Assembly: GCA_049115735.1 (NCBI GenBank)
Contig: JAGDZP010000009.1
Coordinates: 36,355-100,354 of the forward strand
From: Cyclobacteriaceae bacterium
GTDB lineage: Bacteria; Bacteroidota; Bacteroidia; Cytophagales; Cyclobacteriaceae
Length of the DNA: 64,000 nt
Direction of reading: 5' to 3'
This document shows, in pieces, positions 1-64,000 of the stretch (positions within the stretch are counted from its first letter, which is position 1; each line of letters opens with the position of its first letter). The position numbers and the translations under genes are program-made. The notes below the pieces were generated by a model. The model did not search any database. It was given only the letters and a program-made list of their open reading frames with translations, and was not told the origin of the DNA.

Positions 1-123
1 GTAGAACCTGACCATATTGTTGTCTTTCATGATAGCGTTAAGAGCTATGCCAATCTTAGGGTTACCCTACCGGCTTTTCTTAGGCACTTTAATGAAAAAG
101 GTTATCAATTCAACAAACTCTGA
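1..123 (+). CDS. C-terminal fragment of a polysaccharide deacetylase-like (NodB-fold) protein; the 5' part lies upstream of the window
   Basis: Frame-1 translation VEPDHIVVFHDSVKSYANLRVTLPAFLRHFNEKGYQFNKL* runs from base 1 with no start codon. Tail composition resembles NodB-type deacetylase C-termini, and a GT2 gene follows directly. Confidence 0.35.
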   Translation, partial: VEPDHIVVFHDSVKSYANLRVTLPAFLRHFNEKGYQFNKL

Positions 124-141
124 AAACTGATGAAATACTAA

Positions 142-1233
142 ATGGATTGGGTGTTCTATATATCAAAACTTATAGTATCATTCAATATACTCCTGTCCAT
201 CATTATTTGGTATTTGTACAAATTCAAAACCATTACCCTGGAATCAAATCAAGACGAATTGCCCAAAGTGTCATTAATGATAGCGGTTAGGAATGAGGAA
301 CAGAACATAGAAAATTTACTTTCCGGACTTATAACTCAGGATTACCCAAAGGATAAATTGGAAATACTAATTGGAGATGATGCATCAACGGATAACACTT
401 TAGAGCTTTTACAAAATAGTCATCTCAGTGGTCTTCATATTTTAGAAGTTACATCTGGCAAAAATGATCTAAAAGGAAAGATGAATGTATTAGCTCAACT
501 GTCAGAGCTTGCAAAAGGGGATGTTTTGCTATTTGCCGATGCTGACATGACTTTGGATTCCAGTTGGGTTTCGGGAATGGTTGCTTCCATTCATGGTTCT
601 CTAGGGATGGTAGGAGGGTTGACGGGTATTAAAAAAGGAAACTTTTTGCAGTGCCTACAACATGTTGAACTGTTACTGTCTCAAGGCATGCTAAAGGTAG
701 CCAGCGATCTTGGTTATTCATTTTCCATACTAGGCAATAATATGGGAGTCAGCCGAGAACAGTATGATAAGATCGGTGGTCATTCGAATCTAGAGTTTAG
801 CCTTGTAGAAGATGTTCAGTTGATGAAAGCCTTTTTGGAAAGTGGATTCAAAGTTGATTTGCAGCATACGCCGGATACTTATATGGAAACGATCGGTGCT
901 TCTAGTTGGACTCAGCTTATGCAACAGCGGAAGCGATGGATATTAGCCTTTGATCAAATGCCACTTTGGACGCAAGTGGTGCTGGTTCTAAAGTCATTTT
1001 TCATTCCAGCTAGTATTATATCGATAGGTATCCAATTCGAAATCATCTGGTTTATTAGTCTTAAATTAATCTTTGATTTTTTACTCTTGACAGAAGTTTG
1101 CACCAATTCTATTAGAAAGCCATCAATCCTTTATTTTCTCCTCTTCGAATTAATAGAACCAATAGTATATTTGTCAACTATCATTTATCGAATTCTTCCG
1201 ATTCAGCTTAGTTGGAAGAATAGAAAATATTGA
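142..1233 (+). CDS. Family-2 glycosyltransferase, membrane-anchored, with a multi-TM C-terminus
   Basis: The motif LMIAVRNEEQNIENLL...ILIGDDASTDNT and a DAD motif are GT2 hallmarks. N-terminal and C-terminal hydrophobic helices. Confidence 0.75.
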   Translation: MDWVFYISKLIVSFNILLSIIIWYLYKFKTITLESNQDELPKVSLMIAVRNEEQNIENLLSGLITQDYPKDKLEILIGDDASTDNTLELLQNSHLSGLHILEVTSGKNDLKGKMNVLAQLSELAKGDVLLFADADMTLDSSWVSGMVASIHGSLGMVGGLTGIKKGNFLQCLQHVELLLSQGMLKVASDLGYSFSILGNNMGVSREQYDKIGGHSNLEFSLVEDVQLMKAFLESGFKVDLQHTPDTYMETIGASSWTQLMQQRKRWILAFDQMPLWTQVVLVLKSFFIPASIISIGIQFEIIWFISLKLIFDFLLLTEVCTNSIRKPSILYFLLFELIEPIVYLSTIIYRILPIQLSWKNRKY

Positions 1234-1237
1234 ACGT

Positions 1238-2011
1238 ATGCCATTTGTAGATACTCACGCACACATATATAACAAACGATTTCATGATGATATCGAAGAC
1301 GTCATCAAAAGAGCTAAGGATGCTGGGGTAGAGCGCATTTTCCTACCCAACATAGACAGTGAGTCAATTGATGGAATGCTTGAGCTGGAGCAGAAGTTTC
1401 CAGAGGTGTGCGTTCCAGCAATGGGGCTTCATCCTTGTCATGTGAATGAAAACTTGCAAAAGGAACTTTACCTGGTTGAAGAATGGTTGGATAAAAGAGA
1501 TTTTGTTGCAGTGGGTGAAATAGGTACCGACTTGTATTGGGATAAAACGAATTTCGATCAACAAGCAGATGCCTTCAATACACAGAGTGAACTAGCCATC
1601 AAACATAACATCCCTGTTATTATACATTGCCGGGATTCGATTGATCAAACAATAGACCTTGTTGAAAAAATAGCCAACAGCAAACTGAGGGGGATTTTTC
1701 ACTGCTTTACCGGTACTGAGGAGCAGGCCAACCAGGTGATTGGCCTTGGGTTTAAAATAGGTATTGGAGGTGTCGCAACATTTAAGAATGGTGGAATTGA
1801 CGACTTGATCAGAACTATCGATCTGGAGCACATCGTTTTGGAAACTGACAGTCCATATTTAGCCCCTGTTCCGTATAGAGGAAAGCGCAATGAACCGTCT
1901 TACGTAATTGAAGTAGCCAGAAAAGTAGCCGAACTAAAATTGATGAACATCACGGAAGTAGGTCGTATTACAACACAAAATGCCTATAATGTCTATGGAA
2001 TGAGTAATTGA
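1238..2011 (+). CDS. tatD: TatD-family metal-dependent hydrolase (DNase)
   Basis: FVDTHAHIY start, GEIGTDLYW, FHCFTG and ETDSPYLAP are classic TatD motifs. Length 257 aa. Confidence 0.85.
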   Translation: MPFVDTHAHIYNKRFHDDIEDVIKRAKDAGVERIFLPNIDSESIDGMLELEQKFPEVCVPAMGLHPCHVNENLQKELYLVEEWLDKRDFVAVGEIGTDLYWDKTNFDQQADAFNTQSELAIKHNIPVIIHCRDSIDQTIDLVEKIANSKLRGIFHCFTGTEEQANQVIGLGFKIGIGGVATFKNGGIDDLIRTIDLEHIVLETDSPYLAPVPYRGKRNEPSYVIEVARKVAELKLMNITEVGRITTQNAYNVYGMSN

Positions 2012-2017
2012 GGCCAA

Positions 2018-3079
2018 ATGAATTTTAAGATAACCAATATAACCTACAAGAAGAGCTCCAAGTGTTCTATCCTTATCATTTATACAGGTGGTACTTTTGG
2101 GATGGTTTATGACGAAACAGGTAGTCTGGTTCCTTTCAATTTTAGTCTTGTGCTGGAAAAAATACCCGAACTCAGAACTCTGGATATTAACCTAACGGTA
2201 ATCTCTTTTCCTGATCCCGTTGACTCCTCAAACATCAACTCAGATCAGTGGGCTAATCTTGCTCATATTATATTCAATAATTACAAGCAATATTCAGGCT
2301 TTGTTGTGCTACATGGTACCGATACCATGGCGTACAGTGCAAGTGCTCTTAGCTTCGCTCTAAATGGCCTTAGGAAGCCTGTGATTTTTACAGGTGCCCA
2401 GATACCCATTGGGGCCACCAGGTCCGATGCTCGTGAGAACCTTATCACTGCACTTGAAGTTGCATCAAATACTGACAATGGAGAACCACTAGTAAAAGAG
2501 GTGTGCATCTACTTCAACTTTGTCCTCCTTCGTGGAAATAGATCCCAAAAGATACGTAGCAGTACCTTTGGCGCTTTTGAGTCAGAAAATTATCCTCACC
2601 TTGCTGAGTCAGGGGTGGACATTCGTTTTTTCAAAGCAAACCTTCTTGACTTCAAAGGAAAAGGCAGGCTTAGCTACAATGGTAATTTCGACCCAAATGT
2701 TATCGTTTTGAAAATATTTCCCAATATGAGCCAAAGCTCGATTAAGGCCATATTGAACATTCCAGGCCTCAAAGGAGTAGTTTTAGAGTCATTTGGGTCG
2801 GGCAATACCATGAACGGAGATTGGTTTTTGGATATGTTAGAATCGGCCATTTCAAAAGAAATATTGATATTGAACGTATCTCAATGTTCGGGGGGGAGTG
2901 TCATTCAGGGCAAATACGAAACCAGTAAAAAACTGACAGAAATAGGGGTGATCAGTGGTTGTGATATGACCACTGAGGCAGCACTGACAAAAATGATGTT
3001 TTTATTAGGTACGGAAAAATCTTTGGAGGCCGTCAAAACTCAATTATGTATTCCTCTGAGAGGTGAAATGACAATCTGA
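2018..3079 (+). CDS. ansA: Type I L-asparaginase
   Basis: IYTGGTFGM threonine-nucleophile motif, HGTDTMAYSA, and about 350 aa length. Confidence 0.8.
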   Translation: MNFKITNITYKKSSKCSILIIYTGGTFGMVYDETGSLVPFNFSLVLEKIPELRTLDINLTVISFPDPVDSSNINSDQWANLAHIIFNNYKQYSGFVVLHGTDTMAYSASALSFALNGLRKPVIFTGAQIPIGATRSDARENLITALEVASNTDNGEPLVKEVCIYFNFVLLRGNRSQKIRSSTFGAFESENYPHLAESGVDIRFFKANLLDFKGKGRLSYNGNFDPNVIVLKIFPNMSQSSIKAILNIPGLKGVVLESFGSGNTMNGDWFLDMLESAISKEILILNVSQCSGGSVIQGKYETSKKLTEIGVISGCDMTTEAALTKMMFLLGTEKSLEAVKTQLCIPLRGEMTI

Positions 3080-3161
3080 ATATAGCTCGGAAAATTGCGT
3101 TTAAAATTTGCATAAAGGGATTTTTATTAATTTATTTGTCGCTCGTTGTGAAAGAAGCATT

Positions 3162-3249
3162 GGAGAGGTGGCCGAGTGGTCGAAGGTGCTCGCCTGGAAA
3201 GTGAGTGTGCCCCACAAGGGTACCGGGGGTTCGAATCCCTTCCTCTCCG
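3162..3249 (+). tRNA. tRNA-Ser (anticodon GGA) with a long variable arm
   Basis: GGAGAGG acceptor stem pairs with CCTCTCC. Anticodon loop CTGGAAA gives anticodon GGA. Long extra arm, GGTTCGAATCC T-loop, about 88 nt. Confidence 0.85.
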
Positions 3250-3324
3250 CAATGATAATTACGCATTAAAACTATAATTGAAATACTTTATAACCTTTAT
3301 TTGAGATTTATTAAAAATTAGACT

Positions 3325-4158
3325 ATGAAAAGATTAGTAACGCTAATGATGCTGACGGGGGTATTAACGTTTGTTAGCCTTCAGTCAATCGCACAAGATG
3401 CAGCAGAAACAGATGCTACCGAAGAAATGGCAGCTGAAGATACAACCGCTGTAGAAGAAGTAGTGGAAGAGGTAGTGGAAGAACCTGCTCCTGCAGTCGT
3501 TCAGGAAGATGAGCCAGAGCAAGAAGCATCATTCCACCAAATTGTTAAAGAGCAATTCATCGCTGGTGGATGGCAATTCATGGGTATCGTTCTTTTGTGT
3601 TTGATACTCGGTTTAGCTGTAGCTATAGAGAGAATTATCACGCTTAACCTTGCTACTACAAACACCAAGAAATTATTGGAAAAAGTGGAGGGCGCATTGG
3701 CATCAGGTGGTGCTGACGCAGCTAAGGAAGTTTGCAGAAACACTCAAGGTCCAGTTGCTTCTATTTTCGTTCAAGGTTTGATGAGAATGTCAGAAGGTGT
3801 TGATATGGTTGAAAAATCAATCATCGCTTATGGTTCCGTTGAAATGGGTAAATTGGAAAAAGGAATGATTTGGATTTCACTGTTTATTTCTCTTGCACCA
3901 ATGCTTGGTTTCATGGGTACAGTAATTGGTATGATCGGTGCATTTGACGCGATAGCTGAAGCTGGTGATGTATCTCCTGCACTTGTGGCTGGTGGTATCA
4001 AAATCGCACTTTTGACAACTGTTGGTGGTCTTATTGTAGCTGTAATCCTTCAATTATTCTATAATTACCTTGTTTCTAAAATTGATTCACTTGTGAACTC
4101 AATGGAAGACGCATCAATATCTCTTGTAGATATATTGGTGAAGCACTCTGCGAAATAA
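3325..4158 (+). CDS. exbB: MotA/TolQ/ExbB-family proton channel with an acidic N-terminal periplasmic extension
   Basis: Signal peptide, then a Glu/Asp/Ala-rich region, then the three-TM MotA_ExbB core (PMLGFMGTVIGMIGAF). Two ExbD genes follow. Confidence 0.8.
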   Translation: MKRLVTLMMLTGVLTFVSLQSIAQDAAETDATEEMAAEDTTAVEEVVEEVVEEPAPAVVQEDEPEQEASFHQIVKEQFIAGGWQFMGIVLLCLILGLAVAIERIITLNLATTNTKKLLEKVEGALASGGADAAKEVCRNTQGPVASIFVQGLMRMSEGVDMVEKSIIAYGSVEMGKLEKGMIWISLFISLAPMLGFMGTVIGMIGAFDAIAEAGDVSPALVAGGIKIALLTTVGGLIVAVILQLFYNYLVSKIDSLVNSMEDASISLVDILVKHSAK

Positions 4159-4183
4159 GTTGATTAACTAAAATAGAATAACA

Positions 4184-4510
4184 ATGGATTCAATAGATAT
4201 TATATTATACATATCATACGCGCTAACCATTTTGGCGGCATTAGCAGCCATCGTGTTTCCACTGATAAATTCACTTGGGAATCCTTCTTCATTGATAAAG
4301 TCAGGTTTGGGCCTGGTTGCACTTGTTGTAATCTTTGGTATCGCTTATGCGCTATCGGGCAATGAGTTTACTGAGGTGCAAGCAACAGAGTATGGCATGA
4401 ATGCCTCTCTTTCCAAATTTGTAGGAGGTATTCTTACGATGATGTATTTGCTAACAGGACTTGCTATTATAGGAATTGTATATACTGAGTTCTCTAAAAT
4501 GATCAAGTAA
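4184..4510 (+). CDS. Small integral membrane protein (3 predicted TM) inside the exbB-exbD cluster
   Basis: 108-aa hydrophobic ORF tightly packed between exbB and exbD. No recognisable motif. Confidence 0.35.
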   Translation: MDSIDIILYISYALTILAALAAIVFPLINSLGNPSSLIKSGLGLVALVVIFGIAYALSGNEFTEVQATEYGMNASLSKFVGGILTMMYLLTGLAIIGIVYTEFSKMIK

Positions 4511-4511
4511 T

Positions 4512-5153
4512 ATGGCTAGAAGTAAATTAGGCGCCTCACAAGAGGTAAATGCCGGCTCAATGGCCGACATTGCATTCCTTCTTTTGATTTTCTTCCTGGT
4601 TACGACCACTATAGCAAATGATAAGGGTATTGCAATGCTTCTGCCTCCAAAGCCGGATCCAAACGAACCGCCACCAGAGGTGACGAAAAATGACAGAAAC
4701 ATTTTCAAGATTCAAGCTAATTCTTTAGACCTTCTTCTTGTTGAAGAGGAACCTCTACAGGATGTTGGTGAGTTGAAAGAAATGATCAAGTCCTTTATCC
4801 TCAATTTTGGAAATCCTTCTGCTGAATATGTAGAGTTGTACAATGGCCTGCCTTCTACGCTTAGAGGTTATGTCAACGCAAATGGCAAAAGTCCGGTCTC
4901 TTCTGATGACCCAGGTGAAGCTGTGGTGTCGTTCAAAGCGGATAGAGGTACTACCTATGAGCTGTATGTATCAGTTCTTGATGCCATCAATGCAGCATAC
5001 AATGAAGTATATGGCCAGAGAGTAGGTATTAGTGGAGAGGAGTTTCTTCAATTAGACAAGAAAAATCCAGAAGAGAAGGCGATGTATTTGAAGGCCAGAC
5101 AAGGTATTCCAAGAGCGATTTCAATTGCTGAACCAAATAAAATAGGAGGTTAA
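4512..5153 (+). CDS. exbD: ExbD/TolR biopolymer transport protein
   Basis: N-terminal MADIAFLLLIFFLVTTT TM-plus-acidic motif typical of ExbD. Elongated periplasmic domain. Confidence 0.75.
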   Translation: MARSKLGASQEVNAGSMADIAFLLLIFFLVTTTIANDKGIAMLLPPKPDPNEPPPEVTKNDRNIFKIQANSLDLLLVEEEPLQDVGELKEMIKSFILNFGNPSAEYVELYNGLPSTLRGYVNANGKSPVSSDDPGEAVVSFKADRGTTYELYVSVLDAINAAYNEVYGQRVGISGEEFLQLDKKNPEEKAMYLKARQGIPRAISIAEPNKIGG

Positions 5154-5155
5154 TT

Positions 5156-5614
5156 ATGGCTAAGTTTAAGAAAAGTTCGAATACATCTCAGGATATCCCA
5201 ACCGCGGCATTACCTGACATTATTTTCATGTTGTTGTTCTTCTTTATGGTGACAACTGTATTGAGAGAGACTACCATTCTGGTAGAGCAGCAGCTTCCGA
5301 AATCTACTCAGCTGAGCAAGTTGGAAAGGAAGTCGCTTGTGAGTTATGTGTACATCGGAAAGCCGAAGCAAACGAATCTTTATGGCTCAGAGCCGAAAAT
5401 ACAGGTAAACGATGCATTCATTGACGTAAGTGACGTGATTCGATTTGTAAACCAGGAAAAAGATAAACTGAGCGAAGTTGAAAGAGACCAGATAACAATG
5501 TCTATGAAAGTAGATATAGAGGCAAAAATGGGTATCGTTTCTGATGTTCAGGAAGAATTCAGAGAAGCAAACGCCCGAAAAGTACTCTACAGCTCTTTGA
5601 AGAGAATTGACTAA
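5156..5614 (+). CDS. exbD: ExbD/TolR biopolymer transport protein (second copy)
   Basis: LPDIIFMLLFFFMVTT motif. 152 aa. Confidence 0.75.
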   Translation: MAKFKKSSNTSQDIPTAALPDIIFMLLFFFMVTTVLRETTILVEQQLPKSTQLSKLERKSLVSYVYIGKPKQTNLYGSEPKIQVNDAFIDVSDVIRFVNQEKDKLSEVERDQITMSMKVDIEAKMGIVSDVQEEFREANARKVLYSSLKRID

Positions 5615-5638
5615 GACTAATCTTTGATTGAAAATATG

Positions 5639-5669
5639 AAAGGCTTTCCGGATAGGAGAGCCTTTTTTC
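5639..5669 (+). terminator. Rho-independent terminator after the exbBD cluster
   Basis: AAAGGCTTTCC-GGATAG-GAGAGCCTTTTTT hairpin followed by a T-run. Confidence 0.6.
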
Positions 5670-5780
5670 TTGTCCATTTTTTGGTCTCCCATCCTATTAT
5701 CCTGTATTTCATTTATATTCGCGGACAGAAAAGGAAACGTGGTTTCTGGTCTCAATTTGAACGACGAATTCACAACCATT

Positions 5781-6875
5781 ATGAAAATTGGTTTAATAAA
5801 ATGCACAGAAGAGAATCTGGTAGCCTTGGTGCCTAAGGTTGTATCCAGATTAGTAAGTGATGGATATGATGTTTATTTTGAAACAGGTGCTTCCGATGAA
5901 TCCAACTATTCTGACGAAGAATATGTTTCTGCTGGAGCCAAATCTGCGGACAGAGAGGACATCATTGTATCATCTGATATTCTAATTACAGTTGCCGGCT
6001 TGTCAGATGCTGATATTTCCAAAATAAAACCTGAGACTTTCGTCGTGGGTAAATTTGGTTTTACCCAAGGACTTATACAAACGTTAGAAGACCATAAAAT
6101 AAAGGCATTCAGCCTGGAAAGACTTCCTCGAAGCTCAATTGCTCAATCGATGGATGTGCTGTCCTCGTTGGCTTCACTATCCGGTTACAAAGCGGTGCTT
6201 CTATCTGCAGACAATTTTGGTGGTTACTTTCCTATGATGACTACCTCGGCCGGAACTATACCGCCGGCAAAGATTTTGATAATTGGTGCTGGTGTAGCTG
6301 GATTGCAAGCGATAGCCACGGCAAGGCGTTTGGGTGCAGTGGTAGAAGCATTTGATGTGCGATCATCTGTTAAAGAGCAAGTTGAAAGCCTTGGAGCGAA
6401 GTTCATAGAGGTAGCAGGTAGCACTGAAGACGCTGGAGCAGGAGGGTATGCAGTTGAGCAAACAGAAGATTACATTGCTAAGCAAAAAGAATTGATTCAT
6501 CAAAGTTGCATTAAAGCTGATGCAGTAATAACAACGGCAGCCATTCCAGGTAAAAAAGCGCCTGTTTTAGTTGAAAAGAGGACTGTGCAAGCCATGAATG
6601 CGGGAAGCGTAATTGTCGATCTTGCTGCGGCTACCGGGGGCAACTGTGAACTAACAGAAAATGACGAAATGATCAACGTCGAAGGGGTTAAAATCATCGG
6701 TGACTCCAGATTATACAACAGCATGAGTAAACAGGCCAGCCTGGTATTCAGTAATAATGTTTATAGCTTCCTAAAATTTGTATTTAAGGACGGTTTAGAA
6801 GCTATTCCTTATGATAATGAAATAGTGTCAAAGACATTAATTTCTGAACGAAAAGAGAGAACCGTTTCCGCTTAA
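5781..6875 (+). CDS. pntA: NAD(P) transhydrogenase subunit alpha part 1 (PntAA)
   Basis: MKIGLIKCTEENLVALVP..., IIGAGVAGLQAIATARRLGA Rossmann motif and alanine-dehydrogenase/PNT fold. I prefer the internal ATG at 5781 to the ORF-track start at 5670, because the upstream 37 codons overlap the terminator. Confidence 0.8.
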   Translation: MKIGLIKCTEENLVALVPKVVSRLVSDGYDVYFETGASDESNYSDEEYVSAGAKSADREDIIVSSDILITVAGLSDADISKIKPETFVVGKFGFTQGLIQTLEDHKIKAFSLERLPRSSIAQSMDVLSSLASLSGYKAVLLSADNFGGYFPMMTTSAGTIPPAKILIIGAGVAGLQAIATARRLGAVVEAFDVRSSVKEQVESLGAKFIEVAGSTEDAGAGGYAVEQTEDYIAKQKELIHQSCIKADAVITTAAIPGKKAPVLVEKRTVQAMNAGSVIVDLAAATGGNCELTENDEMINVEGVKIIGDSRLYNSMSKQASLVFSNNVYSFLKFVFKDGLEAIPYDNEIVSKTLISERKERTVSA

Positions 6876-6892
6876 TATTACAGTTTAAAAAC

Positions 6893-7198
6893 ATGTTTGA
6901 AATTTTAGAATATCTCAAAGCAAATATCCTGGCTGTCAATTTATTGATCATAACCATTTATCTCGGATTTGAGATTATATCGAAAGTCCCTGCAGTGTTG
7001 CATACACCTTTGATGTCGGGATCGAATGCCATAAGCGGGATTGTAATAGTGGGAGCCATATTGCTGATGCGACAATCGGAAAGCAACGATTATTTGTCAC
7101 TCGCTATTGGTTTTATTGGAATCGTATTAGGTACTATCAATGTAGTTGGAGGGCATGCTGTGACAAACAGGATGCTGGAGATGTTTAAGAAGAAATAG
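6893..7198 (+). CDS. pntAB: NAD(P) transhydrogenase subunit alpha part 2 (PntAB), membrane
   Basis: About 100-aa three-TM protein between pntAA and pntB. Confidence 0.8.
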   Translation: MFEILEYLKANILAVNLLIITIYLGFEIISKVPAVLHTPLMSGSNAISGIVIVGAILLMRQSESNDYLSLAIGFIGIVLGTINVVGGHAVTNRMLEMFKKK

Positions 7199-7199
7199 G

Positions 7200-8576
7200 A
7201 TGGAATATATCGAATTACTATATGTAGTGTCAACTATCCTGTTGATCGTTGGTCTGAGGAGAATGAGCAGTCCAGCAACGGCCAGAAAAGGGAATATATT
7301 GGCTTCCTGTGGCATGAGTCTGGCAATAGTTGTTTCTATAGTTAGCCCAATACAAAATGATCAGGGAAACTATCTATTGATCTTATTTGCAATTCTAATA
7401 GGATCAATCATTGGATTGCTGTTTTCAAAAAAGGTAGCCATGACCGCTATGCCCGAGTTGGTGTCTTTGTTTAATGGATTTGGAGGAGCTTGTGCGGTTT
7501 GTATTTCCATTATTGAAATTTTTGGATTCAATGCACAGACGGGAATTGGAACAGCAGTGGCAACTTATATGGCACTTTTCGTTGGAGGCATAGCTTTTAC
7601 AGGAAGTTTGATAGCCTATGGGAAGCTGGCGGGAAAGATTAATGATTGGAGGAGTTCAATTGCTCCTTACTTTAATTTGATCTGGTTGATTTTGTGCCTG
7701 GGGATGATTGTATGGCAGGTAGCCATGCCCGGACAGAGCGAAGTTCTACCATTGGTGGTATTAGGAATTTCGTTAGTTTATGGGATTACCTTCGTGTTGC
7801 CCATCGGTGGGGCTGACATGCCTGTCGTGATTTCTTTATTGAATGCTTTTACGGGGATAGCTGCTGCTCTGGCCGGAATTGTTTACGATAACATGGTAAT
7901 GCTCCTGGGCGGTATTTTAGTTGGTTCTTCCGGTACCATCCTCACTGTCCTTATGTGTGAGGCTATGAACCGTTCCTTGCTCAATGTAATCGTTGGAAAT
8001 TTTGGTGGCTCTGCAAGCGGATCAGCAGCCGGAGTAGATGTCGTGGTAAAAGAGGCCACCGTGATGGACACGTCCATCTTGATGCGCTATGCAAACAACG
8101 TGATGATTATTCCAGGGTATGGAATGGCAGTAGCTCAAGCTCAAAAAATATGCAAGGATTTAGATAAGGCACTTTCAGAAAGAGGTGTAAATGTGCACTA
8201 TGCCATACATCCTGTAGCAGGTAGGATGCCTGGCCACATGAATGTACTTCTGGCCGAGGCGGATGTACCATATAATAAGCTTATTGATTTGGATGATGCC
8301 AACGAGATGTTCAAGGATACAGATGTTTGTCTGGTAGTAGGTGCTAATGATGTCGTGAACCCTGCAGCGTTAAGTGATCCTTCTAGTCCCATCTATGGTA
8401 TGCCAGTTCTAGAGATTTTGAATTCATCTAACGTGATTGTGTTGAAAAGAAGTATGAATACAGGCTATTCAGGAATTGAAAACCCTCTATTTTTCCACGA
8501 CAAAACGAAAATGCTTTTTGGTGATGCAAAATCGTCATTGGAAACCCTCTATGCAGAGGTAAAAGCCATGGACTGA
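7200..8576 (+). CDS. pntB: NAD(P) transhydrogenase subunit beta (PntB)
   Basis: Polytopic N-terminus plus C-terminal NADP(H)-binding domain (VVGANDVVNPAA, GMPVL). Confidence 0.85.
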   Translation: MEYIELLYVVSTILLIVGLRRMSSPATARKGNILASCGMSLAIVVSIVSPIQNDQGNYLLILFAILIGSIIGLLFSKKVAMTAMPELVSLFNGFGGACAVCISIIEIFGFNAQTGIGTAVATYMALFVGGIAFTGSLIAYGKLAGKINDWRSSIAPYFNLIWLILCLGMIVWQVAMPGQSEVLPLVVLGISLVYGITFVLPIGGADMPVVISLLNAFTGIAAALAGIVYDNMVMLLGGILVGSSGTILTVLMCEAMNRSLLNVIVGNFGGSASGSAAGVDVVVKEATVMDTSILMRYANNVMIIPGYGMAVAQAQKICKDLDKALSERGVNVHYAIHPVAGRMPGHMNVLLAEADVPYNKLIDLDDANEMFKDTDVCLVVGANDVVNPAALSDPSSPIYGMPVLEILNSSNVIVLKRSMNTGYSGIENPLFFHDKTKMLFGDAKSSLETLYAEVKAMD

Positions 8577-8608
8577 TTTCTACCAAAGCACTTTACTGAG
8601 AACATACT

Positions 8609-10042
8609 ATGCTTAAATTCCAATACTCTAATGCTGCCTTTTCATACAAGGGAAAAACCGTTGTTTCGGGAGTTAGTTTTGAAGTTGGTGACGGAGTGCA
8701 CATAGGCATTACCGGAAAGGTAGGAAGTGGTAAGACGATGCTTCTGAAAAGTTTAACAGGTATTCTTCCTTTGAAAGAAGGTGAACGATATTTTGAGCAT
8801 GAAGGAAAGGAAATATCAGCCTATGATTTCTCCCTTCTTACAGAATTAGTTGAGTTTTCAGAGCAGAATAAATTCTTCAAGCCAGGGTCTCATTTCTACC
8901 AGCAGCGTTATCAATCTTTAGAAGATGATGAATCCAGAAGCCTTTTAGTGAAAGATTACCTCGAAGCTCGTGGAATGGATTTGAAAGATGAATTCCATGC
9001 TACGATTTTGAGTAAGGGCAGGGTTGATCAGCTTTTTAATAGAAAGCTTATTCACATTTCCAGCGGTCAAAGAAAGCGCATGCAATTGTGTATTGCACTT
9101 TCTAAGAAGCCAAGGCTATTGCTTTTAGATCACCCATATACCGGCATAGATCAGACTACCAGGATAGAACTTGATGAGTGGCTCAACGAGATGTCCGAGT
9201 CGTTTGGGATTCAATTGGTCATTGCGGCTAATGAAAGTGAGCTTCCTTCTTTTGTGAAGAATAAGTTGGTGGTTGGAAGCAAAGGAGATTCGTACGGTGA
9301 TGATCCACAAAATCGGCTGGACCAACTGATTGAAGCCCTTCAACATAAATCTGCTGCAACCTTCAACAGTGCGATAAACATGCAGGGTGTAAACCTCGGC
9401 TATAATAATGTAGAGATCCTTCAGGGCCTGGATTGGCAAGTAGACAAAGGCGATAGGGTAGGCATGAAGGGAGAAAATGGCTCAGGTAAGTCTTCGCTTC
9501 TGAGCCTGGTATACGGCGATAATCCTCTGGCTTATAATAAGGAAATTTATTTATTTGATAAAAAGCGCGGTACAGGAGAGAGTATTTGGGACATTAAGAG
9601 AAATATTGGTTTTGTGTCTTCTGAATTCCACCTCTACATGAGTGATCACATTACCTGTGAGAAGCTCATCGGAACAGGCTATTTCGACCAACTATTTATA
9701 CCCAGAAAATTAAATGAAAAGGAACTCCAGCGCATTGACCTTTTCCTGACTTACTTTGGGGTGATGAGTCTCAAGAGCAGGTACTTTCATGAAATCTCAA
9801 TAGGAGAGCAGCGACTAATTCTTCTCATTCGGGCATTGATCAAAAATCCTCCTTTGCTGTTGCTAGATGAACCCTACCATTGCTTTGATGACGACACCAT
9901 AGAAAAGGCCAATACACTGATTGAGACTTTGATCAATACTTTTCAGAGTACCTTGGTCTTCATCAGTCATAGCGAGGAAGTATTTCCTAAGTCTATCAAC
10001 AAGCGATTTGAACTTATCGATGGTAGGCTCAAATCAATTTGA
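8609..10042 (+). CDS. Tandem-domain ABC ATPase without a membrane domain, ModF-like
   Basis: Two Walker A motifs (GKVGSGKT, GENGSGKS) and two signature-like motifs (SSGQRKRMQLCIAL, ISIGEQRLILLIRAL). 477 aa. No permease gene adjacent. Confidence 0.55.
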   Translation: MLKFQYSNAAFSYKGKTVVSGVSFEVGDGVHIGITGKVGSGKTMLLKSLTGILPLKEGERYFEHEGKEISAYDFSLLTELVEFSEQNKFFKPGSHFYQQRYQSLEDDESRSLLVKDYLEARGMDLKDEFHATILSKGRVDQLFNRKLIHISSGQRKRMQLCIALSKKPRLLLLDHPYTGIDQTTRIELDEWLNEMSESFGIQLVIAANESELPSFVKNKLVVGSKGDSYGDDPQNRLDQLIEALQHKSAATFNSAINMQGVNLGYNNVEILQGLDWQVDKGDRVGMKGENGSGKSSLLSLVYGDNPLAYNKEIYLFDKKRGTGESIWDIKRNIGFVSSEFHLYMSDHITCEKLIGTGYFDQLFIPRKLNEKELQRIDLFLTYFGVMSLKSRYFHEISIGEQRLILLIRALIKNPPLLLLDEPYHCFDDDTIEKANTLIETLINTFQSTLVFISHSEEVFPKSINKRFELIDGRLKSI

Positions 10043-12472
10043 TCCACCACCAACATTACAATACCCCGAACCAATAGGAGATCCGTCTGGGATTTTTGGA
10101 ATCGATGATAATGGAATAGATTTCATTTTCTCTATTTGACCAATGAGGTATTTGTTGAAGATCAAGTTTTCAGAGTTCTCCGAGGTTTTCTGGCTAAGCA
10201 ACTCCTTGATTTCATCAAGCTTAAATTTTACGATAGCATTAACCTGTGGAAGGGTTTTATGGCTTTTAGCCAGGTGAATCATATGATTGATTATATTGAA
10301 TTGAATCAGGTTCTGAACCTCTTGCAAATATGGTTTAGAACTTACGGATAACTTAAATGTGGTGCTAACTATTTCGTCAATGACATCAATCAGCCCAATT
10401 TGACCAGGGTCAAGGCTCTTTTGCTGGATAAGTCTGGACGCTCTTTGCGGATGGAATATGAATCGGAGCGTGATATTACTTGCAGTAGAGGCTGCACTCA
10501 GAGCATCAAAAGAAACTCCTGTTCTACCTTTAAATGATTCTCTAGTTCTGCCATAGGCTATTGCTCTGGGAGGAAAGAGTGCAAGTTTGTTTTCTGGTAT
10601 GGCAAGAACTTCTGGAGACAAAGTTTTTAATATAGTTGATAGAGCTTGTTTCTGAGTAGTTACTTCCACAGGTTCAGATATGATCTGTCCATCACCTTTG
10701 ACAGCATAGTTGTAATCCATTCCACCAATCAGTTTAGCTACTGCTTCAGTTTGATATCTGTGTAGAAAGTATAACGGGACAAATAAATCTTCGAGGATTG
10801 AGTAGGGCTCATTGCTTCGAATATTATCTTCTGAAAAGTTAGCAATGGCAGCCTTGCGTATAGAAAGGAGATTATCTAACTCAGACGAAGCATCAATACC
10901 ATTGTCCCACAAGTGAGCATAAGCATGGGAACCACTGGCAGAGCGTGCATCGTTATCTGAAATGTATCTTAAGCCATCATCTTGAGCCTGAGTCAGGATT
11001 TTGTTCAGCTCAACTCGTTCGTTCTTATTTTCATCGAACTCAGCATAGGAATAGGCAACAGTCACTTTGTCCCATTTGCCCATGCCTGTATCATAGGCAT
11101 TAGAAAAATCAACTTCTCCATTTTTTAGGGATAATTTTGGATGTGGATAATCCATTACAGAAGCTCGGTTGTTCGCGCTAGAAGCAAAGTTGTGACTAAA
11201 GCCAAGGGTATGACCTACCTCGTGTGCTGAGAGTTGCCTTATCCTTGCCAGGGCCAGTTCTAGCATCGCTTGATTGTTATCATCTTGATTAGCAAAGGGT
11301 TTGTTCATAAGTGCCTGGGCAATCAAAAAGTCCTGACGAATCCGTAGACTCCCCAGGCTAACATGGCCTTTTATAATTTCTCCGGTTCGAGGATCGACAA
11401 CACCGTTTCCATAGCTCCAACCCCTGGTAGACCGGTGCACCCATTGAATAACATTATACCTCACATCCATTGGATCCGCATCATGTGGGAGTATTCTTAT
11501 CTGAAAAGCATCTTTATACCCTATGGATTCAAAAGCTTCATTCCACCAGGCAGCACCGTCAAGAAGGGCTGAGCGAATAGGTTCAGGTGTTCCATTATCC
11601 AAATAGTATACAATGGGCTCAATGGCTTCACTTATCGCGGCATTTGGATTCTTCTTTTTCAACCTATGTCTACCTATTACTCTTTTTACGATGGATTCTT
11701 CGACAGGAGCAGAGTAATCCATGTATGACAATGAGAATGAGCCACACCTGGGGTCAAATGCTCTGGGTTCATAGTTGTTATCTGGTAGCTCGATGAACGA
11801 ATGGTGCTCAACAACTGATACCAGGTTAGGATTGGGTGTTACTGACTTAATGTAGCCTCCCTTTGCTTTTCCACTAAATGTCAAAAGAGCTTCAAATTCA
11901 ACATTTTTTGGAAATGCTTTAGTCCGCGTCATTTCCAACGCACTTTTAGAAGGATCAAGTTCGTAATTCCCTTGATCAGCCTCTTTTAATGTATTGATAA
12001 CACCAAAAGTATCCTGAATTAGAAAGTCAGTGATATCAATTAGATGGGCATTTTTTTGACTTTCAAGAATGGGAAATCCAAATAAAACAGACTTGGCAAA
12101 AGCTTGTTCTACTGATAATTTTTCCAATGGATTATCAGAGCTTGCACGGAAATCCATATTTGGCTGGATCAAGAGTAACTTGTTTCCCGATTTTTGAAAG
12201 TAGACAATTTGAGTTTGCCCAAGCTTCCCTCTGTCTAAACCTAAATCATTGCTTCCAATCCCGCTACTCAGAGAATATATGTATATGAACTCCGTATTTA
12301 ATTTGTCTACTTCCAGGAAAATCCGATCCTCATATTCATGGTAGTAAAAGCTAAAGAATCCAGATTGTTTGTCAAGATTCTTAGTTGTCTCAAAAGATTG
12401 ACCATGTGAGAAATTCAATATCGACAAGGATATAAGGAAAAAGAAGGCTATTTTTTTCATAGTATGAGTCAA
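10034..12472 (-). CDS. Secreted zinc-dependent metalloprotease (zincin, HExxH) with a large N-terminal domain
   Basis: Signal peptide MKKIAFFFLISLSILNFSHGQ and HEVGHTLGFSHNF zincin motif. 812 aa. Confidence 0.7.
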   Translation of the reverse strand: MTHTMKKIAFFFLISLSILNFSHGQSFETTKNLDKQSGFFSFYYHEYEDRIFLEVDKLNTEFIYIYSLSSGIGSNDLGLDRGKLGQTQIVYFQKSGNKLLLIQPNMDFRASSDNPLEKLSVEQAFAKSVLFGFPILESQKNAHLIDITDFLIQDTFGVINTLKEADQGNYELDPSKSALEMTRTKAFPKNVEFEALLTFSGKAKGGYIKSVTPNPNLVSVVEHHSFIELPDNNYEPRAFDPRCGSFSLSYMDYSAPVEESIVKRVIGRHRLKKKNPNAAISEAIEPIVYYLDNGTPEPIRSALLDGAAWWNEAFESIGYKDAFQIRILPHDADPMDVRYNVIQWVHRSTRGWSYGNGVVDPRTGEIIKGHVSLGSLRIRQDFLIAQALMNKPFANQDDNNQAMLELALARIRQLSAHEVGHTLGFSHNFASSANNRASVMDYPHPKLSLKNGEVDFSNAYDTGMGKWDKVTVAYSYAEFDENKNERVELNKILTQAQDDGLRYISDNDARSASGSHAYAHLWDNGIDASSELDNLLSIRKAAIANFSEDNIRSNEPYSILEDLFVPLYFLHRYQTEAVAKLIGGMDYNYAVKGDGQIISEPVEVTTQKQALSTILKTLSPEVLAIPENKLALFPPRAIAYGRTRESFKGRTGVSFDALSAASTASNITLRFIFHPQRASRLIQQKSLDPGQIGLIDVIDEIVSTTFKLSVSSKPYLQEVQNLIQFNIINHMIHLAKSHKTLPQVNAIVKFKLDEIKELLSQKTSENSENLIFNKYLIGQIEKMKSIPLSSIPKIPDGSPIGSGYCNVGGGSN

Positions 12473-12675
12473 GAAGTGGTGAGAATTAAATCTACAGAAA
12501 AATGGCGAAATGAAATTCAGACATTCGGTAGAGGAATTGATTGATTTGGTGCATAATGGGCATACCCACTACCACGTAGTACAATACCGACTTTGGGGTA
12601 TTGGAAGATTTAAACTCGCTGACTAGATTTGAATTATGTTTGAACTTAAAATACAAAAAATAAATAATTAAGCGC

Positions 12676-14589
12676 ATGAAAACTTCTTACTTAAAACTTT
12701 CAGTAGTAGCCCTGGTGATCACTTTGATGTCTGGTCTGGCAAATGCTCAGGACGCCATGTGGCAACTTGATTTCGAAAAGGAAATTGTATTTAATGAGAA
12801 TACTGACACTGGTATTCTTTTGGTTGGCACCAGCGACTGGGTGCTTCATGGTATAGACACTCGTGATGGAAATAAGCTTTGGTCGAGTGAAATAATGAAT
12901 GGCGCAAAGCAGGTGAGAGGAGCAGATGGGAAGAAAGTGAATGCTCAACATGCTTTTGATAATTACATCAATATTTTAGAAGACCCGGATTACCCTGAAA
13001 TTTCTGACTTTGTGGAAATTAAGTACAAAGATGGAACAGGCTTATATAAGAATTATGCTGTAATCAACCTTCACACGGGTGAAGAAGTGATGAGCCCAAA
13101 GAAAGCTGAAATGCCTTCTATGAAGATGCTTGGAAAGGAAATGATTACTTTCAATTATAATGGTACAGGTTATGTACCCGCTCTACGAATGATAATTATT
13201 TCTGCGGGTTATGCTGACTTAAAAAATGGTGGAGAATGGGTGAATGTTACTAAAATGGTGGAACTGCCTAGTGCAAAAGTCATTTGGACAAGCAATGATG
13301 TTGCGGTTGATGGTTTCCCTTATGTTATGGAAAATGGTGACATTGTACTTCCGGGTCCTACTCAAATAGCAAGGCTGAATTCCAAAACTGGGGCGGTGAA
13401 ATGGTCTTACAACACAACAAATAAGAAGCAGTTCTTCGTGAGTTTTGACTTAAGTCTGGATTTAACTACTGGTTATTTCTTCGAGAAAAAGAAAAATAGC
13501 GGCGCATTGTCAGCAGTGGATATGGGGTCTGGAACAAAGAAATGGGAGCAAGAATTGAAGCTCAAAGAAGTACCTACTATGTCAGCGATGGGATACGGAG
13601 TTGTAACTATTGATTCGAAAAATTTCAAACTGTATGATTTGGAAAGTGGGTCTGTCAAATGGACTGCCAAGAAAATCGACGGTTATGTAGTAGATCTGGG
13701 AGATAAAGGAATAGCCGCAACATCTAAGGGTAAAAGATTGGTCTTGATGGATAAAGAAACAGGATCAATCATTTGGGATGAAAAAATCTCGGGAATTCAA
13801 ATTGATCAAATTGCTGCAAATGGAATTATGTATTCTGATGCGAAAGGTCGACTTGGTTATATTCAATATGATGGCCAAAAAATTTGGGATAAGAAAGGAA
13901 TGCTTGAAGTTCCTTCTCTAAGATACAAGCCAGAGTTCACCAAGGAAATCATGTTGATCGATGGTGATTTATATGAAATAGATTTGATGACTGGAGATTA
14001 TTCCGTTTTGAAAGCCAAATTAAATAGTGAATTCGGAGGTGGCAAAGATGCTGCTCCAACCAGCGTTGAATTAGTTGATGGTGGATACTTATTCACAGAC
14101 GCACAAAACCTTGTTATGCTTGAGACTGACGGGTCTGTTCGATTTAAGAATTACTGGGAAGCACCCGGCCTAAGCATGGCCGCAAAAATTGCCCTAAGAG
14201 TAGGTCAGGCAGCTGCCATTGCAATGGCTGCAAGTTCAGCCATGGAATCGAGCCGACATAGAGGGCCATACGGAGGAGATACTTATTATAGTAAAATGTA
14301 TGCTCAACAAGCAGACGATTGGGCCAATATCGCAGGTATGGCAGGAGCAGCTACTAAGCAGAAGTTTAGTGCAACAGTGTCCAAAGGAAATATCAGGATG
14401 ATCCTTACCAGAGTCGGTGAGGGTGGACAAGGAAAAAGTTCTGGTATTGTGAAAGTAGACAAGAGGACCGGTGAAGAGCTTGGATCTTTGCTGCTAGGAG
14501 ATAAAAAACCAGTATATGATTATGACCCAGTGTCTGGGCAGGTTTTCTTCAAGGCCGAAAATAAGACAATCATTAGCTACAGCTTATAA
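12676..14589 (+). CDS. Secreted protein with PQQ-like beta-propeller repeats
   Basis: Signal peptide (LANAQ) and repeated G-x-x-K/I-W-S/T motifs (GNKLWSS, GAVKWSY, GSVKWTA, GSIIWDE) as in BamB/PQQ propellers. Confidence 0.45.
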   Translation: MKTSYLKLSVVALVITLMSGLANAQDAMWQLDFEKEIVFNENTDTGILLVGTSDWVLHGIDTRDGNKLWSSEIMNGAKQVRGADGKKVNAQHAFDNYINILEDPDYPEISDFVEIKYKDGTGLYKNYAVINLHTGEEVMSPKKAEMPSMKMLGKEMITFNYNGTGYVPALRMIIISAGYADLKNGGEWVNVTKMVELPSAKVIWTSNDVAVDGFPYVMENGDIVLPGPTQIARLNSKTGAVKWSYNTTNKKQFFVSFDLSLDLTTGYFFEKKKNSGALSAVDMGSGTKKWEQELKLKEVPTMSAMGYGVVTIDSKNFKLYDLESGSVKWTAKKIDGYVVDLGDKGIAATSKGKRLVLMDKETGSIIWDEKISGIQIDQIAANGIMYSDAKGRLGYIQYDGQKIWDKKGMLEVPSLRYKPEFTKEIMLIDGDLYEIDLMTGDYSVLKAKLNSEFGGGKDAAPTSVELVDGGYLFTDAQNLVMLETDGSVRFKNYWEAPGLSMAAKIALRVGQAAAIAMAASSAMESSRHRGPYGGDTYYSKMYAQQADDWANIAGMAGAATKQKFSATVSKGNIRMILTRVGEGGQGKSSGIVKVDKRTGEELGSLLLGDKKPVYDYDPVSGQVFFKAENKTIISYSL

Positions 14590-14611
14590 TTAGTAAATAG
14601 TTAAATAATTC

Positions 14612-14673
14612 TAAGTCCGTGGTTGGTGATATCAAGGTCATTAATGACTGTTGACCATCGATCACGGACTTAC
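14612..14673 (+). promoter_or_regulatory. Long perfect inverted repeat (10-bp arms TAAGTCCGTG/CACGGACTTA) enclosing a second palindrome GTCATTAATGAC, located between convergently unrelated genes
   Basis: Read directly from the sequence. No T-tract follows, so it could be a terminator-like hairpin or an operator for the downstream WD40-caspase gene. Confidence 0.4.
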
Positions 14674-14696
14674 TGCATTTCAATCATTAACAAGCC

Positions 14697-17600
14697 ATGA
14701 ACAGACTTATATTATTATGCCTGATACCAGTCACACTCTTTGCTCAGCAAGCGGAACTTGTCATTCGTCAGGGGCACAAAGAGGAGATCAATATGGTCAA
14801 ATATTCGCCCACAGGCGCACATATTTATTCAGCTAGTGATGATAAGAGCATCAAAATGTGGGACGTGAATACTGGTATTGACGTCAGTACATTTAATGCC
14901 CATGAAGCCGGAGTAAATTGTATAGATCTGTCCAAAGATGGTAAAACATTGATTTCAGGTGGAAAAGATGGAAAGATAATAATCTGGGACACCTCTACCG
15001 GGAATGTGCTAACCTCGATTGAGGGTCATGAGGGAAGTGTGAATACTGCCAAACTTTCGGCAGATGGCCAAATGATTGTGTCTGGAGGAGAGGATGAAAT
15101 AGTTCGATTATGGAATATTAATGGAGACAGTATAAAATCTGTCCGTGGATTTAGTGCTCCTATTACTAATCTCGCAATATCACCAGATGGTGAGAGAATA
15201 GTTACAGGAGGAGGCAAAAACAATGCTCCTGAAGTTAAGCTGATAGATACTGAAAAAGGTATGATCATAGCAGATGCTCTAGACAATGTAAAGGGGTCTG
15301 GAGCAGCTCTTGCTTATACTAAGGTGATCATGACAGGGTTTGCGGTGGTTGGCAATGTGGCAAATGGAAGGATAGGAAAGGGGATGACCACAATTTTTGT
15401 AATGAAATATTCTAATATAGAATTTACTAATGATGGGAAGAAGATACTCTTTTCAATGAACATCTATACACCGTTTATTGCAGCAAAGGGTGAAGAGGAA
15501 GATACGGGTAATGCAAGTGTCATGATAGCCTCACTTTCTGAAGATAGAAATCAATTTGCAGCTATGAAAAAACCAGTTCAGTGGCAATTGAATAACTCCA
15601 GAGGTGTAGCGGTTTACAATAAGGATCAAACAAAGGTTATAGTAAATGAAGCCAGATCAGTGGTTGTCTACGATGTGGCGGATGCTAATTTCCCTGAGGC
15701 TGGAAATAAAGAAGCCGTGAAATATGTACCACCGATTGTTCAGGAGATAAAAAACATCACCAAGAATACAAACTGGTTAGCTCTTTCACCAGATTATCGT
15801 ACAGTAGTCACTTCTGATGTTAACCGTGAAATGAAATTATATGACTTTGAATCTGGTAGAAAAATACGGGATTTACAAGGTTATGTGCAGCCTGCACTGG
15901 CTGTTGATGTTATGCCAGATGGCAAGCACATTTTGGTCGGTTCGGCAGATCGAAATATGACAATGTGGGATATTACCTCCGGTCAAATGGTTCGATCTTT
16001 TGAAAGAACACCCAACATCAATAGTATAGACATCTCAAAAAGTGGAAAAGGAATAGCAACAACCGAATTGAATTCCTTGTACCTAAAGGTATGGAATGTA
16101 ACATCTGGCAGGGTAACAAAGTCTCTAATGGAGAAAAAGGATGGAATGGATTGGATAAAATTCGATCCGAGTGATAACGATAAAGTCTGGACCCATACGA
16201 CAAGTGGAGAAACTAAAGAATGGTCATTGAGTGCCAGAAAAAACAAGAAATTAAAAGTGGATTACTCCACACTGGAGGACAAGTTCAAGACTGGAGACTT
16301 CAGTGTGACTTTTGATGCCTATGATTTAAGTGTAAAAAAAGGTGGTTCTGAACTTTTCTCAGATACTCAAAGTGGTATTATAACTGATGCAGTTTTCAGT
16401 AAAGACCTTAAACTTTTAATCACTACCAATGAAACAGGTGAAATAGCCTTATATGACCTGAACACAAAGAAAAGAGCAGCGACAATGGCACTTATTGGAG
16501 AAGGTGAATTTATAACCTTTACTCCTGACTTCTATTATACATCCTCCAAGGGAGCTGCTAAAGCGATAGCATTTAAAACATCGAATAAAATTTTGCCTGT
16601 TGAGCAATTGGAGTTGAAGTATAACAGACCGGATTTAGTTGTAAGCCGAATTGGATATGCTTCCCTCAAATTGATTGCTTCGTACAAAGCGGCTTATGAA
16701 AGAAGGATCAAACGACTGGGTTTTAGCGAGTCAGATCTGACAAACAACCTTGAAGTGCCAGAAGTTTCGATAAATGCTTCGGCACTCCCTTTAGAAACAG
16801 ATCAAAGGCCAATTTCATTTACAATAAAAGCAAAGGACGCAAGCAGTACAATCAAAAGTTTACAAGTGTATGCTAATGATGTTCCGGTATTTGGCTCAAA
16901 AGGTATTGATGTATCTGGCCTGTCATCTAAGGAGGTTTCCAAAGATGTAACCTTCGATTTGTCAGCAGAATTGAATGAAATAAAAGTAACAGCAATAAAC
17001 GCGAAAGGACAAGAGTCTATCCCAGAGTTTTTCGAGATTCAGTATACGGCCGAATGGGACAAACCGGATCTTTATATTGTAGCTGTTGGAGTGTCTGAAT
17101 ATCAGCAATCCAATTACAACCTGGCTTTTGCAGCTAAAGACGCAAATGATATCATAAATACCCTAAAAGGATCCAGCGCTTATGGAAATGTCAATGTCAA
17201 GTTGATAACTAATGAACAGGCAACCTCAGACAATATTAAGTCTATTAGATCATTTGTTGAAAGTGCCAAGGTAGATGATGTCGTAATGATTTTTATTGCC
17301 GGTCATGGAGTATTGGACAATGACTACAACTATTATTTTGCAACGCATAATATAGATTTTAGCAACCCTGCCAATGGTGGTCTTCCGTATGGAGAGCTGG
17401 AAAGAATAATCGATGGATTGAATTGCCGCAATAAATTGTTAATGATGGATACCTGCCATTCGGGGGAACTTGACGATAATGACGTAGAGGAAGCTACGGC
17501 TCAAACAAAAGCCGTCGGGTCAGTGTCTTTCCGTTCAGCTGGAGCATTGGTTAAACTAAAAGAAAATAGTTTTGGACTTGAAAATACATTAGAGTTATCC

Positions 17601-17885
17601 AAAGCACTTTTTGGTGACATGAAGAAAGGAACTGGTGCGACTGTTATTTCTGCGGCAGGTGGAACTGAATTCGCCGCTGAAGGTGTAAATTCTTCTAATG
17701 GTTTGTTTACAGGTAGCTTTATCGAAGGAATAAAAACACGTTACGCTGATTGGAATCGCGACAGGGCTTACACTGTATCAGAAATGAGAAATTTCGTAAG
17801 TAAACAGGTAATAAAGAAAAGTAGAGGAAATCAGGTACCTACCTCCAGAGAAGAGAATATTAAAAATGATTTTAGGCTTTATTGA
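14697..17885 (+). CDS. Signal-peptide-bearing WD40 beta-propeller protein fused to a caspase-like (peptidase C14) domain
   Basis: N-terminal signal peptide (CLIPVTLFAQQ) and multiple WD40 units (GGKDGKIIIWDTSTG, IVRLWNINGD, MTMWDITSGQ, LKVWNVTSGR). The caspase domain shows the IFIAGHG (His-Gly) and MMDTCHSGE (Cys) catalytic dyad signatures. An Ig-like stretch lies before the caspase domain. Confidence 0.75.
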   Translation: MNRLILLCLIPVTLFAQQAELVIRQGHKEEINMVKYSPTGAHIYSASDDKSIKMWDVNTGIDVSTFNAHEAGVNCIDLSKDGKTLISGGKDGKIIIWDTSTGNVLTSIEGHEGSVNTAKLSADGQMIVSGGEDEIVRLWNINGDSIKSVRGFSAPITNLAISPDGERIVTGGGKNNAPEVKLIDTEKGMIIADALDNVKGSGAALAYTKVIMTGFAVVGNVANGRIGKGMTTIFVMKYSNIEFTNDGKKILFSMNIYTPFIAAKGEEEDTGNASVMIASLSEDRNQFAAMKKPVQWQLNNSRGVAVYNKDQTKVIVNEARSVVVYDVADANFPEAGNKEAVKYVPPIVQEIKNITKNTNWLALSPDYRTVVTSDVNREMKLYDFESGRKIRDLQGYVQPALAVDVMPDGKHILVGSADRNMTMWDITSGQMVRSFERTPNINSIDISKSGKGIATTELNSLYLKVWNVTSGRVTKSLMEKKDGMDWIKFDPSDNDKVWTHTTSGETKEWSLSARKNKKLKVDYSTLEDKFKTGDFSVTFDAYDLSVKKGGSELFSDTQSGIITDAVFSKDLKLLITTNETGEIALYDLNTKKRAATMALIGEGEFITFTPDFYYTSSKGAAKAIAFKTSNKILPVEQLELKYNRPDLVVSRIGYASLKLIASYKAAYERRIKRLGFSESDLTNNLEVPEVSINASALPLETDQRPISFTIKAKDASSTIKSLQVYANDVPVFGSKGIDVSGLSSKEVSKDVTFDLSAELNEIKVTAINAKGQESIPEFFEIQYTAEWDKPDLYIVAVGVSEYQQSNYNLAFAAKDANDIINTLKGSSAYGNVNVKLITNEQATSDNIKSIRSFVESAKVDDVVMIFIAGHGVLDNDYNYYFATHNIDFSNPANGGLPYGELERIIDGLNCRNKLLMMDTCHSGELDDNDVEEATAQTKAVGSVSFRSAGALVKLKENSFGLENTLELSKALFGDMKKGTGATVISAAGGTEFAAEGVNSSNGLFTGSFIEGIKTRYADWNRDRAYTVSEMRNFVSKQVIKKSRGNQVPTSREENIKNDFRLY

Positions 17886-17934
17886 CACTTAATATTAACT
17901 ATTAACTTTAAGCTAAACCATAAATAGATATCAC

Positions 17935-18726
17935 ATGAAAGCGAGACTTCTATTATTGACTGTTTTGATTGCCGCAGCATTAGGCGCAAACGCACAGACC
18001 TATACAGTCATTCACGCTATTGGTAAGATATACGAATCAAAGAGTGGGAAATACCTGACCAAAGGAATGAGGCTAAGCGAAAGTGCTGAGTTAAAATTTG
18101 AAACTTCAGGTGCAAAGGCCGCCGTGCTCAGCTCCAAGAGAGGGCGTTTTGTGATACAAGAGAAATCTAGTAGTTCATCTGGCCAGGGGGAATTAGCTTA
18201 TGCACTAGCTGCAGTACTTTCTCCAGCAAGAGGTCGATTGAGTACAAGGGCAGGGGGTATCAACAATCAGCTTGATTTTCAAAAGAAATTTGGGGAAGGA
18301 CCAGTTGCTATTGTAGGCGATGAATATAAAGTTGCTGTGTCTCCAACGGCCTATCCGATGAGCGACAACAAGTTTTTCTATGCGAGCTACTCGTACAATG
18401 GAGAGCCAATCAATAAGAAACTTTCGAGAGACGGGGATTCACTGGTTTTTGATGTACCTGCATTCTACTCAGTAGATGACAAGCCAATAGATCCTACAAC
18501 TACATCAGATACTAAACTGTTTTATTACAATGCTGGTGCGCAGGAGTCCACTCTTATTACAGCCTTGGAATTATCAATCATTACCAAGGACGATCTGAAG
18601 TCTATTGTAGAGAGTTTAGCTGATTTGCCTGCAGAAGAGAAGAAAAACTTTGTACTGGAGATCGTCACTGAGTTTTATGGCAAATGCTCTGATGATGATG
18701 TGGAAAAAGCCCTTAACAGCTTGTAA
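17935..18726 (+). CDS. Secreted hypothetical protein (263 aa)
   Basis: Signal peptide AALGANAQ. No recognisable motif. Co-directional with and tightly spaced after the WD40-caspase gene. Confidence 0.45.
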   Translation: MKARLLLLTVLIAAALGANAQTYTVIHAIGKIYESKSGKYLTKGMRLSESAELKFETSGAKAAVLSSKRGRFVIQEKSSSSSGQGELAYALAAVLSPARGRLSTRAGGINNQLDFQKKFGEGPVAIVGDEYKVAVSPTAYPMSDNKFFYASYSYNGEPINKKLSRDGDSLVFDVPAFYSVDDKPIDPTTTSDTKLFYYNAGAQESTLITALELSIITKDDLKSIVESLADLPAEEKKNFVLEIVTEFYGKCSDDDVEKALNSL

Positions 18727-18735
18727 ACTCAGTTT

Positions 18736-19134
18736 ATGTCTGATAGTTATATCATTGAGCAGGCTGTCAAGCTAAAAGAGGAAGGCTATGATTTTGGAAA
18801 GATCAGAGCTTACCTGAGCAATGCAGGCCACTCCAATGATGACATCAGTTCTGTTTTTAAAATCATGGATGAACGGGAAATTCATGATCTTCAATTCAAT
18901 CAGCGACTCAATACGGCAAGGGTGCAATTGATAGCCTCTCTTGTACTGACATGCGCCGGTGTGATATACAATTTGTACAGGTTTGGGCTAGAAGACAAAA
19001 TAGACTTTATCATATTATTGATACCCCTGTCAATTTTTGTCGCAGCATATTATTCCTTCAAGTCGATAAGGGCCAAAAGATATACTGCCAAAAGTATTCT
19101 ATTTGAAAACTTTGGAAGGAAACATAGGGAATAA
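18736..19134 (+). CDS. Small membrane protein with a cytoplasmic N-terminal helical domain and 2 TM
   Basis: 132 aa. Hydrophobic segments LIASLVLTCAGVIYNLY and FIILLIPLSIFVAAYY. 9-nt spacing from the previous gene. Confidence 0.4.
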   Translation: MSDSYIIEQAVKLKEEGYDFGKIRAYLSNAGHSNDDISSVFKIMDEREIHDLQFNQRLNTARVQLIASLVLTCAGVIYNLYRFGLEDKIDFIILLIPLSIFVAAYYSFKSIRAKRYTAKSILFENFGRKHRE

Positions 19135-19144
19135 ATAAGAGCGA

Positions 19145-20320
19145 ATGAAAATCAAAAAGATTTTTTTGGGAGTAGGGATTGTAGCTAATGCATTGATCAT
19201 GGTCTTCTTTGCTTTGTACCTAATGAAGCTGCCCTGGCTGGCTGGTGACGAAAAGTTCCTAATATGGAGTTCGTCGGCCATAAAGTTCAACAATAGGGAT
19301 ATGCCCAGCTCCGATGAGTTTGCTTTCATAAATACATCCTACGATCTCCAGCTAATAGACCGATTTGACGAGTTTGGCTTTCCTGTGGGCAATCAGGTGA
19401 TTACTGACAGGCAAAAACTGGGTATGCTAATGGACATACTTGCTTCAGGGGAGAAGAAACCGAAGTATGTTATATGTGATATTCACTTTGTGGATTCTAC
19501 AGATTTTGACAAGGAATTGCATGCTGCCTTGCGTAAGATGGACAACATCATACTCTCCTCTCATTTGAATGATAGCGGGATGGTAGATGTGCCTATTTTT
19601 AATGATATCAACAGAGGGCTATCAGATTATGTGATCGGAAGCATTTTCGATGGAGTGTATAAGTATCAGCTTTTTTATCAGGATACTTTGAAGCTTACTC
19701 CACTTAAGGTGCACGAGAAACTTTCTGGGGAAAAGGCAGAAATTATGGGGCCACTCGTGAAAATAGGTGATAGATGGACACTCAATAATTTTATCATGAA
19801 CTACAGGGTGGTGCAAAAGGATATATTAGATATGGAAGCCGGCTTCAATCCCGTTAGTCTTGGAGAGTTGCTGTTTTTGGAAGATAAGGACATACAGGAT
19901 TTTACGGCGGACAAAATAGTAGTGATAGGAGATTTCTTCGAAGCAGATATGCATGAGACACTTTTTGAAATCACCGCCGGGCCACTCATCCTTATCAATG
20001 CTTACCTCACGATCAAAGAGGGTGATGCTGTGGCAAACATTTGGTTCTTTTTCATTGTATTTGCCGTCTTTCTCTACTTAAGCTATATGGTATTTGTAGA
20101 GGGGGACTACATGGAAAAAAAGATAACCAAACTATTCGGCACGATAGCCATAGCTAAATACCTCGCAGGATTCGCAAGCTATATAACCATTCTGGCGCTA
20201 TTGTCGCTTCTTACTTTTTTCCTTTTCCACATACACCTAAATATCTTTTTCCTGGCAGTTGCATTTTACCTTATGGATAAGATTGTTGGATTTATTTACA
20301 GCAAAACCAAAAATTCGTAA
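19145..20320 (+). CDS. Membrane protein with CHASE2-like topology (N-terminal TM, ~270-aa extracytoplasmic domain, C-terminal 3-4 TM) and no output domain
   Basis: Topology read from hydrophobicity (IVANALIMVFFALYL, then a C-terminal TM cluster). The CHASE2 assignment is by architecture only. Confidence 0.35.
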   Translation: MKIKKIFLGVGIVANALIMVFFALYLMKLPWLAGDEKFLIWSSSAIKFNNRDMPSSDEFAFINTSYDLQLIDRFDEFGFPVGNQVITDRQKLGMLMDILASGEKKPKYVICDIHFVDSTDFDKELHAALRKMDNIILSSHLNDSGMVDVPIFNDINRGLSDYVIGSIFDGVYKYQLFYQDTLKLTPLKVHEKLSGEKAEIMGPLVKIGDRWTLNNFIMNYRVVQKDILDMEAGFNPVSLGELLFLEDKDIQDFTADKIVVIGDFFEADMHETLFEITAGPLILINAYLTIKEGDAVANIWFFFIVFAVFLYLSYMVFVEGDYMEKKITKLFGTIAIAKYLAGFASYITILALLSLLTFFLFHIHLNIFFLAVAFYLMDKIVGFIYSKTKNS

Positions 20321-20453
20321 GTTCTAACCCTCCACCCTGTAGGACTTGTGTGCAACAAGCACCTACTGATTATTCCAAATTGAACCAAGCAACAGTTGCA
20401 TTTGCTTATTCCATCAAAACAATAGTTATTTGTGAGCAATCACACTTTAGCAG

Positions 20454-21404
20454 ATGTCCATTATAGTAAAAGGTCTTAGTAAAGTATTTTCATCTGGTGT
20501 TAAAGCCGCGGATGGGATTTCCTTTAAAATCAAAGAAGGAGAAATTATAAGTGTCTTAGGCGAAAGTGGTTCTGGTAAAAGTACCTTGCTCAGGTTATTG
20601 GCAGGTCTGGAGGATGCTGATAACGGGTCAATTACTGTTGGTGAGGAAAAAATCACAGGACCTAAGGATAACCTGGTTCCCGGCTATGATTTCATTACAC
20701 TAGTCTATCAGGATTTTAATCTGCAACGATTTAAAACAGTGGCTCAGAATATCGCTACTGAAGTTTATTTTCTAGATCCTGACAGAAGGGAAAGGCACAT
20801 CAAAAAACTATTGAGAATCTGTTTGCTGACGGATAAAGCTGAAAGCCTTCCCGACGAGCTATCCGGAGGTCAGCAGCAACGGCTTGCCATTGCAATTGCC
20901 CTGGCTAAAGAACCACAAGTCGTTTTGATGGATGAGCCATTTTCTAATCTAGATTCCAGACTCAAATTCAGAATAAGGCAGGAAGTGACGAGCATCCTGA
21001 AAAGGGCAGGAGTCACTGTAATAATGGTGAGCCACGATCATGCGGATGCTATGACACTGGCAGATCGCATAATGATCATGCGAAGAGGAAAAATCATTCA
21101 GGTGGCCACACCGGAGCAGCTATATTATAAACCTAAAACGGAATATGCTGCTAATTTTCTCGGGCCAATGAACTACCTCTTCTTAAATGGTGATAGTGAA
21201 AAGACTGGAGTCCGGCCTGAGCAAATCAAAATTTCAAGAACTGGAAAATTTCACGGTGTGGTGAGCAATTCCATATTTCAAGGCTTACATTACCATGTAT
21301 ATGTAAAGTCTGATATATCAAAAAAGGATGTGCTGATGTATGCTGATAAATCACTGGATGCTGGTAAGGAAATCCAATTTCAGATACAATTGCCTTCCGC
21401 TTAG
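20454..21404 (+). CDS. ABC transporter ATP-binding protein (PotA/FbpC-like with C-terminal TOBE-like domain); orphan, with no permease nearby
   Basis: Walker A GESGSGKST, signature LSGGQQQRLAIAIAL, Walker B VVLMDEPFSNLD. Confidence 0.75.
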   Translation: MSIIVKGLSKVFSSGVKAADGISFKIKEGEIISVLGESGSGKSTLLRLLAGLEDADNGSITVGEEKITGPKDNLVPGYDFITLVYQDFNLQRFKTVAQNIATEVYFLDPDRRERHIKKLLRICLLTDKAESLPDELSGGQQQRLAIAIALAKEPQVVLMDEPFSNLDSRLKFRIRQEVTSILKRAGVTVIMVSHDHADAMTLADRIMIMRRGKIIQVATPEQLYYKPKTEYAANFLGPMNYLFLNGDSEKTGVRPEQIKISRTGKFHGVVSNSIFQGLHYHVYVKSDISKKDVLMYADKSLDAGKEIQFQIQLPSA

Positions 21405-21413
21405 TCTTGACAA

Positions 21414-22541
21414 ATGAAAGTACTGATTTCTCCAGATAAATTTAAAGGTTCACTTACTGCAGATGAAGTGTGCAATGCAGTAGAAAGTGCTTTACTAGAT
21501 TATGACCAAACGATAGAAGTCATCAAGCACCCTTTGGCGGATGGAGGTGAAGGTACGCTGGATATTTTGGACTCTACACTCGACTTGAAGACAGTTTCTG
21601 TTCAGGTTAATGATCCACTATTTCGCCCTATTACGGCTGAGTACAAGATGGATGAATCAAGTGCTTACATTGAAATGGCGGCAGCTTCCGGACTGCCGAT
21701 ATTGAAGGAGGAAGAAAGAAATTGTCTGATCACTACCACATATGGCACAGGCGAATTAATTCTGGATGCTATTGAGGAAGGTGCTACTAATATTTACCTA
21801 TTCGTAGGAGGTAGCGCTACCAACGATGCTGGCATGGGAATGGCTGAAGCGCTAGGCTATAAGCTTTATGATAAGGATGGGAAGGCATTAAGACCAATTG
21901 GTCTAGAACTCAGTAACCTGGCTGCCATTGACTCCTCTGATTTGAAGTATGATCCTGATGAGGTAAATGTCTTCGTCGTATGTGATGTAAAGAACCCATT
22001 GTACGGGGAGAATGGAGCTGCATACATCTATGGCCCTCAAAAAGGGGCTGATCAATCAGCCATTGAATTGCTTGATGGTGGTCTGAGGAACTTCGCTAAA
22101 ATAGCCAAGAGCTCTTTTGACAAAGATGTTTCCAAAATGGAAGGTGCTGGAGCTGCTGGTGGAATCGGAGGAGGGGCAGCTGTTTTTTTGAATGCGGAAA
22201 TCAAACCCGGGATCCAGACCATCCTGGAAATAACCAATTACACATCTAAACTTACGGGTGTCGACCTGATCATTACAGGTGAGGGCAAGCTCGATATACA
22301 GACGGTGCATGGAAAAGTCATTCACGGCGTGGATCAGGTTTCGAGGGAGTCCGGTATTCCTTATTCGATAATTTGTGGGATAGCCGAAGACCTGGATGTC
22401 ATCCATGAGGAAATAGCAGCCACCGAAATTCTTCAGATTAAAACCGATGAGGTTTCATTGGATTCGGCTATCAATGATGCAGCCAGCCACGTTCATAGGC
22501 TAGCTTCCGGCTTGATTGAGCGCTTTATGAAAGCAGGATAG
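21414..22541 (+). CDS. glxK: Glycerate kinase
   Basis: MKVLISPDKFKGSLTADEV N-terminus and overall GK-family layout (LADGGEGT, ITGEGKLD). Confidence 0.8.
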   Translation: MKVLISPDKFKGSLTADEVCNAVESALLDYDQTIEVIKHPLADGGEGTLDILDSTLDLKTVSVQVNDPLFRPITAEYKMDESSAYIEMAAASGLPILKEEERNCLITTTYGTGELILDAIEEGATNIYLFVGGSATNDAGMGMAEALGYKLYDKDGKALRPIGLELSNLAAIDSSDLKYDPDEVNVFVVCDVKNPLYGENGAAYIYGPQKGADQSAIELLDGGLRNFAKIAKSSFDKDVSKMEGAGAAGGIGGGAAVFLNAEIKPGIQTILEITNYTSKLTGVDLIITGEGKLDIQTVHGKVIHGVDQVSRESGIPYSIICGIAEDLDVIHEEIAATEILQIKTDEVSLDSAINDAASHVHRLASGLIERFMKAG

Positions 22542-22645
22542 GTACTGTAAAAATTGAAGAGAATGACTGAAGGTACAGTCGATTGTTTTAGACCATGCAT
22601 CACGGTATATTTGATTGATTTTATATATCTCCCATAAATGGTCAA

Positions 22646-23689
22646 ATGAGCATCTCAAAATTCACTTACACACTTCTGGCACTTATTTGCACAGTGATCA
22701 TCCTGATCTACACACAGGATTTAATCATTCCTTTCGTGATCGCACTCATTGTTTGGTTTTTGATCAAGGGCATTAGAAATACACTGAAGAAAATCCCCTT
22801 TGTCAGGAGAAAATTTCCAACCTGGCTCCAAACGACAGTTTCTTTTTTGTTTATGACAGGAGTGTTTTTACTCATGGTGGATATGCTGGTAGTGAATATT
22901 CAGGATCTAAGTCGTTCTCTTCCCACCTATGAAAAGAACATTGAAGGGAGCGTGACTAAAATCAATGAAGTGTTGGGGATAGATCTAATTACGAAAATGA
23001 AAGGGCTTACCGAGGGATTTGATTTTGCCGGTATTATCTCAGTCATCCTGAATGCAGTGACAGGCATCCTCGGGGACGGATTTCTTATCCTGATTTATAT
23101 TCTCTTTCTGTTGTTGGAAGAAAAGGTGTTTCGCTTCAAGCTTAAGGCCATCTATCCGGATAATGACAAATACGAAAGTGTTTCTGACTTGCTCAACAAA
23201 GTGAATAAATCCATTAGTAGTTACCTGACACTTAAGACGGTTGTAAGCGTGATGACAGGCGTATTGAGCTACATAGTGCTGCTGATTGTGGGCGTAGAGG
23301 CACCAGTGTTTTGGTCACTGCTTATTTTTATAATGAACTACATACCAACTGTTGGGTCATTGGTTGGCACCCTCTTTCCGGCATTTTTTGCACTGCTACA
23401 GTTCGGTGAGTTAGCACCATTCATTTATGTCCTGCTCTTTGTGGGGTTGATTCAGGTGATCATTGGTAACGTTGTTGAACCAAAACTTATGGGAGATTCA
23501 CTAAACATCAGTTCTCTGGTTGTGATTTTGTCCCTGACTATTTGGGGATCTATATGGGGTATTATGGGCATGGTGCTGAGTGTTCCAATCACGGTGATGA
23601 TGATCATCGTCTTTGAGGCAATACCTGACCTGAGATTTATTTCGATTCTACTATCAGAAAAAGGGGAGTTGAAAGCAAAGGAAGAATAA
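22646..23689 (+). CDS. AI-2E family transporter (PerM/YhhT-like permease)
   Basis: Eight-TM layout and the characteristic C-terminal region (VPITVMMIIVF). Confidence 0.7.
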   Translation: MSISKFTYTLLALICTVIILIYTQDLIIPFVIALIVWFLIKGIRNTLKKIPFVRRKFPTWLQTTVSFLFMTGVFLLMVDMLVVNIQDLSRSLPTYEKNIEGSVTKINEVLGIDLITKMKGLTEGFDFAGIISVILNAVTGILGDGFLILIYILFLLLEEKVFRFKLKAIYPDNDKYESVSDLLNKVNKSISSYLTLKTVVSVMTGVLSYIVLLIVGVEAPVFWSLLIFIMNYIPTVGSLVGTLFPAFFALLQFGELAPFIYVLLFVGLIQVIIGNVVEPKLMGDSLNISSLVVILSLTIWGSIWGIMGMVLSVPITVMMIIVFEAIPDLRFISILLSEKGELKAKEE

Positions 23690-23690
23690 C

Positions 23691-24194
23691 CTACTCTGTT
23701 TCTTCAATAAGAATGATCGGCTTTTGAATGGCCAGATTATTCGGATAAGAAACCATTTGCCCTTCTTCGTTTTCTATTTTTACCGAAAAAAGGGAAATAT
23801 TTTTCACAACGCCTGTTATAGAATTTTCACCGTCCATGATCTTAACTTTCCCACCAATGCGGTAAGGATAATAGAAGAACAGAATCACGGAAGAAGTAAC
23901 ATTGCTCAGAATTGACCATTGAGCAAATAGGCCAATGCCAATCACCGTCAAGACAGTAAGCATGTAGGTGAATATTCCTTCAAATGAAAACTCCCACACA
24001 ATTGCAACCAGAATAACAAATAGCAGCGTTAGTATGGAGTTTATTATTTTATTGGTTTGAACAGCTCTGTCGTCCTGAATATGGTGCTTGGCCGCATATT
24101 TTCTGTTGAATCTGGAAATAATAAACCTGGCCATGAAATAAATAATAAATAGCCCTGTGGTAATTGCAATTTGTCTGATAGTTTCTTCGGTCAT
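23691..24194 (-). CDS. Small MscS-like mechanosensitive channel family protein
   Basis: Three TM followed by a beta-domain (RIGGKVKIMDGENSITGVVKNISLFSVKIEN) typical of the MscS core. Shorter than canonical MscS. Confidence 0.5.
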   Translation of the reverse strand: MTEETIRQIAITTGLFIIYFMARFIISRFNRKYAAKHHIQDDRAVQTNKIINSILTLLFVILVAIVWEFSFEGIFTYMLTVLTVIGIGLFAQWSILSNVTSSVILFFYYPYRIGGKVKIMDGENSITGVVKNISLFSVKIENEEGQMVSYPNNLAIQKPIILIEETE

Positions 24195-24341
24195 AGACTC
24201 AGCTTTCTAATTCATTCGTGCTTGTAAATTAAGAATTTTCATCAAGTTGTAAAAAATGAATTTATTAAAAAGGTCTAATGTAATTTTAGAGTAATTTGCG
24301 AGAAGCGCATTAATTGAATTTCTAAGTTTTTTTGAACATAA

Positions 24342-25367
24342 TTGAACATGAGTAAAAAGATTGGAATAGGAATAATTGGCTATGGCAGTATAGCCGGGCA
24401 TCATCATAAGGCCATCAATGACATAGAAAATGCAGAAGTGGTAGCTGTATCTACCAGAAATGTAGACAAGCTCAAAAACTTGCTGGAGCTTGGAGGTATT
24501 GGTATTTATTCAAATCATGATGATTTAATTGCAGACCCATCGGTGGATGCGGTAAGCATTTGCACACCATCTGGTTTTCATCTGGAGCCGGCAGTGGCAG
24601 CTGCTTCCGCAGGTAAGCACGTTATCGTAGAAAAGCCGTTGGAGGTCAATATTGAAAAGTCACTTGAAATGATAGAGCACTGCGAAGCAGTAGGTGTGAA
24701 GCTGGCCTGTATTTTTCAAAACAGATATTCTGACGACTACCTCAAACTTAAAAAGAGTGTTGAAAATGCTGAATTAGGTAAATTGGTTCTAGGTAATGCA
24801 TATATCAAATGGTTTAGAGATCAGGACTATTACGATTCGTCAGATTGGAAAGGCTTGCTGAATGCTGATGGTGGTGCTGCTCTGATCAACCAATCCATTC
24901 ACACAATAGACTTGCTGCTAGACATAATGGGCCCTGTAAAATCGGTACGAGCCAAGGTGGCTACCTTGACTAGAAAGATAGAGGGAGAGGATCTCGGCGT
25001 GGCAATTCTTGAATTTGAAAATGGGGCTTTGGGGACTATTGAGGGTAGTACAGCGATATATGCTGGATTTCCTGAGAAACTGGAAGTGCACGGAAAGCTG
25101 GGAAGTATCATCCTGGAAAAAGGGGAGATCGTTCATGACCTGAACGGCCCTATAGATACTGCAAGTGGTGATACGGCATCCGGTTCGTCAGACCCTATGG
25201 CTATAGATTATAAGATGCACTACACACAACTAAACGAATTTGTTCAAAACATAATAGAAGATACCGAACCAAAGGTCAACGGGACGGAAGCCGTTCGAGC
25301 TGTTGAAGTGATCAATGCCATTTACAAATCTTCAAAGGAAAATTCTGTTGTCTATATAAATCAATAG
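24342..25367 (+). CDS. Gfo/Idh/MocA family NAD(P)-dependent oxidoreductase
   Basis: IGIGIIGYGSIAGHHHKAI Rossmann N-terminus and EKP motif. Confidence 0.8.
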   Translation: MNMSKKIGIGIIGYGSIAGHHHKAINDIENAEVVAVSTRNVDKLKNLLELGGIGIYSNHDDLIADPSVDAVSICTPSGFHLEPAVAAASAGKHVIVEKPLEVNIEKSLEMIEHCEAVGVKLACIFQNRYSDDYLKLKKSVENAELGKLVLGNAYIKWFRDQDYYDSSDWKGLLNADGGAALINQSIHTIDLLLDIMGPVKSVRAKVATLTRKIEGEDLGVAILEFENGALGTIEGSTAIYAGFPEKLEVHGKLGSIILEKGEIVHDLNGPIDTASGDTASGSSDPMAIDYKMHYTQLNEFVQNIIEDTEPKVNGTEAVRAVEVINAIYKSSKENSVVYINQ

Positions 25368-25492
25368 TCTCATATATTCATTTTTTTATCCAACTGTTCC
25401 TGATTATGAGGGTTTATGATAATCTGTTTTGAATAGCTTATTATTGTAAACACTGTATTTAAATTTCACTACAAAACACTTAGAATTCACTT

Positions 25493-26857
25493 ATGGAAAC
25501 TATCTCTTATTGGCCACTGATTGTTTTATTCATTGGTATAGCAGCAGTTATCATTCAAATTGCCGTTTTCAAAATCCATGCTTTTGTATCACTTACTATG
25601 TCGGCTATTTTAGTTGGAATTCTGAGTGTTACCGGCGATGGTGCTTTGGTCAAGTCCATAGAAATGACCATGACCGAAATGGGAACAACCGCGGGTAAAA
25701 TAGCCTTTGTCATTGCGCTGGCATCAGTGCTGGGATTGGCTCTGACGGAAAGTGGTGCCGCAGAAAAAATTGTTATTAAGTTTCTGGGTGTATTTGGCGA
25801 AAAGTTTGCGCCGGTAGCCTTACTATTAGCCGGTTTTATTTTGGCTATTCCCGTATTCTTTGATACAGTATTCTTTTTAGTCATTCCGCTAGCCATGTCT
25901 TTGGGTAAAAGGTTTGGAAAAAACTATATGTTTTATGTTTTGGCTGTGGGTATTGGAGGTGTCCTTACGCATTCCATTGTACCTCCAACGCCAGGGCCAC
26001 TGATAATGGCCGAATCACTGTCTATCAATCTTGGTTTGGTAATTCTCATAGGGCTAATCGCTTGCATCCTGCCAGCAGTACTCACATATTTTTTTGCTAG
26101 GAAAATTTCTGCGGGTTATGATTTGAAAGTCCCTGATTTAGGTGCTTCGTCGCAACCAAATGAAGATGACTTGCCTTCATTCGGACTGTCAATGGTACCG
26201 ATAGTTGTGCCTTTGTTGTTAATTATTGTATCTTCTACCATGGACTTTATTGCGCCGAATGCAGAAGGCAGTACAGTAGCTATCATCATAGGGTTCCTTG
26301 GAAATAAAAATATGGCTATGCTGATAGGAACGATACTGGCATTGTGGCTATTGGCGAAGCAGAAGGGTTGGGGAATGAAAGAATTAAGCCATGAATTTGA
26401 TAAACCATTGGAGCTGGCGGGGGTAATCATATTGATTACGAGTGCGGGTGGGGCTTTTGGTGCCATGATAAAAAACTCTGGAATAGGGCAAATGATAGAA
26501 GGAATGACCTCTCAGGGTGTGTCGTTGAATTTCGTTTTGCTGGCATGGGTCATATCTGCAGTGATGAAAATCGCCCAAGGGTCTAGTACGGTTGCGATGA
26601 TTACTACAGCGGGGATCATGGTAGCCCTAATGCAGTCTGTTGAGATACCATTTCACCCGATTTATGTCTATCTGTCGATTGGATTCGGTTCCTTGATGGG
26701 GAGTTGGATGAATGACTCGGGTTTTTGGGTAGTAGCCAAGCTTAGTGGCATCCCACAAGGACAAATGCTTAAAACCTGGACCGTCATGTTGGGGGTAATA
26801 TCGCTGATAGGATTGATTCAAGCACTGTTGTTATCCTATATTATTCCATTGGTTTAG
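25493..26857 (+). CDS. GntP family permease (gluconate/sugar-acid:H+ symporter)
   Basis: 454-aa polytopic protein with the GntP layout and conserved glycine-rich helices. Confidence 0.75.
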   Translation: METISYWPLIVLFIGIAAVIIQIAVFKIHAFVSLTMSAILVGILSVTGDGALVKSIEMTMTEMGTTAGKIAFVIALASVLGLALTESGAAEKIVIKFLGVFGEKFAPVALLLAGFILAIPVFFDTVFFLVIPLAMSLGKRFGKNYMFYVLAVGIGGVLTHSIVPPTPGPLIMAESLSINLGLVILIGLIACILPAVLTYFFARKISAGYDLKVPDLGASSQPNEDDLPSFGLSMVPIVVPLLLIIVSSTMDFIAPNAEGSTVAIIIGFLGNKNMAMLIGTILALWLLAKQKGWGMKELSHEFDKPLELAGVIILITSAGGAFGAMIKNSGIGQMIEGMTSQGVSLNFVLLAWVISAVMKIAQGSSTVAMITTAGIMVALMQSVEIPFHPIYVYLSIGFGSLMGSWMNDSGFWVVAKLSGIPQGQMLKTWTVMLGVISLIGLIQALLLSYIIPLV

Positions 26858-26977
26858 ATGCTTATTTGACGAAATAACTTAATGCCTCGGTTTTAGCCTT
26901 CACAGGACAGTACAGGATATATATCTTCTTAAATATTCTGACCTTCAATTAGTCTAGGAATAATTAAGAGTAATTCT

Positions 26978-27883
26978 TTGTTGTTGCGGCTTTGTGTCGG
27001 CTTCCTGGAAAAGCGAATTAAACTTATTGGCGTGAATAACTTATCAATTGTGGATGCCCATATTCATTTGTGGGATATCAATCACCTATCATATCCCTGG
27101 CTGGATTCAGTACCTAAAATAAAAAGGAATTACTTGATAGAAGACTATGATCAGGCTACAGAGAATTGTGAAATAGAATCCATGGTTTTCGTCCAGGCCG
27201 CATGTCTCTCCGAGCAATTCCTGGATGAGCTTTCATGGATTCAGTCAATAGCTGATAAGGATAATCGTCTAAAAGGTATAGTGCCCTGGGCTCCAATGCA
27301 TTTGGGTGAAGGAGTGGAGGATACATTGAGAATATTTCAAAAGGATTCAAGAATCAAAGGTGTTCGTCAATTAATTCAGGGCGAAAAAAAAGCTGATTTT
27401 TGCTGTTCGGAGGAATTTGTTGCTGCAGTCCAATTGCTTGCTAAGTACGACTTACATTTTGAATTGACTGTAGATGTAGATCAATTTCCTGATGTTATGA
27501 AGTTGATCGAGCAATGTCCCGACACTCAGTTTATTCTGGACCATATTGGAAATCCTAATATTGAAAAAGGACAATTGACTCCCTGGGACGAGTATTTAAG
27601 AGTATTTGCCAGGTCCGGCAATCATTATTGCAAGTTCTCGAACTTCGTTTGCAATGCCAATCTCGATCACTGGAAGACAGAAGACCTTAAACCATTTGCA
27701 GAAGTTGTAATTGATGTATTTGGTGTAGATCGATTAATTTGGGCTAGTGATTGGCCTCATGCTTTGCGCGCCTCAAGCTGGCAAAGGTGGTTTGAAACAT
27801 CTTTGGAGTTAACGAGGGATTTCAATAGCCAGGAGCATGACTCATTTTTCAATAAGAATGCGATGAAATTCTATCGATTATAA
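26978..27883 (+). CDS. Amidohydrolase_2 family metal-dependent hydrolase (lactonase-like)
   Basis: IVDAHIHLWD N-terminal metal-binding motif and WASDWPH C-terminal motif. The true start may be downstream of 26978. Confidence 0.65.
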   Translation: MLLRLCVGFLEKRIKLIGVNNLSIVDAHIHLWDINHLSYPWLDSVPKIKRNYLIEDYDQATENCEIESMVFVQAACLSEQFLDELSWIQSIADKDNRLKGIVPWAPMHLGEGVEDTLRIFQKDSRIKGVRQLIQGEKKADFCCSEEFVAAVQLLAKYDLHFELTVDVDQFPDVMKLIEQCPDTQFILDHIGNPNIEKGQLTPWDEYLRVFARSGNHYCKFSNFVCNANLDHWKTEDLKPFAEVVIDVFGVDRLIWASDWPHALRASSWQRWFETSLELTRDFNSQEHDSFFNKNAMKFYRL

Positions 27884-27900
27884 ACTAAAATCAATTAAAC

Positions 27901-28734
27901 ATGAAACCAAAAGAATGGGCGCATACTCCAAATCGATTTAAAGATAAGGTGGCTATCATAACTGGCGGAGGTGCCGGGATCGGTCGAGCAATTGTAGCTG
28001 AACTTTGTAAGGAAGGTGCTAAAGTGCTCTTTACAGATATCAGAGCTGAGTGCGATGATTCATTAGAAGCGGATAAGAAAATGGGTTTTGAAATTCATTT
28101 TCTACAAGGCGATATGGCTGAAGAATCCTTTTGTAAGGAGGCTGTTGAAAAAACTGTGGAGCTATTCGGAAGAGTTGACTATTTGGTAAACAATGCGTTT
28201 TCCTTTATTGGCCAGGGTGTTGAAGCCACAACCGAAGATTGGAAGCGAATTTTTGATGCTGGTCCAATAGCTTATGCGAGGATGGTACAGTTGACAGCTC
28301 CTCATATGACTGCCGTTGGAGGAGGTGCTGTCGTGAATGTTTCCAGTATATCGGCACACATCGCTCAGATAGATCGCTGGACTTACAATTCAGCAAAAGG
28401 AGCGGTTGATCAGTTGACGAAATGCCAGGCCCTTGACCTAGCACCTCAGGGTATACGTGTGAATAGTGTAGATCCAGGTTGGATATGGACCAATGAGACT
28501 CAAAAAGCGGCTGACCTGGATGGCGGTGGGCAAGAGAAGTGGGATCCCATTTGGGGAAAATTTCATATGCTTCGCAGGGTAGGCCATCCAGTAGAAGTAG
28601 CCAGGCCTGCTTTGTTTTTGCTGAGCGGGGATGCATCGTTCATTACCGGAACAAAGCTGATGATAGATGGAGGTTACCTTTCCTTGGGTCCCGAAGGGCT
28701 TGGCGAAGAAACAGTGAATGCTGGCTCAAATTGA
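27901..28734 (+). CDS. SDR family oxidoreductase
   Basis: TGGGAGIGRA cofactor motif, NNAF, and the YNSAK catalytic Tyr-x3-Lys. Confidence 0.8.
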   Translation: MKPKEWAHTPNRFKDKVAIITGGGAGIGRAIVAELCKEGAKVLFTDIRAECDDSLEADKKMGFEIHFLQGDMAEESFCKEAVEKTVELFGRVDYLVNNAFSFIGQGVEATTEDWKRIFDAGPIAYARMVQLTAPHMTAVGGGAVVNVSSISAHIAQIDRWTYNSAKGAVDQLTKCQALDLAPQGIRVNSVDPGWIWTNETQKAADLDGGGQEKWDPIWGKFHMLRRVGHPVEVARPALFLLSGDASFITGTKLMIDGGYLSLGPEGLGEETVNAGSN

Positions 28735-28749
28735 CCTAACTTTATCCTT

Positions 28750-30141
28750 ATGTCCCAAAATCTAATTGATAAGCTTCAATCACTTTTAGGCGCAGATAAA
28801 GTTCTGAATGGTGATGACCTAAAGGAAAGATTTTTTCATGTCTGGCAAATGAATGAGCCGGTCAGAGCAAAGGCCGTGATTCTCCCCAGAACCACCGAAG
28901 ATGTTTCTAATATCATGAAGCTGTGTCATGAATATGATCAACCAGTGGTCGTTCACGGTGGCTTGACCAACCTTGTTGGTAGTACTGAAACCAATGGAGA
29001 TGAAATTATTATTTCTACTGAAAAAATGAACCAGATCGAGGAGGTTGATGAGCAGTCCCGAACCATGACTTTACAATCTGGAGTCATATTGGAAAACGTT
29101 CATAGAGCAGCGGAGGAACTAGGCCTGTTTTTCCCAATGACTTTTGGATCAAAAGGCTCTGCACAAATGGGGGGTGTTATTTCAACAAACGCTGGAGGTA
29201 TGCGGGTTTTTAGATATGGTATGACCCGTAACCTAATTCTGGGATTGGAGGTAGTACTGCCAGATGGTACTGTCCTTTCTTCCATGAAGAAAATAATAAA
29301 GGACAACTCGGGCTATGATTTGAAACAACTGTTTGTGGGTTCGGAAGGTACTTTGGGAATAGTAACAAGAGCAGTATTGAAACTTGAGGAAAAGCCAACG
29401 AGTAGAAATAGTGCCTTGATAGCCTGCAACGATTATAACAATGTAGTCAGTCTACTTAAACTGCTTGACAATGAATTGGCGGGTACACTAAGTGCCTTTG
29501 AGCTGCTTTGGGAGATCAACTACAGGACAATGACAACACCTCCGTCACCTTATAACGCGCCATTGCCGCTGGGGTATGAGTATTACATATTGGTTGAAGC
29601 CTTGGGTATAGATGCTGAATATGAGAAGGAGAGACTTGAAAAAGTTTTGGAGCAAGCACTTGTTGATGGTATCATAGAAGATGCGCTGGTGGCGCAGAGC
29701 TTGCAAAATCATGAGCTATTCTGGAATCTTAGAGAAAATGTAGATGTGCTCCAGGCTCAACATAAATTCAATCAATACTTTGACATAAGCTTACCAATAC
29801 CTTTGATTGGCGACTATGTGGTCGAAACGTCAGAGCGAATTAGGGAAATCGATGATGTTGATGTTTGCTATGTTCATGGTCACGTGGCAGATGGCAATAT
29901 CCATTTTCACGTTGGAAAGAGCAATTACAACCAAAGTTTAACAGATGAAATAAATGAAGTTGTGTATGCTCCTTTGAAGAAATTGGGCGGGTCAGTATCC
30001 GCAGAACATGGTATAGGATTGCACAAAAAGAAATACCTGCATTTGTGTCGAAGCGAGGAGGAGATTCAACTTATGCGCCAGCTCAAATCTACCTTCGACC
30101 CCAAAGGAATATTAAATCCCGGCAGGGTGGTAGATGTTTGA
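28750..30141 (+). CDS. FAD-linked oxidase (GlcD / D-lactate dehydrogenase family)
   Basis: FAD_binding_4 motifs (VVVHGGLTNLVG, GSEGTLGIVT) and a C-terminal FAD-oxidase_C region (HGHVADGNIH). Confidence 0.8.
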   Translation: MSQNLIDKLQSLLGADKVLNGDDLKERFFHVWQMNEPVRAKAVILPRTTEDVSNIMKLCHEYDQPVVVHGGLTNLVGSTETNGDEIIISTEKMNQIEEVDEQSRTMTLQSGVILENVHRAAEELGLFFPMTFGSKGSAQMGGVISTNAGGMRVFRYGMTRNLILGLEVVLPDGTVLSSMKKIIKDNSGYDLKQLFVGSEGTLGIVTRAVLKLEEKPTSRNSALIACNDYNNVVSLLKLLDNELAGTLSAFELLWEINYRTMTTPPSPYNAPLPLGYEYYILVEALGIDAEYEKERLEKVLEQALVDGIIEDALVAQSLQNHELFWNLRENVDVLQAQHKFNQYFDISLPIPLIGDYVVETSERIREIDDVDVCYVHGHVADGNIHFHVGKSNYNQSLTDEINEVVYAPLKKLGGSVSAEHGIGLHKKKYLHLCRSEEEIQLMRQLKSTFDPKGILNPGRVVDV

Positions 30142-30976
30142 TTTAAAGAAATCAAGCTTAATGGGTATCAAAAGCAATATGAAGGAAGCTCTACTCTTCG
30201 TTCTCATCATTTCTTTATTTCTTGGTTGTACTCCAGAACCTAAGCAAGTGATCAAGGGACATGCTCACAATGATTACGAGCACGAAAGGCCATTGTTTGA
30301 AGCTTTAGAAAATGGTTTTATATCGATTGAAGCGGATGTGCATGTGATTGATGGAAAGTTGTATGTGTCACATGATCCACCAGCGGACTTAACCACAACC
30401 AAAACATTGAAAGAATTGTACCTTGAGCCACTGCGCATACATATCAAAAAGAATAATGGTCAGGTATATAAAGGTTATGATGAGTATGTCTATTTGATGA
30501 TTGATATCAAAACCTCGGCTGAATACAGTTATCCATACTTGAGGGAAGCGTTGGCAGAATACAAGGATATTATTTCTGTTATAACAAATGCCGCCGATCA
30601 GAAAACAAAGCCCTTGAAAGTACTTTTCTCCGGTAACCGACCCATAAATGCACTGATGAACGATTCCATAAAATATGCAGGAATAGATGGTAGGCCGGAT
30701 GAGCTGGAGGACAAAATTTCAAAGCCCATGATGCCGGTAATCAGTCAAAACTATAACCGCTACCTTTCCTGGGACGGAAGAGGAACCGCAGACCCAAAGG
30801 AAGTAGTCCTGTTAAAGCAAATGATAGAAAAGGCACATACCCAAGGGAGAAAGGTAAGACTATGGGCTTCTTCAGACATACCTGAGGTTTGGGAATTCCT
30901 ACTGGAATGCGGTGTTGATCTGATCAATACGGATGATTTGAAGGGGTATCGGGAGTTTGCTTTGGACGGTAAGTAA
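30134..30976 (+). CDS. Lipoprotein with PLC-like / GDPD-type phosphodiesterase fold
   Basis: Lipobox LFLGC. The HAHNDYE...ALENGFISIEADVHVIDGKLYVSHD stretch parallels the GDPD HRG...ExDV...HD motifs. The likely true start is the internal ATG at about 30179. Confidence 0.4.
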   Translation: MFDLKKSSLMGIKSNMKEALLFVLIISLFLGCTPEPKQVIKGHAHNDYEHERPLFEALENGFISIEADVHVIDGKLYVSHDPPADLTTTKTLKELYLEPLRIHIKKNNGQVYKGYDEYVYLMIDIKTSAEYSYPYLREALAEYKDIISVITNAADQKTKPLKVLFSGNRPINALMNDSIKYAGIDGRPDELEDKISKPMMPVISQNYNRYLSWDGRGTADPKEVVLLKQMIEKAHTQGRKVRLWASSDIPEVWEFLLECGVDLINTDDLKGYREFALDGK

Positions 30977-31034
30977 GAAATTCTCCAATCCTACATAAAT
31001 GCTTGATTCTGGAGATGATTATAAGGGAGTTGCG

Positions 31035-31065
31035 GCTTTACTAAACTTTTAAAGTTTAGTAAAGC
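31035..31065. repeat. 31-nt perfect palindrome GCTTTACTAAACTT-TTA-AAGTTTAGTAAAGC, copy 1 of a repeated element
   Basis: Read directly. A second near-identical copy lies at 63154-63190. Confidence 0.7.
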
Positions 31066-31085
31066 TATTCTATATCAGAATTCAA

Positions 31086-31114
31086 ATAAAAAAGCACCGA
31101 ATCACTCCGGTGCT
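31086..31114 (-). terminator. Rho-independent terminator for the minus-strand flotillin operon
   Basis: AGCACCG/CGGTGCT 7-bp stem with a T-run on the minus strand (A-run 31086-31093 on plus). Confidence 0.6.
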
Positions 31115-31172
31115 TGATTTACTTCAGATTAAACCTTCAAGGTTTCTGAAACCTAGAAGTTTAGAATCTCAC

Positions 31173-32828
31173 TTATTTAGTCCCCTTCCTGGGAGTCGCT
31201 CTTTTGCCAGTAGGTGTTGCGCGGACAGGTTTCTGAATTTTCGCGGCTTCTTTCTCTTCAGGTTTGGCTTCCGCAGCTTTCACTTCTTTAGCATCCTCAA
31301 TATTCAGATCGCCATTCACATTCATGCTACCAAGGTAGTCTGGTAGGTCAATTCCAACCTGCTTGGCCAAGTCGTGGATAGGAGGTAGAGCACTAATAAA
31401 GTTTCGGATAAAAGATGAAGTGGCATTTTGTCCTTCTCCATTTCCACCTGAACCACCATCCCATACAGTGATTTTGTCGATCTTCAAGTTAGACAATGCT
31501 TCAGTTTGTCTACTCACTAAGGTATCAAGCTGCTCCAGCAAGAGTAGGGTAGAGGCAGCTTTGCTGTCGCCATCACAAGCATTGATAATCTCCTTGTATC
31601 CTGCGGCTTTTGAGTTTAGCAGTTCTTCCATACCCTTAGCTTCTGCCTGGTATTTCAAGAGTGTTGAATCAGCCTCACCTCTGGCAATGTTGATCAGCTC
31701 TGCTGCTTTGGCTTCTGCGTCAATGGTGACCTTCTGCTTATCAATTTTCTTCTGAACAATCTCCTCCTTTTCCAGGCGAGTTTGCTCTGCCAACTTCTCT
31801 GCTTCAAGAATCTGTTTCATGGCTTCAGCTTTGGCAACATCGCTTCTTCGTTTGGCTTCAGCCACTCTTTCTGCCAGTTCAGCATTCGATGTAGCTTCAG
31901 TAGCTTTGGATTCGTTTTCTCCGGTAATGGCTTCTGCTTCCAGTGTAGCCACTTTTACCCTTTGTTCTGTATCCGCTTCTTTTCTACCCTCGGTCGCACG
32001 AGCATTCTCCAAGGCTATTTGAACTTCTCTTTCTCTTCCTGCTTTTGCTTCACCCAGGCTCGCTTCAGTTTCATAGTTGGCAATGGTTACCCTTTTCTTA
32101 GCATCAGCTTCTTTTACTCCTTCTTCACTTTGTGCCTGTTCTATAGCCACTTTTACATCTTTTTCTCGCATTGCCCTGGCCTCACCTGTGGCACCTGAAG
32201 CTTCCTGATCAGCCACTTCTACTTTCGCCTTGTTGATTGCTTCTGCAGCGGCTTTCTTACCGATAGCTTCGATGTAACCGGACTCATCCGTGATATCTTT
32301 GATATTCACGTTTATCAGTTCCAGGCCAACTTTATTCAACTCAGAAGCTACGTGTTTGTTAATGAGCTGTAGGAATTGCTCACGGTCTTTGTTGATCTCT
32401 TCTATTGATAGCGTGGCAATTACTAACCTTAGCTGACCGATGATGATGTCTGTTGCCTGCGTTTCTATTTCATCCTGATCCAGACCAAGTAGCCTTTCTG
32501 CAGCATTGAGCATGATGCCTTCGGCTGTTGATATACCTACAGTAAAAGTACTTGGTGTGTTGATTCTGATATTTTGCTTGGATAGAGCTCCTTTCAGGTC
32601 TATATCTATCGGTATTGGTTTCAGGTCCAGGTATTCATATTCCTGAATAATGGGTATGATCAAAGCACCACCACCGTGCACACATCGTGCACTTTGCGAG
32701 CCACCAACTTTACCATAGATCACAAGCACTTGGTTTGAAGGACACCTTTTGTACCTGGCGATTATTATAATTAAGAGGAGTAAAAATAGGCCTATGCCTA
32801 CAAAAGTCATATTTGATAAAAATTCCAT
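31173..32828 (-). CDS. Flotillin-like SPFH/band-7 protein (YqiK-type) with a long A/E/K-rich coiled-coil
   Basis: N-terminal TM, then SPFH core, then extended EA-repeat coiled coil. 551 aa, as E. coli YqiK. Confidence 0.8.
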   Translation of the reverse strand: MEFLSNMTFVGIGLFLLLLIIIIARYKRCPSNQVLVIYGKVGGSQSARCVHGGGALIIPIIQEYEYLDLKPIPIDIDLKGALSKQNIRINTPSTFTVGISTAEGIMLNAAERLLGLDQDEIETQATDIIIGQLRLVIATLSIEEINKDREQFLQLINKHVASELNKVGLELINVNIKDITDESGYIEAIGKKAAAEAINKAKVEVADQEASGATGEARAMREKDVKVAIEQAQSEEGVKEADAKKRVTIANYETEASLGEAKAGREREVQIALENARATEGRKEADTEQRVKVATLEAEAITGENESKATEATSNAELAERVAEAKRRSDVAKAEAMKQILEAEKLAEQTRLEKEEIVQKKIDKQKVTIDAEAKAAELINIARGEADSTLLKYQAEAKGMEELLNSKAAGYKEIINACDGDSKAASTLLLLEQLDTLVSRQTEALSNLKIDKITVWDGGSGGNGEGQNATSSFIRNFISALPPIHDLAKQVGIDLPDYLGSMNVNGDLNIEDAKEVKAAEAKPEEKEAAKIQKPVRATPTGKRATPRKGTK

Positions 32829-32830
32829 AA

Positions 32831-33352
32831 TTATTGAGTTTTATAAGGTTCAACAAATAATACATTGCCCTGCACATCATACACAAGTATTTCAGTGCCG
32901 GTTTCTATTTTGTCCTGATTGGTTTTAGCGTGAAATGTTTTCAGTCGGCCTTGCACAACCAACTGCACCTGGCCACTTCCTTCTCCATTCCCTGGAATAC
33001 CGAGGTATACCTTTCCTGTTTTTCCTACTGCGTTATTGATATCTATATTTCCTTTTTCATTGAGTCCCTTAAGTTTTTTCATCATCAGGATTGATCCGAC
33101 AAAAGCCAATGAACCCATGAAAATAGCAACCATTAGAATTTTAAATTCTGACATATCAGTGGTTGTGTGACCAAAGTATCCAGCCCAACCTCCAATGCAA
33201 ACAAATGCTATCAGGGAGTTGAAGGAAAAATCACCTCCAAACAATTCGATTTCAAAATGGTCGACATCCAGTCCAATAAAGGTGAGCAACACCACCAGAC
33301 CCAAAAAGCCGCTGGAATAGATTGCGATGTTCCAATATATATCTACAGTCAT
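32831..33352 (-). CDS. NfeD-like membrane protein (YqiJ-type) with a C-terminal OB-fold
   Basis: N-terminal TMs plus GKTGKVYLGIPGNGEGSGQVQLVVQGRLKTFHA OB-like segment. Immediately upstream of flotillin in the same orientation. Confidence 0.6.
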   Translation of the reverse strand: MTVDIYWNIAIYSSGFLGLVVLLTFIGLDVDHFEIELFGGDFSFNSLIAFVCIGGWAGYFGHTTTDMSEFKILMVAIFMGSLAFVGSILMMKKLKGLNEKGNIDINNAVGKTGKVYLGIPGNGEGSGQVQLVVQGRLKTFHAKTNQDKIETGTEILVYDVQGNVLFVEPYKTQ

Positions 33353-33509
33353 TTTATTAAGGTTTAAAATTCAAATCAATTTATCTATACGCTGAATCTT
33401 TACACATTCCTTCTATCTTTTCCCTTTAGGGGAAATAAGAAAGGGGTGAATTGAAAACAATATGTGTAAATATTCTCACTACCAAAACTTCAGGTTTGTG
33501 GCCAGGGCG

Positions 33510-35057
33510 TCAGTAAAACTCCCATTTGCCACGTAAATAGTATTTATACAAAACCGGATTGTGTATCTTATTTACTTCGATGTTTACAGTATCCTCCGCA
33601 AACAACGGTTTACCAAAGGATGTCATCAGTGTCATCGATTCATGGTTGATCCATCTTGTTCTTATTGTGGTTTCATCAAAGCGGAGACTTTGAAGAGCCT
33701 TTTCTAATTTCTCTGGATCTCCATTTTTTGCACCCAATACCCAGCCCCATTCTCCAAGCGTAATCACTTGGTTGTGCATGGGTGCTGTTGTAAATCCAGC
33801 CTCCTGCATAGTCAGGTTTATGCAATTAAATGCTTTGGCGGCATAATATGGGCTACCAGCCTGGGTCACCACCAATCCATGTGGTCTAAGTCGTTTGTGG
33901 CAAAGTCTATAAAATTCATAAGAATAGAGCCTGCCCATTTCTACTGTCTTTGGATCGGGTAAGTCAATGATAATTACATCATAGAAGCCAGCATCACTTT
34001 CCAGGAAATTGTAACCATCGGTGTTGATAATGTTCAGTTTCTCATGATTCATAGAATTCTGATTCATGGTTACTAACAAATCATGTGTCTTACCAAGGTC
34101 TGTCATCACAGGATCAAGATCGACCAATGTGATAGTTTCGACTGATTGGTATTTCAGAATTTCTCTTACCGCTCCACCATCTCCGCCACCAAGTATTAAT
34201 ACCTCTTTTGGTAGTTTAGATAGGCTCATTGCTGGATGAACCAGGGGCTCATGATACATATACTCATCAATAGAGCTTAGCTGTTGATTGCCATTGATGA
34301 ATAACCAAAAGTCTTCTTTGGACTGAGTGATAACTACTTTCTGGTATTTGCTCTGCTCTTCGAAAACCACATTGTCTTTATACCTTTTTTCTTCCCCATA
34401 GCTTATGATAGGTTGGGCAAATAGGAAGCCTGAAACCAGTAGTACAAATACCCCAAAGGAGAGGAGGTTTGTTCTCATCCTTGCTGTAGACTCCAGATTC
34501 GATTTTAGAATGAAGTACAATAAAATCGCCACGCTGAAATTAATGCTTCCTAGAATAACAGGAGTATAAGTCAGACCTAAGTAGGGAAGACCAATGAAGG
34601 CAAAGAATACACCACCAATCAAACTGCCGTAGTAGTCATTCTCCATCACAGATGAAACGTTGATGTGCAGCTTCTCAAACTGGTCGTTCAACCTAATTAC
34701 GATTGGGATTTCCATACCAATCAAAAGGCCGATGATGATGCTAAGCGAATAGATGATCCAATAGGAGCCCCCATAGTAAGCCGTCACTGAATAGGTGATC
34801 ACCGATACGTAGGCAGTTAGAATCGACAGGGTAAATTCAATCAGAATGAACTTCTGAAGCAGGTCGCCCGAAAAGTATTTACTAATGCGACTTCCGAGCC
34901 CCATGGAAAAAAGCATGATCGATACGATCATAGTCCATTGGAAAACAGAGTCGCCAAGAAAATAGGTAGCAAGTGTGGACAAAACGTATTCGGCAACAAT
35001 TCCTGACAAGCCTGTAGCGAACAGCGCGAGTTTCAGAATGTTGGAATGTAGTTTCAT
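33510..35057 (-). CDS. Polytopic membrane domain fused to a spermidine/spermine synthase-like aminopropyltransferase domain
   Basis: About 200-aa N-terminal multi-TM region, then LILGGGDGGAVREIL and DLPDP motifs of spermidine synthase. Confidence 0.7.
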   Translation of the reverse strand: MKLHSNILKLALFATGLSGIVAEYVLSTLATYFLGDSVFQWTMIVSIMLFSMGLGSRISKYFSGDLLQKFILIEFTLSILTAYVSVITYSVTAYYGGSYWIIYSLSIIIGLLIGMEIPIVIRLNDQFEKLHINVSSVMENDYYGSLIGGVFFAFIGLPYLGLTYTPVILGSINFSVAILLYFILKSNLESTARMRTNLLSFGVFVLLVSGFLFAQPIISYGEEKRYKDNVVFEEQSKYQKVVITQSKEDFWLFINGNQQLSSIDEYMYHEPLVHPAMSLSKLPKEVLILGGGDGGAVREILKYQSVETITLVDLDPVMTDLGKTHDLLVTMNQNSMNHEKLNIINTDGYNFLESDAGFYDVIIIDLPDPKTVEMGRLYSYEFYRLCHKRLRPHGLVVTQAGSPYYAAKAFNCINLTMQEAGFTTAPMHNQVITLGEWGWVLGAKNGDPEKLEKALQSLRFDETTIRTRWINHESMTLMTSFGKPLFAEDTVNIEVNKIHNPVLYKYYLRGKWEFY

Positions 35058-35062
35058 CTTTC

Positions 35063-35755
35063 TTAGGAGCTTGTTGTTACTGTAGCCGATACCGTTGCTG
35101 CTGTCACCGCTGCAGATATTGCTACCTGCACTTCCTGAATCGTTTGATCAACAGATTCGGCTATTGGATTTTCTTTTATAAATAATTTGAGCGCTTTCTT
35201 GATTTCTCTTTTTTCCTTTCTGTCATTGCTTAAAATCCCTTGTCCACCACTTGAATAGATCAAAGACAATAAGACAGCTTCATCCGGAGAACTGTTTTGT
35301 CCTTTCAGTACAATCTCTCTTAGCCTTTGGATCAGTTCATTACGTTCGGATTTTTCCTTCAAGCGGCAGATCTTATATGGGATGAACAAGAACTTCTTGT
35401 GTTCGATGCTGAAGTAGCCATCTTTTTCCATTCTATAGAGAATGACCCACTTAAAGGTCTTGACTTTGCGCGAAACCTTGCTGATCCACTGGGTGATTTT
35501 GCGTTTCTTCTTTGAGTTTTTGATAAGGTTAAATACCTCATAATCCAATGGTTGTTTCAGTTGATTGATTTCGCCAGCCTGGTCATTTACCAAAAGGTAT
35601 TTTCCATCTATTTTCAGCAAACCACGCAAATTCATACCGAGCAATATGGCCCCAACTATCCCATAGGGCAGGATCATATCGGATATCATCCATCGACCCT
35701 TCTCAGGATGCTGAGCCAGTAGCAAATATTTCTCTATGGTGTTTAATGTTCTCAA
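35063..35755 (-). CDS. GPP34/GOLPH3-like protein
   Basis: N-terminal LLLAQHPEKGR resembles the GPP34 LLLA...EKGR signature. About 230 aa. Confidence 0.35.
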   Translation of the reverse strand: MRTLNTIEKYLLLAQHPEKGRWMISDMILPYGIVGAILLGMNLRGLLKIDGKYLLVNDQAGEINQLKQPLDYEVFNLIKNSKKKRKITQWISKVSRKVKTFKWVILYRMEKDGYFSIEHKKFLFIPYKICRLKEKSERNELIQRLREIVLKGQNSSPDEAVLLSLIYSSGGQGILSNDRKEKREIKKALKLFIKENPIAESVDQTIQEVQVAISAAVTAATVSATVTTSS

Positions 35756-35763
35756 AATAATTT

Positions 35764-36627
35764 TTATAGTAACCAGGTAATCAATACAGATCCACCTATA
35801 TATGCAAATGCTTCAACCAATGCCGCTCCATTGTTTGGATGCTCCTGGTTGACCAGCTCATCAGTCAGGTTCTGCCCAGGGAGCAAGATCTTATCAGCTA
35901 GAAATCTCACTATCGGTAAGAAGACGAGCCCTATTCCTACGTCCAAGGCCACACCCTCCAGGGTGATCAGCCAGTCTTCAAAATCGTGCATGAGTGCAAA
36001 GCGAATGAGATTACCTATCGCTATTAATGCACCGGCAAACCCAATGCCCACTGCAATATTTCCCTTTTTTATATGTTCATGAATATCGTAGGGCGTGATG
36101 AGATTGTAAACCAATGATGTCACGTACATTAGGGCCTGTCCCAAGATCCAATAGAGCACAGCGGTAATTATGGGGCCTCCGGCACCATGGCCTTCGCCAT
36201 GAATGGCACCAAGCACAATTAGCCCAGTCGAAACTGCCATAGCACCTTCCACCACTCCGGTACCCACATTGCGGTCTTCTACTATTTCCTTCTTCACATC
36301 AAACTTTCTCAATATTAATTTGTCATTAATGAGAATGGATAGGTTTAATAGAAGAATTGAAAGTGCGCCGTAAATTCCGATATCTATTAGGTCTTGAACC
36401 AGCCCAGCGGACTCACCGAGTAGTGCACTGCCAATAGCAGCAAGTAACCCAATGAAATATCCAACATAGGCAATTGAAAAAGCAAAGTTGTCGTGTTCAA
36501 CCAGTTCATAATTCACTTTTACCCCGGGGTGGAACCATTGGTACACCGTTTTGCCAATGAAAAATAAAAGGAATGAAACCGCCAGGTATACCAGTGTTTC
36601 AAGTATGTCGTCAAATAATGGTAACAT
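35764..36627 (-). CDS. Polytopic integral membrane protein, possibly DUF350/YjfL-like (internal repeats)
   Basis: Seven or more hydrophobic helices and an internal duplication. The family assignment is tentative. Confidence 0.35.
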   Translation of the reverse strand: MLPLFDDILETLVYLAVSFLLFFIGKTVYQWFHPGVKVNYELVEHDNFAFSIAYVGYFIGLLAAIGSALLGESAGLVQDLIDIGIYGALSILLLNLSILINDKLILRKFDVKKEIVEDRNVGTGVVEGAMAVSTGLIVLGAIHGEGHGAGGPIITAVLYWILGQALMYVTSLVYNLITPYDIHEHIKKGNIAVGIGFAGALIAIGNLIRFALMHDFEDWLITLEGVALDVGIGLVFLPIVRFLADKILLPGQNLTDELVNQEHPNNGAALVEAFAYIGGSVLITWLL

Positions 36628-36656
36628 GTATTATAGGTTTAGATGTTGGTTTTAGT

Positions 36657-37409
36657 TTATTTTCCGAATCCCCCGCCTCTTGATCGAGAACTAGAGCTTC
36701 CCCACCTTGAGCTTGAGCTTGTGGTTTTTTTGCTTGTGGACGACTGAGAAGTTCTATTCGCAACTCGCTGTTTAAAACTCGATGTATTTCTGCCCCATCT
36801 GGAGTTCGGTCGTGTGCTGCTTGTGTATTTACTATTGGTGCCGTATGTCGATCTTCCACCTGTAGATGGTCCATAGTAAGAGCGACCAGTACCATAGTAG
36901 TTGCCACGATAGTCGTCATAGTACGACCTCCTAACAGGGTAGGTAGCCATTCTAAACATGCTGCTCATAAAGGCATATTGACCATAAAACGCCCAGAAGC
37001 TGTGTCCGCCGGAATTTTGCCAATGTCCGTACCTGGAGTTGCCAACATAATTGTTGTAGCCGGGAGGGCTGGCAGACTTATGGAGCTTTCCATCTTCACC
37101 ACGCGAGGCGATTTCCATGCCCATATTATTTGCGTGTTGATTGAAGAAATGTTCATCCACTTCAAACCAGCCTGTCTCTTCTTCTGTGGGCTTGCCAGCC
37201 TCCTTCTCTTCTACGATGACGTATTGGTGGGTATAGGTTTTAAAGAAACTCCCTTCCACGTTCATGTCATTCAGTATTATGGAGAACACCCGATCTCTTG
37301 GGATCTCTTTTACCAGAATGTCCACTGGGTTTTTTACAAATCTATTGCCGCCACAGCCTGCTAGCAGCGTCAGTATTAATAATCCTATTATGCCTTTGTA
37401 AGCTTTCAT
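36657..37409 (-). CDS. Lipoprotein with a long Tyr/Gly/Ser/Arg-rich low-complexity C-terminal tail
   Basis: Lipobox LLAGCGG after an internal Met (start taken at 37409). The C-terminal approx. 90 aa are YYG/RGG/SSS-rich and ungapped. Confidence 0.5.
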   Translation of the reverse strand: MKAYKGIIGLLILTLLAGCGGNRFVKNPVDILVKEIPRDRVFSIILNDMNVEGSFFKTYTHQYVIVEEKEAGKPTEEETGWFEVDEHFFNQHANNMGMEIASRGEDGKLHKSASPPGYNNYVGNSRYGHWQNSGGHSFWAFYGQYAFMSSMFRMATYPVRRSYYDDYRGNYYGTGRSYYGPSTGGRSTYGTNSKYTSSTRPNSRWGRNTSSFKQRVANRTSQSSTSKKTTSSSSRWGSSSSRSRGGGFGK

Positions 37410-37658
37410 TGATGTCTTTTTCTTGGTTAGTTTAATTTCTTCTATTTTTCTTACTGTTTTTATCAATTATTAGGAGCAATTACTCCGGTACTCTTAGTCA
37501 CTCTCCTCCGGCCTTCACTACTCGTCCCGATTTCATCGGGGACTCAGACATGCCGTTCAGTCCGGGCTAATGAGTAGCTTTTTTGTGTTTCCAGCAGTGA
37601 TTCTTTACTTCGTTTAGATTGACAATGACAGAGCGAACCTTGTCATCCTGATCCTACA

Positions 37659-38213
37659 TTACTCCTGTGCCGCTGGAATAATATTCGAAATCTCAAACTC
37701 TTTGATCACTTTCCCTACAGATGCTTCAAACTCTCTTTCTCCCCATTGTGTGATGGACAATATTTTCTTTTCGTCATCATCGTAGTAGTCCCAGCTGATG
37801 AATTCCTCCCAATCGCCTGTGCCTTTTGTATTGTTGTTGAAGTAGCCAGCCAGATCTGTGTCGAGATAATAGATCACTTCTTTGTATTCGATCTTTTTTG
37901 GAGGACGTTCTTTCTTTATCGTCTTTTCGATTATGTCCTCTCCAAGCTTGCGCATTTTCACCGACTTGCTTACTGAGAGCGAAAGCCCTCCTTCATTTTC
38001 TACGCTTAGGTACAACTCTTCGTCTCCAGAGTCAATCAAGTATTCTTTTGAGAAATTATTGTTGCCCCAATCATACTCATAGACCTCCTTCACCTGCCAT
38101 GATTTCATATCATAGTCCAATATAAAACCCTGATCTAAATCTTCCACCGTTACATGAGTGATGTCGTATTCCGGTTCCGTTTCTTTCTTTTTTAAAAAAT
38201 CAAATAAGCCCAT
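37659..38213 (-). CDS. Acidic cytoplasmic protein, DUF4178-like
   Basis: 184 aa, very acidic, with W/Y-rich repeats. The assignment rests on composition and the known PspA neighbourhood, not on a motif match. Confidence 0.3.
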   Translation of the reverse strand: MGLFDFLKKKETEPEYDITHVTVEDLDQGFILDYDMKSWQVKEVYEYDWGNNNFSKEYLIDSGDEELYLSVENEGGLSLSVSKSVKMRKLGEDIIEKTIKKERPPKKIEYKEVIYYLDTDLAGYFNNNTKGTGDWEEFISWDYYDDDEKKILSITQWGEREFEASVGKVIKEFEISNIIPAAQE

Positions 38214-38367
38214 ATTTACTTTTTAATTTCCTCTAATCTCTGAGAGGCCTCAATATTAATATTTTCCGTACTATTCTCTGTGTTCCTCTGTTTCGTATAG
38301 CCACTTACTTCATGGGCGTTTATCATCAATCCGAAGAATAAGACCAGCGATATAAAGTGTCCTTTTT

Positions 38368-38514
38368 TCAACTGCCGAATACTCTTTGGAAAAGGTACAA
38401 GCCTGCAATAATGATCAGGAATATAATTCCTATTTTTACCAGGATACCAAAAACGAATCCTGCCAAAAAAAGGACTGCCGCTACTACCAACAATATTTTA
38501 ATCAAGTCAAACAT
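38368..38514 (-). CDS. Unannotated 48-aa two-TM peptide between PspA and the DUF4178-like gene
   Basis: Minus-strand ATG at 38514. Translation MFDLIKILLVVAAVLFLAGFVFGILVKIGIIFLIIIAGLYLFQRVFGS, with stop at 38368-38370. It is below the ORF-track length cutoff. Confidence 0.35.
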   Translation of the reverse strand: MFDLIKILLVVAAVLFLAGFVFGILVKIGIIFLIIIAGLYLFQRVFGS

Positions 38515-38591
38515 CTTATTGATCTACTTTGTTTTCGAAGGTGCCGGCCACCGAATGGCGGTCGGCATTTCTGATTTATGATTATCCCCTT

Positions 38592-39302
38592 TTATTTATC
38601 TAATCCTAGTTTGGCTTTCATAGCAGCCAGGTCATCAGCCGCTTTTACTTCTGCAGTGCCACCTTCTAGTGCTTTTTCGATTTCATCGTCCACACTTTTG
38701 CTCTCGTTGGCTATTTCGCCATAAGACTCTGCCAACGCTTCTTCCTGCGCAACTTTGTCCTTCATCTTTTCGAGCATAGCCACAGTTCCGGAAGCATCTA
38801 CTTGCGAAAGTTGCTTATTAAGATTTTTTGTTGCGGTACTCACTTTTACGCGAGCTTTTAGCGTCTTTAATTCGTTCTCATATTGGCTGATGGTGCTGCG
38901 AATTTTCTTCACATTTACATCTAGTTGAGATACGTTCTTGTCAAATCTTTCCTGCTCTTCTTTTGCACGATTCATTTGGCCATTGGCTTCTTCTTTTTTC
39001 ACTAGCGCCTCACTTGCCAATCGATCTGCTTCTGCTGCATCTATTTGACCGTCCGCACCTCTTTTTAATAGGAGCATGGCTTTGTTTTCATAGTCTTTGG
39101 CTTTGCTCTTATAGGTCTCCACATCGTTTTTAGATCGGATAGCCATTGCTTTTACTTCTGCCAACGCGTGTAGGCTTTTATCCAAATCACTTTTTAAGTC
39201 TCTGATGCCTTGTTCGGTCATTTTAATTGGGTCTTCCAATTTGTCTATCGCAGCATGTGCTTCTGATTCACCGATTTTGAAAAGTCTTCTAAACATGTTC
39301 AT
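38592..39302 (-). CDS. pspA: PspA/IM30 family protein (phage shock protein A / Vipp1 / LiaH family)
   Basis: MFRRLFKIGESEAHAAIDKLEDPIKM aligns with the E. coli PspA [26 protein letters not shown]. Coiled-coil throughout, LAAMKAKLG C-terminus, 236 aa. Confidence 0.85.
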   Translation of the reverse strand: MNMFRRLFKIGESEAHAAIDKLEDPIKMTEQGIRDLKSDLDKSLHALAEVKAMAIRSKNDVETYKSKAKDYENKAMLLLKRGADGQIDAAEADRLASEALVKKEEANGQMNRAKEEQERFDKNVSQLDVNVKKIRSTISQYENELKTLKARVKVSTATKNLNKQLSQVDASGTVAMLEKMKDKVAQEEALAESYGEIANESKSVDDEIEKALEGGTAEVKAADDLAAMKAKLGLDK

Positions 39303-39314
39303 AATTTCTCTATT

Positions 39315-39710
39315 TTAATTTTTTGATAATTTTAAGATTTCTCCTGAATACTCACCAAGGAGCATGGCCAGGGAATTAAATGTTGCTTCGATCTCGTTAA
39401 GATCGAGATTTTCTAGTTCATGTGTATTTCTGAAAAGTACCTTGTCACCGGTTTCATCCAGTACAAAAGCGCCATGGATAATGTCCCTGCTCTTTTGCAT
39501 GAGTGCTTTGTAGGTTTCGGCATTCGGGTCTTTTAGTTCTACAATAAATTGCTCAATGATCAACAATGGATCAGCCACCACAAGGACCAGATTTTTTATT
39601 CCCTGAGCTTCGTTTTCGATTACTATTAATCCGTCTTCCTGATTTTCGTAAGTTTTGGAATATCCCAGGTCAAGCAAGTATTCGTTTACTTTCTGAAAGT
39701 AATTGTTCAT
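39315..39710 (-). CDS. Small cytoplasmic protein, possibly YjfI/DUF2170-like (YbjN-type fold) PspA partner
   Basis: 131 aa, directly upstream of pspA with a 12-nt gap. Assigned by position and size, by analogy to E. coli yjfI-yjfJ. Confidence 0.3.
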   Translation of the reverse strand: MNNYFQKVNEYLLDLGYSKTYENQEDGLIVIENEAQGIKNLVLVVADPLLIIEQFIVELKDPNAETYKALMQKSRDIIHGAFVLDETGDKVLFRNTHELENLDLNEIEATFNSLAMLLGEYSGEILKLSKN

Positions 39711-39877
39711 TTTAAAATAATTTTAGATGTGCAATTAAATTTTTGATGGGTCTGTATTTCAATCAAATTTAATTACTTATTAATAGGTTATTGAATCTTG
39801 ATTGTTAAAAGTTGGTTTAATTTCCTGGTGGTGCTCTGAATTTCATATTTGATTGTGTCATTTTGTTTTACCTGACT

Positions 39878-39893
39878 ATGTTTACGTAAACAT
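39878..39893. promoter_or_regulatory. Perfect 16-nt palindrome ATGTTTACGTAAACAT in the divergent intergenic region between the PspA operon and the XRE/S24 regulator; candidate operator
   Basis: Read directly. It lies about 170 bp from the yjfI-like start and about 200 bp from the regulator start. Confidence 0.45.
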
Positions 39894-40089
39894 AATGCAA
39901 ATAGTTTTAGAGTTGCAAAAAAAATTAGCAATTAATATTATTTCTCTTTCAATGCTCTATCTTTGAGGTGTTGATTCCCGTATCTAGTAAACCCTTAATT
40001 CAATACCTGAAGAAGTCAGAGATTTGAAATTAAACAAAATGACCAAAACCGCTTTAATCTTATATCAATAAGTCTTTTATCTGTTAGTT

Positions 40090-40878
40090 ATGTCTTTCGT
40101 AGGAAAAAATATAAAGAAGATTAGATCGCTCAAAAAGATCAGTCAGAGCGAATTTGCTAAGATTTTCAATCTTACCAGGGGTAGTATAGGAGCCTATGAG
40201 GAAGAGCGGGCTGAACCAAAAATTGACACAATAATTCAATTGGCTAATTATTTTGGCTTATCGATTGATGCCTTGATTAATAAGGAATTGACCATGAATG
40301 ACCTATACAGTCTGGATATGGTTAATGAAAAACTTAATGAAGCCCATCACTTCAAAAAAGAAACCAAGGCAACCTTTAGAAGAGGAGGAATTGGTTTGGT
40401 AAAAATTGACAATCAACTAGAGTATGTCGTTAATTTTAGCAACAAGGATTTCATCAATAAACTTCCTGGCATTGAATTTCCGGTGAACTTCAAAGGTATA
40501 GCTAGGGCTTTTGAACTGAATGGTAGTGAAATGGAATACCATCAAAATGGGTTACACCATGGTGATATACTTTTGTGTAGGCTCAGTGGTATTAAAGACA
40601 AAAAGCTAGAGAATGGAAAGGTGTATGTATTGGTAGGTGATGGACAGATCATCGTACGACGACTAAAGTCATTGGCAAAAAGCCAAATGACGTTTTCGAG
40701 TGACGATCCAAATTACGATGAATTAGAAATCCCTCACGAAAGCATAGTAGAAATGTGGGAGGTAAGGGGTGCATACAGCACATACCTAAATCCACCAAAG
40801 ATGATTGAAGAAAAGGTGATGTTACTGGAAATGCAGATGGCAGATTTTCAAAAGCAGTTGAAGGGGCTGTCCAAATAA
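40090..40878 (+). CDS. XRE-family HTH transcriptional regulator with a C-terminal S24 (LexA/CI-like) peptidase domain
   Basis: N-terminal ISQSEFAKIFNLTRGSIGAYEEERAEPKIDTIIQLANYFGLSIDAL is a canonical HTH_XRE. The C-terminus has NGSEM...GDILLC...GQIIVRRLK, which is S24-like. Confidence 0.7.
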   Translation: MSFVGKNIKKIRSLKKISQSEFAKIFNLTRGSIGAYEEERAEPKIDTIIQLANYFGLSIDALINKELTMNDLYSLDMVNEKLNEAHHFKKETKATFRRGGIGLVKIDNQLEYVVNFSNKDFINKLPGIEFPVNFKGIARAFELNGSEMEYHQNGLHHGDILLCRLSGIKDKKLENGKVYVLVGDGQIIVRRLKSLAKSQMTFSSDDPNYDELEIPHESIVEMWEVRGAYSTYLNPPKMIEEKVMLLEMQMADFQKQLKGLSK

Positions 40879-40879
40879 G

Positions 40880-41833
40880 TTACTCGGAATACACATTTTG
40901 TAACCAGGCAAAAAGCTCCATACTCCATGCCAGGGCTACATGCAATATTACTCCACCCCAGATCCTGTTCGTATAAAAAGCCAGGATGCCTATTAGGTAG
41001 CCACCAAATGCTGAGCTGATCGTTTCTGGCAGTGGCTTGCCAAAGTGCAAGAAAACATAACTGCCAACCATCGCAATCACGGCATGTCCTCCAAGCACCC
41101 TGGCAAAAGCTATGACTAAAAAACCTCTAAAAAATAGCTCAACGCTAATGTAGTAGGAGCCATATACCAGCTCATATACCAGAACTGATATGAGCTCGGG
41201 AATATCGTGAACATCAGCAAAGGCTGTTCCGCCAGAATGTTTATATCGAGGGTAGTAGGTGTTGAGCTCAGACAAGAAAGACGCTATTGCCATCCCACCG
41301 AAAACAAGAAGTACTAGTATTATGTATGGTTTAAAATCGAAGTGTTTGAGGGTGAGTCCATACCAATGTCTTTCCGTATCATTAGTCCTTTCATAGAAAT
41401 AATAAAATATCATTAGCGGCAGTACAGTAGCTATCAAGCTATCACCCCAGTTAATTGCTCTAAAAGCAAAAATGTAATCTACTCGTGGGAGCGTCCTAAG
41501 AAAGTCGTTGAAATAATAAAATTGACGATCAAAACTGATTATTGCGAATCCAACAATGAACTTGATCCAGTATTCTTTTGAATTTAGCCAGGTCTTCTGA
41601 ATTCCAAAAACATAAAGCAATCCGCAGGTCACGAGAAATGGAAATGACATGTGGAGAAACATAAAGAGCCATTTCAGCTCCGATCCATGATAGCTGTCCA
41701 GAATTGAGTCTTCAAAATCGTACTTGTAGTTGAAGTAAATACAGATGCCTAAGAAGACAGTTACACTCAAATAGAACTTCCAATGAAAGTGTTCTCTCAG
41801 ATATTTTTTGAGGTATTGGAGAATGGTGTTCAT
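40880..41833 (-). CDS. CPBP-family (CAAX/Abi) intramembrane metalloprotease
   Basis: Polytopic. Has SVELFFRGF (E-x3-R) and FLHFG/HVALAW histidine motifs in TM helices. Confidence 0.5.
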   Translation of the reverse strand: MNTILQYLKKYLREHFHWKFYLSVTVFLGICIYFNYKYDFEDSILDSYHGSELKWLFMFLHMSFPFLVTCGLLYVFGIQKTWLNSKEYWIKFIVGFAIISFDRQFYYFNDFLRTLPRVDYIFAFRAINWGDSLIATVLPLMIFYYFYERTNDTERHWYGLTLKHFDFKPYIILVLLVFGGMAIASFLSELNTYYPRYKHSGGTAFADVHDIPELISVLVYELVYGSYYISVELFFRGFLVIAFARVLGGHAVIAMVGSYVFLHFGKPLPETISSAFGGYLIGILAFYTNRIWGGVILHVALAWSMELFAWLQNVYSE

Positions 41834-41850
41834 GAAATCGAGAGGTGAAT

Positions 41851-42666
41851 TTATTTCATATACTTCTCCATCAACTCCTTCATTTCTTGCTGAAGAGATT
41901 TCGCTTCCTGGTTGGCTACATCTGCGAAATCTTCCCCATTACTTTTATAGATGATGCCCCGAGCAGAGTTGACAATTAGCCCGCAGTTGGTGTTCATTCC
42001 GTATTTGCATACGGCTTCCAAGTCACCACCTTGTGCACCAATACCAGGGACAAGTAAGAAATGATCAGGAATAATCTCACGAATTTCAGTCAGGTACTCA
42101 GGCCTGGTGGCACCTACTACGTACATCAGCTCTTCTGATGAGCCCCATTCACTGGATTTTGAAAGGACATGTTTATACAGGGCTTTGCCATAAGCTTCTA
42201 AGAATTGAAAATCTTTACCTCCTTCGTTGGAGGTAACCGCAAGTAGGATCACCCACTTGCCATCAAACTGCAAAAATGGTGAGACTGAATCCACACCCAT
42301 ATACGGCGCAACTGTCACGGAATCAAAATTCATATTATCGAAAAAAGCCCTGGCGTACAATGATGAGGTATTGCCAATATCACCACGCTTGGCATCTGCA
42401 ATCGTGAAAATGTCTTCAGGAATATAGTTCACTGTTTTCTCCAAAGACTCCCATCCCTTGGCGCCCATAGCTTCATAAAAAGCGATATTCGGCTTGTAGG
42501 CAATAGAGAAATCTTTAGTGGCGTCTATGATCTGCTTATTGAATTCAAAGATGGGATCTTCGAGATCCAGTAGATGTTTTGGTATCTTGTTAATATCCGT
42601 ATCCAATCCCACACAAAGGAATGATTCCTTCTTTTTAATCTGCTCAAATAACTCTGCTTTTGTCAT
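41851..42666 (-). CDS. pyrF: Orotidine 5'-phosphate decarboxylase (long type)
   Basis: [18 protein letters not shown] and VTVAPYMG motifs. Confidence 0.85.
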
Positions 42667-42734
42667 AGGCCAAAATTAATTTGATTTAGTTAACCTTAAA
42701 GGTGCATCCTAATCTATTTTTACATCAATTCAAT

Positions 42735-42758
42735 CTGTCGACAGTCAACAGTCGACAG
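42735..42758. promoter_or_regulatory. Two copies of a GTCGACAG palindrome-containing motif (CTGTCGACAG ... CAGTCGACAG) immediately upstream of the radical SAM start
   Basis: Read directly. 14-nt periodicity, with each copy containing the GTCGAC palindrome. Confidence 0.35.
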
Positions 42759-42770
42759 ACGATTGCTAAA

Positions 42771-43748
42771 ATGCGCATAATCAACTACCCCATATTGTGC
42801 AACTACTATGTTACCTACCGCTGCAATGCGAAATGTGGTTTCTGTGATATATGGGAGCGGCCTTCTCCTTACGTGGACCTTCAAACTGTCGAGAGGAACC
42901 TGTTTGACCTGAAAAAACTTGGAGTGAAGGTCATTGACTTTACCGGTGGCGAACCTCTGCTCCATCGTGAAATAGATATAATCCTTGGTTTGGCAAAGGA
43001 GATGGGTTTCATTACCACCCTGACAACTAATTGTTTACTCTACCCAAAACTAGCTGAGCGCCTATATGGAAAGATTGATATGCTGCATTTTTCTCTTGAT
43101 TCAGCAGATGCCCTGCAACATGATGATTTGCGAGGAGTGGCTTGTTTTAATTTTGTAATGGAATCGATTGAAATAGCCAACAACCTGGGTGAGCGGCCTG
43201 ATATTTTGTTTACGGCATTTGAGCATAACCTCAATCAACTGGAGCGGGTGTACAAGGAAATTTGTCTACCTAATGATTTGCTGTTGATTGTCAATCCGGC
43301 GTTCGACTATAACAATGTAGATGCTGGTGAAAGCTTGAGCCCTGAGTCTCTGGAGTTGTTGTCGCAATGGGCGGGTAAAAAGAATGTTTACCTGAACGAA
43401 GCATTCATAGAGCTGAGAAAAAACGGAGGTAACCACAGCATTGATCCAATATGCAAGGCAGCCAGTACTACGATTGTGATTAGCCCTGAAAACGAACTGG
43501 TACTCCCGTGCTATCACCTGGGAGAAAAGTCATTTCCAATTGAAGACAAGTTGTTTCAGCTTTACCAATCGGAGGAAGTGCAAAAAATAGTGGCCCTCGA
43601 AGGCAGGTTGCCAGCGTGCGAAGGTTGTGCAATTAACTGCTATATGCAGCCTTCTTTTGCAGTGGAATTGAACAAATATTGGTGGAAGGCCCTGAAAAGT
43701 ACTTTTAAATACAATCGGATAAAAGGTACCTGGAAGCAGCTTTTCTAA
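42771..43748 (+). CDS. Radical SAM protein with a C-terminal SPASM-like Cys cluster
   Basis: CNAKCGFC (CxxxCxxC) near the N-terminus, and the later cysteine cluster CEGCAINC. Start taken at MRIINYP (42771), not the ORF-track 42702. Confidence 0.7.
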   Translation: MRIINYPILCNYYVTYRCNAKCGFCDIWERPSPYVDLQTVERNLFDLKKLGVKVIDFTGGEPLLHREIDIILGLAKEMGFITTLTTNCLLYPKLAERLYGKIDMLHFSLDSADALQHDDLRGVACFNFVMESIEIANNLGERPDILFTAFEHNLNQLERVYKEICLPNDLLLIVNPAFDYNNVDAGESLSPESLELLSQWAGKKNVYLNEAFIELRKNGGNHSIDPICKAASTTIVISPENELVLPCYHLGEKSFPIEDKLFQLYQSEEVQKIVALEGRLPACEGCAINCYMQPSFAVELNKYWWKALKSTFKYNRIKGTWKQLF

Positions 43749-44164
43749 TGATTAGTCTCGTCTTTGTATAATTCTGTAAAGACTTTGTCAACAGGCTCCC
43801 ATAGTTCGATTTTGTTCCCTTCAGGATCCATGATCCAGGCGAACTTGCCATACTCATACTCTTCCATCTCACCAATTTGCTCGACACCCATGCCTTTCAA
43901 TTCTTTCAATAGCGCTTTAAGGTCATCAACTCAATAGTTGACCATAAACTGCTTTTTGGAAGGTTCGAAGTGCTTCGAGTTTTCTGACATTGTGCTCCAT
44001 TGTAGGTATTGCTTTTCTTCTGGATTGTCAGTGTTTCTAAATTCGAATAAGGAACCATACTCATTGGTAACTAAGCCCAGATTCTTGGCGTACCATTCGC
44101 GCATTTCATCTGGTTTTTTGCATTTCAAAAATATTCCACCCACACCAGTAACTTTTTTCATAAT
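43745..44164 (-). pseudogene. VOC (glyoxalase/bleomycin-resistance fold) family gene interrupted by an in-frame TGA
   Basis: The 44164..43934 minus-strand frame (MKKVTGVGGIFLKCKKPDEMREWYAKNLG...) continues in the same frame after the TGA at 43931-43933 complement, as VDDLKALLKELKGMGVEQIGEMEEYEYGKFAWIMDPEGNKIELWEPV...* ending at 43745. Together the halves give a typical ~140-aa VOC protein. Confidence 0.5.
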
Positions 44165-44383
44165 CTTGTTTTCTGATCTACCCAAATATACTTGATTCGA
44201 CTCAAGGATTTACGAATGAAAACAGTCATTAACAAGACTTCTGTTGAAAGTCTAATGCACTTACTCTAAAATATTTGAATAAGACCGGATTCATACCCCA
44301 AAAAATAAATTCAGAATGATGAATTCATAGAGATTGGACTATATTTGTGCGGAATTTATCAGAGCATAAAAAATCAATCTTAG

Positions 44384-45691
44384 ATGTCTTCTTTTATCAT
44401 TATTACTTCAATTGTAGCCTTCACCGTGGTGATCCTACTTTTGGTATTTATCCTTCTTTTTGCACAATCCAAACTGGTACAGTCAGGAGATGTGAAAATC
44501 ACTATCAACGGTGATGCGGATAATCCGATTACTGCCTCAGCAGGTTCTACATTGCTGTCTACTTTGGGTGGTCAAAAGATATTTCTTCCTTCTGCATGCG
44601 GTGGAGGTGGAACCTGCGCGATGTGTAAGTGTACAGTGCTAGATGGTGGTGGTGATGTACTTCCTACCGAGGTTGGACATTTGAGCCGTACAGAGCAAAA
44701 AGAAAAGGTAAGGTTGTCTTGTCAGGTGAAAGTGAAGGAAGACATGAATATTGAGATACCGGAAGAAATTTTTGGTATTAAAAAATGGGAGTGCGAAGTA
44801 ATCTCCAACTTCAATGTGGCAACATTCATTAAGGCTTTCATTGTTCGATTACCTGAAGGAGAAACACTGGATTTTCAGGCCGGTGGTTACATTCAGATCG
44901 ATGTGCCCAAATGTGAGGTAGATTATAAAGATATTGACATCAGTCCCGACCCTAGCGATCCTGAAGGTCCAGATAAATTCAAAGAGGACTGGGACAAGTT
45001 TGGTTTGTGGGATTTGAAAATGAAAAATGATGAGCCGATTTTTAGGGCTTATTCTATGGCCAATCACCCTGCGGAAGGCAACATTGTTATGTTGACTATT
45101 CGGATTGCTACGCCACCTTGGGATAGAAGCAAAAACGCATGGATGGATGTTAATCCAGGGGTCTGTTCTTCTTATGTATTCTCAAGAAAAGTTGGTGACA
45201 AAGTAACTATTTCAGGGCCTTACGGTGAGTTCTTCATCAAAGAGACTGAATCTGAAATGATATATGTAGGTGGTGGTGCTGGTATGGCTCCAATGAGATC
45301 TCACTTGTTTCACCTCTTCCATACTTTGAAAACTGGAAGAAAGGTCACTTACTGGTATGGCGGTCGTTCTAAAAGAGAACTATTCTACATAGAAGATTTT
45401 AAGAATATTGAAAGGGAGTTTCCTAACTTCAAATTCTTCGTAGTATTGTCTGATCCATTGCCTGAAGACAATTGGGTAGAGAAGAAGGATATGGACGACC
45501 CTGAAGGTGATGGCTTCCTTGGTTTCGTACACAATGCGGTAATCGATCAACAGCTGAAGAAACATGATGCACCGGAAGATATAGAGTTTTACTTCTGTGG
45601 TCCTCCTATGATGAACTCTGCAGTTTTAAAAATGTGTGAGGACTGGGGAGTGCCTGATGAAAATGTGGCATTTGACGACTTTGGAGGCTAA
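44384..45691 (+). CDS. nqrF: Na+-translocating NADH:quinone oxidoreductase subunit F-like protein (TM + 2Fe-2S ferredoxin + FAD/NADH domains); stand-alone
   Basis: N-terminal [14 protein letters not shown] 2Fe-2S cluster, RAYSMAN FAD motif, and [11 protein letters not shown] motif. Confidence 0.8.
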
Positions 45692-45716
45692 GCCAATCGA
45701 AAAAATAAAGAACAAA

Positions 45717-45743
45717 AGAGGGGAATTTGATTCCCCTTTTTTT
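45717..45743 (+). terminator. Rho-independent terminator after nqrF
   Basis: GAGGGGAAT-TTG-ATTCCCC followed by T7. Confidence 0.65.
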
Positions 45744-45783
45744 ATGTAGTTTTGGTAAGAGCAACCCTGCTAAAAGCTAATAC

Positions 45784-46935
45784 ATGGACCTTAAGCTATT
45801 TTTTGATTCAATTGACGAGAAGCTGGCTTCTCATTCTCTTCCTACAGATTCACTATTCAACTTCATTTATGTGAATGAGCATAAAATGCCTGAAAAAGAA
45901 GGTATGGATATGGCAATAATTGGATTGAATGAGATTAGGGGCAATGCAAGTATTTCAAGAACCGGCACGGATGTTATTAGGGAAAAACTCTACTCTTTGA
46001 AGCGTGGCTTGGGTACATGCAATATAGCTGACCTTGGTAACCTGAGAAATGGACCCACGCTTGATGAAACCATCATCCGTTTGAAAGAGGTGTTGTTTCA
46101 TCTGATGGAAAACAATATCTTGCCGATCTTAATCGGAGGTACTCACGACCTGGATATAGGTCAATATCTGGCATTTGAGAATCAGGAAAAGTTAGTTTCA
46201 CTCTTAAATATTGATTCTCGGTTTGATTTGGAGGAAGGGGAAGAGTGTAGTCCCAGCCAGAGACATTTGCACAATATCTTTACACACGAGCCAAACTATT
46301 TATTCAATTATAATCAGCTGGGTCATCAGAGCTATTTTGTTAACCCATCCGCATTGAAAGTGATGGAACAATTGAATTTTCAGACACATCGGCTAGGTGA
46401 CGTGCGTGAAGATTTACACAGGATGGAGCCCATCATTCGAGAGGCCGATATGCTCACCTTCGATATATCGGCGATCAAGAATCAATATTGCCCGGGAGGA
46501 AGTACTTCTGATGTATTTGGGCTAACAGGGGAGGAGGCTTGTCAGATCTGCTGGTATGCCGGCATGAACGACAAACTAAGCTCTGCAGGGTTTTATGAAT
46601 ATGATCCGGACAAAGACCATGATGATCAACCTACGGCAATGACCATAGCTGTGATGATCTGGTATTTTATTGAGGGGTTTAAGAATAGAAAAGGAGAGCG
46701 TGGTTTTCAAACTAACGACTTTTTAAAATATGTGGTGTCAACTGACGATGCGCCCGGGGACATAGTATTTTACAAAAGTCAGCTTTCGGAAAAATGGTGG
46801 GTTGAAGTTCCTAACCCATCTCAAAAAGGCATTTACGACAGAAACCTGGTGGTGCCATGCGATTACTCCGATTATGAAAAGGCCACCAAAGGAGAGATGC
46901 CGGAGCGTTACCTAAACGCCATTTCAAAAGCCTAA
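45784..46935 (+). CDS. Arginase/ureohydrolase-fold family protein (formiminoglutamase/agmatinase-like)
   Basis: LIGGTHDLDIG and FDISAI segments resemble ureohydrolase motifs. I could not identify a canonical DxHxD. Confidence 0.4.
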   Translation: MDLKLFFDSIDEKLASHSLPTDSLFNFIYVNEHKMPEKEGMDMAIIGLNEIRGNASISRTGTDVIREKLYSLKRGLGTCNIADLGNLRNGPTLDETIIRLKEVLFHLMENNILPILIGGTHDLDIGQYLAFENQEKLVSLLNIDSRFDLEEGEECSPSQRHLHNIFTHEPNYLFNYNQLGHQSYFVNPSALKVMEQLNFQTHRLGDVREDLHRMEPIIREADMLTFDISAIKNQYCPGGSTSDVFGLTGEEACQICWYAGMNDKLSSAGFYEYDPDKDHDDQPTAMTIAVMIWYFIEGFKNRKGERGFQTNDFLKYVVSTDDAPGDIVFYKSQLSEKWWVEVPNPSQKGIYDRNLVVPCDYSDYEKATKGEMPERYLNAISKA

Positions 46936-46938
46936 CTT

Positions 46939-47172
46939 TTAATGCTCGGGCATGATTATCCATAGGATGATGTAGACTAATAGGCCAGGAAAGGCTGCAC
47001 TAAAAATGGAGATCAGGATATAACCCAATCTTGTTAATGCAGGATCAAAACCGAAATAGTCTGCTATTCCTGCACAAACACCAGCTATTACCCTGTCGTT
47101 GGATCTTGTTAATTTTCTTGTCATGGTTTTCATTTTATCATATTTAAGTTTGACATTAACCTTAATGCCCAA
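46939..47172 (-). CDS. pspC: PspC-domain mini-protein (77 aa)
   Basis: LTRSNDRVIAGVCAGIADYFGFDPALTRLGYILISIF...LLVYIILWIIMPE is a near-consensus PspC domain. Confidence 0.85.
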   Translation of the reverse strand: MGIKVNVKLKYDKMKTMTRKLTRSNDRVIAGVCAGIADYFGFDPALTRLGYILISIFSAAFPGLLVYIILWIIMPEH

Positions 47173-47200
47173 GACTGTACTAAAATAAGGAAAATTTCAT

Positions 47201-47488
47201 TTAGTGCTTGCGCAGAAATGCTTGAATTAATTGAGTGGCCTTTTCAGATGAATGTTGGAAAATCTTTTCAGATACATCCCGCTTCATCTTTGAGTTGTTC
47301 GTCCAACCAAACCTCATGTTGCTTGTATCGACTGCTTTGGAATTGAATCCAATCAGAATAGCTACGAGTACTCCTAAGATTATCAGCAGAATTTTCGGAG
47401 CATTGAATTTTGTCTTATTCATCAGTTTAGTTGGTAAAACTTTTATTTGAGTTTTTGACCAACTACTGTTTGGCAAGTGACGTGCCAT
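47201..47488 (-). CDS. Small single-TM protein downstream of the PspC mini-protein
   Basis: Hydrophobic helix KILLIILGVLVAILIGF. The likely start is the internal MNKTKF. Confidence 0.3.
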   Translation of the reverse strand: MARHLPNSSWSKTQIKVLPTKLMNKTKFNAPKILLIILGVLVAILIGFNSKAVDTSNMRFGWTNNSKMKRDVSEKIFQHSSEKATQLIQAFLRKH

Positions 47489-47637
47489 AAATCATAAGTT
47501 GTTGATAATCAGTGTTTAGTAAATCTTTTCGTTTTTATTAACTGAGCAATGTGTAACGATTTCGAACACAGTCGTTCGCTTTTATGATCGGGAATGATCA
47601 GATATGGACAAGACTGATTATTGATGGACTTTAGGAG

Positions 47638-48888
47638 TTACTCATTTTTCCCTGCATGGTCAAGTACGGCATTCCACACTCTGAATACATTTTTAGAGCA
47701 AATTTTCTCTAAGTCTTCTTCTGAGTAGTTTCTCGCGAGTAGTTCATCGATTAGGTTTGGAATGTCTTTCACATCCTTGAGTCCTTCAGGAAGTGAATTC
47801 CCAACACCGTCAAAATCAGACCCCAATCCAACATGATCTATGCCGACCAAGTTTACCACATGATCAATATGGTCTACAACCTTTTTTACATTTGAAAAAA
47901 CATTGTTCTTTTCCAGCCACACAGCTTCAAATATTTTAACAATGCTGTCAGATTCTTTTAGATTCATTTTTTCTGAATAGGCCTTTCGAGCCACCTTCAT
48001 TTTTGCCCACAGGTCTTTGGATCGTTGAGAAATGAAAGTCGAACCAAAATTGATCTGAATGACACCACCTTTTTCTGCTAACAATTTGATCATATCATCA
48101 CTCATGTTTCTTTCAAATCCCGGAGTGAACTTGCGTACGGAGGAATGTGAGGCAATGCAGGGAACCTCACTTATTTGCATTACCTGGTAAAACGCACTGT
48201 CTGATATGTGAGATACGTCTACCATGATGCCTTGCCTGTTCATCTCCAACACCACTTCTTTCCCAAATGGACTCAGTCCATTCCATTTTCTTTCCGGATC
48301 ATAAGAAGAGTCACATATCTGGTTCACTTTTCCATGGGTCAAAGTAATGTACCTAATGCCTCTATCATAGAAATATTTTACATCCTCAAGTGTTTCTATG
48401 GGAGAACCATTTTCCATGCCCATAGGTAGAGAAATCAACCCCTTTTGGAAATTATTTTGTACATCTTTTGGAGATGATGCAGGAGCAAAATGATCTGGAA
48501 AAGAGCTGTTGATCAAGTTAACCAAGTCAATGAGTGAATCAGCCATGGCTTTGGAGCCACCAGATTTTTGTAGTGAGGCAGGGATAAAAATCGACATAAA
48601 TGGTGCATCAAGTCCGCCTGATTTTGCTCTTGGAACATCAAATTCTCCAGCTATTCCATTGACCAGATCGGGCGTGTTCTTAAGGTCAAGATAACCCATA
48701 TCGGCGAGCATATACGGCAGATCAATATGCCCATCTGTAATAATAAATTGCTCAGCTAGCTTTTTAGCCTTTTCAAGGCGTAATTCAGATGGGCTACTTT
48801 TTTCTTCGCTCGATTTGTTTCCTGTGGAGCAGGAAAAAATCATCGAACTGAGAAGTGTAATAAACAATAGTTGAATGGTAGTTTTCAT
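47638..48888 (-). CDS. Membrane dipeptidase (peptidase M19) lipoprotein
   Basis: Lipobox MIFSCS, ITDGHIDLPY, and the HxD/E metal ligands typical of renal dipeptidase homologs. Confidence 0.8.
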   Translation of the reverse strand: MKTTIQLLFITLLSSMIFSCSTGNKSSEEKSSPSELRLEKAKKLAEQFIITDGHIDLPYMLADMGYLDLKNTPDLVNGIAGEFDVPRAKSGGLDAPFMSIFIPASLQKSGGSKAMADSLIDLVNLINSSFPDHFAPASSPKDVQNNFQKGLISLPMGMENGSPIETLEDVKYFYDRGIRYITLTHGKVNQICDSSYDPERKWNGLSPFGKEVVLEMNRQGIMVDVSHISDSAFYQVMQISEVPCIASHSSVRKFTPGFERNMSDDMIKLLAEKGGVIQINFGSTFISQRSKDLWAKMKVARKAYSEKMNLKESDSIVKIFEAVWLEKNNVFSNVKKVVDHIDHVVNLVGIDHVGLGSDFDGVGNSLPEGLKDVKDIPNLIDELLARNYSEEDLEKICSKNVFRVWNAVLDHAGKNE

Positions 48889-48912
48889 TTATACTTTGTT
48901 GTTAGATGATTT

Positions 48913-50796
48913 TCAAGTTCGCTCAGAAAGCTCTAACCACCTCATTTCCTTTTCATCAATTTCTTCTGTTAGCCTTTCTATTTCCTCAGACCACTCTGCC
49001 AGCTCAGTATGATTTGAGCTACCGGAATTGAGTTTTTTCACTAACTCAACTTTTTGTTCCTCCAATTCGGGCAGGGATGTTTCTAATGATTTAAACTCTT
49101 TTTGCTCGTTGTAGCTGAGCTTTTTGTTGTCTGTTTTTGCTTTAATTTGAGGCTTTTCAGTTTTTTCTTTTTTGACCTCCTTGGTAGGGGCTTTGGGAGT
49201 CGATTTGCTCTTCTCTCGATAATCAGTGTAGTTGCCTGGAAAATCTCGAATGTCTGGAGTGGAGTCAAGTATGAACAAATGATCTACCAACTTGTCCATA
49301 AAATAGCGGTCGTGCGATACCAATATCAAACAACCTGAAAAATTCTGAAGGTAGTCTTCCAGAATGTTGAGCGTAACTATATCCAGGTCATTGGTGGGCT
49401 CATCCAATATCAGAAAATTTGGATTGGACATCAATACCCTAAGCAACTGAAGTCTTCTTTTTTCCCCGCCACTCAATTTGGATACGTGATCGTATTGTGA
49501 TGCCGGCGCGAAAAGAAACAGGTTAAGCAACTGAGAAGCCGTTACAGTACTTCCGTCATCTAGGGTAATGATTTCAGCCACTTCCTTTACCACGTCTATT
49601 ACTTTCTGATTGGGTTGGGCAGGAAACTCGTCTTGCGTATAGTAACCGAATTTTGTATTCTGGCCTAAATCAATTTCTCCTGAATCGGATGCTATTTTCC
49701 CAGTCAGTACATTCAGGAATGTCGACTTTCCCGTGCCATTTTTTCCTACTATCCCGAGTTTTTCGCCACGTTTAAAAATGTAAGAGAATTCCTTAAAAAT
49801 GTCTTTGTCATCATATGACTTGGAGATTTTATCTAGTTCTATGATTTTCTTGCCTTGTCTGCTACCTGATACTTTTATTTCCAGTTCGCTCTTTGTCAGG
49901 TTAACGTGGGCTTTTTTCTTGGTTTCATAAAAAGCATCAATGCGATATTTTGCTTTGGTACCCCTGGCCTTGGGTTGTCGGCGCATCCACTCCAGCTCCT
50001 TTTTCATGAGGTTACGAGCTTTGTCCTTGGATGCCTGCTGCATTTCGTCTCTCTCCGCCTTTTGTTCGAGGTACCTACTGTAGTTGCCTTTGAACTTATA
50101 TAGCTGGCCATCTGCTATTTCAATAATTTCATTGGTCACCTTGTCCAAAAAATACCTATCGTGCGTCACCATTAGGATAGAAAGGTTCGCTGTTGATAGA
50201 TAGTCTTCAAGCCATTCTATTATTTCTAAATCCAGGTGGTTGGTAGGCTCATCCAAAATCAACACATCTGGTTTGTCAATCAGGACTTTGGCTAGCGCTA
50301 TTCTTTTCTTTTGGCCACCGGATAAGTTTTTTATTTCCCTATCCAGCTCAGATATGCCAAGCTTACCTAGTATTTCTTTAGCGCGGTGTTCGTAGTTCCA
50401 GGCATTTAAACTGTCAATTTCACTGAATAGTTTCTGGAGGGTTTCCTGTTCTTTGTCACTTGGATTTTCTTTTTCAGCCAGCTGATTGTATTTTTTCAAA
50501 ACAATCGCTTCAGGGTGATCCGAATCAAAAATGGAATCTAAGATGGTGGTGAATCCTTCAAGGTTTGGAGACTGCTCTAGGTAGCGGACTACTACATCTT
50601 TTTGAAATGATATAACACCACTATCCGGCGCATCTATTCCTGCGAGCAGGTTCAGTAAAGTGGATTTGCCACAGCCATTTACTCCAATCAACGCCACTTT
50701 TTGACCTTGTTCCAGACCAAAAGTTAAGTCGTCAAAGAGTACTTTTTCGTTAAAGCTTTTGCTTAATTTTTCTACAGAAAGGTAATTGATGGGCAT
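48913..50796 (-). CDS. ABC-F family ATPase (two ABC domains plus a C-terminal coiled-coil/lysine-rich arm)
   Basis: Two Walker A / signature sets (LSGGQKKRIALAKVL, LSGGEKRRLQLLRVL), an inter-domain linker, no TM, 627 aa. Confidence 0.85.
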   Translation of the reverse strand: MPINYLSVEKLSKSFNEKVLFDDLTFGLEQGQKVALIGVNGCGKSTLLNLLAGIDAPDSGVISFQKDVVVRYLEQSPNLEGFTTILDSIFDSDHPEAIVLKKYNQLAEKENPSDKEQETLQKLFSEIDSLNAWNYEHRAKEILGKLGISELDREIKNLSGGQKKRIALAKVLIDKPDVLILDEPTNHLDLEIIEWLEDYLSTANLSILMVTHDRYFLDKVTNEIIEIADGQLYKFKGNYSRYLEQKAERDEMQQASKDKARNLMKKELEWMRRQPKARGTKAKYRIDAFYETKKKAHVNLTKSELEIKVSGSRQGKKIIELDKISKSYDDKDIFKEFSYIFKRGEKLGIVGKNGTGKSTFLNVLTGKIASDSGEIDLGQNTKFGYYTQDEFPAQPNQKVIDVVKEVAEIITLDDGSTVTASQLLNLFLFAPASQYDHVSKLSGGEKRRLQLLRVLMSNPNFLILDEPTNDLDIVTLNILEDYLQNFSGCLILVSHDRYFMDKLVDHLFILDSTPDIRDFPGNYTDYREKSKSTPKAPTKEVKKEKTEKPQIKAKTDNKKLSYNEQKEFKSLETSLPELEEQKVELVKKLNSGSSNHTELAEWSEEIERLTEEIDEKEMRWLELSERT

Positions 50797-50819
50797 GTGC
50801 CAGTGATCGTCGGGTTATA

Positions 50820-51146
50820 TCACACAGCAAAGCTTTCGCCACAGCCACAAGTCCTGGTAGCGTTTGGATTTACAAACTGAAATCCTTTTCCGTTTAATCC
50901 ATCCGAAAAGTCCAGAGTGGTGCCTAGAAGATAAAAAAGGCTTTTCTTGTCCACTATGATTTTCACTCCTTTGTCTTCAAAGACATCATCCTCCTCGGAA
51001 ATTTTATTATCGAAAGTCAGATCATACATCAATCCTGAGCATCCACCGCCCTTTACAGATACACGGATGTGATGATCCTCTGTGAATCCGTCACCATTTC
51101 TCAGTGTTTCAACCCTATTTTTCGCACTATCAGTTACAGAAATCAT
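50820..51146 (-). CDS. iscA: Iron-sulfur cluster insertion protein (IscA/ErpA/SufA, HesB family)
   Basis: GGGCSG and C-terminal CGCGESF motifs. 108 aa. Confidence 0.85.
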   Translation of the reverse strand: MISVTDSAKNRVETLRNGDGFTEDHHIRVSVKGGGCSGLMYDLTFDNKISEEDDVFEDKGVKIIVDKKSLFYLLGTTLDFSDGLNGKGFQFVNPNATRTCGCGESFAV

Positions 51147-51286
51147 CTTTTCGATCTAATTAATTCGGACTTTGATTGAATATCAAATTATAAAAACTCA
51201 AACCCTTCAACATGAGAAAAAGTTTCACGATTTTTGCAAAAATAAGTAATTATTTAGAATAATTATAAATTAAAAAAAGAGGCAAC

Positions 51287-51688
51287 ATGAGACTGGAACA
51301 TATTGGAATTGCTGTAAAGGAACTAGGAATTTCTAATGATGTTTTTGCCAAACTCCTGGGAAAGGACAATTACAAAACTGAGCATGTAGCTTCAGAATCT
51401 GTGACGACATCTTTTTTTCAAACTGGCGAACCAAAGATAGAATTACTGGAATCGGAAGATGTAAACAGCGCAGTTTCAAAGTTCATCGAAAAGAGAGGGG
51501 AGGGCATTCACCACCTGGCTTTTAATGTTGATGATATAGAGAAAGAAATGAAAAGGCTTACAAAGCTCGGATTTCGACTGATCAATGAAACCCCAAAGAA
51601 AGGGGCTGACAATAAGTTGATTTGTTTCATCCATCCAAAATCGACAAATGGTGTGTTGGTAGAATTGTGCCAGGATATAAAGGAATAA
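51287..51688 (+). CDS. Methylmalonyl-CoA epimerase (VOC family)
   Basis: LEHIGIAVKELG N-terminus and GEGIHHLAF. 133 aa. Confidence 0.7.
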   Translation: MRLEHIGIAVKELGISNDVFAKLLGKDNYKTEHVASESVTTSFFQTGEPKIELLESEDVNSAVSKFIEKRGEGIHHLAFNVDDIEKEMKRLTKLGFRLINETPKKGADNKLICFIHPKSTNGVLVELCQDIKE

Positions 51689-51692
51689 ATTT

Positions 51693-52733
51693 ATGAGTGA
51701 GAAAAAAGAAGAGAGCAGAACGGAAATAGGTGAGATTGGAGAGTTTGGGTTGATAGACCGAATTCGTACGAAATTTAAAGCAAGCAATGCTTCAACTATT
51801 CATGGTATTGGGGATGATGCTGCTGTATTTGAAAGCTCTTCTCACTTGTCATTGCTGTCTTCAGACATGCTAGTTGAGGGCGTTCATTTCGATTTGTCAT
51901 ATATGCCACTTCAACACCTTGGTTACAAGGCTGTAGCTGTGAATGTATCTGACATAGCAGCCATGAATGGTATTCCACAGCAAATCACAGTAAATTTAGG
52001 GTTGAGCAATCGCTTTTCTGTGGAGGCGGTGGAAACATTGTATGAGGGGATTAAATACGCATGTGAAGATTTTGGTGTTGACCTGGTCGGTGGAGATACA
52101 ACGGCCTCTCATTCCGGATTGGTGATTTCAGTATCAGTGACGGGAACAGTCACTAAGGATAAAATAGTATATAGAAATTCTGCTGAGGTAAACGATATTC
52201 TGTGTGTAACAGGCGATTTGGGCTCGGCCTTTATGGGACTTCAAATTTTGGAAAGGGAAAAGGAGGTATTCAAAACAAACCCTGAAATGCAGCCTGAACT
52301 TGACAAATATGAATACCTGGTCAGGAGGCAGCTCAAGCCAAAAGCCCGAATGGATATTATTCATGAATTGGCTGAATTGAAAATAATTCCAACGTCGATG
52401 ATAGATGTGTCTGATGGCCTTGTGTCGGAGGCCTTTCATATCTGCCAACAATGCGATCTGGGTGTGGCAATATTCGAAGACAAACTTCCTATTGACCAGG
52501 AGACCTACAATGCAGCGGGTGAATTCCAGATGGACCCAACCACATGCGCACTGAACGGGGGTGAAGATTACGAATTGCTGTTTACGATAGGGCAAGATCT
52601 GCATGATGACCTTAAGAACCATCCGGACATCACCATGATTGGTTATATGAACGAAGCTGACAAAGGGAGAAACCTGGTAACAAAGAAAGAAAATGTTGTT
52701 GCCCTTCAAGCGCAGGGCTGGAAACATTTCTAA
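51693..52733 (+). CDS. thiL: Thiamine-monophosphate kinase
   Basis: IGEFGLIDRIR, GDDAAV and the AIR-synthase-related fold. Confidence 0.8.
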   Translation: MSEKKEESRTEIGEIGEFGLIDRIRTKFKASNASTIHGIGDDAAVFESSSHLSLLSSDMLVEGVHFDLSYMPLQHLGYKAVAVNVSDIAAMNGIPQQITVNLGLSNRFSVEAVETLYEGIKYACEDFGVDLVGGDTTASHSGLVISVSVTGTVTKDKIVYRNSAEVNDILCVTGDLGSAFMGLQILEREKEVFKTNPEMQPELDKYEYLVRRQLKPKARMDIIHELAELKIIPTSMIDVSDGLVSEAFHICQQCDLGVAIFEDKLPIDQETYNAAGEFQMDPTTCALNGGEDYELLFTIGQDLHDDLKNHPDITMIGYMNEADKGRNLVTKKENVVALQAQGWKHF

Positions 52734-52883
52734 AAATAAAAGTCATTCTTTCTGGGGATTTTAAGGCCATTTGAGGCGATTTATGTCGGCTTAAGGTATG
52801 CTATACATTTCCTAAATCATTTCAGGTAAGATTTTTGTTCTTTAAGAAAATAAGTTTCTATTTTTATATAGAATTTCCAGAAA

Positions 52884-53312
52884 ATGATAAAGAATCCTGT
52901 CATACCGGTTAATGCGAAGGTTTATTTGGACAAACCTTATGTGACTATATTCTGGAACCCAGCAAACAAAATTCTGGCGAGTATCTGGAAGGGCTTCTCT
53001 ACATTTGACGAAATCAATGCCATTGGCCAGCGGATTTTGGACGCGGTAGTTTTTGAAAAAGCGACCAAAGTCTTGTATGATGCCAGGGAGATGGAAATTC
53101 TTGACAATGATTCAGAAAAATATATCAGTGGAGCATTTACCAAAGAAATGGTAAACGCTGGTGTGAAGTATGCAGCTACCGTCTTGCCCGAAGACGTGTT
53201 TGCCAAATACTCAGTCGATAATATTCAAAAGTCCATCGACAACAACAAAAATGCTCTGGTGAACTATTTTAAGTCACTGGACAGTGCCTTAAAATGGCTT
53301 GAAAACAAGTGA
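52884..53312 (+). CDS. Hypothetical 142-aa protein
   Basis: ORF with plausible coding composition and no recognised motif. Confidence 0.3.
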   Translation: MIKNPVIPVNAKVYLDKPYVTIFWNPANKILASIWKGFSTFDEINAIGQRILDAVVFEKATKVLYDAREMEILDNDSEKYISGAFTKEMVNAGVKYAATVLPEDVFAKYSVDNIQKSIDNNKNALVNYFKSLDSALKWLENK

Positions 53313-53393
53313 TACTTTAGCATTAACTTTTTTTAACACTCCCCTTTACAACACTTTTATTTTCCGTTCGTAATTTTCAGCAGTAGTTGAAGG

Positions 53394-54875
53394 TTGACAA
53401 TTCTTAATGAGCGAACGATGAACTTGATAAAAACAATATTGGTGGCGATGATAGCTGGAGGCATGGGTGTATTTGCAACCCTTAGCTATGTTGATCGGAA
53501 TGCGCAAAATGAGATAGCCGTACAGCAAATTCAACCAGTGAACGATTCAGCTGAAGAAGCTATAGACCCAACTCCAACTGAAGTGAGCAGTGTCAAGAGA
53601 CCTGCAAACATAACTTTTGATACGGATTTCGTTACTGCTTCGGAAATGAGCACTTCGAGCGTAGTGTTCGTGAAAAATGTAAGTCATATTAAATATCGCT
53701 CTGGACATTGGATGGATTGGTTTTTTGAGCCAAGAACAGCAGAGCAAGTCAGTACTGGCTCTGGAGTGTTTTATTCATCGGATGGATACATTGTGACCAA
53801 CAACCATGTGATTGATGATGCGGATGAGATTGAAATAATTCACAACAAGAAGACTTATAAGGCGGAGTTGGTAGGAACAGATCCCTCAACAGACTTGGCG
53901 GTTATTAAAGTTGAGGGAGGTTCCTTCCCAACCATTCCACTGGGAAAGTCTTCAGATGTAAAAGTAGGAGAGTGGGCTTTGGCAGTGGGTAACCCATTTA
54001 ACCTTACTTCTACTGTTACGGCAGGCATTGTATCAGCCAAGGGCAGAAATATCAACATCCTAAAGGACAAGTTCCCCATCGAGTCTTTCATTCAAACAGA
54101 TGCGGCGATTAATCCAGGCAACAGTGGTGGTGCACTGGTAAATATTAAGGGAGAGTTAATCGGTATCAATACAGCTATTTTGTCCCGTACGGGATCTTAT
54201 GCAGGTTATGGTTTTGCTGTGCCAGTAGATATCATGAAGAAAGTTGTAAATGATTTGATCAACTATGGTGAGGTGCAGAAAGTCTTTATTGGAGCAGAAT
54301 ACATTGATGTTGACAGTGAGATAGCCAAGGAACTGGAGATAGATGGACTTAATGGGGTGATCATAACTCAGGTTCAGAATAACTGGGCCGCTGATAAAGC
54401 TGGCTTGAAAAAGGGCGATATAATCCTGAGTATAGATGATCAGGTGATTGATGGAAAAGGAGACCTTGAAGAGCGACTGGGGTACTTCTATCCGGGAGAT
54501 GAAATGAATTTGAAAATACAAAGAGGCGATAAGACTCTGGAGAAGCAAGTAGTTTTAACCAATCGGGAAGGGACAGCTGGAATTATTAAAAAGGAGATTT
54601 ATAACTCTGAATCGCTTATGGTCGTTCTAGAGAAATTACCAAAACTAGAGCAAGATATGCTCGGTGTTGAAGGTGGAGTGAAGGTAGTGGAGATTGGTTC
54701 AGGCTTCTTTAGAAAACTGGATATTCCTGAAGACTTTATCATTACGGAGATCAATAATACACCGATAGAATCGCCAGCCGAACTTGAAGAGATATTACTA
54801 AAAATTAGAGGGAGAGTAATTATCTCAGGTGTAAATACGAGAGGCAAGAAGGTTTACTACCAATATCTTTTCTAG
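53394..54875 (+). CDS. htrA: HtrA/DegP/DegQ-family periplasmic serine endoprotease with two PDZ domains
   Basis: TNNHVI (His), D, and GNSGGALVN (Ser) catalytic triad motifs. Two PDZ-like segments follow. Confidence 0.85.
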   Translation: MTILNERTMNLIKTILVAMIAGGMGVFATLSYVDRNAQNEIAVQQIQPVNDSAEEAIDPTPTEVSSVKRPANITFDTDFVTASEMSTSSVVFVKNVSHIKYRSGHWMDWFFEPRTAEQVSTGSGVFYSSDGYIVTNNHVIDDADEIEIIHNKKTYKAELVGTDPSTDLAVIKVEGGSFPTIPLGKSSDVKVGEWALAVGNPFNLTSTVTAGIVSAKGRNINILKDKFPIESFIQTDAAINPGNSGGALVNIKGELIGINTAILSRTGSYAGYGFAVPVDIMKKVVNDLINYGEVQKVFIGAEYIDVDSEIAKELEIDGLNGVIITQVQNNWAADKAGLKKGDIILSIDDQVIDGKGDLEERLGYFYPGDEMNLKIQRGDKTLEKQVVLTNREGTAGIIKKEIYNSESLMVVLEKLPKLEQDMLGVEGGVKVVEIGSGFFRKLDIPEDFIITEINNTPIESPAELEEILLKIRGRVIISGVNTRGKKVYYQYLF

Positions 54876-54885
54876 GGAAACTGAA

Positions 54886-56067
54886 CTATCGATTAGCCAC
54901 GATGACAAACTCAACCCGTCGGTTGAGTGCCTGACCTTCAGGGGTGTCGTTGGAAACGATGGGCTTGCTGCTACCATAACCTTTGAAACCAATGCGCAGC
55001 TCGTTAACGTCTCGAACTTTCGTTAAATAATCAACCACTGCTTTGGCACGACGTGTGGAAAGCTTGTAGTTGTATTCTTCATCGCCCACGTTATCTGTGT
55101 GTCCCTCAATTTCAATTTTGATCTTCACATTTTCAACCATGTAATCGTATAACTTGTCAAGCTCTACGAATGATGGTTCAAGTATTACAGCCTTATCGAA
55201 ATCAAACTGAATATTATTAAGAATAAACTTTTTGCCAACTGTGGCAGGCCCAAAATAGTCTTCATCATCAGTGCCTTTTTCAACTAACAGCTCTTCTGGG
55301 TAAATTGGTTCAGAAGGATCAACTGGCGTGACACGGACGTCATCAATGAAATAATAGGCCATCATCGGCTGCAGGTGTTTGGGTACCTTGTCTTTTTTAG
55401 GAACCGGAAACTTCCTCTTTGTCTTTTCTACTTGGATGTTTTGGTCATTGATGAAGTTGCCTATGGTTAGTGCCAATTCGTCTCCTTTAGCCACAAAGGT
55501 TCCAGATACCTTAGTCCACCCGTTGATATTGTTAATTATGGAGTCTGGATTACTCTGTATTTGAGGTTTGTAATATCCTAATTCCATAGCCTTCCAATCC
55601 ATATGCGGTAAGTTTTGCGTGAAATACATACCGAGGCTGTTTACAGCATATTCACAGTTCTCAGCCAGGTTTACCCACATTTCTGCATAGTAAGAATTTC
55701 CTTTTATAAGCGGCTTTGTCAATTGTACCATTACAAATTCCCTATGGTTTGCAGGCAGCTTCCAGGTTTTGCCACTCTTAGAAGTGAGATAAGCAATTAG
55801 GCCAGCATAGGCGTCACCCGTTCGTGGCTTTTGCAAGCCAAAAATATTTCGTGGAATCCCTACCATATTGCCATAGGCACAGGTATGAAATAAATCAGGG
55901 GAAGGATCTGCAGTGCCGAAAGGAAACCACGCCTTTGTAAACTTTAGCTGGTTCATTGAAAATGGACAATTCTTCATTTCCTCAAAACTCGGATTTGTCA
56001 CCATATTCTGTCCAAGAGAAATACTTGTACAGAGAATTACTAAGGAAAAGGCAAATAAGAATTTCAA
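54886..56067 (-). CDS. OmpA-family protein (N-terminal unknown domain + C-terminal OmpA peptidoglycan-binding domain)
   Basis: Signal peptide. C-terminal GHTDNVGDEEYNYKLSTRRAKAV...NRRVEFVIV OmpA_C motif. Confidence 0.75.
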   Translation of the reverse strand: MKFLFAFSLVILCTSISLGQNMVTNPSFEEMKNCPFSMNQLKFTKAWFPFGTADPSPDLFHTCAYGNMVGIPRNIFGLQKPRTGDAYAGLIAYLTSKSGKTWKLPANHREFVMVQLTKPLIKGNSYYAEMWVNLAENCEYAVNSLGMYFTQNLPHMDWKAMELGYYKPQIQSNPDSIINNINGWTKVSGTFVAKGDELALTIGNFINDQNIQVEKTKRKFPVPKKDKVPKHLQPMMAYYFIDDVRVTPVDPSEPIYPEELLVEKGTDDEDYFGPATVGKKFILNNIQFDFDKAVILEPSFVELDKLYDYMVENVKIKIEIEGHTDNVGDEEYNYKLSTRRAKAVVDYLTKVRDVNELRIGFKGYGSSKPIVSNDTPEGQALNRRVEFVIVANR

Positions 56068-56112
56068 AAATCTTAGCTTTTTAGTCTAAGGGAATAAATA
56101 CCCTATGGATTG

Positions 56113-56634
56113 TTATAGATCCTTCAAATGATGAATGTGCTCATCGATCAGGTCTATACGCGTAGTTACTGCTTCTATATATCGAAATAGTTCTTCTTCT
56201 AACTCCTCAGTTTCAGCCGCAGTATCATTAATTGTTTTCCGTTGATGCTTTTCAATAGTCTTTACCTTTTCGCACTCTTCCTTCAGGAAGGCTAGAAAAT
56301 TAGGTGTGGTGTATTTGGTTTCAACAATCATGATATCATCTATTGTTGCTTTTGCTTCCAGGTCTTCACTTGCCTTGTATTTGTCCGTTACAATGAAGTA
56401 AAGAGTGGTATCATAATGATGAATTTTGTTGAGAAGTTCTGTCATTTCTTGTCTATAGTGCTTTTCATGGCAATATCTCTCCATACCCTCAAATGTTTCT
56501 AGATTTACAGCTTCGTCATCCCATTTATACCGCAACTCATCTACAATGATTACAATATCCTCACCTTCCTCTTCTTGTGCAAAAAGGGCCACACTTGTCA
56601 TAAGACATATTATCAGCAGAATGTATTTTTTCAT
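56113..56634 (-). CDS. Secreted acidic hypothetical protein (173 aa)
   Basis: Signal peptide SVALFAQ. No motif. Confidence 0.35.
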   Translation of the reverse strand: MKKYILLIICLMTSVALFAQEEEGEDIVIIVDELRYKWDDEAVNLETFEGMERYCHEKHYRQEMTELLNKIHHYDTTLYFIVTDKYKASEDLEAKATIDDIMIVETKYTTPNFLAFLKEECEKVKTIEKHQRKTINDTAAETEELEEELFRYIEAVTTRIDLIDEHIHHLKDL

Positions 56635-56734
56635 CGTATTTATGTTTTAGAAAAAGTAGTTCAAATTATTATCAATATTAAACAATCGGTTGTAAAAAGA
56701 CTCTTACCAAAGTGCTCGTTCTATGCTATGAAAA

Positions 56735-59700
56735 TTAGCGCAACAAATAAAGCTTGCCAAAACCATTCTTGAACGCCTGGTCCGAAGATGTAGATCTATG
56801 CGTAATCTCCTTGCCATTGTTCTTAAGATAGACTTTGTACAAATACACACCGTTGGCGAGCTGATCTCCAAACTCATCTTTGCCATCCCAGGCATAGTCA
56901 GTAATGTTGTTTCCTATCCTAATGTTTCCAAGCTCCTGCATAAATATTTCACGAACCACCCTTCCAGTCACGGTCATTATTTGAATCTTGATATCATCCG
57001 GAATGTCATTTCCGGTGAGGGTAAACACAAACTTCGTGCTAGAGCTGAATGGGTTAGGGTATGGATAGAAATTGGTGATGGTTGATTCGTTGATTACCTC
57101 GAAATTGATTTCATAAGGTTCTGTGCCGGATTCATTACCTGTTTCGTCACTGGCCTGCACACTAAGCGTATACATTCCATTGGCTAGGTTTCCCGGATTG
57201 AAGTCTATTTCAAAGTCCTGATCTTCACTGGCAGCCACCCATGTAATCTCCGGGCTACTCAATGCCACGCGCTCAAAATCACAACCGTCACAGGGTCGCC
57301 TTAGGGAAATGTTGATACCGGTGGTATCATCTTTAAAAAGGTATTCATTCTCATCTTTCATCGATACCTTGATTTGCGGATTGGGTGAAACAATATCCCC
57401 ATCCATAATGAATACACCATCAAAAGAAACTTCTAAAATAGGATTGGACTGGTCGTCTGATACATTGAAGAAATCCGTAATTCTCAGATTGTTGTTGTTG
57501 ATGTGGACTTCTTTCTGATCGGTTTGAATTTTCATGATCAGGTCATTGGTACCGACTCGGTCAAGCGTTTGAATGTCAATATCGAAGTTCACCGAATCTC
57601 CGGCATTTAGCGCCTGCAATTTTAGTGAGTCCGCATACAGGACAGAGGTTTCCTGATTGAATACCTGAAAATTAAGTTTTACAGAATCTGCATAGTTTTT
57701 CTTTGAGACATTCCAGTAGGTGAATTCGCTTCTGAATTCCTGACCTTCTTGCCTCGAAATGGAAGTTTCTATGCCGGAATTATCTCTTTTCAGCAAGATG
57801 CCCTCAGGAGCATGCTCATAAACGATAGACCAGCTTTGGAGCTGAGATGGCGATAAGTCTACTTTGTCCTCCAGGTCCAATTTCAATCGAAGATATGGAT
57901 ATGTATTGGCATCAATACTAGAAATATCTAATGAAGCGTCTTGTACATGTTCAAATAGCAGCACTTCATTATTTTGTAGATCAACTCCATAAATTGAAAA
58001 GTCAAAAACTTCAGAATCGTTATTATTCGCTATGTCAATCTCACTTTTGAAAGTATCATAGGATAAAGCCGGTCCAATGATCTCTGAGGTCAGGTTACCA
58101 CTGAAAAAGCTCCCTGATATTGTAGATAACAAATTTAACTCCTGTTCTCCCTTTGGTGCTTCCAGCGCAAGCAATTGCGTTGCGCTTCCCTGTGGGCTGC
58201 CCTTGCTGCCATAAAAAATAATTGGTTCTCCATCTTCCAATCCATCAATAGTACTTTGGTTTATACCTAGATTAACCAATTTGTCTTTCAGTGTTGTGGG
58301 CCATGTGGAGTAGTTCAAAGTACCCAATGAAAATATCAGCACATTGTCCCTGTCTTTGATGTTGTCAAGAATCACTTCGGGATTGATACCACTACCAAAT
58401 TCACTTTCTGTGAAGTTGTGAATCGCCTGAGGAACTTTGCCGCACACCCTATTATTAAGTACATCTGCTTGTCCGAAATTCACAGGCTTGTATGGAACTG
58501 TGGATTGGTAGTCGAAAGGTACAATGTTGAGTGTGTTGTTTCTGCATCCAGGGTCGGCAGGGGCATTGGTTTCGTAGAAGTTAATTCCATCCAAAAATAG
58601 CTCAACGTCCTGGTAATTCTTTGACGGGTGTGTTGGGCCGAATGTATTGATTTGCAGCGATGTGTTGTTGGAAAGAAAATCCCACACGCCATTGGTGGCA
58701 TCATAAGTCAGCCCAGAGCTTTGTGCTTCGTCTAGTTGATCACTGTGTGCTTGAATCCAGCCTTCATCTGCATCCTGAAGTACAAATGAACTTGTCACCC
58801 AGTCATCGATTTCTGATGGCAAGGGGTTGGCAAATTTAGTTCTCCAAAAAATAGCTGTGCCCGAGGGAAGTGCCCCCTCTTGTTCCAGATCAATGCTTGC
58901 TTTCGTTACCACATGTTCAGTGAATGATCTTTGAATCAGATAGTCCGAATCAAAACTTGCGGCAGTATCAATTTCTATCAAAAATTCACGTCGACCAGAT
59001 AGTAAATCCGTTGCTTGGAAATAGAAATCAACTGTTCCCTGGTTTTCTATCGAGTTGTCCTGTGGCAGAATATTGAAGGTGCTTCCGGTGGCCAGGAATA
59101 TCTCAACTTTTACCGAATTGTTAGTTTCATCAAGCTCGTCAATATTATCGGCCTCATCCAGAATTATTTCAAAGGTGTTATTTCCTGCTACCTCTTCAAG
59201 CTGATTGTTAATGTTGAATCTTAAAGTGTCTTGCCGTAAGATTGGGTCATACTCAAGAGGACCATATTCAATTTCACTGCCATTGGGTAGTGTCCTTTTT
59301 ATGGTTACGAAAAATGGTTCAGCACTATACTTACCATAATTTTTGACATCAATGTCAAAATAGAAAGAATCAACAGCCGCCAGTAAAGGAGAGGATGTGT
59401 AAGTCTCCGTGGTTAGATTTTCTTCCACGATATCCAAGTCAGGTTTCTCAGCACCAAATACTTTTATCGCTGGGTCTCCCTGCATAACAAATTGCTGAAT
59501 TTGCGAAGCACTGAAGAAATTATCACCGTAATTGACCTGGTATCTTCGCGCAATTTCTTGCCTGATCTTGCCAAGAGACTGGGCGAAGAAATTCTCGTCA
59601 GCATAAGCTACTTCATAAAACAGTTTGCTATAGTTTCTAAGATTACCGGAGAAGGCTATACTACTATGGGCCATAAAGCCCAATGCTCCCAGATCAGGTG

Positions 59701-61798
59701 TTAATATCCAATCAATACCAAACGATTCACCAGTACCAAAGAAATCCCCAGCGTTACAACCATTGACCAAAAAGATTGGATACCTACCTTTGTTGTCATA
59801 CCCAAATGCTGGATCGGAAACAATTCCAACTTCGATATCGGTAACACTCGCTCCCGAATGACCGAAGAAGGTGATGAGGCTTACTCCTTCGTTTATTTCT
59901 TTGGTTATGTTGATGAATTCAACAGCATCGTTCGTTTTTTTGCTTGTTTTTGTCACCGAGGCACCCATAAGTGGTCCTGTTGCAATTTGTTCAAACTGCT
60001 CACCAAATCGTTGAAAAGTAACAAGTTCGGCCTCATTTTGCCCACCGGTGAGGTGGATGATGTTTTTATGCCAAAGGTCATTATACACCAGGCTTTCACT
60101 TTCTATTACCTTATTCAAATATGCCTGTACATCATCAGGAGTTTTTGCATTAATTCTTCCCGTTGGAATAGCCTCATCGAGTTTGGTTCCATTCAATCCT
60201 GCTGAGAAAGCAGCATCAGACCCAGGCTCTCCGAAAGTAGGGACGAAGTTTGTTGTAGCGGTTGTGGGATCACGCCTGAAGTAATTGTAACTATTGTTGG
60301 TAGCCCTGCCAATCAAAAACAAGTATTCAGGCTGGCCTGTTGAAAGTAGGAAATCACACAATCTGCGCACAGCAATAGGGGAGGTAAGTCCGTAGTTGAA
60401 CTGGTTATACACCTCGTCAATATTCAAAAGCAATACATTGTGCGATCCACCCGGTGCGCTTTCCCGATAGTCTTTGTAAGCATTTACCGGATCTGCCGAG
60501 CCGTTGGTAGTGTTTCCTCTCAGAAGCTTGTTACTTATAATAGTAAAATTGTAATCAGCCGGATCAATTTCGGTAAAAGTCACACTTTTGATTGATGCAG
60601 GTGAATGGAGTTCTGATTCTAAAGCCAGTGTTCGTGAAGCGGTTGTGTTCGAAACAATGGCTGTCAATTCCTGAAATGTGCTGTTGTACTCTATTTCTAC
60701 AGGGTTGCTTGATTGAGTGATATCCCAAATTCTACTATCCGCAGGAGGGTTCGATATTCGAATGAAAGATTTGTCTTGAACATTTATAGGTAATTCTATT
60801 TTCTCCTCAGTCAGTCCTGATAAGTCATAAGTCCTTGGATAAACCAATCGAATATGGGAAATGGCCTGTCTATCTGCAAACCCGTCTACGCCATTTACAG
60901 TTACTCTCACAGCCAGCTCTCCTCCGGATGATATATCACTCCATTCAATTTCCGAGCTAAATAGAAAATTTTCATCCCCATTAAAGGTGGCTGTTCCGAT
61001 ACTCCGTAAAGAACCTGTCGATTGACCAACGAATAATTCCGCACTATGCTGGTTATTATTACCACTGGCCAGAAGAATTTCGATGCTGGGTTTGCTACCG
61101 GTTGTAAAGCGATTGTCGATGTTTTGTATGAGGTGGTCTATAGAATTTCCCCTCGTTGCAAAGTTTCCTGTCCAACCTTCGGCAGCATCATACTGACTCA
61201 GTACAACATCATTACTAAACCCATAGCTTCTTCCTTCATGGTAGTTGTTGGTGAACAGTGCGACTATTTCCTTGTTGTAGCTCGGTTCGTCAGGCAGGTT
61301 GTCCACATTGTTCTCAAAGAAGGAGGTCATTCTAAGGCCAGTCTCCGCTGATAACTTATAGGTGAGGAAGTAAGCGGAGGTATCCGAAAATAGGTTATAG
61401 TAGGTATTCGGTTGATAGCCGGGTTCGATGTATAAATCTGTATCCGACGAACCATCGTTTCTTTGTCCATAGAATTCGAGATAGTCAGCTGGATCAAACT
61501 TACCATCCTGCTGTCCTTCGATAGTGATAGCTTGTTCTGTACCTTTGTAGAACAGCTGAACCCTTCTTGGATCTATCGAGCCGACTGGAATACCAGCATT
61601 GCTTAAATCATCATAGGTTATCCTGTGAATACCATTCTCAATTACTTCAATTTTAACGTATTGTTGGTTAAAGTCGATCCATTCATTGCCAAAGTTTTGA
61701 GCTATAGACTGATCGCAAATTATAGTGCTCAGCAGAAGCAATGCGAATAGTTTTATTCGGCTAACTTTATTTAATATCACCTTATTCCTTCTTGTCAT
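56735..61798 (-). CDS. Giant secreted clan-CD (C25 gingipain-like) peptidase-domain protein with a T9SS type-A C-terminal domain; PorU-like
   Basis: Signal peptide. The FFGHSGAS ... LVNGCNAGDF His-Gly/Cys dyad spacing matches clan CD. Near the C-terminus, NFYPYPNPFSSSTKFVF ... GVYLYKVYL is the TIGR04183-type CTD pattern, followed by an extra ~25-aa tail. Confidence 0.5.
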   Translation of the reverse strand: MTRRNKVILNKVSRIKLFALLLLSTIICDQSIAQNFGNEWIDFNQQYVKIEVIENGIHRITYDDLSNAGIPVGSIDPRRVQLFYKGTEQAITIEGQQDGKFDPADYLEFYGQRNDGSSDTDLYIEPGYQPNTYYNLFSDTSAYFLTYKLSAETGLRMTSFFENNVDNLPDEPSYNKEIVALFTNNYHEGRSYGFSNDVVLSQYDAAEGWTGNFATRGNSIDHLIQNIDNRFTTGSKPSIEILLASGNNNQHSAELFVGQSTGSLRSIGTATFNGDENFLFSSEIEWSDISSGGELAVRVTVNGVDGFADRQAISHIRLVYPRTYDLSGLTEEKIELPINVQDKSFIRISNPPADSRIWDITQSSNPVEIEYNSTFQELTAIVSNTTASRTLALESELHSPASIKSVTFTEIDPADYNFTIISNKLLRGNTTNGSADPVNAYKDYRESAPGGSHNVLLLNIDEVYNQFNYGLTSPIAVRRLCDFLLSTGQPEYLFLIGRATNNSYNYFRRDPTTATTNFVPTFGEPGSDAAFSAGLNGTKLDEAIPTGRINAKTPDDVQAYLNKVIESESLVYNDLWHKNIIHLTGGQNEAELVTFQRFGEQFEQIATGPLMGASVTKTSKKTNDAVEFINITKEINEGVSLITFFGHSGASVTDIEVGIVSDPAFGYDNKGRYPIFLVNGCNAGDFFGTGESFGIDWILTPDLGALGFMAHSSIAFSGNLRNYSKLFYEVAYADENFFAQSLGKIRQEIARRYQVNYGDNFFSASQIQQFVMQGDPAIKVFGAEKPDLDIVEENLTTETYTSSPLLAAVDSFYFDIDVKNYGKYSAEPFFVTIKRTLPNGSEIEYGPLEYDPILRQDTLRFNINNQLEEVAGNNTFEIILDEADNIDELDETNNSVKVEIFLATGSTFNILPQDNSIENQGTVDFYFQATDLLSGRREFLIEIDTAASFDSDYLIQRSFTEHVVTKASIDLEQEGALPSGTAIFWRTKFANPLPSEIDDWVTSSFVLQDADEGWIQAHSDQLDEAQSSGLTYDATNGVWDFLSNNTSLQINTFGPTHPSKNYQDVELFLDGINFYETNAPADPGCRNNTLNIVPFDYQSTVPYKPVNFGQADVLNNRVCGKVPQAIHNFTESEFGSGINPEVILDNIKDRDNVLIFSLGTLNYSTWPTTLKDKLVNLGINQSTIDGLEDGEPIIFYGSKGSPQGSATQLLALEAPKGEQELNLLSTISGSFFSGNLTSEIIGPALSYDTFKSEIDIANNNDSEVFDFSIYGVDLQNNEVLLFEHVQDASLDISSIDANTYPYLRLKLDLEDKVDLSPSQLQSWSIVYEHAPEGILLKRDNSGIETSISRQEGQEFRSEFTYWNVSKKNYADSVKLNFQVFNQETSVLYADSLKLQALNAGDSVNFDIDIQTLDRVGTNDLIMKIQTDQKEVHINNNNLRITDFFNVSDDQSNPILEVSFDGVFIMDGDIVSPNPQIKVSMKDENEYLFKDDTTGINISLRRPCDGCDFERVALSSPEITWVAASEDQDFEIDFNPGNLANGMYTLSVQASDETGNESGTEPYEINFEVINESTITNFYPYPNPFSSSTKFVFTLTGNDIPDDIKIQIMTVTGRVVREIFMQELGNIRIGNNITDYAWDGKDEFGDQLANGVYLYKVYLKNNGKEITHRSTSSDQAFKNGFGKLYLLR

Positions 61799-62906
61799 TC
61801 AATCCGGCTTTTAATGATATAACATGTGAATACGGAGATTCTGATTGATCTCCAATATCAGTTAGCGCATAGTCGATCGCTACATTGTTGAGCTTAATAC
61901 CAATTCCAAAATTTGGCTGAAACGTTTTATAACTACTACCATCGAAATCCTGGATGTCTTGAAATTGGCCAGCGCCTAATCTTAGAAAGAATTTGTCTTC
62001 ATAGCCTACTTCAGCACCAATGCGTGGATCAATAGCGGCGAAGCTAGATTTGACAAGTGTATTCCGCTGACCATCAAAGGTGATTTCCAGGTCAGTGGAG
62101 GCAAGGACGCTAAAGCTATTTTTAAAGTCCCATTTCCTATAAAAACCCAGAATAGCCCTTGGCAAAGTAATTTCCAATGACTGATCAGGAATGACATTAT
62201 TTGTCTGAGTGTATATATCAACAAGTAATTCTGAGTTGTGCGACCAGGCATTGAAGGTTCCACTAATGTCTTTAAGCATGAGGCCAACACCCCAGCTGTT
62301 AAAGCGTTTTTGAATCCCTGCATCCAGACCATATCCCCAGGAATTCGCAAAATTGCCTACGTTACGGTGTACTATTTTTACACTACCACCAACATCTACG
62401 CCGCTGAATATATTCAACCTTCGTGCGTAACTCAACAATATCCCATAATCAGCTGCAGAGAAGAAACGTATGTTGTCATAATTGAGTGCACCATTGGCAT
62501 CATACAGAAAGCGGGTGTCCGGAATGTCATCTACCCCAAACCGAATGACGGATAAGCTGATTACACTAACAGAATCAATTCTTGTTGCTATGCCGAGGTA
62601 GTCGTAGTTGGCTATGCCGGCAAAGTACTGCGCATGCATCAGGCTGCCCTCATAGTCGTGTTGGATATTGAGTAGGCCAGCCGGATTCCAATATCCGGAT
62701 GTCACGTCATCCGATACTGCAGTATAGGCATTGGCCATGGCCAGTGCTCTGCCACTGACGCCAATAGACAGGAATTCATTACTGTATTTAGGAGTGTTTG
62801 ATTGAGCCCATAACATCTGGCAGTTTATTACCAGTACAATCACCGCCAGGAATTTATTCACACTGTTACGTTTTCTTGTTGCAGACAAATCTATCAACAT
62901 TGCCAA
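61782..62906 (-). CDS. T9SS-associated outer-membrane beta-barrel protein (PorV/LptO- or PorP/SprF-like)
   Basis: Signal peptide. The SIGVSGRALAMANAYTAVSDDVTSGYWNPAGL N-terminal motif is typical of the FadL-like PorV/PorP barrels. Alternating beta-strand pattern. Overlaps the start of the giant peptidase gene by 17 nt. Confidence 0.5.
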   Translation of the reverse strand: MAMLIDLSATRKRNSVNKFLAVIVLVINCQMLWAQSNTPKYSNEFLSIGVSGRALAMANAYTAVSDDVTSGYWNPAGLLNIQHDYEGSLMHAQYFAGIANYDYLGIATRIDSVSVISLSVIRFGVDDIPDTRFLYDANGALNYDNIRFFSAADYGILLSYARRLNIFSGVDVGGSVKIVHRNVGNFANSWGYGLDAGIQKRFNSWGVGLMLKDISGTFNAWSHNSELLVDIYTQTNNVIPDQSLEITLPRAILGFYRKWDFKNSFSVLASTDLEITFDGQRNTLVKSSFAAIDPRIGAEVGYEDKFFLRLGAGQFQDIQDFDGSSYKTFQPNFGIGIKLNNVAIDYALTDIGDQSESPYSHVISLKAGLNDKKE

Positions 62907-63153
62907 TCGATTTCAAAGGAATACCCACATACTAATAGGTTTCTTTTGTTACCAAACGGACAACAATCTTGAAATACAATTGATTCCCTGTTTTTAGTTT
63001 GGAGCAAGTGTCGTTTGTTGGCATAGAGCCAGTGCTCCCGCTTGTCTGACGACAGTCAGCTCTCGTTACTCGCATGCTTTAGCACGATATCCCAGGGTGT
63101 TCAAACATGAGTTCCATTGGGCTGGATGAAACTGCTTCGCTTAACAGTTGATA

Positions 63154-63190
63154 CCAGCTTTACTAAACTTTTGAAGTTTAGTAAAGCTGG
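63154..63190. repeat. 37-nt inverted repeat CCAGCTTTACTAAACTT-TTG-AAGTTTAGTAAAGCTGG, copy 2 of the palindromic element
   Basis: Read directly. It shares a 28-nt core with 31035-31065. Confidence 0.7.
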
Positions 63191-63433
63191 TTAGAGGTTC
63201 GAAGGAGAAAGTCGTTTTGGTTTTACGGGCCCAAATCGGCCTGTAAATATAACTATATAAAGTAGCAGTATAATATTATAAAGAATAATTGTGTTTCAGA
63301 ACTATTTCTTGCTAGGTACTTGGCTTTGCAAGGTACTTTTGCCGTATAGAGTAGTGAGGTCAAAAATTAAAAGGATAAAAGTGATGGGAATATATTCATA
63401 TTTCCGTCACTTTTCTAAAGCAGAAAATGCATC

Positions 63434-63793
63434 ATGAAAATTGAAAACACACAAGTACAAATGCGGAAAGGGATACTTGAATATTGTATCCTAAAGATTA
63501 TTTCCAGAGGCGAAGTGTATGCATCTGATATGTTGGGGGAATTAACCTCCGCAAAAATTATGGTTGTTGAAGGAACACTTTACCCTTTGCTTACCAGATT
63601 GAGAAAATCAAATCTCGTTGGTTACAAATGGGTAGAGTCTAGCTCTGGACCACCGAGAAAGTATTATACACTTACTGATGAAGGAAAGGAGTTTTTGAAT
63701 AAGCTTGATGAAACCTGGAAGGAACTAGTAAGTTCCGCCCGGAAAATATCGAGTAACAAATCAAAGAAAAAAGAAACTACAACCATTAAATAG
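63434..63793 (+). CDS. PadR-family winged-helix transcriptional regulator
   Basis: GILEYCILKIISRGEVYASDM ... GTLYPLLTRLRKSNLV ... RKYYTLTDEGKEFL is a canonical PadR. Confidence 0.85.
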   Translation: MKIENTQVQMRKGILEYCILKIISRGEVYASDMLGELTSAKIMVVEGTLYPLLTRLRKSNLVGYKWVESSSGPPRKYYTLTDEGKEFLNKLDETWKELVSSARKISSNKSKKKETTTIK

Positions 63794-63842
63794 CAACCCC
63801 ATCTAGTCGGCGTTAACCGACAGCTCAAAAAATATAACAGCA

Positions 63843-64000
63843 ATGAAAAAGAATATAAGTATCAATATTAGCGGCATCATTTTTCACATAGAAGAGGATG
63901 GATACAGTAAACTTAAAGAGTACTTAGAATCCATCAATTCTTACTTTTCTTCCTACGAGGATAGCAGTGAGATTATAGCTGATATTGAAAGTCGGATAGC
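63843..64000 (+). CDS. 5' part of a PadR-partner HAAS-type sensor gene (in Bacteroidota usually the N-terminus of a long PspC-domain membrane protein); truncated by the window end
   Basis: MKKNISINISGIIFHIEEDGYSKLKEYLESINSYFSSYEDSSEIIADIESRIA matches the IEEDAY..L..YL..I..YF..YEDS.EI..DIE.RI N-terminus seen in PadR-adjacent PspC-domain proteins. Confidence 0.45.
   Translation, partial: MKKNISINISGIIFHIEEDGYSKLKEYLESINSYFSSYEDSSEIIADIESRI

Follow-up and report, generated by a model that had tools for sequence, protein, structure and literature searches.

How far outside the cytoplasm does a bacterial caspase work, and with what partners? The question is raised by a gene at 14697..17885 of the DNA analyzed here (the window, a stretch of 64,000 nucleotides from a Cyclobacteriaceae bacterium; all features below lie on its + strand), which encodes a protein of 1062 aa plus a stop codon. 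Translation reproduced the open reading frame exactly as a preliminary description of this DNA had given it; the ATG start is the first in the frame, and homologues start at the same place. At 100% identity, the product matches an NCBI "caspase family protein" (P0001) from a Cyclobacteriaceae MAG. We conclude that the gene encodes an intact caspase-type cysteine protease, which its marine Bacteroidota host very probably exports to the periplasm. Our main reading, which we hold at a probability of roughly 0.6, is that a Sec-exported, catalytically competent periplasmic protease of family C14 belongs to a conserved envelope module and carries out regulated proteolysis together with a CHASE2 protein.

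The predicted layout, from N- to C-terminus, is a Sec-type signal peptide, two β-propellers, a helical linker, a β-sandwich, and a Peptidase_C14 domain, and the AlphaFold2 model of the full-length protein (pLDDT 82.7, pTM 0.72) contains two propellers, the linker, the β-sandwich, a caspase fold, and a disordered loop at 922-962. The WD40-caspase fusion proposed earlier was borne out by HMM search, in which both PF00400 (WD40; E 1.5e-43, 145.8 bits against a cutoff of 27, in four stretches) and PF00656 (Peptidase_C14; E 2.7e-13, 50.6 bits against a cutoff of 21.4, residues 796-1056 covering profile positions 6-229 of 233) exceeded their Pfam cutoffs. The "several WD40 blades" of that description are indeed WD40, but they understate an AlphaFold2 model with two full propellers. 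Propeller 1 (aa about 19-345, 14751..15731; Pfam WD40 and propeller matches over 19-190, AlphaFold2, Foldseek) has canonical WD40 repeats in blades 1-4, and its later blades are divergent and interrupted by an insertion, an Ala/Gly-rich helix at aa 194-222; propeller 2 (aa about 347-635, 15735..16601; AlphaFold2, Foldseek) is modeled mostly at a pLDDT of 85-94. When the full-length model was searched against the PDB with Foldseek, only WD40 double propellers were returned, the best being tandem ones such as 2ymu (E 3.9e-34; alignments of 640-850 columns), and nothing on the caspase part. The helical linker (aa 639-673, 16611..16715; AlphaFold2 helices 639-642, 645-652, and 657-673) is preceded by a conserved motif, EQLxLKYNRPD. 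Conservation was assessed in two sets, 37 full-length homologues and the 150 closest family representatives; N643, R644, P645, and D646 are invariant in the former and at least 90% conserved in the latter. An Ig-like spacer had also been suggested, and it corresponds to a predicted all-β (Ig-like) domain at aa 689-783 (16761..17045), a region that AlphaFold2 models with β-strands only (pLDDT 80-92) and that is conserved along with the caspase domain in the consensus of the 150 representatives.

The most informative clue to function is the conserved neighborhood of a secreted propeller, a secreted orphan, and a CHASE2 protein. Directly upstream lies the gene of a secreted PQQ/BamB-like β-propeller of 637 aa (12676..14589; signal peptide ending in ANA before Q, no cysteines), which matches Pfam PQQ_2 (E 4e-17) and, below threshold, the BamB models of NCBIfam. 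We considered and rejected the idea that it is a paralogue of the caspase protein, as BLASTP showed no real similarity; by tblastn, no paralogues of the module proteins were found within the 64-kb window. The 107-bp spacer between the two genes contains a strong hairpin (14612..14672), a candidate terminator or processing site, whose predicted RNA fold of −33.5 kcal/mol (z-score −4.28) was matched by 0 of 200 shuffles; the two genes thus may not be co-transcribed. A sigma-70 promoter and terminator scan gave counts near the shuffled expectation, such a scan being a poor fit to Bacteroidota promoters.

Downstream lies the gene of a secreted orphan protein of 263 aa (g263; 17935..18726) with a conserved, Arg-containing disordered loop, SPARGRLSTRAGGINN (aa 96-111, nt 18220-18267). 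A FecR-like N-terminal domain, suspected from the motif pattern, was dropped after a Pfam scan of 31 aligned members gave no FecR match, and Pfam scans found neither FecR nor LysM similarity in g263. The g263 family has short terminal motifs in common with a 258-aa protein encoded next to CHASE2 in Yeosuana; at an hhalign probability of only 6.6%, we treat homology between them as unproven. The next gene, g132 (18736..19134), encodes a small predicted membrane protein with C-terminal hydrophobic segments at 63-81 and 85-111 and is present only in this genome's copy of the module, with no tblastn match in any of 33 related loci and no equivalent open reading frame in the two loci L001 and L002. 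It is followed by the gene of a stand-alone CHASE2 membrane protein of 391 aa (19145..20320), whose N-terminal hydrophobic segment and C-terminal hydrophobic cluster are consistent with a topology of one transmembrane (TM) segment, an extracytoplasmic domain, and three TM segments, and which has no cytoplasmic output domain. An NCBI entry with 100% identity to this product is named "CHASE2 domain-containing protein," and precomputed PF05226 matches exist for about half of its orthologues, including some 77-79% identical; a direct Pfam scan of the window's copy gave no match even at E <= 10. Otherwise, neither Pfam nor NCBIfam nor PADLOC gave anything usable for g263, g132, or the CHASE2 gene.

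What is new here is a four-gene module (BamB-like propeller, caspase, 263-aa orphan, and output-less CHASE2) that is conserved across Reichenbachiella and Ekhidna. Of 33 loci from Reichenbachiella, Ekhidna, and related MAGs, 29 have the propeller gene directly upstream of the caspase gene (partial in one locus); g263 and the CHASE2 gene likewise flank it in 29 loci each, and the outer flanks vary. Both flanking partners, the propeller protein and g263, carry signal peptides, and the CHASE2 domain is a sensor of the extracytoplasmic type; the proposal that the three are partners of the caspase comes from gene adjacency. No CHASE2 neighbor was found within ±8-9 kb of four more distant family members, so our claim of a CHASE2 link does not extend to the family as a whole; it may hold only for some clades.

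The same neighborhood could be read differently, with the protein as an effector of conflict or programmed cell death (for instance, a caspase for abortive infection or kin killing) like the caspases of EACC1, EACC2, CATRA, or gasdermin systems, acting periplasmically once CHASE2 senses envelope damage or a foreign signal. Among the alternatives this one survives best, yet we consider it unlikely. The best curated NCBIfam model for the caspase domain is NF047832 ("caspase, EACC1-associated type," caspase_w_EACC1; E 1.5e-22, residues 795-950), and the PADLOC "caspase" model matches at E 3.5e-10. Caspase-CHASE2 fusions are known in EACC2 conflict systems (PMC8195603), and there are several paralogues of caspase or CHAT type in the clusters of Psychroflexus torquis and Yeosuana, the first cluster lying on a genomic island and the second including a transposase gene. 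However, NF047832 scores 80.1 bits, far under its cutoff of 140, and no EACC1 partner gene is adjacent, so we rejected membership; nor did Pfam, NCBIfam, and PADLOC reveal any EACC, NTPase, TRADD-N, or gasdermin-like partner nearby. The module is single-copy, syntenic across genera, of host-like GC, and conserved like housekeeping genes, the caspase protein sharing 83% identity with the nearest genome's copy, similar to the 81% of the housekeeping protein PntB. Moreover, the caspase of the described systems is cytoplasmic and N-terminal to the CHASE2 transmembrane helix, whereas the protein here appears to leave the cytoplasm.

Evidence for export begins at the N-terminus, where a Sec/SPI signal peptide is predicted at aa 1-16 (MNRLILLCLIPVTLFA, followed by QQ; 14697..14744), with cleavage before Gln17. 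It splits into MNR as a basic n-region, a hydrophobic core of 12-13 residues (LILLCLIPVTLF; best 10-residue Kyte-Doolittle window, 2.86), and A before QQ as an A-Q site, the pattern known as the Bacteroidetes Q-rule (PMC5837995, PMC10653852). A three-part pattern ending in [A/G/S]-Q recurs in 37 of 37 full-length homologues even as the sequence itself is not conserved, Gln17 is nearly invariant among them, and the AlphaFold2 pLDDT is low across the segment. These features were scored on the sequence with our own heuristic, not SignalP, and they agree with the signal peptide proposed in the preliminary description; on the best reading, the protein leaves via Sec and signal peptidase I cuts it ahead of Gln17. 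The NCBIfam matches to the protein include no model of a T9SS C-terminal domain, its C-terminus being taken up by the caspase fold, and the N-terminus shows no lipobox, as Cys8 lies within the hydrophobic core (LILLC) without a small residue at −1. The lack of both makes a periplasmic location the most likely, and most probably the protein stays there.

Export alone would also suit a secreted or cell-surface protease with a digestive or processing role, in nutrient acquisition or in the maturation of adhesins and gliding proteins, by analogy with the clan-CD proteases of Bacteroidota (gingipains, PorU, and the C11 peptidases). We regard this as doubtful. Clan-CD proteases acting outside the cytoplasm are well established in Bacteroidota, which counts in its favor along with the signal peptide and a neighboring gene in the window for a secreted Met-zincin. 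However, the Met-zincin gene was not found in any of the 33 related loci, the absence of a T9SS tail and of a lipobox argues against surface delivery or anchoring of that kind, and a propeller scaffold of ~620 residues with a conserved CHASE2 partner better fits a regulated, partner-directed enzyme. It is improbable that the hydrophobic stretch stays uncleaved as a signal anchor, or reflects an annotation artifact, leaving the protein membrane-tethered, or cytoplasmic like the WD40 orthocaspases of cyanobacteria. Asplund-Samuelsson et al. could not separate N-terminal transmembrane helices from signal peptides in their survey, but the core here is too short for a membrane span, the small residue and Gln follow it 3-5 residues before the first conserved strand in all 37 homologues, and the shared start at the first ATG argues against misannotation. 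The cysteine content is also very low, with only 3 in the 1046-aa mature protein (homologue median, 0.29%).

Export is shared widely. The caspase domain alone retrieved 24,370 representatives at E <= 1e-3; with the threshold tightened to E <= 1e-30, the number of representative clusters was 2,908. Most of the closest 150 representatives are about 1000-1500 aa long, with the caspase at the C-terminus and a signal peptide, so exported propeller-caspases are common in Bacteroidota. Among the 135 of these 150 that begin with Met, 113 have signal-peptide-like N-termini and 110 the Q-rule motif; for comparison, signal-peptide features were present in 14 of 46 window ORFs, 9 of 46 with the Q motif. 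The extracytoplasmic location proposed earlier therefore stands as the best reading, most likely as a periplasmic one, but its presentation as a rare and unusual exception does not, given the very large exported family and its precedents. Asplund-Samuelsson et al. 2012 (PMC3501461) listed 98 membrane-class prokaryotic caspase homologues, most with N-terminal transmembrane helices of the kind that "might in fact be a signal peptide," and classed 30 further homologues as extracellular, and Feng et al. 2014 (PMC3914696) described in P. torquis a cluster of four WD40 metacaspases adjoining a CHASE2 gene, with signal-peptide genes flagged. The family is very large, already annotated, and functionally unstudied, and our protein is not a new kind of protein; in the literature we found no biochemical, structural, or genetic study on the exported propeller-caspases of Bacteroidota, and no biochemical study of this protein's close relatives.

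The caspase/metacaspase-type (Peptidase_C14) domain occupies aa 792-1062 (17070..17882), as supported by PF00656, invariant residues, and a profile alignment with Arabidopsis metacaspase-4 (AtMC4, 6w8s), yeast Yca1 (4f6o), and Geobacter GSU0716 (3bij). Both halves of the His-Cys dyad described earlier are present, His870 (nt 17304-17306) within IFIAGHG and Cys920 (nt 17454-17456) within DTCHSGE, and they align to the catalytic positions of these solved structures, IAGH(870)G to SGHG and DTC(920)HSG to DSCHSG. In the same alignment, KD(815)A falls on the metacaspase "ND" motif and Asp918 on the Asp of DxCHSG. H870, G871, C920, D918, D815, and D861 are invariant in the 37 homologues and in the 150 representatives. 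Asp815 and Asp918 presumably belong to the S1 pocket, and an acidic pocket formed by these two candidate residues would predict cleavage after Arg or Lys. In orthocaspases, two conserved Asp residues line the pocket (PMC6426788). Between the p20 and p10 parts lies a disordered linker (aa 922-962, 17460..17582; AlphaFold2 pLDDT 23-37), and within it, in the motif G-x-V-x-F-R, 36 of 37 homologues have R or K at position 946, and R is at least 90% conserved there among the 150 representatives; Arg946 is a candidate autoprocessing site. A non-catalytic scaffold that merely binds partners is very improbable, since such pseudo-orthocaspases exist in bacteria but have Tyr and Ser in place of His and Cys (PMC6426788), whereas His870, Cys920, and both putative S1 Asp residues are invariant here. 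The best explanation is that the protein is a catalytically competent, metacaspase/orthocaspase-type cysteine protease of family C14.

Under our main reading of regulated periplasmic proteolysis, the mature protein would be a zymogen-like single chain whose two N-terminal β-propellers may serve as a docking platform for substrates or partners, joined by the conserved helical linker and β-sandwich to the C-terminal protease. Its putative acidic S1 pocket (Asp815, Asp918) would direct cleavage after Arg or Lys, and the disordered loop after Cys920, with the conserved Arg946, would be the likely site of autoprocessing and activation. CHASE2 could tether the protease to the inner membrane or gate it there, and g263 could be its substrate or regulator. 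In its most specific form, which we offer as speculation and think unlikely, the four conserved genes would constitute an undescribed extracytoplasmic caspase pathway, in which an Arg/Lys-specific periplasmic caspase on a twin-propeller platform is recruited or gated by an output-less CHASE2 and cleaves the g263 loop (SPARGRLSTRAGG), with the BamB-like propeller as co-factor. If true, proteolytic signaling or envelope-triggered self-destruction would take place wholly outside the cytoplasm, and thousands of Bacteroidota propeller-caspases might share it.

Bacterial caspase homologues have been studied mainly for what they do in the cytoplasm, in cyanobacterial cell death, in STAND/NACHT fusions, and as proteases linked to gasdermins or CRISPR. 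The exported propeller-caspases of Bacteroidota form a different and very large group, of which this locus is a clean example from the core genome, and its conserved neighbors (a stand-alone CHASE2, a secreted orphan with an Arg-containing loop, and a BamB-like propeller) are concrete, testable partners that also offer a possible way into CHASE2 function. Its value is as a tractable model module, e.g., in cultured Reichenbachiella or Ekhidna strains, and not as the discovery of a new kind of protein.

Compared with the cyanobacterial orthocaspases (Microcystis MaOC1 and Trichodesmium TeMC9; MEROPS C14, clan CD), the protein has in common the p20-type fold and a His-Cys dyad in SGHG/DxCHSG, and, as in orthocaspases and bacterial metacaspases generally, an apparently acidic S1 pocket (predicting Arg/Lys specificity) and a WD40 fusion, which is frequent among them. 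The domain order differs. In our protein two propellers and a β-sandwich come first and the caspase ends the chain, whereas in cyanobacterial examples the caspase precedes WD40 (TeMC9 has C-terminal WD40 domains, and Metacaspase-NACHT-WD40 is common). Unlike them, our protein has a predicted cleavable Sec signal peptide and no NTPase domain.

Closer in phylogeny is the GI-15 cluster of P. torquis (PMC3914696), from the same phylum, in which caspase and CHASE2 genes likewise occur together, large WD40-repeat metacaspases lying beside a CHASE2 family protein, with signal-peptide genes flagged as putatively secreted. Caspase and CHASE2 genes are also together in Yeosuana, at a locus (L035) that looks similar to GI-15. 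The P. torquis cluster, which we compared by its description, is a genomic island of 35 kb that has transposases at its flanks and several paralogues of the caspase, and it has been read as tied to programmed cell death and possible algal interaction (PMC3914696), whereas the module here is a compact, single-caspase set of four genes that is syntenic across genera.

Pairs of genes for a secreted protein and CHASE2 are known from Burkholderia and Pseudomonas (PMC5192318), in the FecR/LysM and CHASE2 histidine kinase operons (Burkholderia BiofilmReg and a two-gene operon of P. aeruginosa PAO1). In these, as here, a signal-peptide protein is encoded directly upstream of CHASE2, which suggests that CHASE2 works with periplasmic partners; unlike them, g263 resembles neither FecR nor LysM, the CHASE2 protein here has no kinase output, and the module adds a protease. 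Functional coupling of a caspase domain to the CHASE2 extracytoplasmic sensor is seen in fusions of the two, the Trichodesmium erythraeum orthocaspase and EACC2-caspase-CHASE2 (Kaur et al. 2021). In the T. erythraeum fusion the caspase precedes the first CHASE2 transmembrane helix, an order that places it in the cytoplasm, with CHASE2 as the input and the caspase as the intracellular output. In our module, by contrast, caspase and CHASE2 are separate proteins, CHASE2 is without any cytoplasmic output, and the caspase is predicted to lie on the periplasmic side, with the CHASE2 domain itself.

The most informative result on the caspase gene is its conserved neighbourhood. A scan of species-representative genomes yielded 33 related loci, nearly all of them in marine Cytophagales (Reichenbachiella, Ekhidna and MAGs labelled 'Cyclobacteriaceae'); the full-length caspase matches are mostly 54-83% identical. 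When the window's neighbouring proteins were compared to these loci by tblastn, the genes for an upstream propeller protein, for the secreted protein g263 and for a CHASE2 protein each accompanied the caspase gene in 29 of 33 loci, and all three did so together in 28. The module consists of the propeller gene (12676..14589, +), whose secreted 637-aa product is PQQ/BamB-like (PQQ_2 E 4e-17, Pfam; signal peptide ...ANA-Q); the caspase gene as second member (14697..17885, +), located as in a preliminary description and shown by ORF listing and translation to have an ATG start and 1062 codons; g263 (17935..18726, +), encoding 263 aa; and the CHASE2 gene (19145..20320, +), encoding a 391-aa membrane protein. 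The outer flanks (PntB, ABC ATPase) are common to only three of the closer relatives. Because a Met-zincin gene (DUF4953 plus DUF5117) with a secreted product, divergent from the module at 10034-12472 (-), was found by tblastn in none of the 33 related loci, it is probably unrelated to the module.

At 0.37-0.41, the GC content of the locus is like that of the remainder of the window. In the nearest genome the caspase is 83% identical, as compared to 81% for housekeeping PntB, and conservation on a par with that protein speaks for a function that the cell maintains and against a mobile accessory. Propeller and caspase genes are 107 bp apart, and their spacer contains a strong hairpin (14612-14672, +; -33.5 kcal/mol, z -4.3) that none of 200 shuffles equalled in stability; no T-tract follows it, and it may act in termination or processing or may be a repeat element.

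The domain claims of the preliminary description were borne out by HMM search, as both WD40 (PF00400; E 1.5e-43, 145.8 bits against a cutoff of 27) and Peptidase_C14 (residues 796-1056, model positions 6-229 of 233; E 2.7e-13, 50.6 bits against 21.4) exceed their Pfam cutoffs, and many other propeller-family models also match the N-terminal part. A 100% identical database protein, on a 115,579-bp contig, is entered at NCBI as 'MAG: caspase family protein [Cyclobacteriaceae bacterium]', so the gene was already annotated at the family level. An AlphaFold2 model built from a 37-sequence alignment (mean pLDDT 82.7, pTM 0.72) places, after a low-confidence N-terminal helix corresponding to the signal peptide, a first propeller at aa ~19-345 (its first four blades canonical WD40, the later ones divergent), a second at aa ~347-635, a helical linker (aa 639-673), an all-β unit (aa 689-783) and the caspase fold (aa 792-1062). 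Foldseek against the PDB matched tandem WD40 double propellers (2ymu, Pwp2/Utp proteins, Apaf-1) over 640-850 columns, which confirms the twin-propeller part as modelled. In the wider family (a 150-sequence set of the window protein and 149 of the 150 representatives nearest to it in a library of 1.84 billion proteins), conservation extends beyond the caspase domain: the conserved unit begins near residue 610 and takes in an EQ-x-x-LKYNRPD motif, the helical linker and also the β-sandwich. The model also inserts an Ala/Gly-rich helix into propeller 1 (aa 194-222, nt 15277-15362, +), and this helix is kept among orthologues. An Ala-rich segment of similar composition occurs in the upstream propeller protein (aa ~497-525, nt ~14164-14250); the two may act as plugs, in membrane contact or in pairing.

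Both dyad motifs, IFIAGHG (His870) and DTCHSGE (Cys920), are present as first described. H870, G871, C920, D918, D861 and D815 are invariant among 37 aligned full-length homologues (26-82% identity) and likewise in the 150-sequence set. A single-sequence PDB search placed IAGHG on SGHG and DTCHSG on DSCHSG of Arabidopsis metacaspase-4 (6w8s), and a profile of 17 caspase-domain sequences matched 6w8s (E 3.7e-4), Geobacter GSU0716 (3bij) and yeast Yca1 (4f6o), the dyad motifs falling on the known catalytic motifs in each (in Yca1 the Cys motif is at the edge of the aligned region). K-D(815)-A falls on the metacaspase 'N-D' motif in the 6w8s and 4f6o alignments, and Asp918 lies two residues before Cys920; we take both Asp positions to be those that line the acidic specificity pocket. 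Because they match these pocket positions, and because the pocket is reported to carry two conserved Asp residues (PMC6426788), cleavage after Arg or Lys is predicted. Directly past the catalytic Cys, aa 922-962 are disordered in the AlphaFold2 model (pLDDT 23-37), and position 946, inside G-x-V-x-F-R, is basic in 36 of 37 homologues. This stretch is where autoprocessing of metacaspases and orthocaspases, between p20 and p10, is generally described, and we propose Arg946 as a candidate activation site.

The preliminary description had also inferred Sec-dependent export, and the leader supports it. At the N-terminus, Arg3 makes the n-region basic; it is followed by a hydrophobic core of 12-13 residues, whose best 10-residue Kyte-Doolittle window is 2.86, and then by Ala16-Gln17. 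The same three parts occur in all 37 homologues (the basic n-region in 36), with [A/G/S]-Q after the core, ~3-5 residues ahead of the first conserved strand (ELIIRQGH). The leader sequence itself varies among them while its features are kept, which is the pattern expected of a signal peptide, and a Gln at +1 follows the 'Q-rule' described for signal peptidase I substrates in Bacteroidetes (PMC5837995, PMC10653852). These calls come from a feature heuristic (n-region, core, Q motif) that, as a control, gave a 'signal peptide + Q' call to 9 of 46 long ORFs in the window; most of the nine encode other proteins that are evidently secreted, and one, a transporter, is a false positive. Of the 1046 residues of the mature protein only three are cysteines, and its best reading is as a soluble or partner-tethered periplasmic protein. 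Elsewhere in the window, a 1687-aa ORF (56735-61798, -) and an adjacent 372-aa ORF (61782-62900, -) both have signal-peptide-plus-Q N-termini.

Among the partners, the secreted orphan g263 contains a highly conserved loop, predicted to be disordered, SPARGRLSTRAGGINN (aa 96-111; 18220-18267, +), in which P97, S103, T104 and R105 are invariant; it is a candidate cleavage site for the predicted Arg/Lys-specific protease encoded alongside. NCBI has a 100% identical entry for the 391-aa protein, named 'CHASE2 domain-containing protein'. A precomputed PF05226 match is present in about half of the orthologues, including some 77-79% identical, and a Pfam scan of the window's copy gave no match to the CHASE2 model even at E ≤ 10; this stand-alone CHASE2 clade is at the edge of the Pfam model. 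By hydropathy the protein has one N-terminal hydrophobic segment and a C-terminal cluster, and because it ends a few residues beyond the last hydrophobic segment, it is without a cytoplasmic output domain. An ORF between g263 and the CHASE2 gene (18736-19134, +) encodes a predicted membrane protein of 132 aa that has two hydrophobic segments in its C-terminal part; spacings from the caspase gene onwards are 49, 9 and 10 bp. None of the 33 related loci has a match to this ORF, and the two closest (L001 and L002) lack an equivalent, so that the insertion is seen in this genome only.

Outside this clade, a Yeosuana sp. MAG (Flavobacteriaceae) has a full-length caspase homologue, 27% identical, that adjoins a CHASE2 gene. 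There (8899-10850 of that locus) the CHASE2 gene overlaps a gene for a 258-aa signal-peptide protein, and the pair has as neighbours a transposase gene of the IS1595 family and three genes of caspase (Peptidase_C14) or CHAT type. The 258-aa protein and g263 have short motifs in common (…KGM.I… near the N-terminus, EFYGxCS near the C-terminus); homology between the two was unsupported by profile comparison. No CHASE2 gene was found within 8-9 kb of four other distant relatives, whose neighbours are unrelated genes. The CHASE2-caspase link is thus recurrent but not universal. There are precedents for CHASE2-caspase coupling, in which CHASE2 is fused to a cytoplasmic caspase, and for gene pairs in which a CHASE2 sensor gene directly follows the gene of a secreted protein (PMC5192318).

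The mechanism that we propose is that the caspase protein would work in the periplasm as an Arg/Lys-specific C14 protease, starting as a single-chain zymogen that a cut in the 922-962 loop would activate. Partners would dock on its twin propellers; the stand-alone CHASE2 protein would anchor or gate it at the membrane, the BamB-like propeller would be a co-factor, and g263, via its conserved Arg loop, is a candidate substrate or regulator. Domains, catalytic residues, signal-peptide features and synteny are observed, while compartment, specificity, autoprocessing and the roles of the partners are inferred. A reading that goes further, a wholly extracytoplasmic caspase pathway, we consider unlikely, at roughly one chance in seven. 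The module may serve envelope signalling, quality control, protein maturation, or else defence or cell death. Against a secreted digestive or processing protease, no T9SS sorting-domain model (NCBIfam) matched the caspase protein, whose C-terminus is the caspase fold, and it has no lipobox. A role as conflict or cell-death effector is argued against in that the EACC1-type model reached 80 of the 140 bits required, PADLOC gave generic matches only, and the module behaves as core genome. A signal-anchored or cytoplasmic protein is unlikely, as the hydrophobic core is too short for a membrane anchor and the A/G/S-Q site is conserved. The invariant His/Cys dyad makes a pseudo-enzyme unlikely.

Exported WD40-caspases are not very unusual, and the view that they are rare was not supported. 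The caspase domain alone (residues 785-1062) retrieved 24,370 cluster representatives with E ≤ 1e-3, of which 2,908 reach E ≤ 1e-30. Most of the best 150 are ~1000-1500 residues long, nearly all with the caspase domain at the end (43-66% identical to the query), and among the 135 of these that start with Met, 113 passed a strict rule for signal-peptide-like N-termini, and 110 of the 113 also have the Q motif; several strict-rule 'negatives' resemble signal peptides by eye. Asplund-Samuelsson et al. (2012) reported that WD40 is the domain most often joined to caspase homologues of prokaryotes, noted that the majority of 98 membrane-class sequences have N-terminal helices that 'might in fact be a signal peptide', and classed 30 further homologues as extracellular (PMC3501461), and Feng et al. 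(2014) depicted an island of Psychroflexus torquis that encodes four large WD40 metacaspases and a CHASE2 protein, with signal-peptide genes flagged (PMC3914696). Because of these counts and precedents, the premise of a usual cytoplasmic location, which stands for the studied cyanobacterial and STAND-type proteins, is not true of Bacteroidota. The caspase protein is a new member of a known, annotated, very large but uncharacterised kind, and what is added here is its conserved four-gene envelope module with CHASE2. In the cyanobacterial type the caspase comes first, followed by (NACHT and then) WD40, whereas in the window protein the propellers precede the caspase.

What the first reader, a model, noticed from the sequence alone, without database searches (positions are those of the whole stretch)
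17935..20320. Three co-directional genes after the WD40-caspase: a candidate undescribed envelope module
The genes encode a secreted 263-aa protein, a 132-aa protein with a cytoplasmic helix plus 2 TM, and a 391-aa protein with CHASE2-like topology and no cytoplasmic output domain. They follow the caspase gene with 9-50 nt gaps, consistent with one operon. A stand-alone CHASE2-type sensor beside a secreted caspase looks like a sensor/effector arrangement. None of the three products has a recognisable catalytic motif, so the module is a plausible uncharacterised system: an envelope conflict, programmed-death or signalling module.
Basis: inference. Interest (0 to 1): 0.8.

Follow-up and report, generated by a model that had tools for sequence, protein, structure and literature searches.

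The report
Periplasmic caspase with output-less CHASE2 sensor

Summary
The three ORFs exist exactly as described (17935-18726, 18736-19134, 19145-20320, + strand; gaps 49, 9 and 10 nt).

- **Core pair.** P263 and the 391-aa CHASE2-only membrane protein are adjacent in 45 of 45 related genomic loci. They are also adjacent in 5 of 9 distant P263-family loci.
- **Upstream genes.** In the window's Cytophagales lineage the pair is preceded by the secreted WD40-orthocaspase and a PQQ/BamB-like propeller gene (39 of 45 loci).
- **Independent linkage.** Caspase, P263 and CHASE2 are also linked in other gene orders in distant lineages.
- **P132.** This gene has no detectable homolog and is missing from every other locus. 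It is a lineage-specific insert.
- **Family assignments.** The 391-aa protein is a divergent CHASE2 (40 of 59 family members hit Pfam CHASE2). P263 founds a large unnamed Bacteroidota family (932 cluster representatives) with no Pfam match and no strong solved-fold match.
- **Two-component systems.** These flank the block in many lineages, but not in this window.

Most likely this is a periplasmic sensor-protease signalling module. A similar cluster was noted once without analysis, in Psychroflexus torquis.

The parts
12676..14589 (+). 637-aa secreted PQQ_2/BamB-like beta-propeller protein; first gene of the conserved block
   Evidence: Pfam PQQ_2 scores 63.1 bits against a cut-off of 27.6. 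The BamB equivalog models score far below their cut-offs. The N-terminus is signal-like. The gene is present immediately upstream of the caspase in 39 of 45 loci. Bacteroidetes-type -7 boxes (TAnnTTTG) lie at 12624 and 12635, upstream of its ATG.
14612..14672 (+). Strong intercistronic RNA hairpin between the propeller gene and the caspase gene; probably an attenuator or partial terminator
   Evidence: MFE is -32.2 kcal/mol with z = -4.9 against 200 shuffles. A hairpin at the same position but with different sequence, often followed by a T-run, occurs in 27 of 38 loci at MFE <= -25 kcal/mol.
14697..17885 (+). 1062-aa secreted WD40-repeat orthocaspase; caspase domain covers roughly aa 790-1062, with catalytic His870 (nt 17304) and Cys920 (nt 17454)
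   Evidence: Pfam WD40 (E 1.5e-43) and Peptidase_C14 (E 2.7e-13) both match. The AGHG and DTCHSG motifs are invariant in the ortholog alignment. A hydrophobic N-terminus is present in 38 of 39 orthologs.
17935..18726 (+). P263: secreted protein founding a large unnamed family. It has an N-terminal small beta domain, a disordered linker, an Ig-like beta sandwich and a C-terminal helical domain
18223..18249 (+). Conserved P-x-[RK]-G-x-[LM]-S-T-R motif (PARGRLSTR, aa 97-105) inside the disordered linker of P263; candidate docking or cleavage site
   Evidence: pLDDT is below 50 for residues 95-108. The motif is present in 44 of 45 orthologs. Ser103 is nearly invariant and Arg105 invariant across 33 diverse family representatives.
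18736..19134 (+). P132: orphan 132-aa protein with two TM segments, inserted between P263 and CHASE2 in this genome only; not part of the conserved module
   Evidence: Its only match is itself. tblastn finds no hit in any fetched locus. No family match in Pfam, NCBIfam, PADLOC or PHROGs. The closest relatives carry 209-237 nt of unrelated non-coding spacer at this junction. Codon usage is coding-like.
19145..20320 (+). 391-aa CHASE2-only inner-membrane protein (TM1, periplasmic alpha/beta domain, three TM helices) with no cytoplasmic output domain

Best explanation
The locus encodes an extracytoplasmic sensor-protease module.

**Core (inferred).** P263 is a soluble periplasmic partner, and the CHASE2-only protein is a four-TM inner-membrane receptor. 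Their genes are almost always separated by only a few bases or overlap, so they probably form a complex.

**Lineage-specific arm (inferred).** In this Cytophagales lineage the pair is expressed together with a secreted WD40-orthocaspase and follows a secreted PQQ-type propeller gene. The propellers would capture a periplasmic or envelope protein. The caspase would cut it, or cut P263 itself, after a basic residue. The CHASE2-P263 complex would either read that proteolytic event or hold and gate the protease at the membrane.

**Output (inferred).** The CHASE2 protein has no cytoplasmic domain, so the signal must leave by contact between its TM bundle and a separately encoded histidine kinase. 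Such kinases are adjacent in many lineages but lie elsewhere, if present at all, in this genome.

**What is shown and what is not.** Shown here: gene content, topology, an intact catalytic dyad, conservation and linkage. Inferred: the physical complex, the protease substrate and the kinase coupling. P132 is a recent, genome-specific add-on and not a working part of the conserved system.
For: **Linkage of the pair**
- P263 and CHASE2 are adjacent in 45 of 45 genomic loci, with a median gap of about 4 nt.
- They are adjacent in 5 of 9 distant loci sampled through P263 alone: L049, L050, L052, L133 and L134.

**Linkage to the caspase**
- The caspase and propeller genes precede the pair in 39 of 45 loci.
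- The same caspase family is relinked to P263 and/or CHASE2 in other arrangements: L126 CHASE2->P263->caspase, L113 divergent, L072 and L135 next to P263 only, L133 with an extra gene in between.

**Extracytoplasmic location**
- All four conserved products have signal-like N-termini or a periplasmic domain.
- The caspase dyad is intact and invariant.
- Orthocaspases cleave after basic residues (PMC6426788).
- P263 carries a conserved Arg-containing motif in a disordered loop.

**Kinases next to the block**
- A periplasmic-TPR HisKA_3 kinase plus a LuxR-type regulator in 18 of 45 loci.
- LiaF/LytS/LytTR in L028 and L032.
- A 4-TM kinase plus regulator after CHASE2 in L050.
- A TPR-HisKA_2 kinase in L113.

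**Literature**
- Caspase-CHASE2 fusions exist (PMC3501461, PMC8195603).
- The one studied CHASE2 pathway responds to a protein signal (PMC13001267).
Against: - There is no experimental or structural evidence for any contact between the components.
- The window itself has no kinase or regulator ortholog within its 64 kb.
- About 70 caspase paralogs (36-48% identity) stand without P263 or CHASE2. L032 and L035 keep the pair without the protease genes. The protease arm is therefore dispensable for the pair.
- The conserved S-T-R motif persists in P263 relatives that have no caspase neighbour. This argues against its being specifically this caspase's cleavage site.
- A hairpin, a probable attenuator or terminator, separates the propeller gene from the rest. 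The block may therefore not be a single transcription unit.
- The adjacent two-component systems might simply regulate transcription of the block rather than receive its signal.
Confidence: 0.4

Rival explanations
1. P263 is a dedicated periplasmic inhibitor or chaperone of the caspase. Its exposed Arg-containing loop would act as a substrate-like reactive loop, keeping the protease silent in the periplasm. The CHASE2 protein would be an unrelated or merely co-regulated membrane protein.
For: The gene lies directly after the caspase gene. The S-T-R motif is conserved and disordered. A caspase sits next to a P263-like gene without CHASE2 in L072 and L135. Secreted Bacteroidota proteases with a downstream cognate inhibitor gene are known (potempins of Tannerella; my own knowledge, not tested here).
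Against: P263 is linked to CHASE2 far more tightly than to the caspase: 45 of 45 against 39 of 45 loci, and 5 of 9 against 2 of 9 in unbiased distant samples. Many family members have no protease nearby. Most caspase paralogs have no P263.
Confidence: 0.15
2. The block is a programmed-death, conflict or anti-phage system. The CHASE2 sensor would detect envelope attack and release the caspase to destroy envelope proteins.
For: Bacterial caspases, including caspase-CHASE2 fusions, occur in predicted conflict systems (PMC8195603). The caspase domain scores weakly against the PADLOC caspase model and the EACC1-type caspase model. The P. torquis cluster lies on a genomic island (PMC3914696).
Against: PADLOC gives no system-level match. 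The EACC1-type caspase score is 80 bits against a cut-off of 140. No NTPase, EACC or TRADD-N partner is present. The block is vertically inherited at a stable position between ordinary genes (bio operon, FtsK-LolA, ABC genes) across a whole lineage. There is no PHROG or mobile-element signal.
Confidence: 0.12
3. The block is a regulated nutrient-acquisition or envelope-maintenance unit. The two propeller proteins and the protease would process extracellular or periplasmic proteins. CHASE2-P263 would sense the resulting peptides and tune expression through the neighbouring two-component system.
For: Two-component systems sit directly upstream on the same strand in 18 loci. The periplasmic TPR sensor domains are suited to peptide or protein ligands. 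CHASE2 cyclases respond to a protein signal (PMC13001267). The organisms are marine polymer degraders.
Against: No transporter or TonB/Sus genes are conserved with the block. The caspase has no T9SS C-terminal domain for export beyond the periplasm. This reading overlaps the best explanation and is hard to separate from it by sequence alone.
Confidence: 0.2
4. One reading: P263, P132 and CHASE2 form a conserved three-gene module downstream of the caspase.
For: In this window the three genes are packed with 9-10 nt gaps, and P132 has coding-like codon usage.
Against: P132 is absent from all 45 genomic loci and all the metagenomic loci that carry the block. It has no detectable homolog anywhere.
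Confidence: 0.03

Closest known systems
Caspase-CHASE2 fusion proteins (Trichodesmium erythraeum metacaspase-CHASE2; EACC2-caspase-CHASE2 proteins)
   Same: They pair a caspase-fold protease with a CHASE2 sensor that has one TM helix before and three after the domain (PMC3501461, PMC2853523, PMC8195603).
   Different: In the fusions the caspase is on the cytoplasmic side of the same polypeptide. Here the caspase is a separate, secreted WD40 protein on the same side of the membrane as the CHASE2 domain. The CHASE2 protein has no cytoplasmic part. An extra secreted partner, P263, lies between the two genes.
Psychroflexus torquis genomic island 15 cluster (P700755_01235-01257)
   Same: It is a Bacteroidota cluster of signal-peptide-bearing WD40-metacaspases with a CHASE2 family protein and a LytTR regulator (PMC3914696). 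L028 and L032 here likewise have LiaF/LytS/LytTR upstream of the block.
   Different: It was only noted descriptively. It has four metacaspases in 35 kb on a mobile island. Whether it contains a P263 homolog or a PQQ propeller is unknown, and I could not read that genome.
LysM/FecR protein + CHASE2 histidine kinase operons (Burkholderia 'BiofilmReg', P. aeruginosa PA4035-like)
   Same: A secreted periplasmic protein is encoded immediately upstream of a CHASE2 membrane sensor, with a response regulator in the same operon (PMC5192318).
   Different: There the partner has LysM and FecR domains and the CHASE2 protein carries its own PAS-kinase output. P263 matches neither domain, and the CHASE2 protein here has no output domain.
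Nostoc punctiforme WD40 / CHASE2 / DUF928 gene cluster
   Same: It places WD40 proteins next to a CHASE2 sensor and a small secreted protein of unknown function (PMC5587647).
   Different: It is from a different phylum. The small protein is DUF928, not the P263 family. No caspase domain was reported in those WD40 proteins.
Sinorhizobium meliloti NsrA-CyaD1/CyaD2/CyaK pathway
   Same: It is the only functionally studied CHASE2 system. It senses a signal of protein nature through an accessory envelope protein (PMC13001267).
   Different: There CHASE2 is fused to an adenylate cyclase, the accessory protein is an outer-membrane beta-barrel, and no protease is involved.
Intramembrane-sensing histidine kinases with accessory membrane proteins (LiaFSR and BceRS-AB type; my own knowledge)
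   Same: A kinase without a sensor domain of its own relies on a separate membrane protein. L050 has CHASE2-only followed by a 4-TM kinase and a regulator.
   Different: No CHASE2 protein has been shown to act this way. In the window no kinase is adjacent.

Membership tests
CHASE2 domain (Pfam PF05226) | Significant match of the protein itself to the Pfam CHASE2 model | tested here: not met
   The window's 391-aa protein gives no Pfam hit at E <= 1 or E <= 10 (member 1).
CHASE2 domain (Pfam PF05226) | Homology to CHASE2 established through close relatives | tested here: met
   40 of 59 aligned family members (48-79% identical to the window protein) match PF05226, best E 1.5e-11. Precomputed PF05226 hits and NCBI's 'CHASE2 domain-containing protein' name appear.
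CHASE2 domain (Pfam PF05226) | Topology: one TM helix, an extracytoplasmic domain of about 250-300 aa, then three TM helices | tested here: met
   The AlphaFold2 model has helices 2-28, 299-317, 335-361 and 367-390, with an alpha/beta domain at 55-292. The hydropathy scan agrees.
CHASE2 receptors as originally defined (sensor fused to a kinase, cyclase or GGDEF/EAL output) | A cytoplasmic output domain after the last TM helix | tested here: not met
   The protein ends at residue 391, right after the last TM helix. The same holds across the family, whose members are 361-438 aa.
Orthocaspase / Peptidase_C14 | Pfam Peptidase_C14 above the gathering score, and a His-Cys catalytic dyad | tested here: met
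   50.6 bits against a cut-off of 21.4. His870 in AGHG and Cys920 in DTCHSG are invariant in 14 aligned orthologs.
Orthocaspase / Peptidase_C14 | Cleavage after Arg/Lys | not testable with these tools
   Inferred only from the metacaspase-type DxCHSG motif and from PMC6426788. It needs an enzyme assay.
EACC1-associated caspase (NCBIfam NF047832) | Score above the curated cut-off, and an EACC1 partner | tested here: not met
   80.1 bits against a cut-off of 140. No EACC1-type gene is in the block.
FecR-domain periplasmic partners of CHASE2 sensors | Match of P263 to Pfam FecR (PF04773), or a FecR-like fold | tested here: not met
BamB (outer-membrane assembly factor) | Score above the BamB equivalog cut-offs | tested here: not met
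   TIGR03300 scores 52.9 against 285.2 and NF008351 scores 42.4 against 423. Only the generic PQQ_2 propeller model passes.
Known anti-phage defence systems (PADLOC-DB) | Significant matches of the components to a defined system | tested here: not met
   Only generic caspase and HEAT-ARM hits for the caspase and a marginal Mem_03 hit (E 0.0027) for CHASE2. P263, P132 and the propeller give nothing.

The most novel reading that the evidence does not exclude
This would be an all-periplasmic, protease-gated receptor. The secreted orthocaspase would cut P263 at its conserved disordered S-T-R loop. The cleaved P263 would then act as the ligand that switches the output-less CHASE2 protein. CHASE2 would pass the signal through its TM bundle to a separately encoded kinase. 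That would identify a ligand type and a working mechanism for CHASE2, which has been without either since its description. It would also give bacterial caspases a signalling role outside the cytoplasm.
Probability: 0.12. Interest if true: 0.85.

Novelty: new variant of a known kind. Interest (0 to 1): 0.55.

Why it matters
Bacterial caspase homologs have few demonstrated functions.

This locus type offers a compact system in which a CHASE2 protein is stripped down to its sensor and membrane parts. It is always paired with one dedicated secreted partner from a large unnamed family. In several lineages it is tied to a secreted, apparently active caspase and to two-component systems.

The block occurs in cultured strains: Reichenbachiella faecimaris DSM 26133, R. 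carrageenanivorans and Ekhidna lutea DSM 19307. Questions such as what CHASE2 binds and what a periplasmic caspase does could therefore be tested directly. The practical correction for annotation is that the conserved unit is four genes, not the three flagged, and that the middle gene is an orphan.

Tried and rejected
- **Defence or phage origin.** PADLOC and PHROGs were negative.
- **Homologs of P132.** None in the 5.8-billion-protein search (which is limited by its word index), none by tblastn in any locus or in the window, and no family hit.
- **Metagenome scan with the diverse P263 alignment.** The caspase domain was used instead.
- **Two-component orthologs in the window.** None found.
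- **Sigma-70 promoter and terminator scan of the block.** Not informative for Bacteroidota, and the counts were near shuffle expectation.
- **The original CHASE2 paper.** It could not be read.
Full report
**Observation.** The window contains five co-directional genes on the + strand:
- a 637-aa protein (12676-14589);
- a 1062-aa WD40-caspase (14697-17885);
- the three flagged ORFs of 263 aa (17935-18726), 132 aa (18736-19134) and 391 aa (19145-20320).

The gaps are 107, 49, 9 and 10 nt. All three flagged ORFs score clearly as coding by in-frame against out-of-frame codon usage.
- P263 has a signal peptide.
- P132 has a soluble N-terminus plus two TM segments.
- The 391-aa protein has one TM helix, an alpha/beta ectodomain and three TM helices, with no cytoplasmic domain.

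The window is identical in these proteins to a Cyclobacteriaceae MAG (locus tags JXQ96_07825 and JXQ96_07830). Its closest named relatives are Reichenbachiella and Ekhidna, in the order Cytophagales.

**What the proteins are.** The caspase gene encodes N-terminal WD40 propellers and a C-terminal Peptidase_C14 domain that scores above Pfam's threshold. Its His870/Cys920 dyad sits in AGHG and DTCHSG motifs that are invariant in the 14 aligned orthologs. It has a signal-like N-terminus, as do 38 of 39 orthologs. The upstream 637-aa protein is a secreted PQQ_2-type propeller. It is not BamB by NCBIfam's cut-offs.

The 391-aa protein itself misses the Pfam CHASE2 model. However, 40 of 59 family members at 48-79% identity match it, best E 1.5e-11, and NCBI names the identical protein CHASE2 domain-containing. 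It is therefore a divergent CHASE2 protein reduced to the sensor and its membrane helices.

P263 has no Pfam, NCBIfam, PADLOC or PHROG match, either alone or across 55 relatives. A confident AlphaFold2 model (pLDDT 87.8) shows four parts:
- a small N-terminal beta domain;
- a disordered linker (residues 80-108);
- an Ig-like sandwich;
- a short helical C-terminal domain.

The disordered linker carries a P-x-[RK]-G-x-[LM]-S-T-R motif in 44 of 45 orthologs. Across 33 diverse family members its Ser is nearly invariant and its final Arg invariant. P132 has no detectable relative anywhere.

**Conservation.** A scan of one genome per species with a CHASE2-family alignment returned 45 loci, all from Cytophagales-type Bacteroidota apart from one contig binned as Calditrichota (L032). 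Mapping the window's genes onto them and clustering all ORFs gave these results:
- P263 and CHASE2 are adjacent in 45 of 45 loci, with a median gap of about 4 nt.
- The propeller and caspase genes are present in 39 of 45 loci.
- Of the remaining six, three are truncated contigs (L021, L024, L036), two truly lack the protease genes (L032, L035) and one is rearranged (L027).
- L028 counts among the 39 only through a truncated propeller fragment. Its caspase gene is split into two ORFs.

No locus has a P132 homolog. In the three nearest relatives the P263-CHASE2 junction holds 209-237 nt of unrelated non-coding sequence, some of it palindromic. P132 is therefore a recent insert at a junction that tolerates insertions. 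Genes downstream of CHASE2 and upstream of the propeller change from clade to clade.

**Is the caspase link more than shared ancestry?**

Nine distant P263 relatives (about 25-31% identity) were sampled without regard to their neighbours:
- Five are directly followed by a CHASE2-only homolog (hmmsearch E 1e-53 to 1e-96).
- Two sit next to a caspase of the same family. In L133 the order is WD40-caspase, an unknown gene, P263-like, CHASE2. In L135 (Phaeodactylibacter) the order is caspase, P263-like.
- One precedes a different receptor, Y_Y_Y-SpoIIE.
- Two have no relevant neighbour.

The reverse scan of metagenomes with the caspase domain returned 80 loci:
- Close orthologs keep the standard order.
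- About 70 paralogs at 36-48% identity stand alone.
- Three relink the components in new orders: L126 CHASE2->P263->caspase, L113 CHASE2->P263 divergent from the caspase, and L072 P263->caspase.

Linkage that survives rearrangement supports a functional tie among the three. The numbers also show that P263-CHASE2 is the obligate pair and the protease is an optional arm.

**Output side.** The CHASE2 protein cannot signal by itself. Two-component systems recur next to the block:
- a kinase with a periplasmic TPR domain, one TM helix and HisKA_3, plus a LuxR-type regulator, directly upstream and co-directional in 18 of 45 loci;
- LiaF, a LytS-type kinase and a LytTR regulator in L028 and L032;
- a 4-TM kinase and a regulator right after CHASE2 in L050;
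- a TPR-HisKA_2 kinase beside P263 in L113.

The window has none within its 64 kb.

**Transcription.** Bacteroidetes-type -7 boxes occur only upstream of the propeller gene. A strong hairpin follows the propeller stop codon (-32.2 kcal/mol, z -4.9). Hairpins of different sequence, often with T-runs, occupy the same position in 27 of 38 loci. This probably attenuates transcription into caspase-P263-(P132)-CHASE2. 'One operon' is therefore plausible, with unequal expression.

**Mechanism.** I favour a periplasmic sensor-protease signalling module (confidence 0.4). P263 and CHASE2 would form a membrane receptor complex. The secreted WD40-caspase and the propeller protein would supply or process a protein signal, or be held in check by the complex. 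Output would pass by TM contact to a separate kinase.

The conserved Arg-containing loop in P263 is a candidate cleavage or docking site, since orthocaspases cut after basic residues (PMC6426788). Its persistence in caspase-less contexts favours docking to CHASE2 or another partner.

The rivals are:
- P263 as a cognate caspase inhibitor (0.15);
- a nutrient- or envelope-processing unit under two-component control (0.2), which overlaps the favoured model;
- a death or defence system (0.12), which is weakened by stable vertical inheritance, the lack of PADLOC matches and the absence of NTPase partners;

**Comparison with known systems.** Caspase-CHASE2 fusions are published (PMC3501461, PMC2853523, PMC8195603). 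In those the caspase is cytoplasmic. Secreted partners encoded upstream of CHASE2 kinases are known as LysM-FecR proteins (PMC5192318). A WD40/CHASE2/DUF928 cluster was seen in Nostoc (PMC5587647). A cluster of secreted WD40-metacaspases with a CHASE2 protein and a LytTR regulator was noted, without analysis, in Psychroflexus torquis (PMC3914696). The only studied CHASE2 pathway senses a protein signal (PMC13001267).

What is new here:
- the split, wholly extracytoplasmic arrangement;
- the output-less CHASE2 as the constant element;
- the P263 family as its dedicated partner.

I rate it a new variant of a known kind, with interest 0.55.

Noticed in passing
window 14612-14672 (+), and the same position in L001-L045: A strong RNA hairpin lies immediately after the propeller gene's stop codon (-32.2 kcal/mol, z -4.9). 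Hairpins of unrelated sequence, often with T-runs, occupy the same position in 27 of 38 orthologous loci. They look like conserved-position attenuators or terminators inside the block.
   Followed up: partly
L002 9770-10000; L024 1005-1220; L001 9790-9997: In the window's nearest relatives the P263-CHASE2 junction holds 209-237 nt of mutually unrelated non-coding sequence. L002 and L024 contain GC-rich palindromes resembling REP elements. This is the site where the orphan P132 gene sits in the window, so the junction is an insertion hot spot.
   Followed up: partly
L133 7001-8293: A distant P263-family member (430 aa) carries an N-terminal extension of about five tandem, charged coiled-coil-like repeats (…AEAKRKxEEERQKAAELEAER…) ahead of the conserved P263 body.
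   Followed up: no
L027 1606-9188 and 14264-17290: Here polA sits directly upstream of P263-CHASE2. A TPR-CHAT protein (1089 aa) and a 6-TM histidine kinase lie further upstream. A WD40-caspase homolog lies about 3 kb downstream on the opposite strand. Two different caspase-fold proteases are thus in one neighbourhood.
   Followed up: partly
L028 6053-9159; L032 3188-4237; L043 10001-11169: These show signs of decay or loss. In L028 the propeller gene is truncated and the caspase gene split into two ORFs. The related L032 lacks both and has an extended 349-aa P263. In L043 the CHASE2 gene is interrupted near codon 192, by a frameshift or an assembly error.
   Followed up: no
L046/L047 8105-14145: A P263-family gene lies immediately upstream of a 1102-aa Y_Y_Y + SpoIIE (PP2C) transmembrane receptor. 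It is divergent from a 590-aa FGE-sulfatase-domain protein. The family can therefore partner with receptors other than CHASE2.
   Followed up: no
window 10034-12472 (-) and 8609-10042 (+): An 812-aa secreted protein with an HEVGH zinc-metalloprotease motif lies divergently upstream of the block. Its 3' end overlaps the convergent duplicated-ABC-ATPase gene by 9 nt. It is not conserved next to the block in other clades.
   Followed up: no
window 19145-20320 (protein residues 313-368): The TM and loop region of the CHASE2-only family keeps invariant polar residues (S313, D321, S354, H364, N366), alongside many invariant Asp/His/Glu residues in the ectodomain (D112, H140, D161, D263, D268, H270, E275). 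This suggests a conserved ligand or metal site and a functional membrane bundle.
   Followed up: no

Follow-up and report, generated by a model that had tools for sequence, protein, structure and literature searches.

A PspA and membrane-aminopropyltransferase gene cluster in a Cyclobacteriaceae genome, probably a lineage-specific extension of a known envelope-stress operon type

The ten minus-strand genes at 31,173–39,710 of the window (the whole 64,000-nt stretch of DNA analysed here) are likely, in our judgement, to be an envelope-stress operon of a type known from comparative genomics, extended in a lineage-specific way and working by the mechanism proposed below. A sequence-only reading had taken the ten genes for one linked functional arrangement; comparative genomics instead gives a seven-gene core with a divergent regulator, and an NfeD-flotillin pair and a GPP34 gene turn out to be optional. 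Ravi et al. 2024 (mSystems, PMC11237479) have already described the core as their 'second major group'. The cluster was rightly called functionally uncharacterised: the operon type lacks experimental characterisation according to PMC10948618, with transcript, genetic and biochemical data absent for all of its members.

Results

Layout of the cluster

All ten ORFs were found where they had been placed, separated from gene 1 to gene 10 by 12, 77, 154, ~249, 29, 8, 5, 157 and 2 nt. Pfam and NCBIfam profile searches of each ORF upheld nine of the domain assignments, the qualifications concerning the identity of gene 1 and the score of the NfeD protein. Because the PspA, flotillin and spermidine-synthase profiles, on which the sequence-only reading had made itself depend, were all recovered, that reading stands on this point. 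The clean terminator reported at the cluster end is also real, being a strong minus-strand intrinsic terminator with a 10-bp stem followed by a T-run (31,092–31,115). A scan of the cluster revealed no second site of comparable strength internally, and its four remaining minus-strand matches are weak stems, all within ORFs. The gap between genes 3 and 4 is filled by a possible 51-aa ORF with a TTG start (38,216–38,371, minus strand), whose status is doubtful; a homologue was found in no related locus examined, and in locus L036 the matching position is occupied by a 54-aa single-TM ORF of dissimilar sequence.

The seven core genes

Gene 1 (39,315–39,710, minus strand) encodes an acidic, 131-aa CesT/Tir-like chaperone that matches Pfam CesT_Tir_1 over its full length (E 9e-48), and its position next to the PspA gene is conserved across related loci. 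Since a Pfam DUF2170 match is absent, the earlier description 'YjfI-like' is valid at the superfamily level only, the family being CesT_Tir_1 rather than DUF2170/YjfI. Gene 2 (38,592–39,302, minus strand) is a PspA/IM30 protein of the membrane-remodelling ESCRT-III fold, as proposed (PspA_IM30, E 6e-41), and aligns at full length to Vipp1/PspA structures (E 1.7e-12). The predicted 48-aa two-TM peptide likewise proved genuine: gene 3 (38,368–38,514, minus strand) has two hydrophobic segments, has no family match in Pfam or NCBIfam, and is conserved in sequence and position among Cytophagales loci and in at least 17 related loci overall. Aquimarina loci carry a 264–267-aa ion channel in its place. 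Gene 3 is a candidate membrane anchor for PspA. It frequently goes unannotated in genomes, for example in L034.

Genes 4 to 6 also retain their proposed characters. The acidic product of gene 4 (37,659–38,213, minus strand; 42 D+E against 23 K+R) matches DUF4178 (Pfam, E 1.5e-21), and its N-terminal peptide MGLFDFLKKK is conserved in an alignment with 18 informative orthologues. Gene 5 (36,657–37,409, alternatively to 37,466, minus strand) encodes a lipoprotein with the lipobox LLAGC, for which there are 808 homologues and no Pfam family match. Its N-domain is small and beta-rich and is followed by a tail rich in Y, G, R and S, which is strongly conserved and terminates in SRSRGGGFGK (alignment A2); the AlphaFold2 (AF2) model of the protein has a pLDDT of ~75–88 at residues 1–113 (signal peptide and N-domain) and below 50 at residues 114–250, and a fold search with the model returned no significant match. 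By position and architecture it corresponds to the 'Ctha_1186 + low-complexity' protein of Ravi et al. Gene 6 (35,764–36,627, minus strand) encodes a polytopic membrane protein of the YjfL family with about eight TM segments and two DUF350 repeats (Pfam, E 4e-58).

Gene 8 (33,510–35,057, minus strand) fuses a 7TM domain to a complete aminopropyltransferase domain, in agreement with its description as a TM-fused spermidine-synthase-like protein (Spermine_synth, E 2e-39; 550 bits for NCBIfam PRK03612, whose cutoff is 472). Its AF2 model (pLDDT 83.6) has helices over residues 7–226 followed by a SpeE fold, and the predicted fold matches solved SpeE structures with TM-scores of 0.72–0.80. Catalytic residues Y268, D293, D365 and D368 are invariant across 42 homologues, so that the full catalytic set is present and the enzyme looks catalytically intact. 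The TM domain contains the invariant polar residues E23, Q40, E74, E116, R122 and D141. 'Polyamine synthesis' had tentatively been read from this gene, which the apparently intact active site favours; however, none of the window ORFs scanned (nearly all those of at least 110 aa) matched an AdoMet decarboxylase family, and related TM-fused enzymes are reported with other substrates. Related TM-fused SpeE-like proteins studied by Li et al. in 2019 are said not to make spermidine. With the MFS-SpdSyn fusions of the same study, reportedly linked to AdoMetDC and DUF350, gene 8 would share a membrane-domain fusion and a DUF350 linkage.

Gene 6 served as the seed for 24 related loci, and 7 further core-bearing loci were recovered via close homologues. 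Across the 31 related loci the core comprises the CesT/Tir chaperone, PspA, the 2-TM peptide, DUF4178, the lipoprotein, the double DUF350 protein and the 7TM-aminopropyltransferase, and 21 species-level genomes from Cytophagales and Flavobacteriales share it.

The divergent regulator and its putative operator

In the window (40,090–40,878, plus strand), and likewise in 15 or more related loci, a divergently oriented gene lies upstream of the cluster and encodes a regulator with an XRE-type HTH and an S24-like domain (Pfam HTH_19/HTH_3 and Peptidase_S24). In a motif-read alignment the S24-like domains have E, A or H at the catalytic Ser position and the Lys column is unconserved, so the domain looks non-catalytic. 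The sequence-only reading had left this gene out of the cluster.

A conserved palindrome that overlaps a Bacteroidetes-type promoter accompanies the core. The block (39,881–39,931, minus strand) includes the palindrome TTGCTAAT-N-TTGCAA at 39,913–39,931, the motifs CTAAAACT.TTTGCA and CGTAAA, and the Bacteroidetes-type -7-like box TATGTTTA. Its alignment across nine loci (A1) has 21 invariant columns, and it has one exact match only within the window; we infer that it serves as an operator. A second predicted promoter element, TAAATTTG (39,764–39,771, minus strand), was read from the sequence and fits the Bacteroidetes -7 consensus TAnnTTTG perfectly; it lies ~53 nt upstream of the gene 1 ATG, and the motif TAAATTTGAT occupies the equivalent relative place in L004, L005 and L014.

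Optional genes: NfeD-flotillin and GPP34

The product of gene 9 (32,831–33,352, minus strand), an NfeD/YuaF/YqiJ-like membrane protein, scores below the Pfam NfeD gathering threshold (24.8 against 29.1 bits), but its assignment as a flotillin partner is supported by its top PDB match, B. subtilis YuaF (E 0.01), and by gene context, genes of this type always lying immediately upstream of a flotillin gene. Gene 10 (31,173–32,828, minus strand) is a flotillin, as read (Pfam Band_7, E 1e-29), with an N-terminal TM segment, an SPFH domain, an EA-rich coiled coil and a flotillin C-terminal region; residues 28–383 match flotillin-1/2 structures (E 1e-22).

The pair follows the aminopropyltransferase gene only in the window, in three related loci (L039–L041) and in the TARA fragment L027. 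L042 lacks it, with core proteins that are 95–96% identical to those of the carriers L039 and L041, and the pair is therefore accessory; L034 and L035 lack it too, as do all 18 of the more distant loci that extend 3 kb or more downstream, so the core works without it. Conversely, L025 and L026 have stand-alone NfeD-flotillin pairs with no aminopropyltransferase gene upstream. We conclude that the pair is an optional, lineage-specific attachment of the window's sublineage.

Gene 7 (35,063–35,755, minus strand) encodes a basic GPP34/GOLPH3-family protein, as had been suggested (Pfam GPP34, E 1.6e-24), and is inserted between the DUF350 and aminopropyltransferase genes with gaps of 8 and 5 nt. 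At this junction GPP34 is absent in 31 of 31 related loci, and the closest homologues, at no more than 43% identity, lie in five unrelated neighbourhoods. GPP34 is thus an optional addition peculiar to the window genome among the loci examined.

Discussion

The window holds all six components of Ravi group 2 (PMC11237479), namely a CesT/Tir-type chaperone, PspA, a 7TM-spermine synthase, DUF350, a Ctha_1186 lipoprotein with a low-complexity tail, and DUF4178. It differs from the Shewanella oneidensis prototype (SO_3765/SO_3766) in gene order, which there is lipoprotein-DUF350-SpeE-CesT-PspA-DUF4178-RHH, in having CesT_Tir_1 rather than DUF2170 as the chaperone and a divergent HTH/S24-like regulator instead of the RHH gene, and in its additional conserved 2-TM peptide, GPP34 and NfeD-flotillin. 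Group 1 has a Bacteroidetes member in Dokdonia donghaensis (IS97_2772) and a relative in the bac cluster of Pseudomonas aeruginosa (PA3732–PA3729). In Dokdonia a divergent cHTH+protease regulator of the window's type accompanies CesT_Tir-PspA joined directly to YqiJ/YuaF and a Band-7 flotillin (PMC11237479), and the window thus fuses two published architectures. Unlike group 1, it has no beta-propeller/AAA+ ATPase, and its PspA and NfeD genes are separated by five or six others, with the aminopropyltransferase module lying between them.

More distant systems share parts of this logic. The E. coli yjfIJKLMC cluster (the 'third group' of Ravi et al.) combines a CesT-like YjfI, a PspA-like YjfJ, a cytosolic protein of unknown function (DUF2491), the DUF350 protein YjfL, a lipoprotein (DUF1190) and a polyamine-linked enzyme; flotillin is absent, and an ATP-grasp glutathionylspermidine-synthetase-like ligase stands in place of the aminopropyltransferase. 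B. subtilis pspA-ydjGHI also encodes an SPFH-family protein with PspA, and PMC8581546 reports that this protein, YdjI, is experimentally required for PspA recruitment to the membrane. YdjI is of an SPFH subtype other than the window flotillin, and the operon comes without a polyamine enzyme, a CesT-like chaperone or DUF350.

Alternatively, the cluster could be three unrelated adjacent units without functional coupling, comprising a stand-alone seven-gene operon, an autonomous NfeD-flotillin pair of the yqiJK/yuaFG type with its own promoter, and a neutral GPP34 gene. The patchy distribution of the pair, its stand-alone occurrences, the unrelated neighbourhoods of the GPP34 homologues and the 157-nt spacer before gene 9, with promoter-like motifs including the -7-like TTGATTTG, are all consistent with this idea. 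We nevertheless consider it unlikely. The gaps around gene 7 mean that it cannot be transcribed separately, the spacer before gene 9 contains neither a terminator (by scan) nor significant structure, and the corresponding spacer in L039–L041 is just 22 nt. Furthermore, the NfeD-flotillin linkage is retained across ~19% protein divergence and differing downstream neighbours, as between the window and L039, and the Dokdonia-type operon shows PspA and flotillin directly joined under the same regulator type. PspA was originally discovered as a phage-shock protein, and an anti-phage defence or toxin-type system with membrane-active proteins might explain two weak PADLOC matches, LmuB on the coiled coil of PspA (E 1e-6) and mad2 on the gene 8 Rossmann domain (E 2e-16). 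However, these matches cover generic coiled-coil or methyltransferase-fold regions only, the remaining genes match none of 5027 defence models, and the surroundings of the locus, with pyrF, a radical-SAM gene and an Rce1-like gene, show conserved chromosomal synteny and are not those of a defence island, making this origin highly improbable.

A further alternative, possible although we regard it as somewhat doubtful, is that the 7TM enzyme aminopropylates a non-polyamine acceptor (a lipid head group, peptide or protein amine) and that the operon serves covalent envelope modification. Ravi et al. (PMC11237479), with reference to Li et al. 2019, raise 'aminopropylation of other substrates', and two proteins that, like gene 8, join a polytopic N-terminal membrane domain to a spermidine-synthase fold have departed from spermidine synthesis: the target modified by the fungal 7TM enzyme NHMT is a protein N-terminus (PMC10349129), and TM-SpeE2 of Pseudomonas, no canonical spermidine synthase, is a second TM-fused SpeE-like protein reported not to make spermidine (PMC7298707). 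The invariant polar residues of the gene 8 TM domain, and a locus with DUF350 and TM-SpeE without PspA (L024), also favour such a role. Unlike NHMT and SpeE2, however, gene 8 retains an acidic residue in GxG(D/E)G (D, where NHMT has Ile) and the two Asp in D-x-x-D-P, residues that hold a putrescine-like diamine in position; these three Asp positions are T, E and P in SpeE2. It also scores above threshold for an NCBIfam equivalog named polyamine aminopropyltransferase. The proposal that the cluster couples polyamines to membrane repair has fared unevenly: Ravi et al. 2024 offer the same hypothesis, but its 'polyamine synthesis' part is unproven.

Returning to the extended envelope-stress operon that we favour, the HTH/S24-like protein would act at the palindrome to keep transcription repressed, until released by an envelope signal. 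The CesT-like chaperone may hold PspA soluble and hand it to the membrane, where PspA would polymerise on the cytoplasmic face of the inner membrane, tethered by the 2-TM peptide in analogy to LiaI-LiaH and PspB/C-PspA. Another tether could come from the NfeD-flotillin scaffold in loci that carry it, in analogy to B. subtilis YdjI, and GPP34 may act as an additional peripheral adaptor binding anionic lipid. The 7TM-aminopropyltransferase, whose intact dcAdoMet-type active site should face the cytoplasm, would aminopropylate a diamine-like acceptor at the membrane, with the product probably passing to or through the 7TM/DUF350/lipoprotein module and altering the charge of the membrane surface.

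Gene content of the cluster

Ten consecutive open reading frames run down the minus strand from 39710 to 31173, as the sequence-only reading had described, and we refer to their genes as g1 to g10 in transcription order. Most of the names it had given them were borne out by profile searches, with YjfI-like and NfeD as the two that need qualification. PspA (g2) was recovered with PspA_IM30 (E 6e-41) and matched Vipp1 and PspA structures over its full length; DUF4178 (g4, E 1.5e-21), two DUF350 repeats (g6, E 4e-58) and GPP34 (g7, E 1.6e-24) were likewise detected; the proposed spermidine synthase (g8) matched Spermine_synth (E 2e-39) and the NCBIfam model PRK03612, named 'polyamine aminopropyltransferase', at 550 bits against a cutoff of 472; and the flotillin (g10) matched Band_7 (E 1e-29) and flotillin-1/2 structures (E 1e-22, residues 28-383). 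The YjfI likeness of g1 survives at the superfamily level, whereas DUF2170 gave no match and Pfam places the protein in CesT_Tir_1 (E 9e-48). The g9 product falls below the Pfam gathering threshold for NfeD (24.8 versus 29.1 bits), but in the PDB it is closest to B. subtilis YuaF (E 0.01), and a gene of its type directly precedes the flotillin gene in every case, so that the NfeD assignment is reasonable.

The 48-aa two-TM peptide (g3) and the lipoprotein (g5) had no family match in the profile searches and are conserved nonetheless, and PDB sequence searches with g1, g4 and g7 returned nothing usable. A further 51-aa ORF between g3 and g4 is not conserved and was therefore left out of the gene count. 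NCBI holds proteins identical to the products of g5, g7 and g8. The spacing between g1 and g2 is 12 nt, and the terminator proposed to end the cluster is present at 31115-31092 as a 10-bp stem followed by a T-run; a scan of the cluster interior gave four weak minus-strand terminator matches, each lying within an ORF. Rfam in E-value mode returned a single chance miRNA match across 30900-40200, and since folding of the long g8-g9 and g4-g5 spacers was not significant (z -0.94 and -0.65), we do not propose a riboswitch or attenuator there. The DUF4178 proteins of the operon open with a conserved MG(L/V/I)F(D/N/S)(F/I)(L/F)KKK peptide (38184-38213 in g4), which resembles the start of the membrane-binding helix alpha-0 of PspA and Vipp1 (MGLFDR...) and could serve as a short amphipathic tag for the membrane or mimic PspA.

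A conserved core and the published PspA operons

The DUF350 protein was used as seed for a survey of one genome per GTDB species, which yielded 24 loci onto which every protein of the window was mapped by tblastn. In 21 of them the genes for DUF4178, the lipoprotein, DUF350 and the TM-aminopropyltransferase follow one another in the order seen in the window, and the CesT-PspA pair lies upstream on every one of these contigs that extends far enough. These 21 loci span Reichenbachiella, Fulvivirga, Roseivirga, Cyclobacteriaceae, Splendidivirga and Aquimarina, together with MAGs classed only as Flammeovirgaceae, Roseivirgaceae or Bacteroidota, and in eight an HTH/S24-like gene is divergent from the CesT gene. 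The two-TM peptide is kept in nearly all Cytophagales loci, where it is frequently unannotated; in the Aquimarina loci L017-L019, L022 and L023 it is replaced by a voltage-gated-type ion-channel gene (264-267 aa) between pspA and the DUF4178 gene. About 8 kb is inserted at the same junction in two further relatives, L002 and L008, and the PspA/DUF4178 junction is an insertion hot spot. Downstream of the enzyme gene, where 18 of the 24 loci offer at least 3 kb of sequence, gene content is variable and often convergent, and tblastn found no match to GPP34, NfeD or flotillin in the 24 loci (best E 0.13).

The seven-gene unit formed by g1-g6 and g8 is the 'second major group' of CesT/Tir-PspA operons defined by Ravi et al. 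2024, whose prototype is Shewanella SO_3765 and whose members encode a 7TM-spermine-synthase fusion, an 8TM DUF350 protein, the Ctha_1186 lipoprotein with its low-complexity tail, and DUF4178 (PMC11237479). Shared with the window are the CesT/Tir-pspA dyad (g1-g2), the spermine/spermidine-synthase domain with an N-terminal 7TM region (g8), and the YjfL-family DUF350 and DUF4178 proteins (g6 and g4). The published group has a terminal RHH factor 'in some cases', whereas the window lacks an RHH gene and has instead a conserved divergent gene combining HTH_XRE with an S24-like domain. The cluster also differs from canonical Psp and Lia systems: g2 scores far under the equivalog cutoffs for PspA (51 versus 243 bits) and LiaH (34 versus 380 bits), and no cluster gene has a Pfam or NCBIfam match to PspB, PspC, PspF or LiaI/LiaF/LiaRS. 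The operon class had been defined computationally before and is experimentally untouched, and the window contributes two lineage-specific additions to it.

Regulator and flanking genes

The divergent regulator (40090-40878, plus strand) joins an XRE-type HTH to a Peptidase_S24 domain. Its catalytic dyad was aligned by motif, a PDB search with the C-terminal domain having returned nothing usable as an anchor. In place of G-x-S-M, nine orthologues have GSEM, GSAM or GDHM, which puts E, A or H at the position of the catalytic Ser, and no conserved Lys follows 'RL'. Because neither position is conserved, the protein is probably not a self-cleaving LexA-like repressor, and we rejected SOS-like control by such a repressor on the same ground. 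Between regulator and cluster, a 50-nt block with 21 invariant columns is conserved in nine loci. It contains the palindrome TTGCTAATTTTTTTTGCAA (39931-39913), whose only exact match across the 64-kb window is the cluster's own site, and a -7-like box of the Bacteroidetes type. Some 53 nt upstream of the g1 ATG there is also a perfect TAAATTTG box. We infer operator and promoter function for these elements.

Directly beyond the regulator, 40880-41833 encodes a 317-aa polytopic Rce1-like protein of the CAAX protease family, and a gene for a protein 68-79% identical occupies the same place in the related loci L034-L036 and L039-L042; this membrane protease might share a regulatory unit with the cluster. 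At the far end of the window, a PadR-family regulator gene (63434-63793) is followed by an ORF that starts MKKNISINISGIIFHIEEDGYSKLKEYLESINSYF... and runs off the window end. By eye, its start looks like a HAAS domain, and the pair, some 24 kb away from the PspA cluster, would add another of the PSP-related modules described by Ravi et al.

The aminopropyltransferase and the lipoprotein

In the AF2 model of g8 (pLDDT 83.6), about seven TM helices occupy residues 7-226 and lead into a complete SpeE fold with its N-terminal beta domain, and solved aminopropyltransferases match the model with TM-scores of 0.72-0.80; among the best 50 Foldseek matches listed, all covered the SpeE domain and none the 7TM part. 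The motifs YHE (Y268), GGGDGG (D293) and DLPDP (D365, D368) align with Pyrococcus SpeE, their four named residues are invariant in 42 homologues, and their counterparts in the T. maritima enzyme are Y76, D101, D173 and D176, whose roles have been described (PMC7298707, PMC10349129). The g8 sequence thereby has every active-site feature of dcAdoMet-dependent aminopropyltransferases, namely the acidic residue of GxG(D/E)G, the catalytic and substrate-binding Asp residues of D-x-x-D-P, and the conserved Tyr. Pseudomonas SpeE2, by contrast, carries T, E and P in place of the three Asp residues (PMC7298707), and the fungal 7TM methyltransferase NHMT, which uses SAM, has Ile in GxG(D/E)G where g8 has Asp (PMC10349129). 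Given these intact motifs, g8 appears to be a functional dcAdoMet-dependent aminopropyltransferase.

An arginase-family gene, possibly an agmatinase/ureohydrolase, lies 6 kb from the cluster (45784-46935), and the same synteny is seen in L035, a close relative. A second cluster of polyamine type, absent from the window, is found in many relatives on the opposite strand, a few kb from the core. In L036 (14904-20729) this cluster is convergent just downstream of the core, and a K+ channel gene is joined there by genes for a TM-SpeE paralogue that shares 35-56% identity with g8, for a 372-aa membrane protein and for an amine oxidase; it also occurs in L005-L008, L014, L015 and the Aquimarina loci L017-L019, L022 and L023.

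The g5 lipoprotein (36657-37409) combines a lipobox with a small N-domain and a Y/G/R/S tail and sits at the operon position of the Ctha_1186 lipoprotein, to which we liken it by position and architecture; Foldseek with its AF2 model gave no fold assignment (best E 0.18). The Tyr/Gly/Arg/Ser-rich tail (residues 114-250) is predicted to be disordered (pLDDT <50), and its sequence is strongly conserved in 43 homologues, with many invariant columns and a nearly invariant C-terminal SRSRGGGFGK. One possibility is that this region is constrained because its folding depends on a partner.

GPP34 and the NfeD-flotillin pair

The g7 protein scores 87.5 bits against a GPP34 cutoff of 29.1 and covers profile positions 3-201 of 201, with unremarkable composition. 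Its gene lies 8 nt after the DUF350 gene and 5 nt before the enzyme gene, and must therefore be co-transcribed with them. No other locus examined has a GPP34-family gene at the DUF350/enzyme junction, where two loci carry unrelated insertions that we identified by reading the sequences alone (an IS200/RAYT-like ORF in L003 and a DUF559-like ORF in L014). The nearest homologues, 37-43% identical to g7, are found in five different neighborhoods. In one Cytophagales locus (L030, 8314-10687), a GPP34 gene whose product is 39% identical to g7 comes last in a co-directional run after genes for a Band_7 protein (284 aa), a 201-aa protein and a 57-aa protein, which makes a second, independent case of GPP34 beside an SPFH protein. 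The PI4P-binding pocket of GOLPH3 presumably comprises W81, R90, R171 and R174; in an alignment to 3KN1 too weak to be reliable (E 0.79), g7 places K99 and K102 at the positions of R171 and R174 and leaves W81 and R90 unmatched. The sole published view of bacterial GPP34 comes from sponge symbionts, for which a secreted, PI4P-binding role was proposed (PMC11706023); the window, as a single genome, gives only a hint of an endogenous membrane role.

Closer relatives, found through homologues of g5 and g8 and their contigs, bear on the other addition. Three of them (L039, L040 and L041, with g8 82% identical) have the full core and, after 22 nt, NfeD and flotillin genes whose products are 62-64% and 84-86% identical to those of the window, and a 1.4-kb TARA scaffold (L027) has the same enzyme-NfeD-flotillin junction. 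Ravi et al. also list the Bacteroidetes operon Dokdonia IS97_2772, in which CesT_Tir has a divergent 'cHTH+Protease' regulator on one side and YqiJ/YuaF, Band-7-flotillin and an AAA+ ATPase on the other (PMC11237479). The flotillin and YqiJ/YuaF-type genes of this first published group recur in the window as g10 and g9, whereas no beta-propeller/AAA+ ATPase gene is present in 31173-40878. The window thus reads as a fusion of both published groups, in which a Dokdonia-type architecture has received the aminopropyltransferase module at a point between PspA and NfeD.

Discussion

The cluster that the sequence-only reading observed is real, and its proposal that PspA and flotillin scaffolds are combined with a membrane-tethered aminopropyltransferase that may couple polyamine synthesis to membrane repair is supported in part. 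We are reasonably confident that the locus is an extended, lineage-specific version of the known PspA-aminopropyltransferase operon type. Much less certain is the mechanistic chain that we build on its components, their conservation and the intact active-site residues. According to this scheme, the HTH/S24-like protein would repress the operon at the palindrome, the CesT-like chaperone would handle PspA, and PspA would polymerize at the inner face of the membrane, anchored by the two-TM peptide and, where present, by NfeD-flotillin. At the membrane, the 7TM enzyme may then aminopropylate a diamine-like acceptor, a step that the DUF350 protein and the lipoprotein would link to the periplasmic side.

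An opposing reading is that the modules are independent and merely adjacent. The NfeD-flotillin pair is indeed accessory to the core, since it is absent from L042 and L034/L035 and stands without an upstream aminopropyltransferase tail in two metagenome contigs (L025 and L026). Yet the 3' end of the operon has kept it through about 19% protein divergence and despite a differing downstream neighbor, a CarboxypepD_reg/DUF5686 gene in L039-L041 and, in the window, a convergent GDPD gene and a FAD-oxidase gene. Functional coupling of an SPFH protein to PspA has an experimental precedent in YdjI of B. subtilis (PMC8581546). Overall, we regard mere adjacency as unlikely. Somewhat better odds go to the idea that the g8 acceptor is not a polyamine, a possibility that we hold tentatively and that is compatible with the architecture we favor. 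A search of nearly all window ORFs of at least 110 aa gave no match to AdoMet decarboxylase (AdoMet_dc), and Ravi et al., citing Li et al. 2019, raised aminopropylation of other substrates (PMC11237479); both points disfavor simple spermidine synthesis, while the active site of g8 retains the features expected of a polyamine enzyme. A role in defense is very improbable, as the PADLOC models that did match the cluster picked up generic coiled-coil and Rossmann-fold regions only.

Returning to the extended PspA-aminopropyltransferase operon, one bolder version is that, in this lineage, a single operon expresses three membrane scaffolds, ESCRT-III-like PspA, an SPFH flotillin with NfeD and a GOLPH3-like GPP34 adaptor, along with a membrane-embedded aminopropyltransferase that, at the repair site, either makes and hands over a polyamine or aminopropylates an amine of the membrane. 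We consider this a long shot. If true, GPP34 in bacteria would act as an endogenous adaptor for membrane lipids and not as a secreted host effector, and membrane repair of the ESCRT-III type would, in bacteria, include polyamine chemistry as an integral step.

PspA/Vipp1 proteins and flotillins are the two main bacterial membrane-scaffold families, and at issue are their recruitment and the chemistry of repair. The locus does not establish a new principle, because links of PspA to polyamines and to flotillin had already been predicted in 2024, and is instead a natural, compact case in which the two predicted modules are fused behind one putative operator. The single in-operon GPP34 provides a lead on the role of bacterial GOLPH3 homologues. 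The main value of the locus lies in its natural variants and its enzyme: the core proteins of L042 share 95-96% identity with their counterparts in L039/L041, and the flanks agree as well, so that near-isogenic loci exist with and without the flotillin pair, and an aminopropyltransferase fusion with an intact active site makes the question of which amine is modified a testable one.

Follow-up and report, generated by a model that had tools for sequence, protein, structure and literature searches.

Which protein and which DNA element control the PspA genes of the Bacteroidota is the question raised by this locus; to our knowledge, no dedicated PspA/IM30 regulator has been described for this phylum. 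The window, that is, the whole stretch of 64,000 nucleotides analysed here, contains a gene for an XRE-HTH/S24 regulator that is oriented divergently from a PspA operon. This arrangement had been claimed in a preliminary description, and both the open reading frame and its Pfam domains were found as claimed. The genes concerned are the following.

40090..40878, plus strand: regulator CDS, 262 aa (Pfam HTH_19/HTH_3 and Peptidase_S24; AlphaFold model)
39315..39710, minus strand: CesT/Tir-like (YjfI-type) chaperone gene, first in the divergent cluster (Pfam CesT_Tir_1, 9e-48)
38592..39302, minus strand: PspA/IM30 family gene (Pfam PspA_IM30, 5.7e-41)
33510..38213, minus strand: genes for a DUF4178 protein, an unassigned 269-aa ORF, a DUF350 (YjfL-like) protein, a GPP34-like protein and a membrane-fused spermine/spermidine-synthase-like protein (Pfam)
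32831-33352, minus strand: NfeD-like gene, toward the cluster end
31173-32828, minus strand: Band_7/flotillin-like gene, last in the cluster, which it closes

Pairing of the regulator gene with cesT-pspA

The name PspA-flotillin cluster is accurate. The gene content matches the CesT/Tir-PspA-Band7-spermine synthase (polyamine) neighbourhoods reported in Ravi et al. 2024 (PMC11237479). The main text of that paper names no S24 or XRE regulator for the CesT/Tir-PspA-Band7 context, and two Psp comparative-genomics papers, PMC11237479 being one of them, make no mention of S24.

The synteny scan comprised one genome per species and 80 loci (regulator identity 38-75%), drawn from Cyclobacteriaceae, Fulvivirga, Roseivirga, Reichenbachiella, Marinoscillum, Pontibacter, Rufibacter and Hymenobacter. 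The regulator gene is divergent from cesT-pspA in 75 of the 80 loci and from at least one of cesT and pspA in 78; the two exceptions consist of a contig edge and a masked, probably mis-binned contig. The same divergent arrangement is found in four closer metagenomic relatives. About 30 of the 80 loci have the block from the DUF4178 gene to the spermine-synthase-like gene. No conserved gene was found on the other (downstream) side of the regulator gene across the loci; a neighbouring gene for an Rce1-like protease was considered as a conserved downstream partner and rejected, being confined to close relatives. Judged from gene order, a functional link between the regulator and cesT-pspA is well supported, and since the divergent pairing is order-wide, the protein is probably a dedicated regulator of the adjoining PspA genes. 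The earlier proposal that it is tied to the PspA cluster is thus very likely, the pairing persisting down to 38% protein identity.

Fold, catalytic residues and kinship of the regulator

The 262-aa protein matches HTH_19 (1.4e-12) and, more weakly, Peptidase_S24 (4.1e-10, 39.8 bits) in Pfam. An NCBIfam search returned no model above cutoff, and the NCBI label is 'LexA family transcriptional regulator'. The sequence is laid out as an XRE/CI-type HTH (residues ~5-66), a linker, an S24-like beta domain (~100-230) and a C-terminal helix (238-261), and the AlphaFold model (pLDDT 79.8) consists of a five-helix HTH, a disordered linker, the beta domain and a long C-terminal helix. The top structural matches of this model in Foldseek are lambda CI (3bdn) and LexA; the S24 beta-domain fold matches LexA/CI C-terminal domains with TM values of at most 0.74 on the target. 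A protein from a Cyclobacteriaceae MAG matches it at 100% identity, and its homologues in the Cytophagales number in the hundreds.

A LexA/CI-like self-cleaving repressor had been proposed. The LexA/CI-like fold is borne out by the Pfam and structural matches, but the self-cleavage is not, as the Ala-Gly, Ser and Lys determinants are all replaced, family-wide. The corresponding codons in the window are as follows.

40417..40422, plus strand: codons of Leu110-Glu111 at the Ala-Gly scissile position (KASAG-Y aligns with DNQLE-Y)
40528..40530, plus strand: codon of Glu147, which takes the place of the S24 nucleophile Ser (GSEM in alignment with GDSM)
40657..40659, plus strand: codon of Arg190, which takes the place of the S24 general-base Lys (IVRR in alignment with VFKR / TVKRL)

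At the scissile bond, a variable position, the family census gives E, D or N where Gly is expected. Profile alignment to E. coli LexA likewise places Glu at S119 and Arg at K156. The serine of NGSEM, previously read as the catalytic one, is Ser146: close GDSM-bearing homologues align the nucleophile position to Glu147, and Ser146 is the residue just before it, which varies in the family (A, P, T, D, N). The Met after the Glu147 position is invariant. The remark that VRRL stands in place of VKRL was correct, the Lys position being Arg190; among 268 family sequences the general-base position is R in 187, K in 16 and G in 24. An exhaustive family search yielded 286 clusters (50% identity) matching at E<=1e-30, with residues read in the best 149, and none of these 149 representatives combines Ser and Lys. 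LexA-type self-cleavage is therefore unlikely. Self-cleaving S24 repressors have a Ser nucleophile, a Lys base and an Ala-Gly/Cys-Gly bond, and the regulator has none of the three. Like lambda CI and E. coli LexA it appears as a two-domain repressor fold, but unlike them it carries neither the catalytic dyad nor the scissile bond, so that RecA-dependent inactivation would not be expected.

The Bacteroidetes 'non-canonical LexA' family was described by Sanchez-Osuna et al. 2021 (PMC8565304), who validated the CTAA-N5-TTAG box of one of its groups by EMSA; the paper makes no mention of PspA, the envelope or an inactive branch. C-terminal sequences were taken from its Supplementary Data S5, and full-length versions were then recovered. 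[quoted passage not shown] In the alignment, the motifs SD(N/D)PxY and E(I/M)WE are common to the regulator and non-canonical LexA, as is the extra C-terminal helix, and the HTH core GAYEEGRxEPK is near-identical; the architecture of XRE HTH, S24 domain and C-terminal helix is homologous to that of the validated members. Both paralogues, a regulator of the present type and an intact non-canonical LexA, occur in one genome in H. gummosus (L031 and P0378) and H. edaphi (L037 and P0377), and likewise in Hymenobacter sp. B81. Sequence comparison clearly identifies the regulator as a paralogue of the Bacteroidetes non-canonical LexA: it shows the marks neither of a self-cleaving S24 repressor nor of a functional non-canonical LexA, yet it clearly derives from the latter family. 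Both have the XRE HTH, the S24 fold, the extra C-terminal helix, a phylum-restricted distribution and a dyad-N5-dyad geometry at the own gene (CTCA-N5-TTAG here, CTAA-N5-TTAG in non-canonical LexA). Unlike non-canonical LexA, the regulator has none of the cleavage residues (Ala-Gly, Ser and Lys), is a second copy beside an intact LexA, and is partnered with cesT-pspA instead of SOS genes.

Elements of the intergenic spacer

The spacer between both transcription units (39711-40089) comprises 379 bp with a GC content of 26.6%, compared to 40.5% for the window. Phylogenetic footprinting of the orthologous spacers reveals three elements that recur with constant spacing immediately upstream of the regulator gene. 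The features of the spacer are listed below.

39913..39931, plus strand: dyad TTGCAAA-AAAAA-TTAGCAA (TTGCAAAAAAAATTAGCAA), candidate operator (PWM, phylogenetic footprinting)
39881..39906, minus strand: AAC-N17-CGTAAA element toward cesT-pspA, putative ECF-type promoter (-35 AAC, -10 CGT)
39902..39909, plus strand: TAGTTTTA, 7/8 match to TAnnTTTG, possible promoter of the regulator gene (read from the sequence)
39764..39771, minus strand: TAAATTTG, perfect and conserved TAnnTTTG -7 box ~55 nt upstream of the cesT/yjfI-like start
39878..39893, unstranded: perfect 16-nt palindrome ATGTTTACGTAAACAT, whose TACG core alone is conserved across the family
39943..40088, unstranded: genome-specific insertion of ~146 bp from the conserved block to the regulator ATG (alignment with loci L001 and L004)

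The dyad has the family consensus TTGCTCAAAAAATTAGCAA, i.e. CTCA-N5-TTAG/TGAG, also given as TTGC(T/A)NA-N5-TTAGCAA. With CAAA-N5-TTAG in the window, this box at the regulator's own promoter is related to, but distinct from, CTAA-N5-TTAG or GGA-N5-TCC. Its PWM score in the window is 22.1, whereas the next best match in the 64 kb reaches 13.8; the dyad is the top match in nearly every orthologous spacer, and outside the spacers five matches of at least 20 occur in 949 kb. The window copy has a degenerate left arm (TTGCAAA) and is separated from the regulator ATG by the 146-bp insertion, which is missing from L001 and L004, where the ATG follows 12-14 nt past the dyad. Neither the window nor the loci contain a second copy of the insertion, which was rejected as a repeat or MITE. 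Symmetry-preserving arm changes of the dyad are found in some clades, for example TTGCCAAT-N-ATTGGCAA, or GCTCAAAgTTTGAGC in Hymenobacter. The latter genus has two dyads ~84 bp apart, GCTCAAAgTTTGAGC beside the regulator gene and GCTCAAAAAAGTAGC, and in loci L027 and L030 a further perfect dyad is located between cesT and pspA. Compared with the Hymenobacter SOS box CTAAAAAAATTAG, the dyad core differs at one arm position. Being conserved and homologous to a validated motif, the dyad at 39913-39931, rather than the palindrome, is most likely the best operator candidate, and would represent a variant of the CTAA-N5-TTAG box. Further sites of the window that resemble the dyad (at 61688, 61879, 40243 and others) all fall within CDSs and were discarded, and a sigma-54 promoter reading of the dyad was rejected, the GC...GC spacing being 2 nt too long. 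A terabase-scale metagenome scan with the 19-mer dyad consensus gave 94 matches, among them two psp-type spacers (L114 and L172); the remaining matches are in unrelated, mostly coding, chance contexts and are uninformative on the regulon.

The AAC-N16/17-CGTAAA element is present in 60 of 77 spacers, with N17 in 43 and N16 in 16 of them, and never in the opposite orientation. Close relatives show no variation in its ACG and GTT. The -35 and -10 boxes recognised by ECF sigma factors have AAC and CGT, respectively, at their core, and in B. subtilis sigma-W drives pspA via TGAAAC-N16-CGTA. Because of this resemblance, and with AAC and CGT placed 16-17 nt apart in a conserved orientation, we infer that the element is an ECF-sigma-type envelope-stress promoter for the psp genes. 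The window contains no second AAC-N17-CGTAAA site, and a search of it for other AAC-N16/17-CGTA sites gave chance-level matches only, including upstream of a nearby pspC-domain gene. A tblastn search with E. coli RpoE, a low-sensitivity probe, detected no ECF sigma gene in the window, the flanks or the loci; in L082, an ECF sigma gene is located 1.4 kb away.

The Bacteroidetes sigma-A -7 box reportedly has the consensus TAnnTTTG (Bayley 2000; Chen 2007). On the psp side, TAAATTTG agrees with it perfectly and is likely a proximal housekeeping promoter of the psp cluster, CAAATTTA being conserved at this position in the window's clade. On the regulator side, TAGTTTTA overlaps the -35-like box of the other strand, L001 has a perfect TAGTTTTG at the -7-like box, and the AAAGTTTTAG box is likewise readable both ways. 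A scan for sigma-70-type promoters and terminators gave chance-level results with a model that is not applicable to Bacteroidetes.

The preliminary description had placed the operator in a perfect 16-nt palindrome within an AT-rich spacer of about 380 bp. The palindrome exists and extends to 18 nt (TATGTTTACGTAAACATA, 39877-39894), the longest in the window. Further copies of ATGTTTACGTAAACAT were sought in the 64-kb window, where it is present in one exact copy; a single match with 3 mismatches lies inside the pntB CDS and is irrelevant. Perfect palindromes of 16 nt or more arise somewhere in ~80% of composition-preserving shuffles of the window, compared to 2.2% for such palindromes within the 379-bp spacer; the palindrome is thus unusual locally only. 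Among the orthologous spacers, only those of the window and L001 have it in perfect form; L004 deviates by one base, L081, L082 and L083 are each changed at one uncompensated outer position, and L084, L003, L006 and ~70 others are without it. The 67%-identical relative L084 reads GATACGCTAAC, in which the ACG alone is kept. The left half holds the conserved TTTACG (CGTAAA on the other strand), the right half is in the spacer between the boxes, and the centre is ~120 bp from the conserved psp -7 box. As outer positions drift singly and most spacers have no palindrome, the comparison suggests that selection on its symmetry is not detectable, although the closest clade (the window, L001, L081, L082, L083 and L004) retains the 12-nt core GTTTACGTAAAC. 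The claim of a shared operator in the palindrome is therefore not supported: the symmetry is lineage-specific, its changes are non-compensatory, it is lost in a 67%-identical relative, and other elements are conserved instead.

The retained core could alternatively reflect two operators in this sub-lineage, the dyad and the GTTTAC-GTAAAC palindrome, binding to the latter occluding the psp-directed -10 box. The start of the recognition helix is indeed clade-specific (LTRGSIGAYEE, compared to LARPSVGAYEE elsewhere), and L005 retains the arms ATGTTT/AAACAT around an altered centre. However, GTTTAC does not resemble TTGCTNA, the half-site of the dyad, and the stretch flanking CGTAAA is moderately conserved in all clades without palindromy, with changes that do not compensate each other; we regard two operators as unlikely. 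Even less credence is given to the reading that the regulator controls only its own gene, or is a true SOS regulator, in which case the psp adjacency would be meaningless and the conserved block would constitute the gene's own sigma-A promoter and operator. The dyad at the start of the regulator gene, the fit of TAGTTTTA and TAGTTTTG to the -7 consensus and the NCBI name are consistent with it, but the divergent pairing is order-wide with no conserved gene on the other side, the same genomes encode a non-canonical LexA of their own with intact catalytic residues, extra dyads are found on the psp side in Hymenobacter and in L027/L030, and a sigma-A -33 box does not account for the invariant CG of TTTACG. 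The model of the preliminary description, in which a self-cleaving repressor binds the palindrome, represses its own gene along with the psp cluster and is eliminated by (RecA-stimulated) autocleavage, is highly improbable, since the S24 fold, the HTH, a locally unlikely palindrome (p ~0.02) and its core in five close relatives and the window are opposed by cleavage determinants replaced across the family, by single outer mutations or outright loss of the palindrome, and by its distance from the psp -7 box.

Proposed control of the psp genes

The reading that we consider the probable one is that a catalytically dead paralogue of non-canonical LexA is the local psp regulator and binds the dyad, not the palindrome. 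It would control the divergent cesT(yjfI-like)-pspA envelope-stress genes and probably the longer cluster up to nfeD-flotillin. A dimer would bind the candidate dyad at 39913-39931; as this dyad overlies the start region of the regulator gene in relatives, autorepression is suggested. The dyad also abuts the -35-like box of the psp-directed AAC-N17-CGTAAA element, and binding may thereby modulate psp transcription. Its centre lies at ~-48 of this putative promoter, a position that clearly indicates neither repression nor activation; repression is favoured because of the extra dyads downstream in Hymenobacter and before pspA in L027/L030. The palindrome would then be the CGTAAA box together with the adjoining spacer, self-complementary by chance in this lineage. 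With Leu-Glu, Glu147 and Arg190 in place of Ala-Gly, Ser and Lys, the protein would leave the DNA without RecA-stimulated autocleavage. The degenerate S24-like domain or the C-terminal helix may have been kept for dimerisation or signal reception, and the signal might plausibly come from PspA or the CesT-like chaperone by partner switching, in analogy to PspA-PspF and PspA-ClgR.

As the preliminary description had suggested, the type of regulator differs from the sigma-54/PspF or LiaRS control known for Psp systems, although several parallels exist. Like the PspF-pspABCDE locus of Enterobacteria, the regulator gene is divergent from pspA with a common control region, and feedback by PspA is plausible; unlike PspF, a sigma-54 AAA+ enhancer-binding protein, the regulator has no AAA+ domain in Pfam, and a GG-N10-GC promoter (TGGCAC-N5-TTGC) was not found in the spacer. 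ClgR of Actinobacteria, linked to pspA, is also an HTH protein (Cro/CI-type), but it lacks an S24-like domain and shares its transcript with pspA, whereas the regulator described here has such a domain and a divergent gene. The AAC-N17-CGTAAA element is similar to the sigma-W pspA promoter of Firmicutes (TGAAAC-N16-CGTA); in contrast to LiaRS-LiaIH and sigma-W in that phylum, no linked two-component system or ECF sigma gene was found here. Lambda CI also acts between divergent promoters, and both represses and activates.

A more far-reaching and tentative version, which we hold to be possible but rather doubtful, is that a LexA-derived pseudo-peptidase family (at least 150 clusters at 50% identity) has been repurposed in the Cytophagales as the missing Psp/IM30 regulator. 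It would sense membrane damage via partner switching with PspA or the CesT-like protein, and the specificity of its HTH would have shifted from CTAA-N5-TTAG to CTCA-N5-T(T/G)AG.

Proteins of this kind, which have no cleavage determinant at all, are at risk of being miscounted as SOS regulators wherever they are labelled 'LexA family transcriptional regulator'. The locus offers a testable candidate regulator, together with a candidate operator and promoter, for PspA/IM30 in Bacteroidota. A recently discovered family of SOS repressors would here have given rise to a dead paralogue that is wired to envelope stress, a case of pseudo-enzyme evolution and of operator divergence after duplication.

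Dyad arrangement upstream of cesT and the regulator gene

The dyad TTGC(T/A)NA-N5-TTAGCAA, the candidate operator of the XRE-HTH/S24-like regulator, is present as a pair in the Hymenobacter loci, with a spacing of approximately 84 bp, corresponding to eight helical turns (for example at 5881 and 5965 in locus L048). The two dyads flank the TTTACG...AAAGTT module on both sides, and one of them shares positions with a T-rich, -7-like box that precedes cesT. The two-dyad arrangement suggests looping. Within the window, 39715-39742 and 39899-39926 form a 28-nt direct repeat (79% identity), by which the AAATAnTTTTAGA..TGCAA block occurs a second time directly at the start of cesT.

On the side of the regulator gene, the dyad is separated from the start codon by 4-18 nt in relatives. 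The window carries a genome-specific insertion at this position:

39943-40088, insertion of approximately 146 bp that separates the regulator start codon from the conserved promoter/dyad block

The sequence GAGATTTG at 40019-40026, inside the insertion, is possibly a new -7-like box.

Other genes in the vicinity of the psp cluster

Further features of the region are as follows:

38213-38592, gap of 378 bp between pspA and the DUF4178 gene
38216-38371, ORF of 51 aa in this gap, with a signal-peptide-like N-terminus
40880-41833 (-), gene for an Rce1/CPBP-like intramembrane protease, convergent with the regulator gene, stop to stop
46939-47172 (-), gene for a PspC-domain protein of 77 aa (Pfam, 3.6e-24), approximately 6 kb from the psp cluster

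The 51-aa ORF is without a Pfam match, and the long psp cluster may comprise more than one transcription unit. The protease neighbour is kept in the closest relatives only (L001, L081-L084). Upstream of the PspC-domain gene we find neither the dyad nor AAC-N17-CGTAAA, the putative ECF-sigma-type promoter element. One close relative, L082, harbors an ECF sigma gene (3590-3801) 1.4 kb downstream of the regulator; TTAGCAA...CGTAAA is located approximately 110 nt upstream of the start of this gene, with no AAC at the right spacing.

Metagenomic and atypical loci

Locus L019 (PBTY01000038.1, labelled Rickettsiales) encodes a typical Cytophagales-type regulator together with its dyad; cesT-pspA is absent upstream of the regulator, and the contig contains many masked bases. 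The contig is probably mis-binned. The exact dyad consensus also occurs in apparently non-coding DNA of two groups of phage-like, AT-rich metagenomic loci, each mutually homologous (L087, L120, L123, L124, L135, L138, L144, L146, L166 and L174; L105, L117, L130, L134, L147 and L151). In both groups, related XRE repressors may use the dyads as operators.

Dyads within the regulator coding sequence

The regulator gene contains a sequence resembling the dyad at its conserved IANYFG codons (40241-40259; sense strand, TTGCTAATTATTTTGGC), and many loci have a counterpart at ~6152 (L014, L028, L039, L044, L067, L073). This may reflect a coincidence of the coding sequence or, alternatively, an operator inside the gene. 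In Pontibacter, Rufibacter and a Roseivirgaceae MAG (L029:6259, L038:6259, L056:6279), high-scoring dyads (22-26 bits) are also found in the linker of the coding sequence, at codons SLKKVA. In one clade (L010, L016, L018, L020, L022-L026, L032, L035, L057, L058), Leu replaces the canonical Met of the regulator, and an upstream ATG puts the dyad within the opening codons (MAQNISKK...). Conservation of the DNA element therefore does not depend on whether it is coding.
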